Shown here one piece after another: positions 1 to 49,658 of a stretch of 49,658 bases of DNA. The notes beneath the pieces are model-generated. The model ran no database searches and was not told the DNA's origin. It was given only the letters and a program-made list of their open reading frames with translations. Source of the stretch: Chloroflexota bacterium (GTDB lineage: Bacteria; Chloroflexota; Limnocylindria; Limnocylindrales; CSP1-4); contig JBJMMQ010000128.1 in NCBI GenBank assembly GCA_045804705.1, positions 1-49,658 on the forward strand. Reading direction: 5' to 3'. The stretch's first letter is position 1. Every line of letters begins with the position of its first letter. A program made the translations under genes and the position numbers.

Positions 1-1222
1 CTTCCCGCTCGACCGAGCGTTCGAACAGTTGCTCATCGGGGTTCTGGAAGACGAATCCGACCGTTGCGGCGAGATCGCCGATGGATCGATCTGCCGTGTT
101 TCGCCCATCGAGAAGGACCCGCCCGCTCGCAGGTCGCAGCAGGCCGTTGAGGTGCTTGACGAGTGTCGTCTTGCCAGACCCGTTCTGACCGAGGATGGCG
201 ACGGCCTCGCCCGGCTCGATCGTCAGGGTGACGCCGCGGACGGCTTCGATCCCGGTGGGATAGCGGTGCACGACGTCCTCGAAGGCGACACGAACGCTGG
301 CCCGGTCCGGGTGAGGCCTCCAGTTCGTCATCGGCGGGCTCGGGTCGGATCGCTCGCGCAGGCCACCGACTGCGGCGCGTGCCGCAAGCGCGCCCGCGAT
401 CGCCTCCTCGTCGAACGCCCGCTCCGGCGGCAATCCAGCCGCGTCCGCGAGGCGAACGAGGGTCGGGGACGGGGGGCCGCCGGCCGTCTCTGCCGCCATC
501 AGGGCTGCACCGGGCGTGTCGAGTGCGATCGTCCGGCCCGCGTCGAGGACGACGAGCTGGTCCATCCTGCCGATGACGGTCGGATCGTGGGCGGCGCACA
601 GGACGGCGCTACCGGCACGAGCCAGCTCGTCGAGCAGGTCGGTGACGGACACCGTCCCCGCAGGGTCGAGCTGCGCCGTCGGCTCGTCGAGTACGAGCAC
701 GCGTGTGCCCATGGCGACGATGCTGGCGATGGCGACGCGCTGCTGCTCACCGCCCGAGAGCGCGAACGGCTCGCGATCGGCCAAGTGACGGATCGATAGG
801 CGCTCAAGCGTCGCCTCGATGCGACGGTCCATCTCATCGCGCGGGACACCGAGATTCTCGAGCCCGAACGCGAGCTCCTCGCGGACCGTCAGCTTCGACG
901 CCGAGAGCTGGTTGGCCGGTGTCGCGAAGATGATCCCGACGCGTCCGAGGAGGGCGCCTCCGGCGGCTGTCGCGGCGTCCTGGCCATCGACAGTGACTCG
1001 CCCGTCGAGCGTCGCCCGAACGACGCGCGGGACGAACCCCGCCGCTGCGAGCGCGAGGGTCGACTTGCCCGCCCCCGTCCGGCCGGCGATCCCGACCTGC
1101 TCACCCGCGGCGACCGAAACGGTCACGCCATCGAGGGCCGGTTCGCGACGACCCGGATACCGGACGCCCAGATCCTCGATCTCGAGGGGAGCGGCCGCGC
1201 GGATATCGACGTCCGTCGTCAT
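1..1222 (-). CDS. ECF-type (energy-coupling factor) transporter ATPase, tandem-fused EcfA-EcfA' (C-terminal end cut by the window edge)
   Basis: Not in the ORF track because it runs off the window. My translation of the minus strand from ATG 1220-1222 gives MTTDVDIRAAAPLEIEDLGVRYPGRREPALDGVTVSVAAGEQVGIAGRTGAGKST (Walker A). It continues to LSGGEQQRVAIASIVAMGTRVLVLDEPTAQLD (ABC signature plus Walker B), a linker, and a second Walker A GQNGSGKTT. The start overlaps the EcfT stop (ATGA). Confidence 0.8.
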   Translation of the reverse strand, partial: MTTDVDIRAAAPLEIEDLGVRYPGRREPALDGVTVSVAAGEQVGIAGRTGAGKSTLALAAAGFVPRVVRATLDGRVTVDGQDAATAAGGALLGRVGIIFATPANQLSASKLTVREELAFGLENLGVPRDEMDRRIEATLERLSIRHLADREPFALSGGEQQRVAIASIVAMGTRVLVLDEPTAQLDPAGTVSVTDLLDELARAGSAVLCAAHDPTVIGRMDQLVVLDAGRTIALDTPGAALMAAETAGGPPSPTLVRLADAAGLPPERAFDEEAIAGALAARAAVGGLRERSDPSPPMTNWRPHPDRASVRVAFEDVVHRYPTGIEAVRGVTLTIEPGEAVAILGQNGSGKTTLVKHLNGLLRPASGRVLLDGRNTADRSIGDLAATVGFVFQNPDEQLFERSVERE

Positions 1223-1995
1223 ACCGGGATGATCCCGAGCGCGACGAGAAAGACCGCGACGGCGCCAGCGACGATGGCCAGCCGAAGCCACCGATCGGCC
1301 GGTGGATCCGCCACTGTCCGATAGGCCGTTCGTCCCGGTCGCGCTCCGAACCCACGCGCCTCGAGGGCGAACGTCCGCTCGCGGGCATCCACGAGCGAGC
1401 CGAGCAGAACCGGCCCGATGAGCGGCACAAGAGAGCGGATCCGCCGCACGAACGACCCCTCCAGTGACAGGCCGCGCGCCTGCTGCGCCTCGAGGATCGC
1501 CCCCGCGCGCGTCCCCATTCGCGGCACGAGCTGGACCGCCGACAGGACCACGAACGCGATCCTGTGACTTGCGCCGCGTGCGATGAGCGCCTCGAGCATG
1601 TCGTCGGCGAGGGTCGTGAACAGGAACGTGACCGAGGCAAGGAACGCGACCAGCACTCGGCCGGCCGAGATCAGCCCGAACGACAGACCCTCACGGGTGA
1701 CCGCGAACGGCCCCACGGCGAACAGCACGTCCTTGGCGGCAGGAAAGAAGAGGCTGTTGATGACGACGATCGAGAGCAGCAGGACCGCCGGGATGCGCAT
1801 CGCGCGAACCAGTGCCCGCAACAGCCCCACGGTCCAGGCCGCCAGGACGATGGCGACCGCCAGGATGGGCAGCACCAGCGGAGGGAGCAGGAAGGCCGCG
1901 AGGAGCACGAGCCCGAGCGCCATCAGCTTGGTCAACGGGTTCCGCCGGTGAAGCCAGCTCGATCCGGCGATGTAGTACCCGGTGGTCGCGGACAT
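1219..1995 (-). CDS. ecfT: ECF transporter transmembrane (T) component, EcfT/CbiQ family
   Basis: 258 aa polytopic membrane protein. It contains the ARG-containing coupling-helix motifs typical of EcfT (EAQQARGLSL, ALEARGFG). It sits between the S-component and the ATPase, and its stop overlaps the ATPase start. Confidence 0.8.
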   Translation of the reverse strand: MSATTGYYIAGSSWLHRRNPLTKLMALGLVLLAAFLLPPLVLPILAVAIVLAAWTVGLLRALVRAMRIPAVLLLSIVVINSLFFPAAKDVLFAVGPFAVTREGLSFGLISAGRVLVAFLASVTFLFTTLADDMLEALIARGASHRIAFVVLSAVQLVPRMGTRAGAILEAQQARGLSLEGSFVRRIRSLVPLIGPVLLGSLVDARERTFALEARGFGARPGRTAYRTVADPPADRWLRLAIVAGAVAVFLVALGIIPV

Positions 1996-2036
1996 CCCTC
2001 GCCGTCAGGGCGCGACGACGATGGTCGAGGCGACCC

Positions 2037-3266
2037 TCACTCGGCGACCGTCGTCTCGCCGCGGCTGTACATCGTCCGCACGGTCACCGGCAACGCGCCC
2101 AGGATGACGAAGACGATCGTGTAGCTGAGCGTCTTGTCGAGCGGGTCGCTCACGAAGCCCTGAGCGAACGCGGATTGGAGGACGTTGAGGCCAAGCGTCC
2201 GAAAGAGGGCGACGAGTGCGTCCGTTCCACCGCCCGTCACGCCGCCGAACACCCCGGCCGCGATGGGCGCCGAGATCGCCGCCGCGACGAGGCCCGTCGT
2301 GAGGCCGCCGATCCAGACCGGGAAGAGCCGTGCGTTCTCGCCGCGCCGCGCCCAGGTCCACGCCCCCAACGCCACGAGGAGGGCGACGACTGCCACGGCC
2401 ACGAATCCGACTGGATCGGGGAGAGCCAAGCCACTCAGATCGGCGCCACCCAACAGGCTGTCCGGTTTGCCATTCGCGTCGACGCCGGTGATCGTCGAGA
2501 AGTACCCCGTCGGACTGAACAGCAGCCGCAGGATCGCGAAGACGAGGGCGAACGCCGCGATCGTCGTCGCTCCGATCAGGTACTGGCGGATCCGCGGGTC
2601 GGGTCCCGAGAATGCGAAGACCGTCCGGCTGGTGATCCAGGCGACGACGACACCGACGGCGATCGAACCGACCGCGATCGCCAGGAAGGTCCACTGGTTC
2701 CGTGTCAGCTGATCGGCGTCTGCCACGCCGAGGTCGGGGATGCCGATCGTCGCCTGGACGACGAGGAACGCGACGAACGCACCGACGATCCCCGCCGCGA
2801 GGGCGAGGAAGCCACCAACGCGGACATCGTCAGGACGGAGCTGGAAGACGCCTCGGCTCGCCCAGAAGCCGGCCATCAGACCGATGACGCCGGCGACCGG
2901 CGCGAAGAACGCCGCGGTCGGGCCGGCGCCGCCCGGTAGCGGCAGGATCGACCAGATGAGGTTCGAGAGGATGCCCGTCAACGCGCCTGCCCACGGTCCG
3001 GCGAGCGCACCGACCAACACGGTTCCGATGGAATCGAGGTAGATCGGGAGACGCAGTGCGACCGCGATCGACCCGACCGCGATGTTGATCGCGATGGCGA
3101 CCGGCATGAGCGTGAGGACGGCGGTCGTGAGGTCGCGCGACCGACGCGCGATGACGGCGAACAGGATCGCACCGACGACAAGAGCGACGAGATAGACGAG
3201 CTGGATGCTGGGGATGCAGCCTTCGGTCTGGCCCTCTGCGCAGATCGTCAACCAGCTGAGATCCAT
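2037..3266 (-). CDS. ECF transporter substrate-capture (S) component, unusually large (409 aa)
   Basis: Highly hydrophobic. The N-terminal part (LPIYLDSIGTVLVGALAGPWAGALTGILSNLIW) and the C-terminal part (GGVTGGGTDALVALFRTLGLNVLQSAFAQGFVSDPLDKTLSYTIVF) resemble ECF S-component family motifs. A GGAGGA RBS lies just upstream of the ATG. The gene is immediately upstream of ecfT. Confidence 0.65.
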   Translation of the reverse strand: MDLSWLTICAEGQTEGCIPSIQLVYLVALVVGAILFAVIARRSRDLTTAVLTLMPVAIAINIAVGSIAVALRLPIYLDSIGTVLVGALAGPWAGALTGILSNLIWSILPLPGGAGPTAAFFAPVAGVIGLMAGFWASRGVFQLRPDDVRVGGFLALAAGIVGAFVAFLVVQATIGIPDLGVADADQLTRNQWTFLAIAVGSIAVGVVVAWITSRTVFAFSGPDPRIRQYLIGATTIAAFALVFAILRLLFSPTGYFSTITGVDANGKPDSLLGGADLSGLALPDPVGFVAVAVVALLVALGAWTWARRGENARLFPVWIGGLTTGLVAAAISAPIAAGVFGGVTGGGTDALVALFRTLGLNVLQSAFAQGFVSDPLDKTLSYTIVFVILGALPVTVRTMYSRGETTVAE

Positions 3267-3320
3267 CGAGTCCTCCGATTCCGTCTCCGCCCGGTCTCCC
3301 CGTTCGAGCGCAAGTCCCCT

Positions 3321-4400
3321 TTAGCGTGACACGTTCGCGCGGTCCGCCGCCAGCCCTCCGACGCGTTCGATGAGTCGATCGAGGAACGTCGTGACATCGG
3401 CTGTCACGGCGACATCGAGGTTCGGGGCCTTGCCGGTCAATCGCCGCCGGTCGGCGACGGTCATCCCGGTCGTCAGCTCGCCGCGCGTCTCGACGTCCAC
3501 GTACCACGCCTCGGTGGTGACAAGACTCCGGTCGAGTGCCGCGGCGACGGCCAGCGCGTCGTGGATGAAGGCGCCGTAGAAACCGTCGTAGCGGAGATGG
3601 AACTCCATGTAGTAGCGGAGCGCATCGGCCACGTAGCGGATGATCGGGTTGCTCGCCACTGACCGGCTCGCCTGCATCGGGTCCTCGCCGCGCGCCAGAG
3701 CGATCGAGTCGTCTGGGGTGCTGCCAGCGCGCCGTGCAAGCCGGACGACGTCGTCAGGCAGGATGCGCGCCTGCTCGGTGACGTCGAGCCCGAGAGCGAG
3801 CGGGCGGGGGATGGTCGGATCAGCTTCGCATGCGTCGGCCCAGGCCCGGAAGACGATCTTCGCGGCGTCGGGGTCGCAATGGACGTTCCACTCGTTCGTC
3901 TGGGTGCTGTTGCCGGGGACGCCGAACGCCCCGCCCATCAGCGTGTAGCTCTTGAACAGCCGCGGCAGACCAGGCTCGCGGAGCAGCGCGATGGCGAGAT
4001 TGGTCAGCGGCCCCAAGGTGATGAGCGTGATCTCGCCCGGGCGACGTCGCGCCTCCTCGAGGATGACATCGACCGCGTGGCGGTCCGACAGTTCGCGACT
4101 CGGTGGCGGCAGCTCGGCATGGCCGAGACCCTGGGGCCCATGTGTCTCCTCTGTCGTCTCGAGCCCCCGGACGAGCGGGATCTCGCGGCCCAGGGACACC
4201 TCGACGTCGGATCGCCCGGCGAGCTCGAGGATCGCCCGCGTGTTGATGCCGACCTGCCGCGCAGCCACGTTGCCCGAGACGCAGGTCGCGGCGACGATCT
4301 CGGCGTCGGGTGAACCTGCTGCGTAGAGCAGCGCGAGGCTGTCGTCGATCCCCGTGTCGACATCGAGGATGAGCGGGGTTCGACTCGTCGTGTCGGTCAT
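3321..4400 (-). CDS. Inosine-uridine-preferring nucleoside hydrolase family (IunH/RihA-like)
   Basis: 359 aa. The N-terminal LILDVDTGIDDSLALLYA matches the DxDxxxDD metal/ribose-binding fingerprint of the IU-nucleoside hydrolase family. Downstream motifs TLGPLTNLA and NEWNVHCDPDAA are also present. Confidence 0.85.
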   Translation of the reverse strand: MTDTTSRTPLILDVDTGIDDSLALLYAAGSPDAEIVAATCVSGNVAARQVGINTRAILELAGRSDVEVSLGREIPLVRGLETTEETHGPQGLGHAELPPPSRELSDRHAVDVILEEARRRPGEITLITLGPLTNLAIALLREPGLPRLFKSYTLMGGAFGVPGNSTQTNEWNVHCDPDAAKIVFRAWADACEADPTIPRPLALGLDVTEQARILPDDVVRLARRAGSTPDDSIALARGEDPMQASRSVASNPIIRYVADALRYYMEFHLRYDGFYGAFIHDALAVAAALDRSLVTTEAWYVDVETRGELTTGMTVADRRRLTGKAPNLDVAVTADVTTFLDRLIERVGGLAADRANVSR

Positions 4401-4409
4401 CGATCGATG

Positions 4410-4931
4410 CTAGCCGAGAGCGTCGATCACCCGCGCCGTCGCCTCATCCTTGGTCAGGCCATCGACATCGACCATCAGCGCGCCGATCGCTTCGGCGAGG
4501 GGCTCCCGCTTCTTGGCCTGGTCGGCAAGGAACGCCTCCGGATCCGGACCGTACGACGGTCGGTGGCTGTCGGCTGATTCGAAACGCCCGGCAAGGACGG
4601 CGGGCGACGCGTGCAGCCAGATCACGATGACGTCGGGTGAGACAAGCGCCTCGCGGCATCGTGCGTCGTCGATGACACTCGCGGCAGGGCTGATCACGCT
4701 CGGTCGTGGATCCGCGAGCGCGTCGAGGAGTTGGGCAGCCTCCCGCGCGTGCATCGCATCGACCCCTTCCGAATCGCGCAGCTCACGGACGGTCTTTCCT
4801 GTCCCGGCCTCGATGTCGACGTCCGAATCGCGCCACGCTCGACCGAGCCGCTTGGCAAGCGCGCGACCGACGGTCGACTTGCCCGCGCCCATGAGCCCGG
4901 CGATGACGATATGACGCGGGAGCTCGGTCAT
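4410..4931 (-). CDS. P-loop kinase, shikimate-kinase-like (divergent)
   Basis: Only the last 173 aa of the 624-aa track ORF look real: MTELPRHIVIAGLMGAGKSTVGRALAKRLGRAWRDSDVDIE. That is a Walker A plus a DxD motif, as in AroK. The ATG is at 4929-4931. The rest of that ORF is antisense to purK. The Gly-rich substrate loop expected in AroK reads SPAASVI instead. Confidence 0.6.
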   Translation of the reverse strand: MTELPRHIVIAGLMGAGKSTVGRALAKRLGRAWRDSDVDIEAGTGKTVRELRDSEGVDAMHAREAAQLLDALADPRPSVISPAASVIDDARCREALVSPDVIVIWLHASPAVLAGRFESADSHRPSYGPDPEAFLADQAKKREPLAEAIGALMVDVDGLTKDEATARVIDALG

Positions 4932-4961
4932 GCCGCAAGGGTATGCCCGTACACTCGGACC

Positions 4962-6146
4962 GTGGATGCCCCCGCGCCGATCGCGCCGCCTGCCGTCATC
5001 GGGATCCTCGGCGGTGGGCAGCTCGGGCGGATGCTCGCGATGGCAGCGCGGGCGATCGGATATCGGGTCGCCGTGCTCGATCCCGACCCATCGTGCCCTG
5101 CCGCGGCTGTCGCCGATGAGGTGGTCGTCGGCGGGTATGACGACGTCGCGGCGGCGCGGCGGCTGGCAGGCATGAGTGACGTCGTCACGTACGAGCTGGA
5201 ACACGTCGCGGCCGACGTCGTCGAGGCTTGCGCGGCCGTCGTCCCTGTGCGGCCGGGCGTCCGGCCCTTGCTCGTGACCCAGGACCGGCTCACGGAGCGC
5301 CGGTTCGTCGAAGCTGCCGGGATCGTCGTGGCACCGTGGCGCCAGATCCGCTCCGTGGCGGACGGGCTTGCCGCCGCCGCGGACCTCGGCCTCCCGCTCC
5401 GCCTCAAGGTGCCGATCGGCGGGTACGACGGACGCGGCCAGGTTCGTCTCGTGGACGCACAGGGATTCGACGGCGCTTGGGATGCGCTCGGGCGCGCGCC
5501 GGGCACACCGCTCCTCGCCGAGCGCGAGCTCGACTTCGACGTCGAGCTGTCGGTCATCGTCGCTCGCGGTCTCGATGGCTCCTGTGCCGCCTTCCCCGTC
5601 GCCCGCAACCGTCACGACGCAGGGATCCTGGTCGAATCCGTCGCGCCGGCACCGGTGGAAGCGGAGGTCGCGGCGCGCGCGACGACGATCGGTGCCACCC
5701 TCGCGGGCGCGATGGATCTGTGCGGGACGCTCACCGTCGAGCTGTTCCTGCTCCGCGACGGTTCGCTCGTCGTCAACGAGCTGGCGCCCCGCGTCCACAA
5801 CTCCGGCCACTGGACGATCGAGGGTGCGGCCACGTCGCAATTCGAGCAGCACATCCGGGCGATCACGGGTCTCGGCCTTGGCTCGGCCGCGGCGCTCTCC
5901 CGGACCGCTGTGGTCAACGTCCTCGGCACGGGTTCGCGACGCCCGGCGCGACTGGCCGGTGCCGACGCCGCTCTCGTCGATCCTTCCGTCCACCTCCACC
6001 TCTACGACAAGCGAGAGGTGTTCGAACGCCGCAAGATGGGCCACCTGACGGCGCTCGACACCGACGTCGACGCCGCACTCGAGCGGGCACAGCACGCGCT
6101 CACGATGCTCGACTGGGTCGATGACACCACGGAGGACGACCGATGA
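4962..6146 (+). CDS. purK: N5-carboxyaminoimidazole ribonucleotide synthase
   Basis: ATP-grasp protein with [17 protein letters not shown] at the N-terminus and [16 protein letters not shown] near the C-terminus. The in-frame GTG at 4962 gives a normal N-terminus. The track start at 4731 would overlap the divergent kinase. The stop overlaps the purE start. Confidence 0.85.
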
Positions 6147-6640
6147 CCGAGAGGTCCGCGACACCGATCGTCGGCGTCGTCGGTGGCAGCCGTTCCGACT
6201 TCCCGACGCTCGAGGCGGCCGTCGCAGTCCTCGACGAGCTCGAGGTCCCCTCGGAGCTGACGGTGGTCTCCGCCCACCGGACACCCGATCGGCTCTTCCG
6301 CTACGCGGAGGACGCGGCGCCTCGCGGCATCAAGGTCATCGTCGCAGGCGCGGGCGGCGCGGCCCATCTCCCGGGGATGCTCGCCTCGAAGACGGCCCTC
6401 CCTGTCATCGGCGTTCCGATCCCCACGCAGCATCTCGGCGGGCTGGATTCCCTGCTGTCGATCGTCCAGATGCCCCGAGGCGTGCCCGTCGCCACCGTCG
6501 CGATCGGGAACGCAACCAATGCCGGCCTGCTCGCGGCGGCCATCCTGGCCCTATCCGATCCGGGACTTGCCGACCGCCTCGCGGCCTGGCGCGCTCGCCA
6601 GACTCAGGCTGTCCTGGACGACGCCGGCGAAACCGGCTAG
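6143..6640 (+). CDS. purE: N5-CAIR mutase (class I PurE)
   Basis: 165 aa with [26 protein letters not shown] and [15 protein letters not shown], which are canonical PurE motifs. It is translationally coupled to purK. Confidence 0.9.
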
Positions 6641-7587
6641 CTGGCCTGGTCCACCCAGGGTGTCACGGCTCCCCTGATCCCGACCGGCAGCGACCAGAGG
6701 GTCGACGTCGCCGTGATGAACAGCCGCTGACCATCGCGACCGCCGAACTGGCAGTTGCTGGCCTGCTCGGGCAGGAGGATCCTGCCGAGCTCACCGCCGC
6801 TCGCGTCGAGGACGTGGATCCCGTCGCCGGCCGATGTCCACACGTTGCCGTCGATATCGACACGAAAGCCGTCCGAGACGCCGGGCTCCATCACCTTGAA
6901 GACGCGCGGCCGTTCGAGCCGTCGGCGTTCGACGACGTCGAAGGCGAGCATGTGGTGGTATCCACCGTCGACTCGCGCGATCGACGTGTCGGAGACATAC
7001 ATGACGCTCTCATCGGGCGAGAACGCGAGGCCGTTCGGATGGATCAGCTCGCGGCTCGCGACCGTCACCTCGCCCGACCCCCGGTCGATGCGGTAGACGA
7101 AGCAGCCTTCCTGCTCGGAATCGGCCTTGTATCCCTCGCTGTCGTCGAGGATCCCGTACGGCGGATCGGTGAACCAGATCGCGCCGTCGGAGGCGACGAC
7201 GATGTCATTCGGCGAGTTGAACCGTCCGCCCGCGAACCGGTCGACGATCGTCGTGCGGGAGCCGTCGCGCTCGTACCGCGCTACCCGGCGCGTCCCGTGC
7301 TCGCAGGCGAGGATCGTGCCGTCGTGGTCGAGCGTGTGCCCATTGGCGAAGTCGGACGGGTGGAGGAAGACGCTGTCACCGTCGGCATCGGACCACCGCC
7401 GCACGGCGTTGCTGCGGACATCGCTCCAGAGGAGCGCATCCTCGTCGGGGATGTAGACGGGTCCCTCGGCCCAGATCGCACCGTCTGCGTGTGGCGTGAT
7501 CGCCGTCCCGTCCGGGACGAGACGATCGAACCGGGGATCGAAGGCGACCCGGGTCACGGGCACCGACACGCCCGTCCGAAGGCTCAT
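6637..7587 (-). CDS. SMP-30/gluconolactonase/LRE-family beta-propeller hydrolase
   Basis: 316 aa with [27 protein letters not shown] and [12 protein letters not shown], which together look like the typical SGL signature. The start overlaps the stop of the upstream membrane protein (ATGA). Confidence 0.8.
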
Positions 7588-8291
7588 CGGAACGCCTCGC
7601 CAGGCTGTGGGATGACCGAGCCGCCCTCGTCGACATCCCGATGCTCCGCGAGGTGCAGTCCAAGGTCCAGCGCGGTCTTCAGCAGGACGAGGACGAGGAC
7701 GGCGGCGGACGAGGCGCCCGTGAATGCGATCGCCATCCCGCCGACGATGATCGTGAGGTGCAGGACGAAGAGCCGCCCGTACGGCGCGCCCATCTGGCGG
7801 GCGACACTGGTTCGCAGGTACTCGCCGCGGCCGATGTAGTTCAACCGATACGAGATGCCGTGGCTGATCGCGAGCCCGATCAGGACGAAGGCGACCGACA
7901 CTGGATCATTTGCGATGCCGGCGGTCTCGTCACCGAACGCCTGGAACTGCGGCAGGGTCAGGACGAAGATGCCGTGGACGACCCAGAAGATGCCGTAATG
8001 GACGACGAAGAACGGGATGAGGGTCGCCTTGGCAGCGGCGCCACCGATGATCGGCCGTCCGTTGTACCGCACGGCCGACGAACCGGCCGGCTCGGGGCCG
8101 GCGGCCTTCGACATCTTGAGGATGTTGAAGATGCCGACGACCCCGTTCTCGAGCCAGTAGATGGTCAGGATCGTCCAGACGTTCCACCCGAGGAACAGGA
8201 CGCCGAACAGCGGGATGGCGTTCGCGACGATGAGCGCCGCGACGGCACCGGCTGACGAGCCGACTCGATACCAGGCGATGAGGCGCTCCAT
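7584..8291 (-). CDS. Polytopic membrane protein of unknown function (resembles DUF6498-type proteins)
   Basis: 235 aa with about 6 hydrophobic helices and high GC3. The motif IYWLENGVVGIFNILKM is present. No catalytic motif is recognised. Confidence 0.55.
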   Translation of the reverse strand: MERLIAWYRVGSSAGAVAALIVANAIPLFGVLFLGWNVWTILTIYWLENGVVGIFNILKMSKAAGPEPAGSSAVRYNGRPIIGGAAAKATLIPFFVVHYGIFWVVHGIFVLTLPQFQAFGDETAGIANDPVSVAFVLIGLAISHGISYRLNYIGRGEYLRTSVARQMGAPYGRLFVLHLTIIVGGMAIAFTGASSAAVLVLVLLKTALDLGLHLAEHRDVDEGGSVIPQPGEAFR

Positions 8292-8310
8292 GCGCCTCGG
8301 ATGCTAGCGG

Positions 8311-9213
8311 TTACGCATCGCCCGGAGTGCGCGGCTTCGGAGCGCCGACCTCCACGGTCCGTTCGTCGGTTCCGCGGACCAGCGTGACCGCGAACGGCGG
8401 CTCGAGCGTGCCGAGTGCTGCATACAGGTCGTCCGCGTCGCCGACGGCCTTGCCCCCGACGTCGACGATCAGGTCACCCGACTCGATGCCGGCCGTCGCG
8501 GCGAGCGAGTCATCTTCGACGCCGCGGACGAGGACGCCCTCACGCTCGGGGAGGCCGACAGACCGGCGTAGCCGACGGGCGACATGGGACGGCGCAACGG
8601 CGACACCGAGGCGAGCCCGCGTGGGCGATTCGCCCCGGGCAAGGGCATCAACGCGGGTGCGCAGCGTCGCGTCTGCGGGAAGCGCGAGGTAGAACCCCTC
8701 GCCGATCCGGTTGGTGTTGATACCGACGAGCTGGCCGGCGGCGTTCAGGAGTGCTCCGCCCGAAGACCCCGGCGCGAGAGGCGCGGTGTGCTCGACACTG
8801 CCGTCGATCCGGCGGCCACCGGGACCGCGGAAGGCGCGTGCGACGGCGGAGACCATCCCGAACGTGACTCGCGTGCCGCCACCATGGCTTGCGCTCGCGC
8901 CGAAGACTGCGGTCCCGACAGCCAGGTCGGCGCCCTCGGCCCACGTGACGGGCGCCGCGCCGGCTGTGTCGACGTCGATGATCGCGAGATCGCCGTCGCC
9001 GTCCCAGCCCGCGACCGTGCCGCGAGTCCGCCGCCCGTCGGCGAACGTCACCGTGACCTCATCGCCACGCAGGTTGTGCGCATTGGTCAGGACCTTGCCG
9101 TCGGCGACGACGACGCCGGAGCCGCGCGTCCCGCGACCGATCCCGACGACCGACGATCCTGCGCTCTCAGCGACCGTCGTGACCGCGGTCTGGAGTTCCT
9201 CGATGACACTCAT
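8311..9213 (-). CDS. Trypsin-like serine protease with C-terminal PDZ domain (HtrA/S1C-like)
   Basis: 300 aa. His region VLTNAHNL, Asp region DLAIIDV, and active-site serine GSSGGALLN. A C-terminal PDZ-like segment reads GVLVRGVEDDSLAATAGIESGDLIVDVGGKAV. No obvious signal peptide. Confidence 0.8.
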   Translation of the reverse strand: MSVIEELQTAVTTVAESAGSSVVGIGRGTRGSGVVVADGKVLTNAHNLRGDEVTVTFADGRRTRGTVAGWDGDGDLAIIDVDTAGAAPVTWAEGADLAVGTAVFGASASHGGGTRVTFGMVSAVARAFRGPGGRRIDGSVEHTAPLAPGSSGGALLNAAGQLVGINTNRIGEGFYLALPADATLRTRVDALARGESPTRARLGVAVAPSHVARRLRRSVGLPEREGVLVRGVEDDSLAATAGIESGDLIVDVGGKAVGDADDLYAALGTLEPPFAVTLVRGTDERTVEVGAPKPRTPGDA

Positions 9214-9313
9214 GTCGTTCTCGTTCCTCGCTTGTCGAATAGACTTGTGACTTGCAATCTACTACTGACTACGTCCGGTGACAAGCCCCGGAGCGGGACC
9301 TACCATCGCGGGC

Positions 9314-9748
9314 ATGGCCGACACGAGCGTCACGCGCGAACCTTCGCCGCTCGAGGCGGCGCTCGAACGCGTCGGTGACCGCTGGAGTCTGCTGATCGTC
9401 GAGGGGCTCCTCGACGGCCCGAGGCGCTTCAACGAGCTCGCTGCTGCCGTTCCCGGGATCGCTCCGAACATCCTCACCGACCGGCTGCGACGCCTCGAGC
9501 GTGAACGGATCCTCGTGGCGACGCCGTATCAGCAGCGCCCGCCGCGGATGTCGTACGCACTGACCGTCGAGGGGCACGACCTCGCGTCGGTGCTTCGGAT
9601 GCTGGCCGACTGGGGAGCTCGCGGAACACCGGATGCCGAACCGACTCGTCACGGCCTGTGTGGCACGCCTCTCGAGACGCGCTGGTATTGCTCGACCTGC
9701 GAGGTCGCGGTCGAGGACCCCGACGCGGACGGGTCACGGACGCTCTAG
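9314..9748 (+). CDS. HxlR-family winged-helix transcriptional regulator with Cys-containing C-terminal extension
   Basis: GDRWSLLIVEGLLDGPRRFNELAAAVPGIAPNILTDRLRRLERERIL is a typical HxlR core. The C-terminus contains HGLCGTPLETRWYCSTCE. The start is either ATG 9314 or GTG 9278. It is divergent from the protease operon across an AT-richer spacer. Confidence 0.75.
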   Translation: MADTSVTREPSPLEAALERVGDRWSLLIVEGLLDGPRRFNELAAAVPGIAPNILTDRLRRLERERILVATPYQQRPPRMSYALTVEGHDLASVLRMLADWGARGTPDAEPTRHGLCGTPLETRWYCSTCEVAVEDPDADGSRTL

Positions 9749-9819
9749 CCCGCCCGGCGGCTCCATCCCTGACCCCGGCTACACTCAGGCCCGTGGAAGA
9801 CGAGCGCTGGGAATCCGGG

Positions 9820-10215
9820 ATGCCGGTCCTCGACCGCCAGCCTGTCCGCGCTCCCGTCCTGCCTCCGAGCATGCAGGGACTGCCTCCGCGCTCCGTGCCG
9901 GAGGTCGAGCCGACTCCTCTCCAGAAGCACTACATCAACCTCAGTGTCATCGTGCTCATCTGCGGCGCGATCGCGATCACTGCCCTGGAGATGGGCACGC
10001 CCATCGGAAGCCCGTTGGTCAAGCTGTGTGTCCTCGTCGCGGCACCGCTCCTCGTGGTCACGACGGGAGACGCGGTCCTGCGCATCTGGCGCTCGGCGTG
10101 GGCCTGGATGCCGGTCGACCGGACCAAGGGGCTTTTCCGGCTCGCCTGGGTCGCGGTGAGCCTCATCGGCCTTGCCGCGCTCATCGCGGCGTCGATCATC
10201 GTCATCCTCGCGTGA
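9820..10215 (+). CDS. Small membrane protein, unknown function
   Basis: Three predicted TM helices (INLSVIVLICGAIAITAL, LCVLVAAPLLVV, VAVSLIGLAALIAASIIVILA) with high GC3. The ATG at 9820 is chosen inside the 9658 track ORF. Confidence 0.5.
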   Translation: MPVLDRQPVRAPVLPPSMQGLPPRSVPEVEPTPLQKHYINLSVIVLICGAIAITALEMGTPIGSPLVKLCVLVAAPLLVVTTGDAVLRIWRSAWAWMPVDRTKGLFRLAWVAVSLIGLAALIAASIIVILA

Positions 10216-10303
10216 GCGGCCGATCGTGACGGACAGACCGCACGACCGCGGGCCGGATGGGCGTTCGACCGACCTGCCGTCGGGGGCCGGCGTGCCGCGA
10301 TGG

Positions 10304-10846
10304 ATGGCCGAGTCCCTGAACTTCTGCTCTCGCTGCGGCGCGCGGCTGGCGTTCGGCGCCATCGCCGGCGAGGACCGCGACCGCCTCGCCTGCACCAGCT
10401 GCGGGCATATCGCCTACGTCAACCCGCGTCTGGTGGTGACGACGTTCCCGATCACCGAATCAGGCGAGATCGTCCTGATCCGTCGCGGGATCGAACCGGG
10501 CAAGGGGTCCTGGGCACAGCCGGGCGGCTTCCTCGAGATCGACGAGACGGTCCACGAGGCCGCGATCCGCGAGACGCTCGAGGAGACGGGCCTCGTCGTC
10601 GACCCTGGCGAGATCGTCGGGTTGTACACGCGACTGGAGGCGAGCGTCGTGACGATCGCGTTCGAGGCCCGGATCGTGGGCGGCACGGCGGCGCCGACCA
10701 CCGAGGCGACCGAGATCGTCGCCTACGCCCCGGAAGACATCCCGTGGCCGAGCATCGCGTTCAAGACGACCCACTGGGCCCTGCGCGACTGGCTCGGGCG
10801 GCGACACCCCGAGTTGACGCCGCCGGCCCTCGCAACAGGGACCTGA
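10304..10846 (+). CDS. Nudix hydrolase with N-terminal zinc-ribbon
   Basis: The Nudix box GGFLEIDETVHEAAIRETLEETGL fits GX5EX7REUXEEXGU. It is preceded by CSRCG...CTSCGH, a 4-Cys ribbon as in NudC-like enzymes. An alternative GTG start lies at 10226. Confidence 0.8.
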   Translation: MAESLNFCSRCGARLAFGAIAGEDRDRLACTSCGHIAYVNPRLVVTTFPITESGEIVLIRRGIEPGKGSWAQPGGFLEIDETVHEAAIRETLEETGLVVDPGEIVGLYTRLEASVVTIAFEARIVGGTAAPTTEATEIVAYAPEDIPWPSIAFKTTHWALRDWLGRRHPELTPPALATGT

Positions 10847-10877
10847 CACTCCGCGCGACGGCGAGTGGAGGTCCGCG

Positions 10878-11189
10878 TCAGGGCCGGAAGGGCGTCAGGG
10901 CCGTATTGCTGATCGTGCCGACGAACCCGGCCACGATCCCGACCACGAGGACCACGCGAGCGAGCGTCGGTCTCTGCGGCGCGACGACTCGGACGACCGC
11001 GAGGACGAAGCAGATCAGGGCGACCTTCAACAGGATCGACACGAGCGGTGGGACGGCCCCGATGATGGGGTTGAGCTCGCGAGACACGACGAGGGCCGTG
11101 AGAGCGTCGGCGACCTGCGCGACGACGAAAGCCGCAGCCAGGACGGCGGGGTATCCGCGGGCACCGACTTCGCCGCCGGTGGATGCCAC
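10878..11189 (-). CDS. Small membrane protein, unknown function
   Basis: 103 aa with 3 hydrophobic helices. The GTG start shares one base with the aldehyde dehydrogenase stop (TAGTG), suggesting co-translation. Confidence 0.45.
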   Translation of the reverse strand: MASTGGEVGARGYPAVLAAAFVVAQVADALTALVVSRELNPIIGAVPPLVSILLKVALICFVLAVVRVVAPQRPTLARVVLVVGIVAGFVGTISNTALTPFRP

Positions 11190-12661
11190 TATGTCAGGTC
11201 GATGAAGACGTTCTTCGTCTCGGTATAGAGGTCGAGCGCCGACATCCCGAGCTCTCGCCCGATCCCGGACATCTTGTAGCCGCCGAACGGCGCCTCGGTG
11301 TGGACAGACGAGTTCGAGTTGACGCTGATGACGCCGGCCTGGAGCGCCTTGGCCGCTCGGAGGGCCTTGCCGATGTCACGGCTCCAGATCGAACCGGACA
11401 GTCCGTACGGCGTTGCGTTCGCGAGCCGGAGCGCCTCCTCCTCGGTGTCGAAGGCGATGATCGACACGACGGGACCGAAGATCTCCTCGCGCGCGATCCG
11501 CATGTCATTCGAGACGCCGTCGAAGACGGTCGGCATGAGATAGGCGCCGTCCGCGAGGGCCGGATCTTCGGGGGCATCGCCGCCGACCACGACGGTCGCA
11601 CCCTCACCGAGCCCGATCTCGATGTAGTCGCGGACGCGGTCGCGCTGCTTGAAGCTGACGAGCGTCCCGACCTCGGTCTTGTCCTCCGACGGCGGCCCCA
11701 CCACGACGTTGCGCGTCGCCTCGGCGAAGAGCTCGACGACGCGATCATGAGCGGACCTCTCGACGAGGATCCGTGACCGGGCGCAGCAGTCCTGGCCGGT
11801 GTTGTCGAACACCGAGGACGGCGACTCGCGAGCGAACTTCTCGAGGTCAGCGTCGGCGAAGACGATGTTCGGGCTCTTGCCACCGAGCTCGAGGGAGATC
11901 TTCTTCACGTTGCCCGATGCCAGGCGCATGATCTCCTGGCCGGTCGTCGTCTCACCCGTGAACGCGACCTTGCCGATGCCTGCGTGGGCCGCGATCGACG
12001 CGCCTGCGGACCCGCCCGGCCCGGTCACGACGTTCAGCACTCCGGGCGGGATCCCAGCCTCGAGCGCGAGCTCCCCGAGCCTGATCGCCGTCAGCGGGGA
12101 ATACGACGCGGGCTTCAGGATCGCGGTGTTGCCGGCCGCGAGGGCCGGCGCGACCTTCCACGAGGCCATCAGCAGGGGGAAGTTCCACGGCACGATGAGA
12201 CCGACGACCCCGATGGGCTCGCGGAGTGTCAGATCCAGCCCCGGCTTCGAGACCGGGATCGTCTGGCCGAAGATCTTGTTGGCAGCTCCGGCGTAGTAAT
12301 CGAAGACGAGGCTCGCCCCCACGATCTCGCCGCGGGCGCCGGTGATCGGCTTGCCGACGTTCCGGCTCTCGAGCTGAGCGAGCTCCTCGGAATGCTCCTT
12401 GATGAGGGCCGCGAGCTTCGCCAGCGATCGGCCGCGCTTGCCGGCGGCCCACGTCGCCCAGCCCTTGCGATCCTCGAACGCCTTCTGCGCGGCCGCGACA
12501 GCCCGGTCGACGTCCTCGCGACCCCCGAGCGGCGCAGTGGCCATGACCTTGCCCGTCGCCGGGTCGACAACCTCGAACGTCTGCCCATCTGCGGCGTCGA
12601 CGGTCTCGCCGCCGATGACCATCTGTGTGGCACGAACATCGGTGGTGGCGTCTGTCGTCAT
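11189..12661 (-). CDS. NAD(P)-dependent aldehyde dehydrogenase
   Basis: 490 aa with VPWNFPLLMASWKVAPALAAGN, the catalytic Glu region LELGGKSP, the catalytic Cys region FDNTGQDCCARSR, and EEIFGPV. Confidence 0.9.
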   Translation of the reverse strand: MTTDATTDVRATQMVIGGETVDAADGQTFEVVDPATGKVMATAPLGGREDVDRAVAAAQKAFEDRKGWATWAAGKRGRSLAKLAALIKEHSEELAQLESRNVGKPITGARGEIVGASLVFDYYAGAANKIFGQTIPVSKPGLDLTLREPIGVVGLIVPWNFPLLMASWKVAPALAAGNTAILKPASYSPLTAIRLGELALEAGIPPGVLNVVTGPGGSAGASIAAHAGIGKVAFTGETTTGQEIMRLASGNVKKISLELGGKSPNIVFADADLEKFARESPSSVFDNTGQDCCARSRILVERSAHDRVVELFAEATRNVVVGPPSEDKTEVGTLVSFKQRDRVRDYIEIGLGEGATVVVGGDAPEDPALADGAYLMPTVFDGVSNDMRIAREEIFGPVVSIIAFDTEEEALRLANATPYGLSGSIWSRDIGKALRAAKALQAGVISVNSNSSVHTEAPFGGYKMSGIGRELGMSALDLYTETKNVFIDLT

Positions 12662-12753
12662 CAGTGGATCCTCGTCAAGTCGGACCGTCTCTGGCGCACT
12701 TGTCGGTCGCGGGGCCCTTCGGCCGATTCTAACCCCGCCTCACGTTCCACCCG

Positions 12754-13416
12754 GTGACAACGATGCCGATCGCGCGTCCCCAACGCGAGACGCTCGCCGC
12801 GCATCATGTTGACGTAGGGGATCGGAGCGACCCGTTGCAGCCCGTCACCGCCCAAGTCACGCAGACGGCACTTCCCGACGACGCGGGGCTCGTCCAGCGA
12901 GCCCGGGCAGGCGATGCCGAAGCGTTCGACGAGATCGCGGCCGTTCGGCTGCCAGGCGCCTTCCGCTTGGCGTCGGCGATCCTCGGGAGCGAAGCAGACG
13001 CGGCAGATGCGACCCAGAACGCGTTCCTCGCCGCCTGGCGGCAGTTGCCCCAGCTCCGCGAGCTCGAGCGGTTCGATGCCTGGCTTCACCGGATCGTCGT
13101 GAACGAGTGCCGGATGCGTGTCCGGCAGCAAACGCAGCGGCGCGAGGTCGAGCTCGTCGACGACGCCTCCTCCGATCGGCCCGGCGGCGTCGGCATGGAT
13201 ACGTCGTCGTTCGACGCGATCGAGATCCTCGACCTGCTCGAAGGCGCATTCGAATCTCTGGACGCGGACGACCGGACCCTGGTCGTCCTCCACCACCTCG
13301 AGGACAGGCCGCTCGATGAGATCGCGGCGATCGTCGACATGCCGGTGGGTACGGTCAAGTGGCGCCTACACGAGGCCCGCAAGGTGCTGCACGGCGCGCT
13401 GGAGGCGGATCGATGA
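12754..13416 (+). CDS. ECF-type RNA polymerase sigma factor (sigma-70 family group IV)
   Basis: Region 2 reads FDAWLHRIVVNECRMR. Region 4 reads LDADDRTLVVLHHLEDRPLDEIAAIVDMPVGTVKWRLHEARKVL. The true start is probably downstream of 12754, since about 40 N-terminal residues look non-conserved. The stop overlaps the next gene (ATGA). Confidence 0.8.
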   Translation: MTTMPIARPQRETLAAHHVDVGDRSDPLQPVTAQVTQTALPDDAGLVQRARAGDAEAFDEIAAVRLPGAFRLASAILGSEADAADATQNAFLAAWRQLPQLRELERFDAWLHRIVVNECRMRVRQQTQRREVELVDDASSDRPGGVGMDTSSFDAIEILDLLEGAFESLDADDRTLVVLHHLEDRPLDEIAAIVDMPVGTVKWRLHEARKVLHGALEADR

Positions 13417-15548
13417 CCGAAAGCCGCTCCGACGACCTGCTCCGACGGATGCTCGAACGTCGCGCCGTCGAGCCTCCACCGGGCTGGCTCCTGGCGAGCA
13501 TCAGCCGGGCCGTCCACGGTGCACCGCCGAGTCCCGCGAGACCGAGGCCGTGGTGGCAGCCGCGCCATCGAAGTGGACAGGTGGTCCTCATCGCCGCGTC
13601 CGTGACGCTTCTCCTTGCGCTCGTCGTCGGGGCGCTCGTGGCGGGCGGCCTGATCACCCGGAACCCCAAGTCGCCGCTCCCTGCGGATGTGGTTCTTCCA
13701 TCCGCGAGTCCGATCGCATCGCCGGATCCCTCGTCGGCGGTGCCCTCTGCGAGCGTGCGACCGCCGAACGGCGGTGGCCCGAACGCGCTGGCCGACGTGG
13801 TCGGATCAGCGTGGACCCTCCCCGCAGGGTGGCACTACGACCTCGTGTGCGACGAGGACGTGCCCTGTCGACTCCATCTCTACGACGCGTCGGGTGGTGA
13901 GCAGGACGGCTGGCCCGTCGTCATCCCTGGTGACTGCATCAGCTCATCGGTCGCCGTCGGCTCCGATGATTCCGCTTTCGTGGCATGCAACCTCGCCGGT
14001 GCTGCGGTCGTGACGGGACTGGACGAACACGGGAAACCCCTGCATGGCTGGCCCGTGAAGGTCAAGGGAGCGGTCGCACCATCGACCTGGAACGACCTGA
14101 GAAATGGGGACCGCTCGCCGGAGATCGCCGTCGGCCCCGACAAGGCGGTCTACGTGGCCGTCGCGCGGAAGGGCCACGGCAGCTATGCGATCCATGCGTT
14201 CGCGCCGGACGGGACGGGTCGAAAAGGCTGGCCGGTCAGCCTGGACGGCGGCGGCCAAGGATTCGCGGTCGCTCTGAACGGGAGCGTCGTGGCCTGGTGG
14301 TATGAGGGGTATCTGTCCGAGATCGGCATCGGTGCGACACGGACTGTGTTCACCGAGATCGGCCCTGGTGGGAAGGTCCTTCCCGGGTGGCCGAAGGGCT
14401 CCGTCGGCGCAGCGTCCGGGCCCGTCGTCTGGAAGGACGGCAGCATCTTCTACACGAGTGCCAGTGGGAAGGTCTGGGGCCACGATCGGACTGGCAAGAT
14501 CATCGAGGGCTGGCCGCATGCGTTGCCCGAGCCCGTCGCACCCAGCCTCCGGGCGGACGGCACCATCAGTTTCATCGGTGAATCGCGTGTCGACGTGTTG
14601 GACAGACGCGGAAAGGCAGTCCCGGGCTGGCCGTATAGGCCGAAAGGCTCTTTCATGGGTCCGGGCTGCGAGACGGGCGGCTACAGCGCGCCGCTCGCGA
14701 GGGTGGCACTCGACGGGCGCTTGTTCATCGCCGTTTGGGACGGGAGTCGGTCGGACATCGTCGCGTTGGGCGCCGACGGGTCGACGACCGATGCGTGGCC
14801 CTACCACGTCGCCGCCGGCTGGCGGGTCACTGATATCGGGTTGATGGCGGACGGAACCGTCGAGGCGGGGGTGGCGACAGATCCCTGCGGCGTCGCCCAG
14901 TACACGACGATGAGGTTCACGTCACAGGGAACACTTCTCACTGGTGGATTGCCGACTTCGCTCAACGACGTCTACGAGGCCATGCGCCTCGATGGGCTTC
15001 GAACGACAAGTGGGAACGGCACGTTCGTCCAGGGAGCGCAGATCGATTTCGAGGTCGGCCTCGTGAACCAGTCGAACCGGACGATCGTGTTGCCTTACGT
15101 CGAAAGTTCGGACAGCTCCGGGTACATCGCCGGCCAGGTGCAGACATCGATCGAGCAGTTGGGCGCAGGACCGACGCTGACGTGTCTCTCGGACGACGAG
15201 AACGTGGACGAGGACGATCGGTATGCGACGGGAGAGGCTGTCATCGTCAGCCGCGAACCCATGACGATCCCGCCGGGAGGGAGGATGCCGCCGGTTTCTG
15301 TGGGCCTCAGCCCTGAGGTCACGGCGTGTCTCCCGGCCGGGGACTACCGGTACCGGGTCGAGTACGAACAGCTGGGCGACGTTGGTTACGAGGCGATCGA
15401 CAGGTCGACGTTCGACATCAGGATCACCGCTGCCGGTCCCGTCGCTACGCCCGCGCCGACCGCGACGCCGACCCCGACTCCAACCACACCGCCACGGCCG
15501 ACAGCCGGCCCCACACTGCCACCGGCCGGCCCGAGTCCGACCCCTTAG
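13413..15548 (+). CDS. Membrane-anchored putative anti-sigma factor with extracytoplasmic 7-repeat GWP beta-propeller-like domain, a further beta-rich domain and a Pro/Thr-rich tail
   Basis: ATG 13413 overlaps the sigma stop. There is a single TM helix (VVLIAASVTLLLALVVGALVAGGL, aa 57-80). Seven repeats share D/G-x-G-x(3-4)-GWP at aa 166, 212, 272, 325, 366, 405 and 461. The C-terminus is ATPAPTATPTPTPTTPPRPTAGPTLPPAGPSPTP. Confidence 0.7.
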   Translation: MTESRSDDLLRRMLERRAVEPPPGWLLASISRAVHGAPPSPARPRPWWQPRHRSGQVVLIAASVTLLLALVVGALVAGGLITRNPKSPLPADVVLPSASPIASPDPSSAVPSASVRPPNGGGPNALADVVGSAWTLPAGWHYDLVCDEDVPCRLHLYDASGGEQDGWPVVIPGDCISSSVAVGSDDSAFVACNLAGAAVVTGLDEHGKPLHGWPVKVKGAVAPSTWNDLRNGDRSPEIAVGPDKAVYVAVARKGHGSYAIHAFAPDGTGRKGWPVSLDGGGQGFAVALNGSVVAWWYEGYLSEIGIGATRTVFTEIGPGGKVLPGWPKGSVGAASGPVVWKDGSIFYTSASGKVWGHDRTGKIIEGWPHALPEPVAPSLRADGTISFIGESRVDVLDRRGKAVPGWPYRPKGSFMGPGCETGGYSAPLARVALDGRLFIAVWDGSRSDIVALGADGSTTDAWPYHVAAGWRVTDIGLMADGTVEAGVATDPCGVAQYTTMRFTSQGTLLTGGLPTSLNDVYEAMRLDGLRTTSGNGTFVQGAQIDFEVGLVNQSNRTIVLPYVESSDSSGYIAGQVQTSIEQLGAGPTLTCLSDDENVDEDDRYATGEAVIVSREPMTIPPGGRMPPVSVGLSPEVTACLPAGDYRYRVEYEQLGDVGYEAIDRSTFDIRITAAGPVATPAPTATPTPTPTTPPRPTAGPTLPPAGPSPTP

Positions 15549-15558
15549 GCGGTCGCTG

Positions 15559-16389
15559 TCAGTCGTCCGATACGGAAGCCGCGGGTTCGTGCGCGGGGGC
15601 CTCGGCGGCGACGATAGCCGCGCCGATGATCCCCGCGTCGTTCCGCAGCTGCGCCGCGACGACCGCACAGCGCACGGTCAGCTTCGGGATGAACCGGTCG
15701 GCATTCTTGCTGACGCCACCGCCGAGGATCATGAGGTTCGGCCACATCAGCTGCTGGATGCGGTCGAGATGCTCGTCGAGGTCGACCGTCCACGCCTTCC
15801 ACGACAGACCGCGCTTCACGCGTGCACCCGCGGCCGATCGCTTCTCCGCGGCGCGTCCGCGGATCTCCATCTGGCCGAACTCGGTGTTGGGGACGAGGAC
15901 ACCGTCGTTGAAGACACCCGACCCGACGCCCGTCCCGAGCGTCAGGAAGATGACTACTCCCTTCTCGCCGGCGCCGATGCCGAAGCGCATCTCAGCGATC
16001 CCAGCTGCATCCGCGTCGTTGATGATGGAGACCGAGCGCTTCAGGAGCCGGCCCATCCGGTCGACGACGGGGAAGTCGATCCATGCCTGATCGATGTTCG
16101 CCGCCGACATCAGCCGACCGTCGATGGTCACGCCCGGCAGTCCCAGGCCGACCGGCGTCGAATCGCCCAGGCCGGTCGAGCGCGACAGTCGCTTGACCAG
16201 GCTCGAGACCGAAGCGAGGATCGCGTCGGGCGTGGAGGGCGTCGGCGTCGCGACGCGGATCCGCTCGGATCGCAGCCGGCCCGACTCGACGTCCACGACC
16301 GCAGCCTTGATCCCGCTGCCTCCGACGTCGACGCCGATCGCTATCCTGCCGCTGGCCACGTCGGCCGTCTCCGCCGCTTCGTCGGTCAT
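15559..16389 (-). CDS. ppgK: Polyphosphate/ATP glucokinase, ROK family
   Basis: 276 aa with [40 protein letters not shown] and ILGGGVS. This pattern fits actinobacterial PpgK. Confidence 0.8.
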
Positions 16390-17156
16390 CAGAAGTAGTT
16401 GACGGTGATGCCGCCGTCGACGACGAGGGACGCCCCGTTCGTCCAGCGCGACTCGTCAGACGCGAGGTAGACGGCCATGTGGACGATCTCCTCGGGCTTC
16501 CCGAATCGGCCCGTCGGGTTCCGGGCGAGGCGCAGCTGCTTGGCGGCCTCGTCCTTGACGAGCCAGTCCATCAGGAGCGGGGTCTCGACCGGGCCGGGGC
16601 AGATCGCATTCGTTCGGACACCTTTCGGCCCGAACTGGACGGCAAGGCTCCGGGTCAGCGAGAGGACGGCCCCTTTCGATGCCGTGTAGGCGTCCTGGGG
16701 GACACTGCACCCGAGGATCGCGACGAAGCTGGCGATGTTGATGATCGATCCGCCGCCGCCGTCGATCATCGCCGGGATCGCGTACTTGCAGCCGAGGAAG
16801 ACGCCGCGCACGTTGACGGCCATCACGGCGTCCCATGTCGCGACGTCAGTGTCGGTCACCGAGTGGTCGGCCTCGGGCATGACGCCGGCGTTGTTGTAGA
16901 GGGTGTCGACGCGGCCGTAGGTGGCGAGTGCGTGGTCGACCATCGCCTTGGCGTCGGCCTCCTTGGACACGTCGACCTTGACGAAGGACGCCGTTCCCCC
17001 GGCCTTCTCGACGAGTCCGACGGTCTCCGCGCCGGCCGCCTCACTGTATTCGGCGACGACGACCTTCGCCCCTTGCGCCGCGAACATGAGGGCAGCGACG
17101 CGTCCCATCCCGCCGCCGCCGCCGGTGATGATGGAAACCTTGTCCTCGAGTCGCAT
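16389..17156 (-). CDS. Short-chain dehydrogenase/reductase (SDR)
   Basis: TGGGGGMG cofactor motif, NNAG, and catalytic YTASKGAV (YxxxK). 255 aa. The stop shares one base with the ppgK start. Confidence 0.85.
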
Positions 17157-17263
17157 GTCTCTCCCTCTCGCGCCCTCGCAGGCTGTCCGTCGCGTCAGAG
17201 TAGCGCTCGGCCCGAACGCGCGCGTGGCACGATGTCACGACTCAGGACCGGAGGAGCGACGGC

Positions 17264-17932
17264 ATGGCCGGACCCGGACAGGACCTCATCGATGCAGTCA
17301 ACGCCGACGACGCTGCTCGGGTCGCTGAGCTGCTCGCGACGGATCCGGGACTCGTGTCCGTGCGGGACCGCGACGGCGTCTCGGCGCTGATGCTGTCGCG
17401 TTATCGGTTCGATCGCGCGACGACCGATGCCCTCCTCGCCGTCGACCCGGATCTCGACGTGTTCGAGGCGACGGCCCTCGGCTACATCGACCGGCTCCGC
17501 GAGCGGCTCGAGGAGGATCGCTGGCGCGCACGGGCCTACTCCGCCGACGGCTTCACGCCGCTCCACTTCGCCGGGTTCTTCGGGAAGCCCGAGGCCGCCA
17601 AGGCCCTGCTCGAGGCAGGGGCCGAGGTCAACGCCTATTCGACGAACGAGCTCCAGGTGCAGGCGCTCCACAGCGCAGCGGCAGGCCGCCACATCGAGGT
17701 CTGTCGGGTGCTCATCGCCGCCGGCGCTGATGTCAACGCCACGCAGCGTCACGGGTTCACGCCGCTCCACGCCGCGGCACAGCACGGCGACCCAGAGATG
17801 GTCGAGCTGTTCCTGTCGGCCGGCGGGGATCCGTCAGCCGTCACCGAGGAGGGGGCCACGCCGGGGGACATCGCCGACGCCGAGGGGCACGTCGACGTCG
17901 CTCGGCGCCTGCGCGAGGTCGCGGCCGGCTGA
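17264..17932 (+). CDS. Ankyrin-repeat protein
   Basis: Repeats read GFTPLHFAGFFGKPEAAKALLEAGAEVNA, ALHSAAAGRHIEVCRVLIAAGADVNA and GFTPLHAAAQHGDPEMVELFLSAGGDP. A GGAGGAG RBS lies upstream. Confidence 0.8.
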   Translation: MAGPGQDLIDAVNADDAARVAELLATDPGLVSVRDRDGVSALMLSRYRFDRATTDALLAVDPDLDVFEATALGYIDRLRERLEEDRWRARAYSADGFTPLHFAGFFGKPEAAKALLEAGAEVNAYSTNELQVQALHSAAAGRHIEVCRVLIAAGADVNATQRHGFTPLHAAAQHGDPEMVELFLSAGGDPSAVTEEGATPGDIADAEGHVDVARRLREVAAG

Positions 17933-18102
17933 CACACTGGCGCGGCTCGATCCGCTCCTGTCAGGAACCCGTTTCGGTTATCTCAGCGTGGCTGCGGTCG
18001 AGTTCGGACATCCATTGCATGAACGCACGTCGGTTCACGTTCGAATGTTCCGATGGCGTTCCTGGTAGGAGCGCGGGCCGAGCGCCGGGGCCTGGCCAGG
18101 GA

Positions 18103-19512
18103 TCAGCCGCGTTCGAGGTACCGCTCGCGGTCCCAGGGGTGAACGATCGAGTCGTATGTCTCCTGCTCGACACGCGCCGCGTTCAGGTAATGGTCCACCA
18201 CGTCCTGGCCGAAGATCTCCACGGCGGCCTCGGACCGCTCGAGCTCCCAGATCGCCTCGTACAGCGCCCGCGGCATCCGCTCGACACCGGTCGCGAGGTA
18301 GCCGTTGCCCTTGAACTCGGCGTCGAGCGGCAGCTCGTGTTCGATGCCGTAGAGCCCGGCGCCCATCATCGCGGCATAGGTCAGGTAGGCGTTCATGTCG
18401 CCACCCGGGAAGCGGTCCTCGACATGGAGCGCGGGCCCGCGACCGACGAGCCGGAAGCCCGTCGTCCGATTGTCTCGACCCCAGACGACGTTGACGGGTG
18501 CCCACGACAGTGACGCGTAGCGCTTGTACGAGTTGATGAACGGGGCGATGAACACGGCCAGCTCGCGCGAGAGCTTCATCATCCCGGCCATGAACTGCTG
18601 GCCGACCTCGGATAGCCCGTACGGCCCGGCCGGGTCGCCTTCCGCGGCATGCATCAGGGGCACGTCCGTCTCTGCATCCCAGAGGCTCATGTGGAGATGC
18701 CCGGACGATCCTGTCCAGCGGTGGTCGGGCTTGGCCATGAAGGTGATGCCCCAGCCATTGAGGTAGGCGATCTCCTTCGCCCCGTGCTTGAAGACGACGC
18801 TCCGATCGGCCGACTCGAGCACGTGGTCGTAGCGGATGTTGACCTCATGCTGGCCGTTGGCCGCTTCGCCCTTGCTGAACTCGATCGGCACGTTCGCCTC
18901 GGTCATCTGGTTGCGCAGCAGGCGGTGGAGCGGCTCGGCCTTGGTCGCCTGCAGGAGGTGGTAATCCTCGTTGTAGTGGCCGAACGTCTTCGGGACGGGC
19001 CAGCCCCGGTCGGCCAGGTCCTCCCACGAATCCTTCAACACGTAGAACTCGAACTCGGAGCCGGCCTTGAGCGTGTATCCCGCGGCGGCAGCGCGATCGA
19101 CCTGGCGCTTCAGGATCGTCCGGGGCGCGACCGGGATCTCGAGCCCGGTTTCCTCGTCCACCGCGTCCGCGAGGACCATCGCCGTGCCCGGCAGCCACGG
19201 CAGCACTCGCAGCTGGTCCCAGATCGGCTCCGCGATCCAGTCGCCGTAGCCCGTCTCCCAGTTCATCAGCTCGAACCCCTCGGGGGTGTTCATCTCCATG
19301 TCGGTACCGAGGAGGTAGGTGCAGAAGTGGGCGCCGTGCGACACGACGCCGTCGAGGAACGCCTGGCCCTGGACGCGCTTGCCCATGAGCCGGCCCTGCA
19401 TGTCCGTGATGGCGATGACCAGGGTGTCGATCTGCCCGTCGCGGACCATCGCCTCGAGCTCGGCGAGGCGCTGGTGCTTCTGGCCGTGGCCCTGGTCGTC
19501 GCTCATGCTCAT
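18103..19512 (-). CDS. Glutamine synthetase family protein (gamma-glutamyl-amine ligase-like; GlnA2/3/4 or PuuA-type)
   Basis: 469 aa with GSEFEFY, KGEAANGQHEVNI, GSSGHLHMSLW, NSYKR and RDNRTTGFR. The second ATG (19506) has better spacing to the GGAG RBS. Confidence 0.8.
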   Translation of the reverse strand: MSMSDDQGHGQKHQRLAELEAMVRDGQIDTLVIAITDMQGRLMGKRVQGQAFLDGVVSHGAHFCTYLLGTDMEMNTPEGFELMNWETGYGDWIAEPIWDQLRVLPWLPGTAMVLADAVDEETGLEIPVAPRTILKRQVDRAAAAGYTLKAGSEFEFYVLKDSWEDLADRGWPVPKTFGHYNEDYHLLQATKAEPLHRLLRNQMTEANVPIEFSKGEAANGQHEVNIRYDHVLESADRSVVFKHGAKEIAYLNGWGITFMAKPDHRWTGSSGHLHMSLWDAETDVPLMHAAEGDPAGPYGLSEVGQQFMAGMMKLSRELAVFIAPFINSYKRYASLSWAPVNVVWGRDNRTTGFRLVGRGPALHVEDRFPGGDMNAYLTYAAMMGAGLYGIEHELPLDAEFKGNGYLATGVERMPRALYEAIWELERSEAAVEIFGQDVVDHYLNAARVEQETYDSIVHPWDRERYLERG

Positions 19513-19538
19513 CTCCGGTGTGCTCCGAGGGGGTGGAA

Positions 19539-19564
19539 GGGCCGGCAGACGGAGTCGCCGGCCC
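19539..19564 (-). terminator. Intercistronic GC hairpin between the permease and the GS-like gene
   Basis: GGGCCGGC-10 nt-GCCGGCCC is a perfect 8-bp stem. Only a TT follows on the minus strand, so it may be an RNA-stability or attenuation element rather than a full intrinsic terminator. Confidence 0.3.
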
Positions 19565-19575
19565 GTGGATGTCGG

Positions 19576-21282
19576 TCAGGCCGAGACGGTCCCGCCGACC
19601 TCGCCTGCCGCGTGGTCGAATTCGCGTTCGATCTCTGTCAGCTCCTCGCTGTCGCCCATGACGCGGGGACCCTTGAAGTTCCGCCGGGCGGAGGCGTAGT
19701 AGTACACGAGCAGGAAGGCCACGATGATGACCATGAACGGCAGGCTGATGTTGCCCGACGTCGGCCAGCTGAACAGGACCATCAGGACGAGCACCCAGAA
19801 GATGGCCGTCCAGGCGATGGGCTTGGACCAGCGGCCGAGGCTCCACGTCCGTTCCTTCAGCCAGTCCTCGGTCGTGGCCCCAAGGTAGATGCAGATGCCG
19901 TAGGCGGCGTAGAGGAAGATCGTGCTGACGGCCGTGATGATCACGACCGCGACGCCGGTCCCGACGACGAAGGCCGCGACCGAGAACAGCCACGCGATGA
20001 CGACCATCGCCGTCAGCGAGTTGGCCGGCGTCCGATAGCGGTGCGAGACCTTCTTGAGCCAGCCCGACCCGGGGATCCCGTCGTCGCGGCTGAACGCGTA
20101 GAGCATCCGACCGGCGGACGCCACCGATGACAGCCCGCAGAACGCCATCGCGATCGCGATGCCCGCGAGGAGAAGGTCACCGACCCCGAAGCCGGCGATG
20201 ACGATGGAGTCCAGGTTGTACTGGAGGATGCTGATCACCGCGTAGCCGTCGCCGAAGTAGTACTGGCTGGCACCCGCCTGGAGCGGCGACTCGAGCGTGG
20301 CGGGGAAGAGCGTCGAGAGACTCGGCAGGTGGGTCGTCAGGGCGAGCAGGAAGATGAAGCCGACGACCGCCGAGACGGCGACCGACAGGAAGATGCCCCA
20401 CGCGCTCGCGACTCGCGCACTCACGGTCTCTTCGGCGACGTGCGCCGAGGCGTCATAACCGGTATAGGTCCAGTTGGCCTGGAGCAGCGAGAAGAAGAAG
20501 GCGAGGACGATCGGGTAGGTGATCGCCGCGCCGTAGTCGAGCTTGAAGTCGCCCACCGCGTTCTGCCAGCTGCCGGCGACGTCCTGTGGTTGGATCGCGA
20601 ACAGCGTCAAGCCCGAGACGTCCGGCTTGCCGGCGATGAAGACCAGCAGCACCACCAGCGCGACGATGCCGATATGCCACCAGACGCTGACCTGGTTGAG
20701 CAGGGCGACGAGCCGGATGCCGGCGATGTTCAGGATGAGCTCGATGATCATGAGGATGCCCATCGTCACGAGGGCACCGGTCAGGACGATCGCGTCACCG
20801 ATCGCGAGGATCGTCGTCGTGTTGCCGTAGTCGACACCCATGTTGGCGAGGATCGGCGTGACGATCGTCGCGTTCAGGAAATTCGCGGCAGCCCAGTTGA
20901 TGCCGGCGACGATGGCGAACTGGCCGATGAGGTTGAGCCACGCGGTCCACCAGCCCCAGTTCTTGTTCTTCATGCGGCTGGCCCAGTAGTAGAGGCCGCC
21001 CGCGGTGGGATAGGCCGACGCGATCTCGCCCATGGATGCTGCGATGAGGAGCACGAACACGGTCACGAGGGGCCAGCCGAGCAGGACCGCCGATGTCCCG
21101 CCCCAGGCCAGGCCGTAGTCGTAGAGGATGACCGCGCCGGTCAGGATGCTGATGATGCTGAAGCTGATCGCGAAGTTGCTGAACCCGCCCATCGAGCGGA
21201 ACAGCTCCTGTGCGTAGCCGAGCTTGTGCAGGTCCGCGACGTCCTGTTTGATGACGTCGTCGCGGGATGTCGCCTGTGTCAT
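19576..21282 (-). CDS. Amino acid/polyamine/organocation (APC) superfamily permease
   Basis: About 568 aa with 12 or more TM helices. Motifs are GGFSNFAISFSIISILTG and EIASAYPTAGGLYYW. ATG 21282 (MTQATS) is preceded by GAGGGAGGA, so I prefer it over the track GTG at 21306. Confidence 0.85.
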   Translation of the reverse strand: MTQATSRDDVIKQDVADLHKLGYAQELFRSMGGFSNFAISFSIISILTGAVILYDYGLAWGGTSAVLLGWPLVTVFVLLIAASMGEIASAYPTAGGLYYWASRMKNKNWGWWTAWLNLIGQFAIVAGINWAAANFLNATIVTPILANMGVDYGNTTTILAIGDAIVLTGALVTMGILMIIELILNIAGIRLVALLNQVSVWWHIGIVALVVLLVFIAGKPDVSGLTLFAIQPQDVAGSWQNAVGDFKLDYGAAITYPIVLAFFFSLLQANWTYTGYDASAHVAEETVSARVASAWGIFLSVAVSAVVGFIFLLALTTHLPSLSTLFPATLESPLQAGASQYYFGDGYAVISILQYNLDSIVIAGFGVGDLLLAGIAIAMAFCGLSSVASAGRMLYAFSRDDGIPGSGWLKKVSHRYRTPANSLTAMVVIAWLFSVAAFVVGTGVAVVIITAVSTIFLYAAYGICIYLGATTEDWLKERTWSLGRWSKPIAWTAIFWVLVLMVLFSWPTSGNISLPFMVIIVAFLLVYYYASARRNFKGPRVMGDSEELTEIEREFDHAAGEVGGTVSA

Positions 21283-21524
21283 CGGTTCCTCCCTCACTCG
21301 AGCCACGGTCGTCGGGGCCGGCGACCGGGGAGGCGGCTGCAGCCCTGTGGGCGCGCCGCGCGGAACGCGGGGACGTGCTGGATGACGGGATGCTTAGCGG
21401 ACGGCCTTGGGCGCCGCCGATGCCGCGCTGGGGCGCGGGGTGTGTCGCTGGCCCTCCTTTCCGGATGATGCTCGCGGACTCGGCCGATGATACGGCCGGC
21501 CTCGGCGATTCGGAAGGCCGTGTC
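21283..21524 (-). promoter_or_regulatory. Long GC-rich 5' leader / promoter region of the permease-GS operon
   Basis: 242 nt without a credible ORF lie between the upstream gene stop (21525) and the permease start. The region contains several possible hairpins, for example GGCCG-N-CGGCC near 21480-21510. I recognised no known riboswitch consensus. Confidence 0.3.
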
Positions 21525-22307
21525 TCAGTAGAGCATCGTCGTCCCGGTAGGGAAGACGAACTCGAATGCGGTGGGCGGGAGTGATGTGTCCGGCCGAAGC
21601 TCGACGACCCGCGCATCGCGCGTGACTGTGCCGCCGATCGACTCCACGAGCCGGAGGATGACGCCGGTCTCGCGGTCGACCGCGATCGAGATGTGGAAGT
21701 CGGGTCGGTCGCCGGGCAGCTCCGTCGTCCGCGGATGGTCGCACTCGAGGAGGACCGCCTCCCGGCCGCCGACGATCTCGGTGCCGGTGACCATGCAACG
21801 GCCGGTCGAGAGCACGTTCTGGCAGTAGCCGGCGGGGTGGACGAAGGTGTCGGGCAGGGTCTCGGCTGGCAGCGGGGTGATCGGCTCGTAGACCTTCGAT
21901 GGCCCTGGGAAATCGCGGTCGGCGAGACCGCGCGGTCGATTGCGGATCGGGCGCTGGGTTCCGAGGCGATGCGTGCTCGAGTAGGTCCGGATGAGGTCGC
22001 CGTCCGAGATCCAGATCTCGTAGTCGCCGCGCACGCCTTCACCGGGCCTGGACGTCGTGACACGTGCATCGCCGGGGTGGCGAAGGACCGTATCCATCAA
22101 CATCAGCTCCTCGCCCCGCGAGGTCCCAGTCCGCTCCTCGATCCGCATCCGGAGCGTCGCGAGGCGGCATTCCGCGTCGCGCATGAAGTCGAACAGCTCG
22201 GCCACGGTCGGCAGCGTGTCAGGGAGCGCGACGACCTCGGGCAGGCGTCGACCGTCCACCGCGGCAGGAACCACGGCTGCGCGATCCCAGAGGCGGGTAT
22301 CGGTCAT
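21525..22307 (-). CDS. Hypothetical protein (possibly a LolA-like / lipoprotein-carrier-like fold; no signal peptide)
   Basis: 260 aa with high GC3 and a non-repetitive composition. No catalytic motif is recognised. Confidence 0.5.
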   Translation of the reverse strand: MTDTRLWDRAAVVPAAVDGRRLPEVVALPDTLPTVAELFDFMRDAECRLATLRMRIEERTGTSRGEELMLMDTVLRHPGDARVTTSRPGEGVRGDYEIWISDGDLIRTYSSTHRLGTQRPIRNRPRGLADRDFPGPSKVYEPITPLPAETLPDTFVHPAGYCQNVLSTGRCMVTGTEIVGGREAVLLECDHPRTTELPGDRPDFHISIAVDRETGVILRLVESIGGTVTRDARVVELRPDTSLPPTAFEFVFPTGTTMLY

Positions 22308-22372
22308 CGCGCGGATTGTAGCGGGGCCGTTCGGACCGTCGTCGGCCTACCCGGATAGCGTACCGTCGTTGC

Positions 22373-22779
22373 GTGGACGGACGAGCACGGAATCTGTTTC
22401 CGTTGCTCCTCGCGTTGGCCGTCACGGCCTGCGGCTTCGGCGCGAGCGCATCGAGTCCGTCGTCGCCGCTTCTTCCGCCGCCGGCCCCGTGGTCGACCGA
22501 TCCCTGACGGCCAAGGATCTCGAGCTGCATCCCGCCGAGCTGACCGCGCCGTCCGGCTCGGTCATCGCCCTCGCGTTCGACAACGCGGATCCGGATGTCC
22601 CACACGGACTCGCGCTCTATGGCGATGCGGCGCACACCGTCACCCTCGGAACCGCCGAGGTCATCGTCGGTCCCGCGCATCAGGTCTTCCGGATCGCCGC
22701 GCTCCCGCCTGGGCGATACCAGTTCTCGTGCGTCGTCCATCCGGCGACCATGGTCGCCGACCTGGTCATCGAACCCTGA
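22373..22779 (+). pseudogene. Blue-copper (cupredoxin, type-1 Cu) lipoprotein with an apparent 1-nt frameshift between signal peptide and domain
   Basis: The frame starting at GTG 22373 reads VDGRARNLFPLLLALAVTACGFGASASSPSSPLLPPPAPWSTDP*, with lipobox VTAC. The next frame continues ...GPVVDRSLTAKDLELHPAELTAPSGSVIALAFDNADPDVPHGLALYG...YQFSCVVHPATMVADLVIEP, carrying the His...Cys-x2-His-x3-Met copper ligands. The frames meet at a C4 run (22485-22488). Confidence 0.55.
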
Positions 22780-22790
22780 CCGGTTTTGCC

Positions 22791-24203
22791 TCAGCCGCCG
22801 GCCGGGCCGCCGCCGAGGCCGGGCTCCGTCATCGCGGCCGGATCGAGCAGCCGGTCCAGCTCGTCGGCATCCATCCCTCGCTCGAGCGCAAGCTCCCGGA
22901 TGGTCCGGCCAGACTTCAGGGCCGATTTCGCGAGCGCGGCCGCATCGTCGTAACCGATCACCGGAGCGAGGGCGGTGGCGAGCATCAGCCCCTGCTCGAC
23001 GAGCGCCGGGCCACGTTCTGTTGCGGTCAGTCCTTCGACGCAGCGGGCGCTGAGGTTGTCCGTCGCAGCCGCGAGCAAGGTGATCGACTCGAGGAGGGCG
23101 TCCGCCGTCACCGGCAACATCACGTTGAGCTCGAGGAAGCTGCCGGTCTGGCCGAACGCCACGGTCGCATCGTTGCCGACGACGCGAGCGACGACCTGGG
23201 TCAGGCTCTCGATGATCACCGGGTTCACCTTGCCGGGCATGATGCTGGACCCGGGCTGCGTCTCGGGCAGCGCGATCTCCGAGATGCCGGCACGGGGGCC
23301 CATGCCCATCAGCCGCAGGTCCGAGCCGATCTTCCAAAGGCTGAGGGCGATCGTCCGGATCGCCCCGTGCGCGGCGATGGCCGCGTCGATCGTGGACTGC
23401 GCATGGAAGTGGTTCGAGGTTTCGCGCACGGTCAGGCCGGTCAGCGTCGACAGGCGGGCGCACGCTCGCAGCGCGTATTCAGGATGGGCATTGATGCCGG
23501 TCCCCACGGCGGTCCCGCCGAGCGGCACCTCGAGCAGCTCCGCCTGCGCGGCGCGTGCCCGGCGCAGCGCGTTCTCGATCTGCCCGGCATAGCCGCGGAA
23601 CTCCTGACCGAGGCGGATCGGCGTCGCGTCCTGGAGATGCGTCCGTCCGGTCTTGACGACGGGCCAGAACTCCTGCTCCTTCGCGACGAGCGCGGTGTGG
23701 AGCCGCTCGAGCGCAGGGAGCAGCTCCTCCTCGATGGCGACCGCCGCGGAAAGTTGCAGTGCCGTCGGGATCGTGTCGTTCGAGCTCTGGCAGCGGTTGA
23801 CGTCGTCGTTGGGATGGATCTTCCGGCCGTTCCCGAGCCGAGCGGCGGCCAGGTGGGCGACGACCTCGTTCATGTTGGTATTGGTCGAGGTTCCCGACCC
23901 CGTCTGGTAGATATCGATCGGGAACTGGTCGACATGGTCGCCGTCGGCGACCGATGCGGCCGCTGCGGCGATCGCGTCGGCGACGTCGGGCTCGAGCAGT
24001 CCCAGCTCCCGGTTCGTCTCCGCGGCCGCAAGCTTGACGAGGGCGAGTGCCCGCAGGAATCGGCGGGGCATCCGTTCGCCCGAGATCGGGAAGTTCAGGA
24101 CCGCCCGCTGGGTCGAGGCGCCGTAGAGGGCGTCGGCCGGCACTTCCATCTCGCCCATCGAATCACGCTCGATCCGCGTCGCGGCCGGCGGTGTGTCCGT
24201 CAT
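22791..24203 (-). CDS. Class II fumarate hydratase / aspartate ammonia-lyase family enzyme (more FumC-like)
   Basis: 470 aa from ATG 24203 (MTDTPPAATRIERDSMGEMEVPADALYGASTQRAV). Motifs are QTGSGTSTNTNMNEV, HPNDDVNRCQSSND and the signature GSSIMPGKVNP. Confidence 0.85.
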   Translation of the reverse strand: MTDTPPAATRIERDSMGEMEVPADALYGASTQRAVLNFPISGERMPRRFLRALALVKLAAAETNRELGLLEPDVADAIAAAAASVADGDHVDQFPIDIYQTGSGTSTNTNMNEVVAHLAAARLGNGRKIHPNDDVNRCQSSNDTIPTALQLSAAVAIEEELLPALERLHTALVAKEQEFWPVVKTGRTHLQDATPIRLGQEFRGYAGQIENALRRARAAQAELLEVPLGGTAVGTGINAHPEYALRACARLSTLTGLTVRETSNHFHAQSTIDAAIAAHGAIRTIALSLWKIGSDLRLMGMGPRAGISEIALPETQPGSSIMPGKVNPVIIESLTQVVARVVGNDATVAFGQTGSFLELNVMLPVTADALLESITLLAAATDNLSARCVEGLTATERGPALVEQGLMLATALAPVIGYDDAAALAKSALKSGRTIRELALERGMDADELDRLLDPAAMTEPGLGGGPAGG

Positions 24204-24234
24204 GGACCGGATTGTATGTCGGGCGTTGGCCGGG

Positions 24235-24387
24235 CTAGGGCACCGGCGGAGGTGGAGTCGCGTTCGAATCGGACCGGGCGCAGTCGCCGGGGTAGGAGGC
24301 CACCTCGGCCAACGTCGAATCCTTGTCCACGACCGTGATGACAAGCTGGCCATCCGCATGGGCGAACGGTGTCCCCTTGACGATCAC
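24235..24387 (-). CDS. 50-codon coding segment: either a GTGA-coupled small ORF or the frameshifted C-terminal extension of the anti-sigma factor
   Basis: It reads VIVKGTPFAHADGQLVITVVDKDSTLAEVASYPGDCARSDSNATPPPPVP* with strongly G/C-biased third positions. The GTG overlaps the anti-sigma TGA. The same frame is reachable from the anti-sigma frame by adding 1 nt to the G6/C6 run at 24408-24413. Confidence 0.4.
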   Translation of the reverse strand: MIVKGTPFAHADGQLVITVVDKDSTLAEVASYPGDCARSDSNATPPPPVP

Positions 24388-25217
24388 GGTACCGGTACCG
24401 GCTTGGGCCCCCCGCCGCCCGCGGCGCCGGGCTTGGCCGCGCCGATCGGCGTCGTGGCCAGAGTGACACCCGCGAGATGGAGGCGGGCCGGCTTGCCGGT
24501 CGGATCGGTGAAGGCGACGTCCTGATCTCCCGTCCAGGCGTTCCCGGCCAGCGCCTTGAAGAAGAACCCTCGCGCGGTCAGCCACTCGCCGCGCGGCGCG
24601 CCGTCGTAGATCCGGATCTCGTCGACCCAGTACGAAGAGCCGTCGCCTCTGAAGTAGAGATTCATGCGCATCTCGACGCCGTTCTCCAGCCAGGTCGCCT
24701 CGAGAGTCCGGTAGGTCGGCGTGCCCGGGTCCGAATTCAGACCCAAATTCGGTGTCGTCGCCCGGAACGTCTTGCCGCCGACGTCGATCGAGAACTCGCG
24801 AGCGGTCAAGGCCACGACCTTGGTCTTCCACTCGATCTGGTTGCCGGCTTTCTCGGCTGGCCCGTTCGACGGGCCCGCGACGGGCGGCACTCCAGCGCGA
24901 CCGCCGACCCCGAGCACTCCCGCTCCGAGCGCGCCCAGCAGCAGCGCCGCGAAGACGGCGATCCCGACCCACCGACCGATCGGATTCGAACCCCGTCCGT
25001 GCTCCGCCGCGATCGCGACGTTCGCGCGGACGGAGATCGGCACGGGGCCCGTGTCGAGGCCGCCGAGGGCCGCCGCGTCACTTCGCATCGAGGCAGCGAA
25101 GGCTCGGCACGAGGCACACCCGTCCAGGTGCGCCGAGAGTGCCTCCTCGTCCGGCGAGTCGAGGGTGAAATCGAGCGAGGTTGCGAACGACCGACGGGCG
25201 GTCTCGTGGTCGATCAC
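24384..25217 (-). CDS. Anti-sigma factor, zf-HC2 type, single-pass membrane protein with extracytoplasmic domain
   Basis: N-terminal HLDGCASC (HxxxCxxC), a TM helix WVGIAVFAALLLGALGAGVL, a roughly 150-aa external domain and a Gly/Pro tail. The start overlaps the sigma factor stop. Confidence 0.75.
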   Translation of the reverse strand: MIDHETARRSFATSLDFTLDSPDEEALSAHLDGCASCRAFAASMRSDAAALGGLDTGPVPISVRANVAIAAEHGRGSNPIGRWVGIAVFAALLLGALGAGVLGVGGRAGVPPVAGPSNGPAEKAGNQIEWKTKVVALTAREFSIDVGGKTFRATTPNLGLNSDPGTPTYRTLEATWLENGVEMRMNLYFRGDGSSYWVDEIRIYDGAPRGEWLTARGFFFKALAGNAWTGDQDVAFTDPTGKPARLHLAGVTLATTPIGAAKPGAAGGGGPKPVPVP

Positions 25218-25777
25218 GCGGAGACCTCCGTTCCTTCGAGCCGGTCGCGAAGCCGGAGCCGGGCGCGGCAGATGAGGGACCGCGTCGCTAGCTCGGTCCG
25301 GCCCAGCGCATCGGCGACCTCACGGCCGCTGAAACCGTGCGCCGCAAGCAGGAGCGCGGTCCGTGCGTCGACCGGTAGCTCCGAGAGCGCGGCCCACACC
25401 TCGCGCCGCATCTCGCCTCGAAGGTACGTGTCGTCCGGCGGCGGTTCGGTCCGATGGTCGACGAGCCGGCCGAGGACGCGGGTCACGACCGTCCTGTGCC
25501 GGCCGCCGTCGACGACGAGGTTGGTCGCGACCCGGTACAGCCACGCGCGCGGCTGGTCCGGTGTCCGGCCCCGGCGGACCTCCTCGATCAACCGCAGGAA
25601 CGTCTCGGACAGGATGTCCTCCGCGGCACGCGGGTCGCGTTCGATGGCGGAGATGAATGAGGCGAGCTCGCGATGGTGGGCGTCGTAGATCGGGAGGACC
25701 GTGCCCGTGACGTCGTTCGATCGGCCCGCCCGCGAGATGCTCACTGAGGCGGTTCCCTCCCGTTCGCTCATGTCCAT
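25214..25777 (-). CDS. ECF-type RNA polymerase sigma factor
   Basis: Region 2 reads PRAWLYRVATNLVVD. Region 4 reads LPVDARTALLLAAHGFSGREVADALGRTELATRSLICRARLRL. Confidence 0.8.
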   Translation of the reverse strand: MDMSEREGTASVSISRAGRSNDVTGTVLPIYDAHHRELASFISAIERDPRAAEDILSETFLRLIEEVRRGRTPDQPRAWLYRVATNLVVDGGRHRTVVTRVLGRLVDHRTEPPPDDTYLRGEMRREVWAALSELPVDARTALLLAAHGFSGREVADALGRTELATRSLICRARLRLRDRLEGTEVSA

Positions 25778-25779
25778 CG

Positions 25780-25804
25780 GACGGCCGGGAGCCGGATCTG
25801 TTGC
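25780..25804 (-). promoter_or_regulatory. Possible autoregulated ECF-type promoter (GCAAC-N16-CGTC)
   Basis: The minus strand reads tGCAACagatccggctcccggcCGTCcgATGgacATG. It resembles the GGAAC-N16/17-CGTC ECF consensus. It sits so close to the start codons that a leaderless transcript would be implied. Confidence 0.25.
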
Positions 25805-25871
25805 ACAGCGAGATCGTCGCTGGTCATGGCCGTCGGCGTCGGGTCAGGCATTCTCGGCCTAGACTCTCGGC

Positions 25872-26429
25872 GTGAACGCCTCTTCGAGCGCTGGCGCTGC
25901 CGCCGAGATCGACTCGGACACGTTCCGCCGCGTGATGGGTCATTTCGTCACCGGCGTCACCGTCGTGACCGCGCTCGACGACGCACGTCCCTTCGGGATC
26001 ACCGTGAACGCGTTGAGCTCCGTCTCGCTCGATCCGCCGCTGGTCATGGTCGCCCTCGACCGTCGCCGCTTCCTGACGCCGATCGTCCGCGCGGCCGGTC
26101 GTTATGGCGTCAGCATCTTGTCGGAGGATCAGCAGGCGCTGTCCGATTGCTTCGCCGGCGCCCCCGTCGAGCCTGGCCGGCTCGATTTCTGCGGCGCGTC
26201 CTGGCATGCCGGACCGACCGGTCTGCCTCTGCTCGACGAGGCGATCGCGACGCTCGAGTGCACCGTCGTCGGCACGTTCTCGGCGGGAGACCACGACCTG
26301 TTCATCGGTCACGTCGATTCGCTCGCCAACGACCCGCAGCACCCGATGCCGCTCATCTACTACCGCCGCCGGTATCTCCGGATCGAAGGGTCCGAGACGA
26401 CCGAAGTGGAGGGCAAGCCGGAGGGTTAG
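25872..26429 (+). CDS. Flavin reductase-like, FMN-binding (HpaC/NtaB-type)
   Basis: FRRVMGHFVTGVTVVT...GITVNALSSVSLDPPLVMVAL...GDHDLFIGHV is the flavin_reduct domain pattern. It uses a GTG start. TAGACT lies 6 nt upstream. Confidence 0.8.
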   Translation: MNASSSAGAAAEIDSDTFRRVMGHFVTGVTVVTALDDARPFGITVNALSSVSLDPPLVMVALDRRRFLTPIVRAAGRYGVSILSEDQQALSDCFAGAPVEPGRLDFCGASWHAGPTGLPLLDEAIATLECTVVGTFSAGDHDLFIGHVDSLANDPQHPMPLIYYRRRYLRIEGSETTEVEGKPEG

Positions 26430-26441
26430 CATCGGCGGACC

Positions 26442-27254
26442 ATGCCGACGATCCGTGCCAACGACCTCGACGTCGGCTTCGAGATGCGCGGCAGCGGCCC
26501 GCCGCTGGTCATCGTGCACGGAGCCGCGACGACAGCGTCATATACGTTCGGACGACAGCTACCAGCGTTGGCCTCCGCGTTCCAGGTCATCCTGCCCGAC
26601 GCACGCGGCCACGGCTCGACACGCTGGGACGTCGCCCGTGGTTTTCGGGCGGAGCTGCTGGTCGACGACCTTGCGGCATTCGTTGACGCGCTCGGTCTCG
26701 CGACATTCCACCTCGTCGGCTACTCGATGGGCGGCATGACCGCGCTCGGGTACGCCGTTCGGCATCCCGAACGGTTGCGCACGCTCGTCGTCGCTGGGAT
26801 CACGACCGCCCGGGAACCGCGCGCGTCCGTCGTCCGACGGCTGATGGACCCGGATCGGATCCAACGGGACGAACCGGCCTGGGCCGCCGACCTCGCGCGG
26901 CTCGACGAGACGCAGGGATCGGGTGCCTGGCGGCGGCTCGTGACGGCCGTCGCCGACGATGTCGCCGCCCAGCCGCTCCTGACTCCACCCGAGATCCGCC
27001 GCATCACGGCGCCGACGCTCGTCATGTGCGGCGACCGCGACCCGCTCGTTCCGGTCGACCAGGCGGCAACGCTCGCGCGCGCTGTCCGCGACGGGCGTCT
27101 GCTCGTCGCCCCCGGTGCCGGTCACGACCTGACGAACGAGCAGCCCGAGCTGTGCGCGACCGCTCTGCAGGCCTTCTATCGTTCGACGGAGGACATCGCG
27201 TCGGCCAGGGCCCGCGCAGCCGCTCCCGACGCCGCAGCGGAGGTTCCCCCATGA
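26442..27254 (+). CDS. Alpha/beta-fold hydrolase
   Basis: HG oxyanion motif (LVIVHGAA), nucleophile elbow GYSMGG, and late Asp/His (GDRDPLVP, GAGHDL). Confidence 0.8.
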   Translation: MPTIRANDLDVGFEMRGSGPPLVIVHGAATTASYTFGRQLPALASAFQVILPDARGHGSTRWDVARGFRAELLVDDLAAFVDALGLATFHLVGYSMGGMTALGYAVRHPERLRTLVVAGITTAREPRASVVRRLMDPDRIQRDEPAWAADLARLDETQGSGAWRRLVTAVADDVAAQPLLTPPEIRRITAPTLVMCGDRDPLVPVDQAATLARAVRDGRLLVAPGAGHDLTNEQPELCATALQAFYRSTEDIASARARAAAPDAAAEVPP

Positions 27255-27604
27255 CCACCTTGCTCGCGCTCTATCGCCGGCCCGATGGCGGATCCGAGGC
27301 TCAGGCGACCTTCGAGAGCCGCTACACCACGGAGCACCTGCCGCTCGTCGCAGGGACGCCCGGGCTCCGCGAGACGCGCGTGCAGCGGGTCGTCGAGGCC
27401 CTCGGTGCCGAGACGGACCTCATCCTTGCGACGTGGATGCGTTTCGATGACCGAGAGTCGCTGGACGCTGGGCTGCGCTCCGACGCGATGCGTGCTGCGG
27501 GCCGAAACCTGCGTGAGATCGCGCCGGGACTCTCGACGCTGTACGTGCTCGAAGATGTGCCGGAGATGACGGCGGCGGCTTCCCGCGGCATGGATACTGT
27601 CTGA
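27251..27604 (+). CDS. EthD-family protein
   Basis: 117 aa from ATG 27251, which overlaps the hydrolase stop. MTTLLALYRRPDGG...FESRYTTEHLPLVAGTPGL...RFDDRESL matches the EthD/TIGR02118-type pattern. Confidence 0.65.
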   Translation: MTTLLALYRRPDGGSEAQATFESRYTTEHLPLVAGTPGLRETRVQRVVEALGAETDLILATWMRFDDRESLDAGLRSDAMRAAGRNLREIAPGLSTLYVLEDVPEMTAAASRGMDTV

Positions 27605-27638
27605 ACGCAGTCGCTGGCCGAAGTCGAGGAGCGTTCGT

Positions 27639-28496
27639 TTGACCGACACCGCGCCGAGGAGCGAACCCGGCCGCGACGAGACCTCACCTCCGCTCGTCGG
27701 CGTGGCGTTCCCGGCGACCGCCCCGGCCTCCGCCGCACCGGCAGCCATCCTGGCCGGCGTGGCACTGGTCACGCTCGACCGCCCTACCGCCCTCAATGCG
27801 TTGAGCTTCGATCTGCTCGACCAGCTCGTCGACGCACTCGAGACCCTCGATCGCGACCCCGCCTGCCGGGCCGTTGTCATCACAGGAGCGGGGACGCGCG
27901 CGTTCGCGGCGGGAGCCGACATCCGCGAGCTCGAGCCGCAGACCTCGGCCTCGCTGACCGCCGGCGGCAGGTTCCGGACCTGGGACCGGCTCGCGATGAT
28001 CGGCTTGCCGATGATCGCAGCGGTACGGGGCGTGGCGCTCGGTGGCGGCTGCGAGCTTGCGATGACCTGCGACATGGTCGTCGCCGCCGACGACGCGAGC
28101 TTTGGTCAGCCGGAGATCCTGCTCGGGGTGATGCCGGGCGCGGGTGGCACGCAGCGTCTGACGCGGGCCATCGGCAAGGCGCGTGCGATGGAGCTGATCC
28201 TCACCGGTCGCCCGATGAGCGCCGACGAGGCGCTAGCACGCGGCCTCGTCACGCGGGTCGTCCCACCCGAGGCCACGCTGGACGTGGCACTCGAACTTGC
28301 GGGCCTCGTCGCGACGATGCCGCCACTCGCGGTCCGCGCCGCGAAGGCGGCCGTCCTCGACGCGAGCGACAGACCGCTCGCCGACGGGCTCGCCAGGGAG
28401 CGCGCCGCATTCTTCGCTCTGTTCGACACGGACGACCAGGCGGAGGGGATGGCCGCCTTCACCCAGAAGCGCCCGCCCGTCTGGTCGGGACACTGA
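27639..28496 (+). CDS. paaF: Enoyl-CoA hydratase (2,3-dehydroadipyl-CoA hydratase-like)
   Basis: TTG start. FAAGADI, GGGCELAMTCDM, PEILLGVMPGAGGTQRL and the C-terminal FTQKRPPVWSG align along the whole length with my recollection of E. coli PaaF. Confidence 0.75.
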   Translation: MTDTAPRSEPGRDETSPPLVGVAFPATAPASAAPAAILAGVALVTLDRPTALNALSFDLLDQLVDALETLDRDPACRAVVITGAGTRAFAAGADIRELEPQTSASLTAGGRFRTWDRLAMIGLPMIAAVRGVALGGGCELAMTCDMVVAADDASFGQPEILLGVMPGAGGTQRLTRAIGKARAMELILTGRPMSADEALARGLVTRVVPPEATLDVALELAGLVATMPPLAVRAAKAAVLDASDRPLADGLARERAAFFALFDTDDQAEGMAAFTQKRPPVWSGH

Positions 28497-28524
28497 CCCC
28501 GAGCGCGCACGGAGGAGACAGCGG

Positions 28525-29316
28525 ATGGATCAAGACCCATCGAGTGGGACCGACCGGGGGCTCGACATCGAGCGGGACCTCGGCGACGAACCGCCCGCGG
28601 CGATCCGCGATACCGCGCCCGACTACCTCGCGCCCATCGACGAGTCGGCACCTGTCAGCGGCCATTCGCCGGCGCCCGAGCCGATCTCGTCACCGGCCGA
28701 CGCGCCCGAGCAGGACTGGGGTCACGCCAAGGGCCTGCTGTACCCTGCGTTCCGGCCCATCGGGACGCAGGGTCTCGAGATGGCCTCGATCGACCGGCTC
28801 CAGCTCGCCGCCCACTCGGCCCAGAGCCATGCCCAGCCCCTGATCGACGAAGGTCCGGCCGGCTTGCCGGTGGTGTATACGCTCGATGCCGGGGCGTACG
28901 ACATCGTGGTCAACGGCGATCACCTCCTCGCCTGGGGCGTCGAACCGTCCGAGATCCAGGACGCCGCATTGCGGAACCTCGGGGCCTGGTCCGCGACCGC
29001 GAGCTGGACCGACGAGATCTCCGGCGAGCGGCGGTTGATCAGCTCCGATACAGGCGACGGCTGGGACGCCGCCCGGATCCTGCTGCCCGAGGTCGTCGAC
29101 CACCTCGTCGCGGAGCTCGGGTCCGTCGGCCGGATCCTCATCGGGCTCCCGGAGCGACATCTCCTGACCGCCGCCTCCCTGCGGCCCGACGACCCGGACT
29201 TCGCCGCGCTCTTCGCCGATTTCATCATCGAGCAATCGGGCGCCGCCGACGAGCCGATCGATCGGCGCGTCTTCGAGCTCGTGGACGGTCGACTCGTCGA
29301 TTTCGCCGGCATCTGA
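28525..29316 (+). CDS. Hypothetical protein inserted in the paa cluster
   Basis: 263 aa from ATG 28525, preceded by GGAGGAG. The N-terminal ~70 aa are acidic and Pro-rich, followed by a globular C-terminal domain. No motif is recognised. Confidence 0.55.
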   Translation: MDQDPSSGTDRGLDIERDLGDEPPAAIRDTAPDYLAPIDESAPVSGHSPAPEPISSPADAPEQDWGHAKGLLYPAFRPIGTQGLEMASIDRLQLAAHSAQSHAQPLIDEGPAGLPVVYTLDAGAYDIVVNGDHLLAWGVEPSEIQDAALRNLGAWSATASWTDEISGERRLISSDTGDGWDAARILLPEVVDHLVAELGSVGRILIGLPERHLLTAASLRPDDPDFAALFADFIIEQSGAADEPIDRRVFELVDGRLVDFAGI

Positions 29317-29325
29317 CGGGCGGCG

Positions 29326-30147
29326 ATGCCGGACGATCCGACTGCCGAATCTGCGGGCGCCGACCCGGCGCCGCCGCTTGTTCGTACCGAGACGGCGGAC
29401 GGCGTCGCGACCGTCACCCTCGACCGACCGGACGCGCTCAACGCGCTGACCATCCCGATGAAGAAGGAACTCCTCGCCGCGTTCCGGTCGATCGGGCGGG
29501 ACGGCGCTGTCCGAGCGGTCGTCCTGACCGGCGCGGGGCGGGCGTTCTGCGCCGGCCAGGACCTCAAGGAGCGTCTCGAGCCGGACGCGACCCCGCTCGC
29601 GGTCGAGGTCCGTGAGAGGTACAACCCGATCATCAGGGCGATGCGCTCGCTGCCTCAGCCGATCGTCGCCGCGGTCAACGGTGTCGCGGCAGGCGCCGGG
29701 GCCTCGCTCGCTTTCGCGTCCGACCTCCGGATCGCGGCCGACGGGGCCAGCTTCGTGCTCGCGTTCGGGCGGATCGGCCTGATACCCGATAGCGGCGCGA
29801 CGTGGTTCCTGCCGCGACTCGTCGGTCCGGCGAAGGCAGCAGAGCTGGCGCTCCTCGGATCGACTCTGACGGCGGTGGACGCTGAGCGGTTCGGGCTCGT
29901 CGTCTCGGTCGTGTCGCCTGATTCGCTCGCTGGGGAGGCGAGGGCCATCGCCCTGCGCCTCGCCGGGCTTGCGCCGCTCGCTCTCGCGCAGACGAAGCGC
30001 GCGCTCGATCGGAGCTGGTCTGTCGGCCTCGACGACGCTCTCGAAGACGAAGCGCTGCGGCAGGGGATCGCCGGTGCCACGTCGGACCACGCCGAAGGTC
30101 TGGCTGCCTTCATCGAGAAGCGGCCGCCGCGATTCACCGGGCACTAG
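29326..30147 (+). CDS. paaG: 1,2-epoxyphenylacetyl-CoA isomerase (crotonase family)
   Basis: GAGRAFCAGQDL, YNPIIRAMRSLPQPIVAAVNGVAAGAGASLA, FGRIGLIPDSGATWFLPRLVG and the C-terminal FIEKRPPRFTGH closely parallel E. coli PaaG as I recall it. Confidence 0.8.
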   Translation: MPDDPTAESAGADPAPPLVRTETADGVATVTLDRPDALNALTIPMKKELLAAFRSIGRDGAVRAVVLTGAGRAFCAGQDLKERLEPDATPLAVEVRERYNPIIRAMRSLPQPIVAAVNGVAAGAGASLAFASDLRIAADGASFVLAFGRIGLIPDSGATWFLPRLVGPAKAAELALLGSTLTAVDAERFGLVVSVVSPDSLAGEARAIALRLAGLAPLALAQTKRALDRSWSVGLDDALEDEALRQGIAGATSDHAEGLAAFIEKRPPRFTGH

Positions 30148-30174
30148 GAGAGGTGTCGGCGGCGGATGCCGCCG

Positions 30175-30203
30175 TTGACGTGTCAGCCCTCGCTCCGTAG
30201 GCT
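30175..30203 (+). promoter_or_regulatory. Putative sigma-70-type promoter of the paaR-paaABCD-paaHJ unit
   Basis: TTGACG (30175-30180), a 17-nt spacer, then TAGGCT (30198-30203). It directly follows a CGGCGGC-ggat-GCCGCCG hairpin at 30157-30174. Confidence 0.4.
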
Positions 30204-30204
30204 T

Positions 30205-30228
30205 CCCCTAACAATCGTTAGTTAGGGG
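30205..30228. promoter_or_regulatory. Palindromic operator, probable TetR (PaaR) binding site
   Basis: CCCCTAAC-aatcgtta-GTTAGGGG has perfect 8-bp arms. Nested inside is CTAAC-aatc-GTTAG (30208-30221). It starts 1 nt after the putative -10 and 10 nt before the TetR gene ATG. Confidence 0.5.
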
Positions 30229-30237
30229 GAGCGACGG

Positions 30238-30840
30238 ATGGTCGAGACCAGCCGCCGGAGAGAGATCGAGGACGCAGCGAGCTCGCTCTTCCACGAGCAC
30301 GGTTACTCGGGGACGAGCGTCCGCGACATCGCGCGCGCCGTCGACATGCAGGGTGCCAGCCTCTACGCCCACGTCGCCTCCAAGCAGGAAGTCCTGTGGA
30401 CCATCGTGGAGCGAACGGCGACGCGCTTCGAGGCCGCAGCGGACATCGTCGAAGCGGGCGATCCCGGCGCCGTCGTCTTCGGGCCCGGCGTCCATCTCAT
30501 CTCGCTCGTCCGGGCGCACGTCGGCGTGGTGACGGACGACGTCGAGCGGGCGAGTGTCTTCGTCCATGAGTGGCGAGCGCTCGACAAGGGCCGGCGCGAT
30601 GACATCGCTCGCCGCCGCGACGCGTACGAGGCGCGCTTCCGCTCGACCATCGACCACGGCGTCTCGATCGGCTCCTTCGAGGCAGTCGATCCGATCGTGA
30701 CAGCGGCATACATCCTGACCGCGCTCAACGGCCTCGTCACCTGGTACCGGCCCGAGGGACGTCTCGCGGCCCGCGACATCGCCGATGCCTACGCCGACCT
30801 CACGCTCCGCGCCGTCCAGGCGCATGGGGGACGACCATGA
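30238..30840 (+). CDS. paaR: TetR-family transcriptional regulator (PaaR-like)
   Basis: The N-terminal HTH reads FHEHGYSGTSVRDIARAVDMQGASLYAHVASKQEVL. 200 aa. The stop overlaps the paaA start. Confidence 0.75.
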   Translation: MVETSRRREIEDAASSLFHEHGYSGTSVRDIARAVDMQGASLYAHVASKQEVLWTIVERTATRFEAAADIVEAGDPGAVVFGPGVHLISLVRAHVGVVTDDVERASVFVHEWRALDKGRRDDIARRRDAYEARFRSTIDHGVSIGSFEAVDPIVTAAYILTALNGLVTWYRPEGRLAARDIADAYADLTLRAVQAHGGRP

Positions 30841-31823
30841 CGGACCCGCTGGCACTCGAACCCATCCTCGGCCCGAACGAGCGCTCGCGCCCGGCCTTCA
30901 ACGACGACCTCCCGCACGACGAGCGCTTCGGCCTGTTCGAGGAGCACATCGCGGCCGGTCGCAAGATCGAAGCGACCGACTGGATGCCCGACGAATACCG
31001 GACCGCGGTCCTGCGCTTCGTCGAGATGCACGCGAACAGCGAGCTCATGGGCGTCCTCCCAGAACGCGAATGGCTGATGCGGGCGCCGACGCTGCGTCGG
31101 AAGCTCGCCCTGACGGCGAAGGTCCAGGACGAGGTCGGGCACGCTCAGCTGCTCTATCGCGTGGCGGAGGACCTCGGCAAGCCGCGCGAGGCGATGTTCG
31201 ACGACCTCCTGGCCGGCAAGACGAAGTTCCACAACGTCTTCCACTACCCGACCGTGGGCTGGGCGGACGTCGGGATGATCGCGTGGCTCGTCGATGCGGC
31301 CGCGATCGTCGCACAGCAGGCGCTCCGGGACAGCAGCTACGCGCCATACGCCCGGACGATGCGGAAGATCTGCTGGGAGGAGTCGGTCCACATCATGCAT
31401 GGCCGCGACGTCGTGGTGACCATGGTCACGGGGTCGCCGGGGCAGCGCGCCGCCATCCAGGACGCGCTCGACCGGTGGTGGGGGCCGCTGATGCAGATGC
31501 ACGGGCCGCGTTCCGCCCGGGAGACCGATCGCGACCTCCACTGGAGGATCAAGGCGAAGACGTCCGAAGAGCTGCGCCAGGAGTTCCTCACGATCTACGT
31601 CCCGCGGATCCGCGAGCTCGGCCTCGTCATCCCCGACCCCGAGCTGCGGTTCGACGAGGCGACGGGACAGTGGCTCTACGCCGATCCCGACTGGGCCGAG
31701 CTTCGGACCGTCGTGACGAACCACGGGCCGATGTCCGAGCAGCGGCTTGAGTTCCGCCGGGACAGTCGTGAGGAGACGCGCTGGGTCCGCGAGACGATCC
31801 TGGGCGTCGCGGCGGCGGCATGA
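30837..31823 (+). CDS. paaA: 1,2-phenylacetyl-CoA epoxidase, catalytic subunit A
   Basis: 328 aa di-iron protein with E...EVGH and EESVH (ExxH) ligand motifs: VQDEVGHAQLL and CWEESVHIMHG. Confidence 0.85.
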   Translation: MTDPLALEPILGPNERSRPAFNDDLPHDERFGLFEEHIAAGRKIEATDWMPDEYRTAVLRFVEMHANSELMGVLPEREWLMRAPTLRRKLALTAKVQDEVGHAQLLYRVAEDLGKPREAMFDDLLAGKTKFHNVFHYPTVGWADVGMIAWLVDAAAIVAQQALRDSSYAPYARTMRKICWEESVHIMHGRDVVVTMVTGSPGQRAAIQDALDRWWGPLMQMHGPRSARETDRDLHWRIKAKTSEELRQEFLTIYVPRIRELGLVIPDPELRFDEATGQWLYADPDWAELRTVVTNHGPMSEQRLEFRRDSREETRWVRETILGVAAAA

Positions 31824-32149
31824 GCGTGGATGCCGCCCCCGAGCTCGAAGCGTGGGAGGTCTTCCGCCGCGAGAAGGACGGCGACCCGATGCGCCACGGC
31901 GGGAGCGTGATGGCACCCGACGCGGAGCTCGCGGTCCACTACGCCCGGGAGCTTTACGGCCGGCGCCAGGAGAGCGTTCGGCTGTGGGTCGTCCGGCGCG
32001 GGGACATCCTCGACCTGGACGATCCCGACCTCCTCCAGCCTCCGCTCGACCGCTCGTTCAAGAAGCCGGGCGGGTACGTCATGCGCGACAAGCTCGCCGC
32101 CGCCCGGGAGCAGTCCGGCCAGGCGAAGCCGAAGGCGCGCTCGAAATGA
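31820..32149 (+). CDS. paaB: 1,2-phenylacetyl-CoA epoxidase, subunit B
   Basis: 109 aa. WEVFRREKDGDPMRHGGSVMAPDAELAVHYARELYGRR...LWVV is the typical PaaB pattern. It overlaps both paaA and paaC. Confidence 0.85.
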   Translation: MSVDAAPELEAWEVFRREKDGDPMRHGGSVMAPDAELAVHYARELYGRRQESVRLWVVRRGDILDLDDPDLLQPPLDRSFKKPGGYVMRDKLAAAREQSGQAKPKARSK

Positions 32150-32913
32150 CCGCCACGGCGGCGCTCCCGACGACGGCGCTCGGCGCTCTCCTGCGTGCGA
32201 TGGCGGACGACGAGTTCGTGATCGGCTTCTCCGACTCGGAGTGGACGGGCATCGCGCCGCTGCTCGAGGAGGACGTCGCGATGAGCTCGCTCGCGCAGGA
32301 CGAGCTCGGGCATGCTGCGGCCGTCTACGGGCTCCTCGCGGAGTTGACGGGCACGGACGCGGACGCACTCGCGTACGACCGCGAACCCGACGAGTACCGG
32401 CATTGCCGGCTGCTGGACCACGGGCGGGGCGACTGGGCCATGACGATCGCCCGCCGCTACCTCTATGACACCGCGGATTCCGTCCGGCTCGAGGCGCTCA
32501 CCGGGGGGTCGTGGGCGCCGCTGGCGGAGCTGGTCGGAAAGCTGCTTCGCGAGGAGCGCTACCACCTGATGCATGCGGGCGCGTGGCTCGATCGGCTGGC
32601 CCGCTCCGACGGCGAAGGTCGGGAGCGGCTCCTCGGTGCGCTCGGCGAGCGGGCGCCCGATGCGGCGACGGTCTTCACGCCACTCCCCGATGAACCGGCA
32701 CTCGTCGAGGCCGGCATCGTGGCCGCCGCCTCCACGGACCTCGAGGACCGCTGGAGAGCCGCCATCTCCCCGACCTTCGATCGGCTCGATCTGCCGATGC
32801 CGCCGCGCGCCCGCGATCCCGAACGTGGCCGCGACGACCACTCTGACGCGTTCCGTTGGCTCTGGAGCGAATTCACGATGGTCCGCCGGTCGGACCCTGG
32901 AGCGACGTGGTGA
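32146..32913 (+). CDS. paaC: 1,2-phenylacetyl-CoA epoxidase, subunit C
   Basis: 255 aa from ATG 32146. ADDEFVIGFSDSEWTGIAPLLEEDVAMSSLAQDELGHA...EERYHL, in the position expected between paaB and paaD. Confidence 0.8.
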   Translation: MTATAALPTTALGALLRAMADDEFVIGFSDSEWTGIAPLLEEDVAMSSLAQDELGHAAAVYGLLAELTGTDADALAYDREPDEYRHCRLLDHGRGDWAMTIARRYLYDTADSVRLEALTGGSWAPLAELVGKLLREERYHLMHAGAWLDRLARSDGEGRERLLGALGERAPDAATVFTPLPDEPALVEAGIVAAASTDLEDRWRAAISPTFDRLDLPMPPRARDPERGRDDHSDAFRWLWSEFTMVRRSDPGATW

Positions 32914-33458
32914 GCGAAGGCGCGACGCAGATCGGGATCGCCCGGCTCCGGGCCGGCGCCGTCTCGGGACGGCAGGTCGTTGACGAGCCGGCCGTCCGGG
33001 CGGCACTTGTCGATGTCCCGGACCCGGAGCTTCCGATGTTGTCGGTCGTGGACCTGGGCATCGTCCATCGCGTCGACGTCTCGCCGGCCGATGGCTCGAT
33101 CCGGGTCGAGATCCTGCCCACCTTCGTCGGCTGCCCTGCGCTCGAGCTGATCAAGGACGCGATCGCGACGCGACTCGCCTCGTTCGGACGCCCCGTCGAG
33201 GTCGTCGCGACCTTCGCCGTTCCGTGGACGAGCGACCGGATCACTCCGGCCGGTCGGGCCGCCCTCGAGGATGCCGGCATCGCGCCGCCGGGTCCGACGA
33301 CGGGGACGGCACTGATCGACCTCCAGGCCCGCGTCCCGTGTCCACACTGCGGGTCGCATCGGACCCATCTCGAGAACGTCTTCGGCCCGACCCAGTGCAG
33401 GACGATCCGGTACTGCACGGACTGCCGCCAGCCGTTCGAAGCCATCAAGCCCGTCTGA
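32910..33458 (+). CDS. paaD: Phenylacetate-CoA oxygenase subunit D (SUF/MIP18-like domain plus C-terminal Cys cluster)
   Basis: VPDPELPMLSVVDLGIV...FVGCPAL, with a C-terminal CPHCGS...CTDC. The GTG at 32907 or 32910 overlaps the paaC stop. Confidence 0.8.
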   Translation: MSEGATQIGIARLRAGAVSGRQVVDEPAVRAALVDVPDPELPMLSVVDLGIVHRVDVSPADGSIRVEILPTFVGCPALELIKDAIATRLASFGRPVEVVATFAVPWTSDRITPAGRAALEDAGIAPPGPTTGTALIDLQARVPCPHCGSHRTHLENVFGPTQCRTIRYCTDCRQPFEAIKPV

Positions 33459-33460
33459 CC

Positions 33461-34681
33461 GTGGCCGCTCCCACTGAACCCGTCGGGGTTGTCGGAGCCG
33501 GGACGATGGGCGCCGGTATCGCGCAGCTCGCCCTCGAGGCGGGTCACCCGGTCTGGATCCACGACGTCGATGCTGCGGCCATCGGCCGCGGCAGGGCGCG
33601 GATCCGTACCGGCCTCGAGCGACGGGCAGCGCGGCTCGATCTTGACGCGGACTCGGCCGACGAATGGGTCGAGGGCCGCCTCGGCCGACTCCACGACGCC
33701 GGGAGCCTCACGGACCTCGCCGACGCACAGCTCGATCTCGCCGTGGAGGCCGCGCTCGAGGATCTCGAGGCGAAGAGGGCGATCTTCAAGGCCCTCGACG
33801 CCGCTTTGCCGGCAGGCTCGATCCTCGCAACCAACACGAGCGCACTTTCCGTCGGCGATATCGCCGCCGCAACGACGCACCGAGAGCGCGTCATCGGGCT
33901 TCACTTCTTCAATCCGGCGCCGGTGATGCCGCTCGTCGAGATCGTCGCGCCGGACGCAGCCGACCCGTCCGTCGTCGATCTCGCGACGACGCTCATGACC
34001 GCGTGGGGCAAGGTCCCCGTCCAGTGCCGGGACACGCCAGGTTTCATCGTGAACCGCGTCAACCGACCATTCACGCTCGAAGCGCTCGCGATGCTCGAGG
34101 CGGGCGAGGGGACGATCGAGGGCATCGACGCCGCTGTCCGCGCGGACGGCTTTCCGATGGGCCCCTTCGAGCTGATGGATCTCGTCGGCATCGATATCAA
34201 CCTCGCCGCGGCACGCGGCGTCCACGCCGGGGCGGTCGCTGCCGGCGATCGCGCGGCAGAACGATTCCGGCCGTCGCCGATCCAGGAGCGCCTCGTCGCA
34301 CAGGGACGGCTCGGGCGCAAGACCGAGGGGGGCTTCTATCGGTACGACGATGGTCGCCCGGCGGGCCCTGCGGGCGACCTCGCCATTCGCCCCGGAGACG
34401 GTCTGCCGCTCGACGGCTCGCAGATCGCCATCCGGATCGTCCTCGCCGTCGTCAACGAGGCCTACTGCGCAGCCGGTGACCGAGTCGCCACGAAGGCTGA
34501 CATCGACCTCGCGATGCGCCTCGGGGCGGGTCATCCGAGTGGACCTTTCGCGCGGGCCGCTGCACTCGGCGGCGCCCGGGCCGTCATCACCGCGCTGCGG
34601 GCACAGGCAGACGGCCCTCGCTTCGTCCCGGCACCCGCGCTTCTGGCCGAGGCCGGTCAGCCGGTACCATCGGACTCATGA
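33461..34681 (+). CDS. paaH: 3-hydroxyacyl-CoA dehydrogenase (3-hydroxyadipyl-CoA dehydrogenase-like)
   Basis: The GTG at 33461 gives [15 protein letters not shown] (Rossmann fold). Also present are [20 protein letters not shown] and GFIVNR, plus a duplicated C-terminal domain. Confidence 0.8.
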
Positions 34682-35910
34682 CCCGAGACACACACCGCCC
34701 GCTGCGCGATGCCTGGATCGTCGAAGCCGTGCGTACACCCATCGGCCGTTACGGAGGCGCGCTTGCCAGCGTCCGGCCGGACGATCTCGCAGCTGCGGTC
34801 CTCCGTGCCGTCGTCGATCGTGCCGGCGTCGACCCGGCCATCGTCGAGGACGTCATCCTCGGCTGCGCGAACCAGGCCGGTGAGGACAACCGGAACGTGG
34901 CGCGGATGGCGCTGCTCCTCGCCGACTTTCCCGTCGAGGTCGGCGGCCTGACCGTCAACCGGTTGTGCGGCTCGGGCCTCCAGGCGATCAACACCGCCGC
35001 CCATGCCATCGCGGTCGGGGACGGCGACGTGTTCATCGGCGGGGGCGTGGAATCGATGACCCGGGCGCCCTACGTCCAGCTCAAGGCCGAGGGACCATGG
35101 GACCGCGGCCCGCGGGAGCTTGCCGACACCACTCTCGGCTGGAGGTTCGTCAACCCACGCCTCGCCGAGCGCCACTACCCGTATTCGATGGGCGAGACCG
35201 CCGAGAACGTCGCCGAGCGCTGGGGCGTTTCGCGCGAGCGCCAGGACGCCTTTGCCCTCCAGAGCCATGAACGGGCCGTCGCAGCCATCGACGATGGCCG
35301 ATTCGCCGAACAGATCGTGCCGATCACGGTCCCGCAGCGGAAAGGCGATCCAGTCGTCATCGACCGCGACGAACACCCGCGTGCCGACACGACGCCCGAG
35401 GCGCTCGCCCGGCTACGACCGGCGTTCCGGCCCGACGGAGGCACCGTGACGGCCGGCAACAGCTCGGGCATCAACGACGGCGCGTCGGCGGTGCTCGTCA
35501 TCGAGGCCGACCGTGCCCGCGACCTCGGTCTGCGGCCTCTCGCCCGGGTGGTCTCCACCGCCGTCGCGGGCGTCGACCCGGCGTTCATGGGCATCGGACC
35601 GATCCCCGCGACGCGCAAGGCGCTCGATCGCGCAGGTCTCACCGTCGCGGACCTCGACCTCATCGAGCTCAACGAGGCCTTCGCCTCGCAGTCGCTCGTG
35701 TGCATCGACGAGCTCGGCCTCGATCCGGCGAAGGTCAACGTCAACGGCGGGGCGATCGCGCTCGGTCACCCGCTGGGCATGAGCGGCGGCCGCCTCATCA
35801 CGATGCTCACCCACGAGCTGCGGCGAACCGGCGGACGGTACGGCCTCGCGACGATGTGCATCGGAGTCGGACAGGGGATCGCGACGGTCGTCGAGCGGCT
35901 GGACGACTGA
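34678..35910 (+). CDS. paaJ: 3-oxoadipyl-CoA / acetyl-CoA C-acyltransferase (thiolase)
   Basis: 410 aa with the active-site Cys region [32 protein letters not shown] and CIGVGQG. Confidence 0.85.
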
Positions 35911-35916
35911 CGGCGC

Positions 35917-36771
35917 CTAGGCGGATGTGTCGAGGGCGAAGATCGCCCGTGCTCCGGCGAGACCCTTCAGCTCGTGCTCGCCCCGGCCCACGAACGACAG
36001 GCCGGACCCGTCGAGCAGGTCCCGTGTCGTCGAGCTGACGAGGACGTCGCCGGGCCCCGCGAGGGCGGCGACGCGCGCCGCCGCGTGAACCGCGAGACCG
36101 CGAGCTTGGCCACCGGCGATCGCAACCTCGCCCGTGTGCACGCCGGCGCGGATCTCCAGCTCCAGGTCGCGTACGGCCTCGGTCATCGTGTGGGCACACC
36201 GGACGGCGCGCGCCGCTCCATCGAACAGAGCCAGGAAGCCGTCCCCGGTCGTCGCCATCTCGCGTCCGCGGAACCGGTCGAGCTCCCTGCGCATGATCTG
36301 GTTGTGCGCCACGACCACGCGTCGCCAGGCCTTGTCCCCGATCCGGCTCAGGCGCGCAGTGGAATCGACGATGTCCGTGAACAGGACCGTCGCGAGGGTG
36401 CTCTCGTCCTCGTCTGGCTCCAACCCGAAGATCGCGGCACTGGCGAATTCGACCGCGTTGAATGTCTCATCGCCGATGATCCAGGCATCGTGACCAGGCG
36501 GGATCTCGTACGCGTCGCCCTGGTGGATCTCGAGCTCGGTGCCGTCGTCCATCTGGACATGGAGCGCGCCCGACGTCACGTACCCGACGTGCCGGTTCTC
36601 GCAGGATGGCGTCTTGACGACCGGCTTGACGTCCGTCGACCAGCGCCAGCCGGGTTCCCAGGTGAATCGCGCCACAGCGGTCTCGTCGAGATTGACGACG
36701 TCGACATGTCCGAACGTGAACGGTCGGACGTGATCCGGCGAGGCGAGGCTCTTCCGCTGGAGGCGAGGCAT
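35917..36771 (-). CDS. Cupin-domain sensor fused to a class III adenylate/guanylate cyclase domain
   Basis: Starts at ATG 36771 (MPRLQRK). The cupin reads HVGYVTSGALHVQMDDGTELEIHQGDAYEIPPGHDAW. The cyclase reads ATVLFTDIVDSTARL...ATTGDGFLALF...RAGVHTGEV...GLAVHAAARV. Confidence 0.75.
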   Translation of the reverse strand: MPRLQRKSLASPDHVRPFTFGHVDVVNLDETAVARFTWEPGWRWSTDVKPVVKTPSCENRHVGYVTSGALHVQMDDGTELEIHQGDAYEIPPGHDAWIIGDETFNAVEFASAAIFGLEPDEDESTLATVLFTDIVDSTARLSRIGDKAWRRVVVAHNQIMRRELDRFRGREMATTGDGFLALFDGAARAVRCAHTMTEAVRDLELEIRAGVHTGEVAIAGGQARGLAVHAAARVAALAGPGDVLVSSTTRDLLDGSGLSFVGRGEHELKGLAGARAIFALDTSA

Positions 36772-36857
36772 CTGCGCATCATCGCGCAGTCGCGCGGTGT
36801 CGCTCGGCCCGACACGACATTGACACCCGTCTGGTACGAGAGTTTCGGCGCGCATGC

Positions 36858-36886
36858 TTGTCGAAACCAGTTGCCGTGCGTACGAT
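36858..36886 (+). promoter_or_regulatory. Putative sigma-70-type promoter for the Fe-S carrier gene
   Basis: TTGTCG (36858-36863), a 17-nt spacer, then TACGAT (36881-36886), about 55 nt upstream of the ATG. Confidence 0.4.
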
Positions 36887-36942
36887 GTGTGCACGCACTG
36901 ATCTCACACCGACCCAGCACTCCTCCCGGAGGGATACGCCCG

Positions 36943-37326
36943 ATGATCGAACAGCAGCCGACGACCATGGTCTCGCTCACAGATGCCGCCGTGCTCAAGC
37001 TCACTGAGCTGACGAAGGAAGAGACCAACCCGGCGATCGGCCTGCGCGTCTACGTCTATTCCGGTGGGTGCTCCGGCTTCCGCTACGGGATGATGCTCGA
37101 GGACGCCCCGACCCCCGAGGATCGCGTGCTCGACGTGAGCGGCATCAAGGTCTACGTCGATGGCCAGAGTGTCGACCTCCTCAAGGGCTCGCAGATCGAC
37201 TACGTCGACACGCTCATGGGCGCGGGCTTCACGGTGAACAACCCGAACGCCGTCGCGGCCTGTGGCTGCGGCTCGAGCTTCCGGACGGCGGACGATGGCG
37301 GGGCTCCGCGCGGATGCGCTCACTGA
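36943..37326 (+). CDS. erpA: Iron-sulfur cluster insertion protein, HesB/IscA/ErpA family
   Basis: 127 aa with a GGAGGGA RBS. GLRVYVYSGGCSGFRYGM (first Cys) and NPNAVAACGCGSSF (CGCG motif). It has an extra 13-aa tail. Confidence 0.85.
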   Translation: MIEQQPTTMVSLTDAAVLKLTELTKEETNPAIGLRVYVYSGGCSGFRYGMMLEDAPTPEDRVLDVSGIKVYVDGQSVDLLKGSQIDYVDTLMGAGFTVNNPNAVAACGCGSSFRTADDGGAPRGCAH

Positions 37327-37367
37327 CCGACTGACATCGGCGGCCGAACGGCCGTCACGCGACCATC

Positions 37368-37397
37368 AAGCCGCCGGGCGACCGGCGGCTTCGTCGT
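37368..37397 (+). terminator. Intrinsic-terminator-like hairpin after the Fe-S carrier gene
   Basis: AAGCCGCCGG-gcga-CCGGCGGCTT is a perfect 10-bp stem, followed by cgtcgtt, which is a weak T-tract. Confidence 0.45.
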
Positions 37398-37423
37398 TCC
37401 CGGAGGACTAGACTCCGGATGCG

Positions 37424-38242
37424 ATGGAGATCCCGCTCTTCCCGCTGCACACGGTCCTCTGCCCGGGGATCGTCCTGCCGCTGCACGTCTTCGAGGATCG
37501 CTATCGCGCGCTCACGCGTCACTGCCTCGACACGGGCGAACCATTCGGCGTCGTCCTGATCCGCGAGGGCGCCGAGGTGGGTGCGACGGAGCGGCCGCTC
37601 GCCATCGCCGCCGTCGGAGCGCTCGTGGAGATCAGGGAGGCGGGCCGCTATCCGGACGGTCGATACGACCTGCTCGCCGCCGCCACCGGCCGGTTCGCGA
37701 TCGAGACCGTTGACCAGGGTCGCGAGCCGTATCTCGTGGCGGACGTGACGCCGCTCGAGGACGAGGTCGGCGACGAGGCGCGAGCCGAGCGCCTGTCGGC
37801 CTCGGCGATCCGCCGGTTCGTTCGCTACCTCGAGCTGATGCGCGCGCGCGATGGCGAGACGACCGAGGTCCTCGACATCCGTGTCGAAGTCGACGGGCGC
37901 GACGGCGGGGAAGACGAGACCGACACGACCGACGCCGGCGCTGCGCGCGGGCCAGCCGAGCCTGAGATCACGCGGTCTGCCGAGGATGCCGCGGAGGCGT
38001 CGCCCGCCGACCGCAAACGCGACCTGGTCATCCCGGACGACCCGACGGTCCTGTCGTACCTGCTCTCAGGCATCGTCCAGCTCGAGCTGCCCCGCCGGCA
38101 GGCGCTGCTCGAGGCCGCGACGACGGTGACCCGGCTGGAGGCGCTCATCCGCCTCCTCGACCGCGAGCTCGTGCTGCTCGCCCACCGACTGAGGCTCTAC
38201 TCGCCCGACGTCGGCACGCTCCGAGGACCCCGCCGCAGCTGA
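37424..38242 (+). CDS. LON N-terminal (substrate-binding) domain protein, stand-alone
   Basis: IPLFPLHTVLCPGIVLPLHVFEDRYRAL...PFGVVLIREG is the LON_substr_bdg pattern. There is no AAA+ or protease domain. It has an acidic low-complexity insert and a helical C-terminus. Confidence 0.75.
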   Translation: MEIPLFPLHTVLCPGIVLPLHVFEDRYRALTRHCLDTGEPFGVVLIREGAEVGATERPLAIAAVGALVEIREAGRYPDGRYDLLAAATGRFAIETVDQGREPYLVADVTPLEDEVGDEARAERLSASAIRRFVRYLELMRARDGETTEVLDIRVEVDGRDGGEDETDTTDAGAARGPAEPEITRSAEDAAEASPADRKRDLVIPDDPTVLSYLLSGIVQLELPRRQALLEAATTVTRLEALIRLLDRELVLLAHRLRLYSPDVGTLRGPRRS

Positions 38243-38273
38243 CTCGCCGCTCAACGCCGTCCGGGCGCGTGGG

Positions 38274-38918
38274 TTACTCGCTGAACCGCTCCTCTTTCCA
38301 GGGGTCCGCGTCGTTGTTGTAGCCGTAGCGTTCCCAGAAGCCGAGCTGGTCGTGGTCGAGGAACTCGAGGCCGCGGATCCATTTGCTGCTCTTCCAGAAG
38401 TAGCGCTTCGGGATGACCAGCCGGAGCGGGTAGCCGTGCTCGAGCTCGAGCGGCTCGCCGCCGAACGTGTCCGCCAGGAGGACGTCATCGTCGTCGAGCA
38501 CGGACAGCGGGACGTTCGCGGTGTAGCCCTGTTCGGCGTGGGAGACGACGTGGGTCGCGTTCGGTCGCACGCCGGCCATCTCGAGGATGGTCTGGATGGC
38601 GACGCCTTCCCAGTCGGTGTCGAGCTTCGTCCAGCGCGTCACGCAATGGATGTCCGTGTGGACCGTCTTGCGCGGCAGCTCCTTGAACTGCGCCCAGGTC
38701 AGCGTGAACGGCGAGTCCACCTCGCCCCAGACCTTGAAGTCCCACGTCGCCAGATCCGTGTGTGGGACGGACCCGTAGTGGAGGACCGGGAACTTGTCGG
38801 TCTTGTACTGACCTGGCGGGATCCGTTCGGCCATCGCCGGATCCTGTTCCTTGGTGCCGAAGAGTCGTTCGAACATGGCGGATTGCGTCCTCGTGGGCTG
38901 CTGGGGTGCGGTCGGCAT
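38274..38918 (-). CDS. Sulfite-oxidase-like molybdopterin oxidoreductase (YedY/MsrP-fold, no signal peptide)
   Basis: FPVLHYG, DIHCVTRWTKLDTDWEGV (Mo-ligand Cys region), EHGYPLRLVIP and WKSSKWIRGLEF. An alternative start lies at MFERLFG. Confidence 0.75.
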   Translation of the reverse strand: MPTAPQQPTRTQSAMFERLFGTKEQDPAMAERIPPGQYKTDKFPVLHYGSVPHTDLATWDFKVWGEVDSPFTLTWAQFKELPRKTVHTDIHCVTRWTKLDTDWEGVAIQTILEMAGVRPNATHVVSHAEQGYTANVPLSVLDDDDVLLADTFGGEPLELEHGYPLRLVIPKRYFWKSSKWIRGLEFLDHDQLGFWERYGYNNDADPWKEERFSE

Positions 38919-38986
38919 CGTCTCACACGCCGATGACGGTTCGGTGTCCCCCGGGCCGCCGGTGCCGCCTGCGGTACCCTTCGCCC

Positions 38987-39760
38987 GTGCCGACGCTCGA
39001 TCCAGCCAGCGCCCCGCGTCTCGTCATCGTCATGCCGGCGTACAACGCGGCACGGACGCTGGAGCGCACCTACGCCGATATCCCGCACGCGCTCGTGCAC
39101 AGGATCATCCTCGTCGACGACGTGTCCCGCGACGAGACTGTCGACATCGCCCGACAGCTCGGTCTCGACGTCATCATCCACAGCCAGAACCGTGGCTACG
39201 GTGGCAACCAGAAGACGTGCTACGACGCGGCTCTCGCCGCAGGCGCGGACATCGTCGTCATGCTCCATCCCGACTACCAGTACGACGCGACGAAGATCCC
39301 GGCGCTGATCGCGCCGATCTCTGACGGTACGCACGACCTGATGCTCGGCAGCCGATTCCTGGGCGACCCGTTGGCTGGTGGCATGCCTCGCTGGAAGTAC
39401 ATCAGCAACCGGTTCCTGACGGGCCTCGAGAACCTGGCGTTCGGTCTCCACCTCTCCGAGTACCACACGGGCCTTCGCGCCTACAGCCGACGATTGCTCG
39501 AGACGGTCCCGTACAGGCTGAACAGCGACGACTTCGTGTTCGACCAGGAGCTGATCGCCCAGGTCGTCGCGGCAGGCATGGCGGGACGGATCGGCGAGGT
39601 GGCGGTCCCGACCCGCTACTTCGAGGAGGCGTCGTCGGTCGGCTTCCGCCGGAGCGTCGTCTACGGCCTGTCGACGCTGCGCGTCGTCGCGCGCTACATG
39701 TTGCATCGCACGCGCGTGCGGCGGTCGGCGAAGCTTGCGGCTCGCCGCCGGCCGGACTGA
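38987..39760 (+). CDS. Family-2 glycosyltransferase (polyprenyl-phosphate sugar transferase-like)
   Basis: From GTG 38987: RLVIVMPAYNAARTL, ILVDDVSRDET (DxD region), HSQNRGYGGN and LHPDYQYD. Confidence 0.8.
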   Translation: MPTLDPASAPRLVIVMPAYNAARTLERTYADIPHALVHRIILVDDVSRDETVDIARQLGLDVIIHSQNRGYGGNQKTCYDAALAAGADIVVMLHPDYQYDATKIPALIAPISDGTHDLMLGSRFLGDPLAGGMPRWKYISNRFLTGLENLAFGLHLSEYHTGLRAYSRRLLETVPYRLNSDDFVFDQELIAQVVAAGMAGRIGEVAVPTRYFEEASSVGFRRSVVYGLSTLRVVARYMLHRTRVRRSAKLAARRRPD

Positions 39761-39767
39761 GGGAGGC

Positions 39768-40793
39768 ATGCGGATCGGTCGCGGGGCGCTCCTCCGCGCA
39801 GTCCTCGGCATCGCGATCAGTCTCTTCGCGATCTGGGTCCTCATCGGCTCGGTCGATCTCGAGGCTGCGTGGACGGTCCTGAGGACGGCCTCGCCGGCGT
39901 GGATCGCGGTGATGCTGATCACCGCCACCATCGACATCGGCGCTCGTGGAGCACGCTGGCGGGCGCTGCTCGCCCCGATCGCGCCGCTGCCGTATCGGCG
40001 TGTCCTCGGGTACACCTACATCGGCTATCTCGCGAACAACGTCCTGCCGGCACGGCTCGGCGAGCTGTACCGGAGCCACGCGCTCGGTGACGGCGAGGGC
40101 GTCAGCCGGACGACTGTCCTCGGGACGGTCGTCGTCGAGAGGGTCGTCGACACGATCATGGTCGTCGCCATCGCCGCGCTCGCGGTGCTCGTCCTGAGCG
40201 TTCGGGGCGTCATGACGAGCGCGGTGTTGCTTGGCCTCGCGTTCGTGAGCCTGCTCGTGATCGCCCTCGCGGTCGGGATGTTCGCGCACCGTCTCCCGGG
40301 CGCCAGCCGGGTCGAGGCCATCATCGCCCGGCGCCCGCGGCTCCTCGAACTGGCCAGGCGACTCCGCGAGGGCCTCGCGGTCGCCGGACGGCCGCGCGTC
40401 GTGGCGATCGCGATCGCGTTCAGCGCCGTCGCGTGGAGCGCGTCGATCCTGACCTTCCTCGCCGCCGGGCAGGCCGTCGGCGTCGAGCTGACGGTGGCCC
40501 AGGCAGCCCTGCTGTGCAGCGGCGTGGCCCTCGTCTCGATCGTTCCTGCAGGTCCGGCGAACGCGGGCACGTTCGAGTTGACCGTGGTGCTGATCGCCGA
40601 GGGCTTCGGGATCTCGCGCGATGACGCGTTCGCGATGGGCCTGCTCGTCCACCTGATGGTCCTCGCGACGACATCGGTCGGTGGGGTCATCGCGCTCGTC
40701 GCCTACCGCCGGCGTCGAGCCATCGCCGCGGCTGATGCCGATCGTCCGGTTGCGGTCGTGCCCAGCGGCGAGGACGCGGACGCACCGGCGTGA
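39768..40793 (+). CDS. Flippase-like / lysylphosphatidylglycerol-synthase TM-region family membrane protein (UPF0104)
   Basis: ATG 39768 follows GGGAGG. It has about 8 TM helices. RWRALL...YIGYLANNVLPARLGELYR is typical of this family. The stop overlaps the next gene start (GTGA). Confidence 0.7.
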   Translation: MRIGRGALLRAVLGIAISLFAIWVLIGSVDLEAAWTVLRTASPAWIAVMLITATIDIGARGARWRALLAPIAPLPYRRVLGYTYIGYLANNVLPARLGELYRSHALGDGEGVSRTTVLGTVVVERVVDTIMVVAIAALAVLVLSVRGVMTSAVLLGLAFVSLLVIALAVGMFAHRLPGASRVEAIIARRPRLLELARRLREGLAVAGRPRVVAIAIAFSAVAWSASILTFLAAGQAVGVELTVAQAALLCSGVALVSIVPAGPANAGTFELTVVLIAEGFGISRDDAFAMGLLVHLMVLATTSVGGVIALVAYRRRRAIAAADADRPVAVVPSGEDADAPA

Positions 40794-42793
40794 CCGGGGA
40801 TCTGCCGCACGTCTTCGAGCCACTGCAGCTGCGCCATCGGACGCTCCGGAGTCGCATCACATTCGGCGCTCATACGGCGAACATGGCCGAGGACGGACTT
40901 CCGGGAGCCCGGCACATCGGCTATTACCGGGAGCGCGCGCTCGGCGGTGCCGGGATGATCGTCGTCGAGCCCGTCCCGGTCCACCGGACGGGTGTCCTGA
41001 CCCGCGGCAACTTCCGCCACGACGATGACGCGATCATCCCGGCGTTTCGTCGGGTCACTGACGCCTGTCGCGACGCGAATCCGGATGTCGTGCTGATCCA
41101 CCAGCTCTATCACGTCGGCCAGCACGGCGACGCCGACAACTCGTTCGCCCCGAACTGGTCGCCGTCCGGGCTCCCGTCCTACCACGACGCTGACGGCAGT
41201 CACGCGATGAGCGAGGCCGAGATCCTCGAGCTCATCGACGGGTTCATCGGCGCGGCGGGGCGCGCGCGGGCGAGCGGCTTCGACGGGATCGAGGTGTTCG
41301 CCGCGTACCACGCCGTCGTCGACCAGTTCTGGGGCACGTGGTCGAACCGGCGGACCGATGGCTGGGGCGGATCGTTCGACGGGAGGATGCGCTTCTCGGC
41401 GGCGATCCTCGGCGGGATCCGGGAGGCCTGCGGCGACGACTTCATCGTCGGGCTCGCAGTCAGTGCGGATCCAGGGTCGCCGGCGATGCTGTCAGTCAGT
41501 GAGCTGTGCGACGTGGTCGCGTGGCACGACGAGCGTGGTCTGATGGATTACGTGACCTGCGGCACGGGCTCCTATTTCGACTTCCACCAGATCATCCCGC
41601 CGTCGCTGTACGACCAGCGGTTGGGGGAACCCTTCGCGGCGGCCCTGAAGGGCATCGTCCAGAACGCGAAGGTCCAGGCCGAGAGCCACATCCGGACGCC
41701 GGCCGCCGCGGAGGAAGTCATCGCGGCCGGGCACGCGGACATGGTCAGCATCGTCCGCGGCCAGATCGCCGACCCGCACCTGGTCGCCAAGGCGCGGGCC
41801 GGCCGCGCCGACGACGTCCGGCCGTGCATCTCGTGCAACCAGCTGTGCTGGGGCCGTCGGTCGCGCGACTACTGGATCTCGTGCCTCGTCAACCCGTCGG
41901 CCGGGCGTGAATGGGAATGGGGCGGCGATCGGTTCGAACCCGCCGCCCTGCCGCGTCGCGTGCTCGTCGTCGGTGGCGGGCCGGCCGGGCTCGAGGCGGG
42001 TCGGGTGGCCGCCGAGCGAGGGCACGTGGTCACGCTCTGGGAACGCGGCGACGCACTTGGCGGCCAGTTCCGGCTGGCCGGTCTCCAGCCGTCGCGGGGA
42101 CAGATCACTGACCTCATCTCGTGGCACGAACGCCGGCTCGCGGCGCTCGGCGTCGACGTCCGCCTGGACTTTGACGCCACCGCGGACGTCGTCGCCGCGT
42201 TCGGGGCGGACGAGGTGGTCGTCGCCACTGGCGCTCGGCCGGCCCGCGCCGGATTCCAGCGGGCTCTGCCGATGGTCGACCGGCTCCCCGGTGTTGAGGG
42301 AGCGGAGGTCGTCGCGATCCACGACGTGCTGGACGGCACGCGCGGCGCCGCGGGCCGTCGTGGGCGACGTGTCCTCGTCCTCGATGACCTCAACGACTGG
42401 CGCGGGCTCGGCACCGCGCTCGCACTCGCCGAGGCCGGGCACGAGACGACCATCGTGACGTCCGCCCCGGTCGTCGCGGGCGGCCTGTTCCACAGCGCCG
42501 CGGACGGTCCACTTCGAGCGCGGTACGCAGCCGCCGGCGGGCGGTCGGTCACGAGCGCGGTGATCACCGGCTGGGAGAAGGGCCGAGCGACACTCAGGTC
42601 GCTCCCGGCCGGCGTGGAAACGACGATCGAGGCCGACACCCTCGTCATCGCCGAGACCGCCATCTCGGAGACCACCCTCGCGACTGACGTCACCGCACGA
42701 GGCATCGACTTCCACCTCATCGGCGACGCCGTCGCTCCCCGTCGGGCAAGCCTCGCCTTCTACGAGGGTCGAGAGCTCGCGCGACGGCTCTGA
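40790..42793 (+). CDS. OYE-like FMN domain + 4Fe-4S + FAD/NAD(P)-binding flavoprotein (2,4-dienoyl-CoA reductase / trimethylamine dehydrogenase family)
   Basis: 667 aa. The N-terminal TIM-barrel reads FEPLQLRHRTLRSRITFGAH, GFDGIEVFAAYHAVVDQFW and NRRTDGWGGS. The Cys motif CISCNQLCWGRRSRDYWISC sits at 41825-41884. A Rossmann motif VLVVGGGPAGLEAG follows. Confidence 0.8.
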   Translation: MTGDLPHVFEPLQLRHRTLRSRITFGAHTANMAEDGLPGARHIGYYRERALGGAGMIVVEPVPVHRTGVLTRGNFRHDDDAIIPAFRRVTDACRDANPDVVLIHQLYHVGQHGDADNSFAPNWSPSGLPSYHDADGSHAMSEAEILELIDGFIGAAGRARASGFDGIEVFAAYHAVVDQFWGTWSNRRTDGWGGSFDGRMRFSAAILGGIREACGDDFIVGLAVSADPGSPAMLSVSELCDVVAWHDERGLMDYVTCGTGSYFDFHQIIPPSLYDQRLGEPFAAALKGIVQNAKVQAESHIRTPAAAEEVIAAGHADMVSIVRGQIADPHLVAKARAGRADDVRPCISCNQLCWGRRSRDYWISCLVNPSAGREWEWGGDRFEPAALPRRVLVVGGGPAGLEAGRVAAERGHVVTLWERGDALGGQFRLAGLQPSRGQITDLISWHERRLAALGVDVRLDFDATADVVAAFGADEVVVATGARPARAGFQRALPMVDRLPGVEGAEVVAIHDVLDGTRGAAGRRGRRVLVLDDLNDWRGLGTALALAEAGHETTIVTSAPVVAGGLFHSAADGPLRARYAAAGGRSVTSAVITGWEKGRATLRSLPAGVETTIEADTLVIAETAISETTLATDVTARGIDFHLIGDAVAPRRASLAFYEGRELARRL

Positions 42794-42853
42794 TCGTCCT
42801 CGCAGCCGTACCATGTGGGTCCGCGGATCTGCGCTCCCACTCGAGGTGATCAG

Positions 42854-44401
42854 ATGGCAGTCCCCGACCTCGAACACCCGTCGGCGCGACGCGGTCGTGC
42901 CGCACGCCAGACCGAGCGCTTGGCACGCCACATGGACACCGTCCCGTACCTGACCCGGCGGCTCGCGCCAGTCGAGGTGATCTCCACCGAAGGCCTCGAG
43001 CAGATCGAGGCGAACGCCGACACGCTCCTCGAGGAGGTCGGCATCGAGATCGTCAACTTCCCCGAGGCGACCGAGATCTTCCGCAACGCTGGCGCTGACG
43101 TGACAGGCCAGCGCGTCCGGTTCCCCCGCGGCATGTGCCGCCAGCTCGTCCAGGCGACGGCGCCACGCGTGTTCACCCAGGTCGCGCGAAACGCCGCCCG
43201 GAGCGTGCAGATCGGCGACCCGTACATGGTCCTCGTTCCGACCTACGGCTCGCCGTTCATCCACAACCTCGACGACGGACGTCGCTACGCCACGATCGAG
43301 GACTTCCGGAACTTCGTGAAGCTGACCTACACGAGCCGGACGCTCCACCACGGCGGCGGGACCCTGTGCGAACCGGTCGACCTGCCCGTCAACAAGCGTC
43401 ACTTCGAGATGGTCTACAGCCACATCCGGTACTCGGATCGCGCGTTCATGGGTTCGGTGACTCACCCGAGCCGGGCGCAGGACTCCGTCGACATGGCACG
43501 CATCGTGTTCGGCGCGGACCGGATGGAGCGCGAGCACGTGATCATGGGCCTCGCGAACGCGAACTCGCCCATGTCCTGGGACTTCAACATGCTGGGCTCG
43601 GCCAAGGTCTACGCCGAGAACAACCAGATCATGCTCATCACGCCGTTCATCCTCGGCGGCGCGATGGCTCCGGTCACGGTCGCGGCACAGGCGACCCAGA
43701 CGCTGGCCGAGGCGCTCGCCGGGATGGCGTTCTGTCAGATCGTCCGGCCCGGCGCGCCGGTCATCTTCGGATCGTTAGCGTCGTCGATGTCGATGCAGTC
43801 GGGAGCTCCGACGTTCGGGACCCCGGAACCCCAGCTCGTGCTGTTCGTCCTCGCCGCCCTGTCGCGACGCCTCGGCGTCCCGTTCCGCAGCGGCGGCAAC
43901 TTCACGGCCTCCAAGCTGCCCGACTACCAGGCGGCGTACGAGAGCGCGATCAGCTACATGGCGACGATGCAGGCCGGGGTCAACTTCAACCTGCACACGG
44001 CGGGCTGGCTCGAGGGCGGGCTGGCGATCGGCTACGAGAAGTTCATGCTCGACGAGGACCAGGCGTCGATGACGGAGGCATACGTCAAGGGCGTGGATGT
44101 CACCGACAACGGCTATGCCCTCGATGCGATGCTCGGCGGCGGCCCCGGCCAGCACTTCCTTGGCTCGCCGCACACCCTGGCCAATTTCGAGAACGCGTTC
44201 TGGCGGTCGGAGCTGTCGAACAACGACTCCTTCGAGCAGTGGGAGATCGACGGCGGCCTCGATGCCGCGCAGCGGGCGAACCGTCGTTGGAAGAAGCGCC
44301 TGGCCGAGTACGAGCAGCCGCCGCTCGACGACAGTGTCCACGAGGAGCTCGTCTCCTGGATGGACCAGCGCAAGGGGAGCTTCCCCGACTCTGACGTCTG
44401 A
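42854..44401 (+). CDS. Trimethylamine methyltransferase (MttB) superfamily protein, non-pyrrolysine type
   Basis: 515 aa from ATG 42854 (GAGGTGA RBS). Its full length and layout resemble MttB/MtgB-type betaine:corrinoid methyltransferases, judging from segments such as LEQIEANADTLLEEVGIEI, ITPFILGGAMAPVT, SGAPTFGTPE and GYEKFMLDEDQ. There is no in-frame TAG. Confidence 0.7.
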   Translation: MAVPDLEHPSARRGRAARQTERLARHMDTVPYLTRRLAPVEVISTEGLEQIEANADTLLEEVGIEIVNFPEATEIFRNAGADVTGQRVRFPRGMCRQLVQATAPRVFTQVARNAARSVQIGDPYMVLVPTYGSPFIHNLDDGRRYATIEDFRNFVKLTYTSRTLHHGGGTLCEPVDLPVNKRHFEMVYSHIRYSDRAFMGSVTHPSRAQDSVDMARIVFGADRMEREHVIMGLANANSPMSWDFNMLGSAKVYAENNQIMLITPFILGGAMAPVTVAAQATQTLAEALAGMAFCQIVRPGAPVIFGSLASSMSMQSGAPTFGTPEPQLVLFVLAALSRRLGVPFRSGGNFTASKLPDYQAAYESAISYMATMQAGVNFNLHTAGWLEGGLAIGYEKFMLDEDQASMTEAYVKGVDVTDNGYALDAMLGGGPGQHFLGSPHTLANFENAFWRSELSNNDSFEQWEIDGGLDAAQRANRRWKKRLAEYEQPPLDDSVHEELVSWMDQRKGSFPDSDV

Positions 44402-44408
44402 CGGTCCG

Positions 44409-46463
44409 GTGGCCTCGGCGGACCCGCTCCTCCAGCCGTTCCAGCTCCGCCACCTCACGTTCCGCAATCGGATCATGAGCACGGCGCACGAGCCGGCCTA
44501 CGCGGAGGACGCGAAGCCGAAGCTGCGCTACCAGCTCTACCAGGAGGAGAAGGCGAAGGGCGGCATCGGGCTGTCGATGTTCGGTGGCTCGACGAACGTG
44601 GCGCCCGACTCGCCGCCGATCTTCGGCCAGCTGTACGCCGGCGACGACGACATCATCCCGTACTTCCAGCAGCTCGCCGACCGGATGCACGCGCACGGCG
44701 CCGCAACGATGATCCAGCTCACGCACCTCGGCCGGCGGACGGTCTGGGACGACGGCGACTGGCTGCCGACGATCTCGGCGTCGTCGGTCCGGGAGCCCGC
44801 GCACCGGTCGTTCCCCAAGGAGATGGAGCTCGCCGACATCCGTCGGGTCGTCGCGTCGTACGCGGCGGCGGCCCGGCGGTGCAAGGAGGGCGGGCTCGAC
44901 GGCCTCGAGATCGAGGCCTACGGGCATCTCCCAGACCAGTTCTGGTCGCCGCTCGTGAACAGGCGATCGGACGAGTACGGCGGTTCGTTGGCGAACCGGA
45001 TGCGCTTCTCGATCGAGGTGCTGGAGGCGATCCGCGCAGCCGTTGGGTCGGACTTCGTGGTCGGCATCCGGATGACCGGCGGCGAGGACGTCGAGGGTGG
45101 ACTCACCGAGGAAGACGGGTTCGAGATCGCCCGGACGCTCGCCCGCACCGGGACGATCGACTTCATCAACATCGTCAAGGGTTCGATCGCGACCGACGAG
45201 GCGATCTCGCACGTCATCCCGGGTCTCGGCACGCCGATGGGCCCGGCCCTCAAGTTCGCTGGCCGCTTCCGCGAGCGGGTGGACCTGCCGATCTTCCACG
45301 CCGCGAGGATCGCGGACGTCGCGACCGCGCGCTACGCGATCGCGGAGGGCCTGGTCGACATGGTCGGGATGACGCGGGCCCACATGGCCGACCCGCATAT
45401 CGTCCGGAAGCTCGAGGCGGGAGAGGCGGACCGAATCAGGCCCTGTGTCGGTGCCTCGATGTGCATCAACCGGCTCTATCTCGGCCTCGAGGCGCTGTGC
45501 ATCCATAACCCCGCGACCGGCCGCGAGGAGACGATCCCGCACGTCGTGACGCGATCGGACGGGCCGGCGCGCCGCGTCGTGGTCGTCGGCGGCGGGCCCG
45601 CTGGCCTGGAGGCGGCACGGGTCGCAGGGGAGCGGGGCCATTCGGTCGTGTTGCTGGAGGCGGCGGACCACCCGGGCGGGCAAGTCGTGCTCGCGGCCCG
45701 CGCCACCGCGCGACGGGGCGACCTCATCGGGATCGTCGACTGGCTCGTCTCCGAATGCCGCCACGTCGGCGTCGACGTGCGGACGGGCGTCCTCGCAGAC
45801 GCTGCGACGGTCGCGGCGCTGGATCCGGACGTCGTCATCGTCGCGACCGGCGGTCATCCGCGTCTGCCAGCGTTGACTGAGGGCGACGGCCTCGTCGTCT
45901 CGACCTGGGACGTGATCGGTGGCGCCGTGGCGCCCTCGCGAGGGCAGGTGCTGGTCTACGACGACCATGGAACGGAGGACGCGCTGTCCTGCGCCGAGCG
46001 GATGGTCGCCGCAGGCTCCGACGTCGAGATCGTGTCACCGGACCGGTATATCGGGCAGGAGGTGAACGGGACTGCGTATCCGCGCTACTTGACCTCCTTC
46101 TACGAGGCGGGCGTCCGGATGACACCCGATCATCGGCTAACGGCTGTTCGCCGCCGCCGCGACGATCGCCGGCTCGAGGTCGACCTCTGGAACGACTACA
46201 CGCGTTCGACTGTGCAACGGGTAGTCGATCAGGTCGTCGTCGAGCACGGAACGCTGCCGAATGACGAGCTCTACGTCGAACTCCAGTTGGGCTCGTCGAA
46301 CAACGGCGAGCTGGACCTCGACGCCTTCATCGATCGCCGGCCCCAGGAGATCGTCACCGACCCCGCCGGCAGATACCAGCTGTTCCGGATCGGCGACGCC
46401 GTCGCAAGCCGCTCGATCCACGCGGCGATCTACGAGGCACGCCGGCTGGCGATGGTTCTCTAG
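44409..46463 (+). CDS. OYE-like FMN + FAD/NAD(P)-binding flavoprotein, N-methyl-L-proline demethylase (StcD)-like; Cys motif degenerate
   Basis: 684 aa from GTG 44409. LQPFQLRHLTFRNRIMSTAHEP, GLDGLEIEAYGHLPDQFWSP, NRRSDEYGGS and VVVVGGGPAGLEAA. Only three Cys (CVGASMCINRLYLGLEALC) occupy the position of the 4Fe-4S motif. Confidence 0.75.
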   Translation: MASADPLLQPFQLRHLTFRNRIMSTAHEPAYAEDAKPKLRYQLYQEEKAKGGIGLSMFGGSTNVAPDSPPIFGQLYAGDDDIIPYFQQLADRMHAHGAATMIQLTHLGRRTVWDDGDWLPTISASSVREPAHRSFPKEMELADIRRVVASYAAAARRCKEGGLDGLEIEAYGHLPDQFWSPLVNRRSDEYGGSLANRMRFSIEVLEAIRAAVGSDFVVGIRMTGGEDVEGGLTEEDGFEIARTLARTGTIDFINIVKGSIATDEAISHVIPGLGTPMGPALKFAGRFRERVDLPIFHAARIADVATARYAIAEGLVDMVGMTRAHMADPHIVRKLEAGEADRIRPCVGASMCINRLYLGLEALCIHNPATGREETIPHVVTRSDGPARRVVVVGGGPAGLEAARVAGERGHSVVLLEAADHPGGQVVLAARATARRGDLIGIVDWLVSECRHVGVDVRTGVLADAATVAALDPDVVIVATGGHPRLPALTEGDGLVVSTWDVIGGAVAPSRGQVLVYDDHGTEDALSCAERMVAAGSDVEIVSPDRYIGQEVNGTAYPRYLTSFYEAGVRMTPDHRLTAVRRRRDDRRLEVDLWNDYTRSTVQRVVDQVVVEHGTLPNDELYVELQLGSSNNGELDLDAFIDRRPQEIVTDPAGRYQLFRIGDAVASRSIHAAIYEARRLAMVL

Positions 46464-48647
46464 CTAGGAGCCTGTGGCGTCCGGACCCGCTGGCGCGACC
46501 TCGGACTCCGCCTCCTGAACTGATTCGGCGAGCTCGTCGACGGACTGGCCGGTCGTCTCCGCGGCCTTGGCGACCGCGGCCTCGACGTCGCCAGCACCTT
46601 CGGTCGTGCGCTGGCGCTGGAGCGTCCGCAACTCGTCGACCGGGATATGGCAGGCCATTTGGTGCCCCGGCTCGACCTCGACGAGCGGTGGGACCGTCAC
46701 CTCGCACAGGCCCGCGATCGCCCGATGACAGCGCGTGTTGAAGACGCAGCCCGAAGGCGGGTTCGCCGGGCTCGGGATCTCGCCTTCGAGCAGGATCCTC
46801 GCGCGCGCCTCGCCGTCGACGTTCGGGACGGCCGAGAGGAGCGCTTCGGTGTATGGATGGTTCGGGCCGCGGAAGACAGTCTCGGAGTCGCCGACCTCCA
46901 TGATCCGACCGAGGTACAGGACGGCGATCCGATCCGCGAGGTAGCGCACGACGCCGAGGTCATGCGAGATCAGCAGGTAGCTCGTCTTGCTCCTGAGCTG
47001 GAGCTCCGACAGGAGATTGAGGATGGCCGCCTGGACCGACACATCCAATGCGCTCGTCGGCTCGTCTGCGACCACGATCCGTGGGTCACCGGCGAAGGCG
47101 CGTGCGATGGCCAGACGCTGCTTGAGCCCGCCCGACAGCTGGCGCGGCTTCAGGTCGAGATGGCGCTGGGTGAGCCGCAGGTCCGCGGCGAGCTTGTCGA
47201 CCCGCTCGTCGACAGCCTTGCCACGGAGGCCGGTGAGCTTCGAGACGGAGCGCTGCAGGATGTGCCGTGCCGTCCAGCCCCGGTTGAGCGCCGAATCGGG
47301 GTTCTGGAAGACCATCTGGATCGAGCGCTTGTCGTCCGTCGGGCGCTGCGTCGACAGCGGCGCGAGAGCGTGCTCGCCGAGCTCGAGATTCGACCCAGCG
47401 TCGGGGCGTTCGATGCCGAGGATCGTCTTCGCCAGCGTCGACTTGCCCGAGCCCGACTCGCCCACGAGCCCGAGGGTCTCGCCGTCGAACAGTTCCAGGT
47501 TGACCTTGACCAGCGCCGGGACGTCGTGTCCGCTCTGGTGGAACGTCTTGGAGACGTCATCCAGCGCGAGCACCTGGTCTCCGTGGACCGTCTCCTGACC
47601 GACGATCGACGGCGGCTCGGTGATCTCATCCAAGCGGTCGCGGTGGTGGCAACGCGTCCATTGGCCTCCGCCGACATCGACGACGGGCGGCACGACGGTC
47701 CGACACAGCTCATCGGCCAACGGGCAGCGATCGACGAAGACGCATGTCGGCAGGTCTGTCCCGATCTGGGGCAGGTTGCCCGGGATCGTCGAAAGCGCAC
47801 GCTCCGACTTGCGGACGCCGCGCCGGGGGAGCGACCGCAGGAGACCGAGCGTGTATGGGTGTTGGGGATTCGCGAAGACGCTCGCCGCATCGCCCTCTTC
47901 GACGATCTTGCCGGCGTACATCACTCCGACCCGGTCACACAGGGTCCGGATGACGCCCAGGTTGTGGGCGATGAGGAGGACCGCCGCGTTCGTTTCGGCC
48001 TGGAGGCTCCGCACCAGGTCCAGGACGCTCGCCTCGACGGTCGCGTCGAGCCCGGTCGTCGGCTCGTCGAGGACCAACAGCTTCGGATCGGAGGCAAGGG
48101 CGATGGCGATGACGACGCGTTGCTGCATCCCGCCCGAGAGCTGATATGGATAGCGCTGCGCGACTTCCTCGGGGTCCGCGATCTGGACGCGTTGAAGCGC
48201 CTTCAGCGCGCTTTCCTGCGCCTGTTGCCGGCTCTGACCGAGGATCGTGAAGGCCTCGGCGACCTGCGGGCCGATCTTGGTCGTCGGGTTGAGGGCGGCG
48301 CCTGGGTCCTGGTAGACCATCGAGGCGTGGTGGATCCGGAACTGCCGGACCTCCTCATCGCTCATCTTCGTGATGTCGCTGCCGGCAACGAGGATCCGAC
48401 CGCCGGTGATGACGCCATTGCGGGGCAGGTAGCGAACGGCGGCGTATGCGGTCGTCGACTTGCCGCAGCCCGACTCACCGACCAGCCCGTATGACTCGCC
48501 GGGCCGCACCTCGAATGACACGCCTCGGAGGACGGGCCGTCGGATTCCGCGGACCACATAGGAGAGTGACAGGTCCTCGACCCTGAGTGCCGCCTGCGGT
48601 TCGGGAGGTATGGCGCTCGTTGGGATCGGCGCGATCTCGGTCGTCAT
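46464..48647 (-). CDS. Fused tandem ABC ATPase of a Dpp/Opp (peptide/opine/nickel) type importer
   Basis: 727 aa from ATG 48647, which overlaps the permease stop. There are two Walker A motifs (GESGCGKST, GESGSGKST) and two signatures (LSGGMQQRV, LSGGLKQRL). Two oligo_HPY-like C-terminal regions each carry 4 Cys. An acidic ~55-aa tail ends the protein. Confidence 0.85.
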   Translation of the reverse strand: MTTEIAPIPTSAIPPEPQAALRVEDLSLSYVVRGIRRPVLRGVSFEVRPGESYGLVGESGCGKSTTAYAAVRYLPRNGVITGGRILVAGSDITKMSDEEVRQFRIHHASMVYQDPGAALNPTTKIGPQVAEAFTILGQSRQQAQESALKALQRVQIADPEEVAQRYPYQLSGGMQQRVVIAIALASDPKLLVLDEPTTGLDATVEASVLDLVRSLQAETNAAVLLIAHNLGVIRTLCDRVGVMYAGKIVEEGDAASVFANPQHPYTLGLLRSLPRRGVRKSERALSTIPGNLPQIGTDLPTCVFVDRCPLADELCRTVVPPVVDVGGGQWTRCHHRDRLDEITEPPSIVGQETVHGDQVLALDDVSKTFHQSGHDVPALVKVNLELFDGETLGLVGESGSGKSTLAKTILGIERPDAGSNLELGEHALAPLSTQRPTDDKRSIQMVFQNPDSALNRGWTARHILQRSVSKLTGLRGKAVDERVDKLAADLRLTQRHLDLKPRQLSGGLKQRLAIARAFAGDPRIVVADEPTSALDVSVQAAILNLLSELQLRSKTSYLLISHDLGVVRYLADRIAVLYLGRIMEVGDSETVFRGPNHPYTEALLSAVPNVDGEARARILLEGEIPSPANPPSGCVFNTRCHRAIAGLCEVTVPPLVEVEPGHQMACHIPVDELRTLQRQRTTEGAGDVEAAVAKAAETTGQSVDELAESVQEAESEVAPAGPDATGS

Positions 48648-49561
48648 TCGTTCAGCACCGACTGCAGCGAGTCCGCGATCAGGTTGACTGCGACGACGAC
48701 GCTGGCGATCGCGAGTGCCGGGAACAGCGTCGGCCACCAGGCCCCGCTGATCATGTTGTTGTACTCCTGGCTCACGGTCAGCCCCCAGTCGGCCGACGGT
48801 GGCTGGATGCCGACGCCGAGGAACGACAGCGTCGCGATGGTGAAGATCGCGTAGCCGAAGCGCACGGTCATCTCGACGACGGTCGGCCCGAGGACGTTCG
48901 GGAAGATCTCGCGGGTCAGGATGAACGGCCCCGATTCGCCGCGGAGCTTCGCCGCGGTCACGTAGTCGAGCTGCCTCTCCGAGAGCACCGCGGAGCGGAC
49001 TGTTCGAGCGACGATCGGCGTGAACAGGATCCCCACGACGCAGACGACCACGAGCGGCGACGTTCCGAGGACGACAAGCGTCAGCAATGCGACAAGGACG
49101 ACCGGCAGGGCGAGGAACGCCTCCACGATGCGGCTCAGGACGTCGTCGATGGTCCCTCGGTAGTAGCCCATGACGAGGCCGAGCACCGTGCCCGCGGCCA
49201 CTCCGAGCATCGCAGCGAGTGGAGCGAAGAGAAGCACGTCTCGGGATCCGACCATCACGCGCGACAGGACATCCCGACCGAGCCGGTCCGTGCCCATCAG
49301 GTGCTCAGGGCTCGGTGGCAGGTGGCCGCCGGTGAAGTAGTTGAAGGGGTCATACGGAGTGATCCGCTCCCCGAGGATCGCGGTGATGATCCATCCGATC
49401 ACGACGATGTTGCCGATGATGAAGGCGGGCCGCCGGACGAGGACGATCAGGCGTTCGCGCCGAGCGCTGGCCCGCTGGGCGCGCGACGCCGCCGTGGCCC
49501 CCACGGGGACCTCTGCCGGCGGCAGGCCCTGGCCCGCCGCGATCGAAGCGGACGGGTCCAT
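48644..49561 (-). CDS. ABC transporter permease (DppC/OppC-like)
   Basis: 305 aa with 6 TM helices. The EAA-like loop reads LDYVTAAKLRGESGPFILTREIFPN. Confidence 0.8.
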   Translation of the reverse strand: MDPSASIAAGQGLPPAEVPVGATAASRAQRASARRERLIVLVRRPAFIIGNIVVIGWIITAILGERITPYDPFNYFTGGHLPPSPEHLMGTDRLGRDVLSRVMVGSRDVLLFAPLAAMLGVAAGTVLGLVMGYYRGTIDDVLSRIVEAFLALPVVLVALLTLVVLGTSPLVVVCVVGILFTPIVARTVRSAVLSERQLDYVTAAKLRGESGPFILTREIFPNVLGPTVVEMTVRFGYAIFTIATLSFLGVGIQPPSADWGLTVSQEYNNMISGAWWPTLFPALAIASVVVAVNLIADSLQSVLNE

Positions 49562-49658
49562 CAGCGGTCGGCCTCGAGCCGGATCCGGGGGTTCATCCAG
49601 GCGATGATCAGGTCGGCGACGAGTGTCGCGACCATGTAGACGAGGCCGATGACGACCA
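49561..49658 (-). CDS. ABC transporter permease (DppB/OppB-like), C-terminal fragment at the window edge
   Basis: The minus-strand translation ends ...VVIGLVYMVATLVADLIIAWMNPRIRLEADR*, the characteristic C-terminus of DppB/OppB permeases. The stop shares one base with the next start (TGATG). Confidence 0.6.
   Translation of the reverse strand, partial: VVIGLVYMVATLVADLIIAWMNPRIRLEADR

What the first reader, a model, noticed from the sequence alone, without database searches (positions are those of the whole stretch)
40790..46463. Non-pyrrolysine MttB-family methyltransferase sandwiched between two TMADH/OYE-type flavoproteins, with no corrinoid partner in the window
Three tightly spaced co-directional genes, with gaps of 60 and 7 nt, form this module. 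The first is an OYE/4Fe-4S/FAD flavoprotein. The second is a 515-aa MttB-superfamily protein with no in-frame TAG. The third is an N-methylproline-demethylase-like flavoprotein. All characterised non-Pyl MttB homologues that I know of (glycine betaine, proline betaine, carnitine and gamma-butyrobetaine methyltransferases) work in anaerobes. They hand the methyl group to a dedicated corrinoid protein that is normally encoded next door, along with a methylcobalamin:THF/CoM methyltransferase and a reductive activase. None of those partners is present in the 10 kb on either side. The neighbours instead belong to the flavoprotein family that oxidatively demethylates tertiary and secondary amines. 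This suggests a hybrid route for a quaternary amine. In that route the MttB-like step would remove the first methyl and flavoprotein demethylases the next ones, for example proline betaine to N-methylproline to proline. The convergent Dpp/Opp-type importer is a candidate uptake system. The methyl acceptor of the MttB-like enzyme in such a context is unknown.
Basis: partly seen in the sequence, partly recalled or inferred. Interest (0 to 1): 0.72.

Follow-up and report, generated by a model that had tools for sequence, protein, structure and literature searches.

The report
Satellite betaine methyltransferase module, Chloroflexota
Three soil-bacterium genes for stripping methyl groups off a betaine look as if they lack their vitamin-B12 carrier protein, but close relatives encode that carrier about 70 kb away, so this fits a pathway type published in 2025.

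Summary
Three co-directional genes sit at 40790-46463 with gaps of 60 and 7 nt: an OYE/Fe-S/FAD flavoprotein, a 515-aa non-pyrrolysine MttB-family protein, and a second such flavoprotein. A convergent Opp-type ABC importer follows. No corrinoid, pterin-binding or RamA gene lies anywhere in the 49.6-kb window.

The main inference, an orphan MttB with an unknown methyl acceptor, does not hold.
- The window comes from a Candidatus Limnocylindria-like Chloroflexota genome, not Actinomycetota.
- Its MttB belongs to the clade of the aerobic cobalamin-dependent MtgBCD system (Mausz et al. 2025). In that system, dispersed MtgB paralogues share one corrinoid core.
- Orthologues 72-77% identical in Acidimicrobiia/Actinomycetota MAGs sit directly behind mtgC-DUF1638-mtgD-ramA.
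- At least 15 Limnocylindria-type MAGs that carry this locus also carry that operon.
- In the closest relative (MttB 95% identical) the operon ends 69.6 kb upstream on the same contig and strand. That would be about 29 kb beyond the window's left edge.

The locus is best read as a satellite module: importer, MtgB-type methyltransferase and DgcA/HpbA-family N-methyl amino-acid demethylases. Its substrate, glycine betaine or proline betaine, is unresolved. The full triad occurs in only 16 of 56 related loci, whereas the MttB-importer pair is nearly invariant.

The parts
40790..42793 (+). Flavoprotein 1: 667 aa with an OYE-like FMN domain, a canonical 4-Cys Fe-S motif (C-x2-C-x3-C-x11-C) and an FAD/NAD(P) domain. 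It is a distant paralogue of gene 3 (31% identity).
   Evidence: Pfam gives Oxidored_FMN at 1e-45 plus Pyr_redox_2. The Cys motif is shown. It is 55-58% identical to an 'FAD-dependent oxidoreductase' that co-occurs with StcD/HpbA in Shinella, Rhizobium and Pseudosulfitobacter plasmids. It lies upstream of the MttB in 46 of 62 related loci.
42854..44401 (+). Non-pyrrolysine MttB-superfamily methyltransferase, 515 aa. It is a 'satellite' paralogue of the aerobic-type MtgB and the predicted substrate:corrinoid methyltransferase (MT1).
   Evidence: PF06253 scores 7e-207. PDB 4yyc (putative trimethylamine methyltransferase; the S. meliloti attribution is from memory, not a tool result) scores 2e-184, and D. 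hafniense MtgB (2qne/9yce) about 1e-108. In the tree the protein is sister to core-operon MtgB. Three of the four glycine-betaine-contacting residues are kept (Y131, R345, H381), and W385 is invariant in the clade.
44409..46463 (+). Flavoprotein 3: 684 aa, a member of the DgcA/HpbA/StcD family of N-methyl amino-acid demethylases. Its Fe-S motif has only 3 Cys (C-x5-C-x11-C), as in HpbA.
   Evidence: Pfam is. Identities: 53-55% to Paracoccus HpbA and R. etli StcD, 58% to the MttB-adjacent flavoprotein of Shinella sp. PSBB067, 56% to the Azospirillum protein in a gbcAB-dgcAB-etf cluster, and 47% to Ralstonia DgcA. The position of TMADH Cys30 is Glu, and the second Fe-S Cys is Ala. It is present in 19 of 63 related loci.
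46464..48737 (-). Fused double ATPase (DppD/DppF type) of an Opp/Dpp-family ABC importer. It is convergent with gene 3, and the two stop codons abut with no spacer.
   Evidence: Pfam gives two ABC_tran and two oligo_HPY domains. The gene is conserved downstream of the MttB in 60 of 61 related loci.
48644..49561 (-). Permease of the same ABC importer. In related loci the second permease and the family-5 solute-binding protein lie beyond the right end of the window.
   Evidence: BPD_transp_1 scores 6e-28. In L001 and L053 the operon continues with a second permease and an SBP_bac_5 protein.
39555..40793 (+). Upstream neighbour: a membrane protein with an LPG_synthase_TM domain. Its stop codon overlaps the start of flavoprotein 1 (GTGA). 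It is probably part of the chromosomal backbone and not of the pathway.
   Evidence: PF03706 scores 7e-45. The overlap is shown. The gene is still present upstream in related loci that lack flavoprotein 1.

Best explanation
The locus is a satellite substrate module of an aerobic, cobalamin-dependent betaine demethylation system of the MtgBCD type.

Proposed mechanism:
1. The Opp-type ABC importer takes up a carboxylated quaternary amine. Glycine betaine is the most likely substrate and proline betaine the main alternative.
2. The MttB-family enzyme transfers one N-methyl group to the Co(I) corrinoid protein MtgC.
3. MtgD passes the methyl group on to tetrahydrofolate.
4. RamA (with DUF1638) re-reduces oxidised cobalamin.
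5. The two flanking flavoproteins (DgcA/HpbA/StcD family and a paralogue) oxidatively remove the remaining N-methyl group or groups from the tertiary or secondary amine product.

MtgC, MtgD and RamA are not encoded in the window. They come from a core operon, mtgC-DUF1638-mtgD-ramA-mtgB-metF, elsewhere on the chromosome, as in Ruegeria pomeroyi and Eubacterium limosum, where several MttB paralogues share one corrinoid protein.

Shown here: family memberships; clade placement; physical linkage of orthologues to the core operon; presence of the core operon in the same MAGs and contigs as the satellite locus in relatives.

Inferred: presence of the core operon in this exact genome; use of MtgC by this paralogue; the substrate; the role and order of the flavoproteins.
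For: - MttB family membership over the full length. The closest solved structure is 4yyc, 'putative trimethylamine methyltransferase', at E = 2e-184.
- The S. meliloti orthologue (57% identity) lies in a cluster with a cobalamin-binding protein, DUF1638, a methyl-THF:cobalamin methyltransferase, MetF, an ASKHA/RamA protein and bmt. This is the cluster that PMC12478193 interprets as MtgBCDE.
- The Azoarcus orthologue (61%) lies next to folD, ETF-QO, a choline-binding protein, betA and betB.
- Nine loci (L065, L066, L068, L072-L074, L076, L078, L079; MttB 72-77% identical) carry MtgD and RamA homologues, eight of them also MtgC, immediately upstream of the orthologue on the same strand.
- Limnocylindria-type MAGs have the full core operon.
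- Satellite locus and core operon are paired in the same MAG in at least 15 cases. Five of these are confirmed by coordinates on the same contig, 65-80 kb apart with the core always upstream on the same strand. A further six rest on matching contig lengths.
- In the closest relative (contig_5528; MttB 95% identical) the order is B12-binding_2+B12-binding, DUF1638, Pterin_bind, RACo, MTTB, MTHFR, ending 69.6 kb upstream of the satellite.
- Residues Y97, R312 and H348 of D. hafniense MtgB are conserved. Only 3 alignment columns separate the satellite copies from all core copies (residue roles from PMC13080624).
- Flavoprotein 3 is 53-58% identical to HpbA/StcD-type and DgcA-context proteins. HpbA function was shown genetically in PMC3950512.
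- The pair MttB plus HpbA-like flavoprotein recurs under a divergent LysR regulator in Shinella sp. PSBB067.
- An Opp-type betaine importer has a precedent in Prb of S. meliloti (cited in bioRxiv 10.64898/2026.09.15.751800).
Against: - The core operon is not in the window, and the window's own genome could not be searched. Its presence rests on synteny with relatives.
- Nothing shows that this paralogue, as opposed to the core-operon MtgB, docks to MtgC.
- The fourth glycine-betaine-contacting residue of D. hafniense MtgB (F356) is Gly here, as in the whole aerobic clade.
- The core cluster already has its own MtgB and a DMGDH-like enzyme, so a second glycine betaine route would be redundant.
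- No ETF or DgcB partner genes for the flavoproteins were found in the window.
- The flavoproteins are dispensable in many related loci.
- In PMC12478193 the assignment of individual MtgB paralogues to glycine betaine rests on proteomics, not on enzyme assays.
Confidence: 0.7

Rival explanations
1. The mechanism is the same (corrinoid-dependent, shared MtgC core), but the satellite module is specific for proline betaine or a related cyclic betaine. The route would be proline betaine to N-methylproline (MttB) to proline (HpbA-like flavoprotein 3). The MttB step would replace the O2-dependent Rieske demethylase HpbBC/Stc2.
For: - Flavoprotein 3 is 53-55% identical over its full length to proteins annotated HpbA/StcD and shares their 3-Cys motif.
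- Homologues of flavoprotein 1 (55-58%) sit in stc/hpb-like clusters with StcD, a ProU-type transporter, and P5C-reductase-like, Ldh-family, proline-racemase-family and ornithine-cyclodeaminase genes.
- The core cluster already covers glycine betaine, with its own MtgB and a DMGDH-like enzyme.
Against: - The satellite MttB differs from all core MtgB copies at only 3 fixed columns, none of them a known substrate contact.
- It is only 38% identical to D. hafniense MtgB, and no MtpB sequence was available for comparison.
- An Azospirillum homologue of flavoprotein 3, at 56% identity, lies in a glycine betaine/dimethylglycine (gbcAB-dgcAB-etf) cluster, so identity does not favour N-methylproline.
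- Proline betaine needs only one follow-up demethylase, but there are two flavoproteins.
- The MR_MLE gene near the locus in relatives is not HpbD-like.
Confidence: 0.3
2. The MttB-like enzyme is an orphan that works without a dedicated corrinoid protein. It would pass the methyl group to an unknown acceptor, for example directly to THF or to a flavoprotein, in a new hybrid route.
For: - No corrinoid, pterin-binding or RamA gene lies within 42 kb upstream or 5 kb downstream in the window.
- None lies within 10 kb on either side in the 71 related satellite loci.
Against: - The protein is nested within a clade whose other members are physically linked to mtgC-mtgD-ramA.
- The same MAGs and contigs carry that operon.
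- Unlinked MtgB paralogues served by a single corrinoid core are the reported model in R. pomeroyi (PMC12478193) and, according to that paper, in Eubacterium.
- Every characterised MttB-superfamily enzyme is a corrinoid methyltransferase (PMC13080624).
Confidence: 0.05
3. The three genes are neighbours by accident of genome rearrangement and are not one pathway. The flavoproteins would be FadH/enoate-reductase-type enzymes unrelated to amine demethylation, and only the MttB and the importer would belong together.
For: - The triad is complete in only 16 of 56 related loci, while the MttB-importer pair is nearly invariant.
- The best PDB matches of both flavoproteins are 2-naphthoyl-CoA reductase and 2,4-dienoyl-CoA reductase, ahead of TMADH and histamine dehydrogenase.
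- The best NCBIfam hits are a mycofactocin-associated OYE family, below its cut-off.
Against: - The genes are co-directional with spacings of 60 and 7 nt.
- Flavoprotein 3 is more than 50% identical over its full length to HpbA/StcD/DgcA-context proteins, far above its similarity to FadH.
- An independent MttB-flavoprotein pairing occurs in Shinella.
- Homologues of both flavoproteins co-occur in betaine catabolic clusters.
Confidence: 0.1

Closest known systems
Aerobic MtgBCD(E) glycine betaine methyltransferase / split methionine synthase of Ruegeria pomeroyi, Phaeobacter inhibens and Sinorhizobium meliloti (Mausz et al. 2025, PMC12478193)
   Same: - The methyltransferase is a pfam06253 protein from the same clade as the S. 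meliloti cluster member (55-57% identity; PDB 4yyc at 2e-184).
- The mtgB paralogue is unlinked to a shared core of MtgC, DUF1638, MtgD and RamA.
- Follow-up oxidative demethylases are encoded nearby.
- The host is aerobic.
- The core operon in relatives has the same gene content, including MetF and MtgE-like genes.
   Different: - The host phylum is Chloroflexota (Limnocylindria-like).
- The follow-up enzymes next to the satellite are DgcA/HpbA-type three-domain flavoproteins, not DMGDH-type enzymes.
- The importer is Opp-type, not BCCT or ProU.
- The genome has both a core MtgB and this satellite, which are about 65% identical.
- The substrate has not been established.
Proline betaine / hydroxyproline betaine catabolism: Hpb of Paracoccus denitrificans (PMC3950512) and Stc of rhizobia
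   Same: Gene 3 is 53-55% identical to HpbA/StcD and shares the 3-Cys motif. Homologues of gene 1 occur in the same stc/hpb-like clusters.
   Different: - The first demethylation in Hpb/Stc is done by a Rieske oxygenase (HpbB/C, Stc2). Here an MttB-family methyltransferase sits in that position.
- There is no HpbD-like racemase, no ETF and no formaldehyde-detoxification genes in the window.
GbcAB-DgcAB glycine betaine / dimethylglycine demethylation cluster of Pseudomonas, Ralstonia and Azospirillum
   Same: Gene 3 is 47% identical to the Ralstonia DgcA-context protein and 56% identical to the Azospirillum one. Chemically both remove methyl groups one after another from a betaine.
   Different: There is no DgcB, EtfAB or GbcAB here. 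An MttB-family methyltransferase replaces the Rieske GbcAB step.
Anaerobic MttB-superfamily systems: MtgB of Desulfitobacterium hafniense; MtpB, MtcB, MtyB and MthB of Eubacterium limosum
   Same: Same superfamily and, from the 4yyc/2qne matches, presumably the same TIM-barrel fold. R312 and H348 (carboxylate contacts) and Y97 are conserved. Several paralogues are served by one corrinoid protein.
   Different: - Identity to D. hafniense MtgB is only 38%.
- F356 is replaced, and a clade-specific Trp lies one helical turn earlier.
- The host is aerobic.
- The partner genes are not adjacent.
Trimethylamine dehydrogenase (TMADH) and histamine dehydrogenase
   Same: Both have the three-domain architecture of an OYE-like FMN domain, an Fe-S motif and an ADP/FAD-binding domain, and match at E = 1e-47 to 1e-52.
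   Different: - The Cys30 that links FMN covalently in TMADH is Glu in gene 3. In gene 1 it appears to be Thr, judged only by reading the sequence against a remembered TMADH sequence.
- Gene 3 has 3 of the 4 cluster cysteines.
- Both genes score better against 2-naphthoyl-CoA reductase and FadH than against TMADH.

Membership tests
MttB superfamily (Pfam PF06253), non-pyrrolysine branch | Full-length match to the MTTB profile | tested here: met
   E = 7e-207, covering profile positions 2-499 of 500.
MttB superfamily (Pfam PF06253), non-pyrrolysine branch | No in-frame UAG (pyrrolysine) codon, and not an equivalog of true TMA methyltransferase | tested here: met
   The ORF from 42815 to 44401 has no internal stop. 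TIGR02369 scores 233.6 bits against a cut-off of 525.
Aerobic MtgBCD system (PMC12478193) | The MtgB component clusters with MtgB proteins that are physically linked to mtgC and mtgD | tested here: met
   Linkage in S. meliloti is. Nine Acidimicrobiia/Actinomycetota/unclassified MAG loci carry MtgD and RamA homologues directly upstream of the orthologue, eight of them also MtgC.
Aerobic MtgBCD system (PMC12478193) | The same genome encodes the corrinoid protein MtgC (B12-binding, DxHxxG), the pterin-binding MtgD, RamA and DUF1638 | tested here: inconclusive
   These genes are absent from the window, and the window's own genome could not be searched. The feature is met in relatives: at least 15 MAGs pair the satellite locus with the core operon. 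In the closest relative the operon ends 69.6 kb upstream on the same contig, and its MtgC has DIHDIG.
Aerobic MtgBCD system (PMC12478193) | Glycine betaine is the methyl donor | not testable with these tools
   Only indirect evidence exists. Three of the four D. hafniense MtgB contact residues are conserved. The Azoarcus orthologue lies next to betA and betB.
HpbA/StcD/DgcA N-methyl amino-acid demethylases | Three-domain flavoprotein with full-length similarity to members characterised genetically or assigned by gene context | tested here: met
   This applies to gene 3: 53-58% identity over about 99% of its length to HpbA/StcD-annotated and DgcA-context proteins, with the shared 3-Cys motif. 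Gene 1 is only 27-30% identical, so it is a separate paralogous group.
HpbA/StcD/DgcA N-methyl amino-acid demethylases | Neighbouring electron-transfer partners (EtfAB, and DgcB for DgcA) | tested here: not met
   No ETF or DgcB-like gene was found among the window ORFs. These partners are present in the Rhizobium, Ralstonia and Azospirillum clusters.
Trimethylamine dehydrogenase (TMADH) proper | Cys30 forming 6-S-cysteinyl-FMN, and a four-Cys 4Fe-4S motif | tested here: not met
   In gene 3 the Cys30 position is Glu and the second cluster Cys is Ala. Gene 1 has all four Cys, but its Cys30 position appears to be Thr. That reading comes from inspecting the sequence against a remembered TMADH sequence and was not aligned with a tool.
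Mycofactocin-system FadH/OYE oxidoreductase 2 (TIGR03997) | Score above the curated cut-off | tested here: not met
   The scores are 520 and 521 bits against a cut-off of 793.

The most novel reading that the evidence does not exclude
The satellite MttB has diverged from the core glycine betaine enzyme to demethylate a different betaine, most plausibly proline betaine. That would give an aerobic soil Chloroflexota an O2-independent, cobalamin-dependent first step feeding HpbA-type flavoprotein demethylases. Such a route, MttB in place of the Rieske HpbBC/Stc2 step, has not been described in an aerobe and recurs as an MttB-flavoprotein pair in Shinella.
Probability: 0.3. Interest if true: 0.55.

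Novelty: new member of a known kind. Interest (0 to 1): 0.35.

Why it matters
- Genes annotated 'mttB' are very abundant in soil metagenomes. MAG surveys often count such genes as markers of trimethylamine use or anaerobic methylotrophy, as for Limnocylindria in PMC11264602.
- This analysis indicates that the Limnocylindria genes are betaine methyltransferases of an aerobic, B12-dependent system.
- It extends the MtgBCD model from marine Proteobacteria to a dominant soil Chloroflexota lineage.
- It implies a cobalamin demand for osmolyte turnover in soil.
- It gives a concrete set of genes (satellite MttB, two flavoproteins, an Opp-type binding protein) for testing substrate range.
- It does not reveal a new methyl-transfer chemistry.

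Tried and rejected
- **Exact-sequence look-up.** The window's MttB is not on record, so the window's own genome could not be inspected.
- **Row limits.** The genome-collection scans stop at 600 candidate rows. Absence of mtgC or ramA hits for a given MAG therefore means nothing. I worked around this by matching RamA hits to contig lengths and confirmed one case by coordinates.
- **MR_MLE as HpbD.** In related loci an MR_MLE gene lies beyond the importer. I considered it a possible HpbD (proline betaine racemase). The PDB search places it nearest an uncharacterised protein (4ggb/4hpn) and acid-sugar dehydratases, so I dropped it as evidence for proline betaine.
- **DgcA versus HpbA by identity.** This was inconclusive for gene 3: Azospirillum DgcA-context 56%, Shinella MttB-adjacent 58%, HpbA/StcD 53-55%, Ralstonia DgcA 47%.
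- **Other family assignments.** Mycofactocin-OYE and TMADH assignments were rejected.
- **Specificity-determining positions.** Only 3 columns separate satellite from core MtgB, and none is at a known contact, so sequence gives no case for a changed substrate.
- **Regulatory signals.** No cobalamin riboswitch or other Rfam family was found in the window. No sigma-70-like promoter or intrinsic terminator was found in 39000-47500. This is uninformative for a 70% G+C Chloroflexota genome.
- **Not attempted.** Comparison of the importer's binding protein with S. meliloti PrbA (no named reference sequence was at hand). Structure prediction (not needed for the question).

Full report
**1. What is in the sequence**

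- Flavoprotein 1: 40790-42793, GTG start, 667 aa.
- MttB: 42854-44401, ATG start preceded by GGTGA, 515 aa.
- Flavoprotein 3: 44409-46463, GTG start, 684 aa.

The junctions were read directly. The stop codon of an upstream LPG_synthase_TM membrane-protein gene overlaps the first start (GTGA). The gaps inside the triad are 60 and 7 nt. The stop of gene 3 (TAG, 46461-46463) abuts the stop of the convergent ABC ATPase gene (46464-46466).

Pfam gives MTTB (PF06253) at E = 7e-207 over the whole profile. Both flanking proteins have Oxidored_FMN plus Pyr_redox_2. The MttB ORF has no internal stop and scores far below the cut-off of the pyrrolysine TMA-methyltransferase equivalog.

Downstream and convergent are a fused DppD/F-type ATPase and a permease of an Opp/Dpp-type ABC importer. 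In related loci this operon continues with a second permease and a family-5 solute-binding protein.

I called genes across the whole window by third-position G+C and scanned 42 ORFs with Pfam. No B12-binding, pterin-binding or RamA/RACo protein is present. Rfam finds nothing, so there is no cobalamin riboswitch.

**2. Where it comes from**

A scan of species-representative genomes with the MttB found 282 relatives. The best 64 or so (80-95% identity) are MAGs labelled Candidatus Limnocylindrales/Limnocylindria, 'uncultured Chloroflexia' or Chloroflexota. The next tier (72-77%) is Acidimicrobiia/Actinomycetota and unclassified MAGs. The window is therefore Chloroflexota, not Actinomycetota.

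The protein family is very large in environmental data.

**3. Is the triad conserved?**

I ran tblastn of the window's proteins against the fetched loci. Among 71 loci with MttB at 79% identity or more:
- the importer lies within 8 kb downstream in 60 of 61;
- flavoprotein 1 lies upstream in 46 of 62;
- flavoprotein 3 lies downstream in 19 of 63.

Of the 56 loci with both flanks available, 16 have the full triad, 27 have flavoprotein 1 only, 3 have flavoprotein 3 only and 10 have neither. The stable unit is MttB plus importer. The flavoproteins are frequent but optional additions.

**4. The corrinoid partner**

The literature search turned up Mausz et al. 2025 (PMC12478193). In aerobic Ruegeria pomeroyi, glycine betaine demethylation needs a corrinoid protein MtgC and a methyl-THF methyltransferase MtgD, shown by knockouts. 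These are shared with a split methionine synthase. The pfam06253 MtgB candidates, RamA and DUF1638 are encoded at separate loci. In S. meliloti the same genes are clustered. Up to seven pfam06253 paralogues per genome are suggested to feed the same core.

Several results place the window's MttB in that system.
- It matches PDB 4yyc, 'putative trimethylamine methyltransferase', at E = 2e-184. I recall this entry as S. meliloti, but that is from memory.
- The S. meliloti orthologue (57% identity) lies beside a cobalamin-binding protein, DUF1638, a methyl-THF:cobalamin methyltransferase, MetF, an ASKHA (RamA) protein and bmt.
- The Azoarcus sp. KH32C orthologue (61%) lies beside folD, ETF-QO, a choline-binding protein, betA and betB.

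I used the S. meliloti proteins as tblastn queries against the fetched loci. Nine loci (L065, L066, L068, L072-L074, L076, L078, L079; MttB 72-77% identical) carry MtgD and RamA homologues directly upstream of the orthologue on the same strand, and eight of them also carry MtgC. None of the Limnocylindria-type satellite loci has these genes within 10 kb on either side.

I then searched the genome collection with MtgC and RamA. Limnocylindria-type MAGs do carry a complete core operon, mtgC-DUF1638-mtgD-ramA-mtgB. Around it lie a divergent IclR regulator, a DMGDH-like protein (DAO+FAO_M+GCV_T), an aldehyde dehydrogenase, and MtgE-like S-methyltransferase and MTHFR genes.

Matching MAG and contig names between the two sets of loci gives these pairs:

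| MAG | Satellite locus | Core-operon locus | Relationship |
|---|---|---|---|
| MFD06742.bin.1.113 | L064 | L099 | same MAG |
| VAR_78_metabat_359 | L062 | L108 | same MAG |
| MFD02840.bin.3.631 | L035 | L228 | same MAG |
| CTOTU41422 | L009 | L234 | same MAG |
| SMAG_U4538 | L067 | L267 | same MAG |
| MFD09368.bin.2.48 | L013 | L166 | same contig |
| MFD06742.bin.2.250 | L080 | L230 | same contig |
| MFD02242.bin.2.56 | L021 | L231 | same contig |
| MFD00392.bin.4.906 | L016 | L232 | same contig |

In the four same-contig cases the core operon lies 65-80 kb upstream of the satellite on the same strand.

To get round this I searched the protein database with two RamA sequences and matched the 'longest contig' values to the contigs of satellite loci. 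Matches were L031 and L001, L005, L007, L011, L015 and L019.

I confirmed the closest relative by coordinates. On contig_5528 (560,294 bp; satellite MttB 95% identical to the window's) the gene order is IclR(-), B12-binding_2+B12-binding (with DIHDIG), DUF1638, a small Virulence_fact protein, Pterin_bind, RACo/RamA, MTTB (65% identical to the window's MttB) and MTHFR. This operon ends 69.6 kb upstream of satellite flavoprotein 1. If the window is syntenic, the operon lies about 29 kb beyond its left end.

**5. What kind of MttB is it?**

A neighbour-joining tree puts the window's protein in a tight 'satellite' clade (81-95% identity). That clade is sister to the actinobacterial-type core MtgB (69-75%). 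Next come the Limnocylindria core MtgB (62-66%), then Azoarcus and S. meliloti. A second Limnocylindria paralogue and D. hafniense MtgB are at 37-38%.

The satellite is thus closer to actinobacterial core copies than to the core copy of its own lineage. That suggests horizontal acquisition or an old duplication.

The residues that bind glycine betaine in D. hafniense MtgB are Y97, R312, H348 and F356 (PMC13080624). They map to Y131, R345, H381 and Gly389 in the window's protein. Every member of the aerobic clade, including the S. meliloti cluster member, has this pattern, plus an invariant Trp (W385) one helical turn before the F356 position.

Only three alignment columns separate all satellite copies from all core copies, and none is a known contact. 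Sequence therefore gives no sign of a changed substrate, although the test is weak.

**6. The flavoproteins**

Both belong to the three-domain OYE/Fe-S/FAD family. The best solved relatives are 2-naphthoyl-CoA reductase and FadH, followed by histamine dehydrogenase and TMADH.

Gene 3 is not a TMADH. The FMN-linking Cys30 position is Glu, and the second cluster Cys is Ala. It shares the resulting 3-Cys motif with HpbA. Its identities to other members of the family are:

| Comparison protein | Identity |
|---|---|
| Paracoccus HpbA, R. etli StcD | 53-55% |
| Shinella sp. PSBB067 flavoprotein directly downstream of an MttB homologue, under a divergent LysR regulator | 58% |
| Azospirillum oryzae protein in a gbcAB-dgcAB-etfAB (glycine betaine/dimethylglycine) cluster | 56% |
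| Ralstonia DgcA-context protein | 47% |

[quoted passage not shown] Gene 3 is therefore a member of the DgcA/HpbA/StcD family of N-methyl amino-acid demethylases, but its substrate cannot be called from identity.

Gene 1 is 31% identical to gene 3 and has a canonical four-Cys motif. It is 55-58% identical to an unnamed 'FAD-dependent oxidoreductase' that co-occurs with StcD/HpbA in betaine clusters of Shinella, Rhizobium and Pseudosulfitobacter.

**7. Mechanism and substrate**

The best-supported reading is a satellite module of the MtgBCD type.
1. An Opp-type importer takes up a betaine. The precedent is Prb of S. meliloti, which transports proline betaine, choline and glycine betaine (cited in bioRxiv 10.64898/2026.09.15.751800).
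2. The satellite MttB methylates the shared MtgC.
3. MtgD passes the methyl group to THF.
4. RamA reactivates the cofactor.
5. The flavoproteins remove the remaining methyl group or groups.

For glycine betaine, three methyl groups would match three enzymes, and the MttB looks like the core MtgB. For proline betaine, the arguments are that the core cluster already has an MtgB and a DMGDH-like enzyme, and that homologues of both flavoproteins occur in stc/hpb clusters.

My estimate is roughly 45% glycine betaine, 30% proline betaine or a related cyclic betaine, and 25% another betaine. The MR_MLE gene found beyond the importer in some relatives is not HpbD-like and gives no help.

**8. Comparison with what is known, and verdict**

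Dispersed MttB paralogues without adjacent partners are part of that model.

What is new here is modest:
- the lineage, an abundant soil Chloroflexota class whose 'mttB' genes are currently read as TMA or anaerobic-methylotrophy markers (for example PMC11264602);
- the pairing with DgcA/HpbA-type flavoproteins and an Opp-type importer;
- the coexistence of core and satellite copies in one genome.

I classify the locus as a new member of a known kind and score its interest at 0.35.

The main caveat is that the core operon is shown in relatives, including one with 95% MttB identity and the same local synteny, but not in the window's own genome.

Noticed in passing
window 46461-46466: The stop codon of flavoprotein 3 (TAG) and the stop codon of the convergent ABC ATPase gene (CTA on the + strand) abut with no intergenic base, inside the palindrome CTAGCTAG. 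No terminator-like structure was found nearby.
   Followed up: partly
window 39555-40793: An LPG_synthase_TM-domain membrane-protein gene ends 4 nt inside the start of flavoprotein 1 (GTGA overlap). It stays upstream in related loci that lack flavoprotein 1, so it looks like chromosomal backbone into which the catabolic genes were inserted.
   Followed up: partly
L038, L047, L052, L053, L062 (e.g. L053 17391-21528): In several relatives, beyond the importer, lie a divergent MR_MLE (enolase-superfamily) gene, a second MttB paralogue (37-39% identical, with Gly at the Y97 position) and a DAO-family oxidoreductase. This may be another betaine module with a different substrate. The MR_MLE is not HpbD-like.
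   Followed up: partly
tree; L065-L079 versus L096-L232: The satellite MttB of Limnocylindria is closer (69-75% identity) to the core-operon MtgB of Acidimicrobiia/Actinomycetota MAGs than to the core-operon MtgB of Limnocylindria itself (62-66%). This suggests horizontal acquisition or an old duplication.
   Followed up: partly
P0089: One database protein of 878 aa, on a 310-kb contig, carries both the MTTB and Oxidored_FMN domains. It may be a genuine MttB-flavoprotein fusion or a gene-call or frameshift artefact.
   Followed up: no
L232 10606-12726: The Limnocylindria core cluster encodes a single protein combining a homocysteine S-methyltransferase domain and an MTHFR domain. A second S-methyltransferase gene follows it.
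   Followed up: no
window 11189-12739 and 18103-21393 (- strand): An aldehyde dehydrogenase, a glutamine-synthetase-like protein (Gln-synt_C) and an adjacent amino-acid permease. This combination resembles gamma-glutamylation routes for amine catabolism.
   Followed up: no
window 27570-32149 and 34678-35910: Two enoyl-CoA hydratases, PaaA/PaaC- and PaaB-family genes and a thiolase form part of an aerobic phenylacetate-type catabolic cluster. This is consistent with an aerobic lifestyle.
   Followed up: no
window 13320-15548 (+) and 32873-34675 (-): Two long ORFs (742 and 600 aa) have coding-like third-position G+C but no Pfam match at E <= 1e-5.
   Followed up: no
L318 (Pannonibacter phragmitetus plasmid): A homologue of flavoprotein 3 (54%) lies near an Opp-type ABC importer with a fused ATPase and two proline-iminopeptidase-family hydrolases. 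This is another association of this flavoprotein family with an Opp-type transporter.
   Followed up: no
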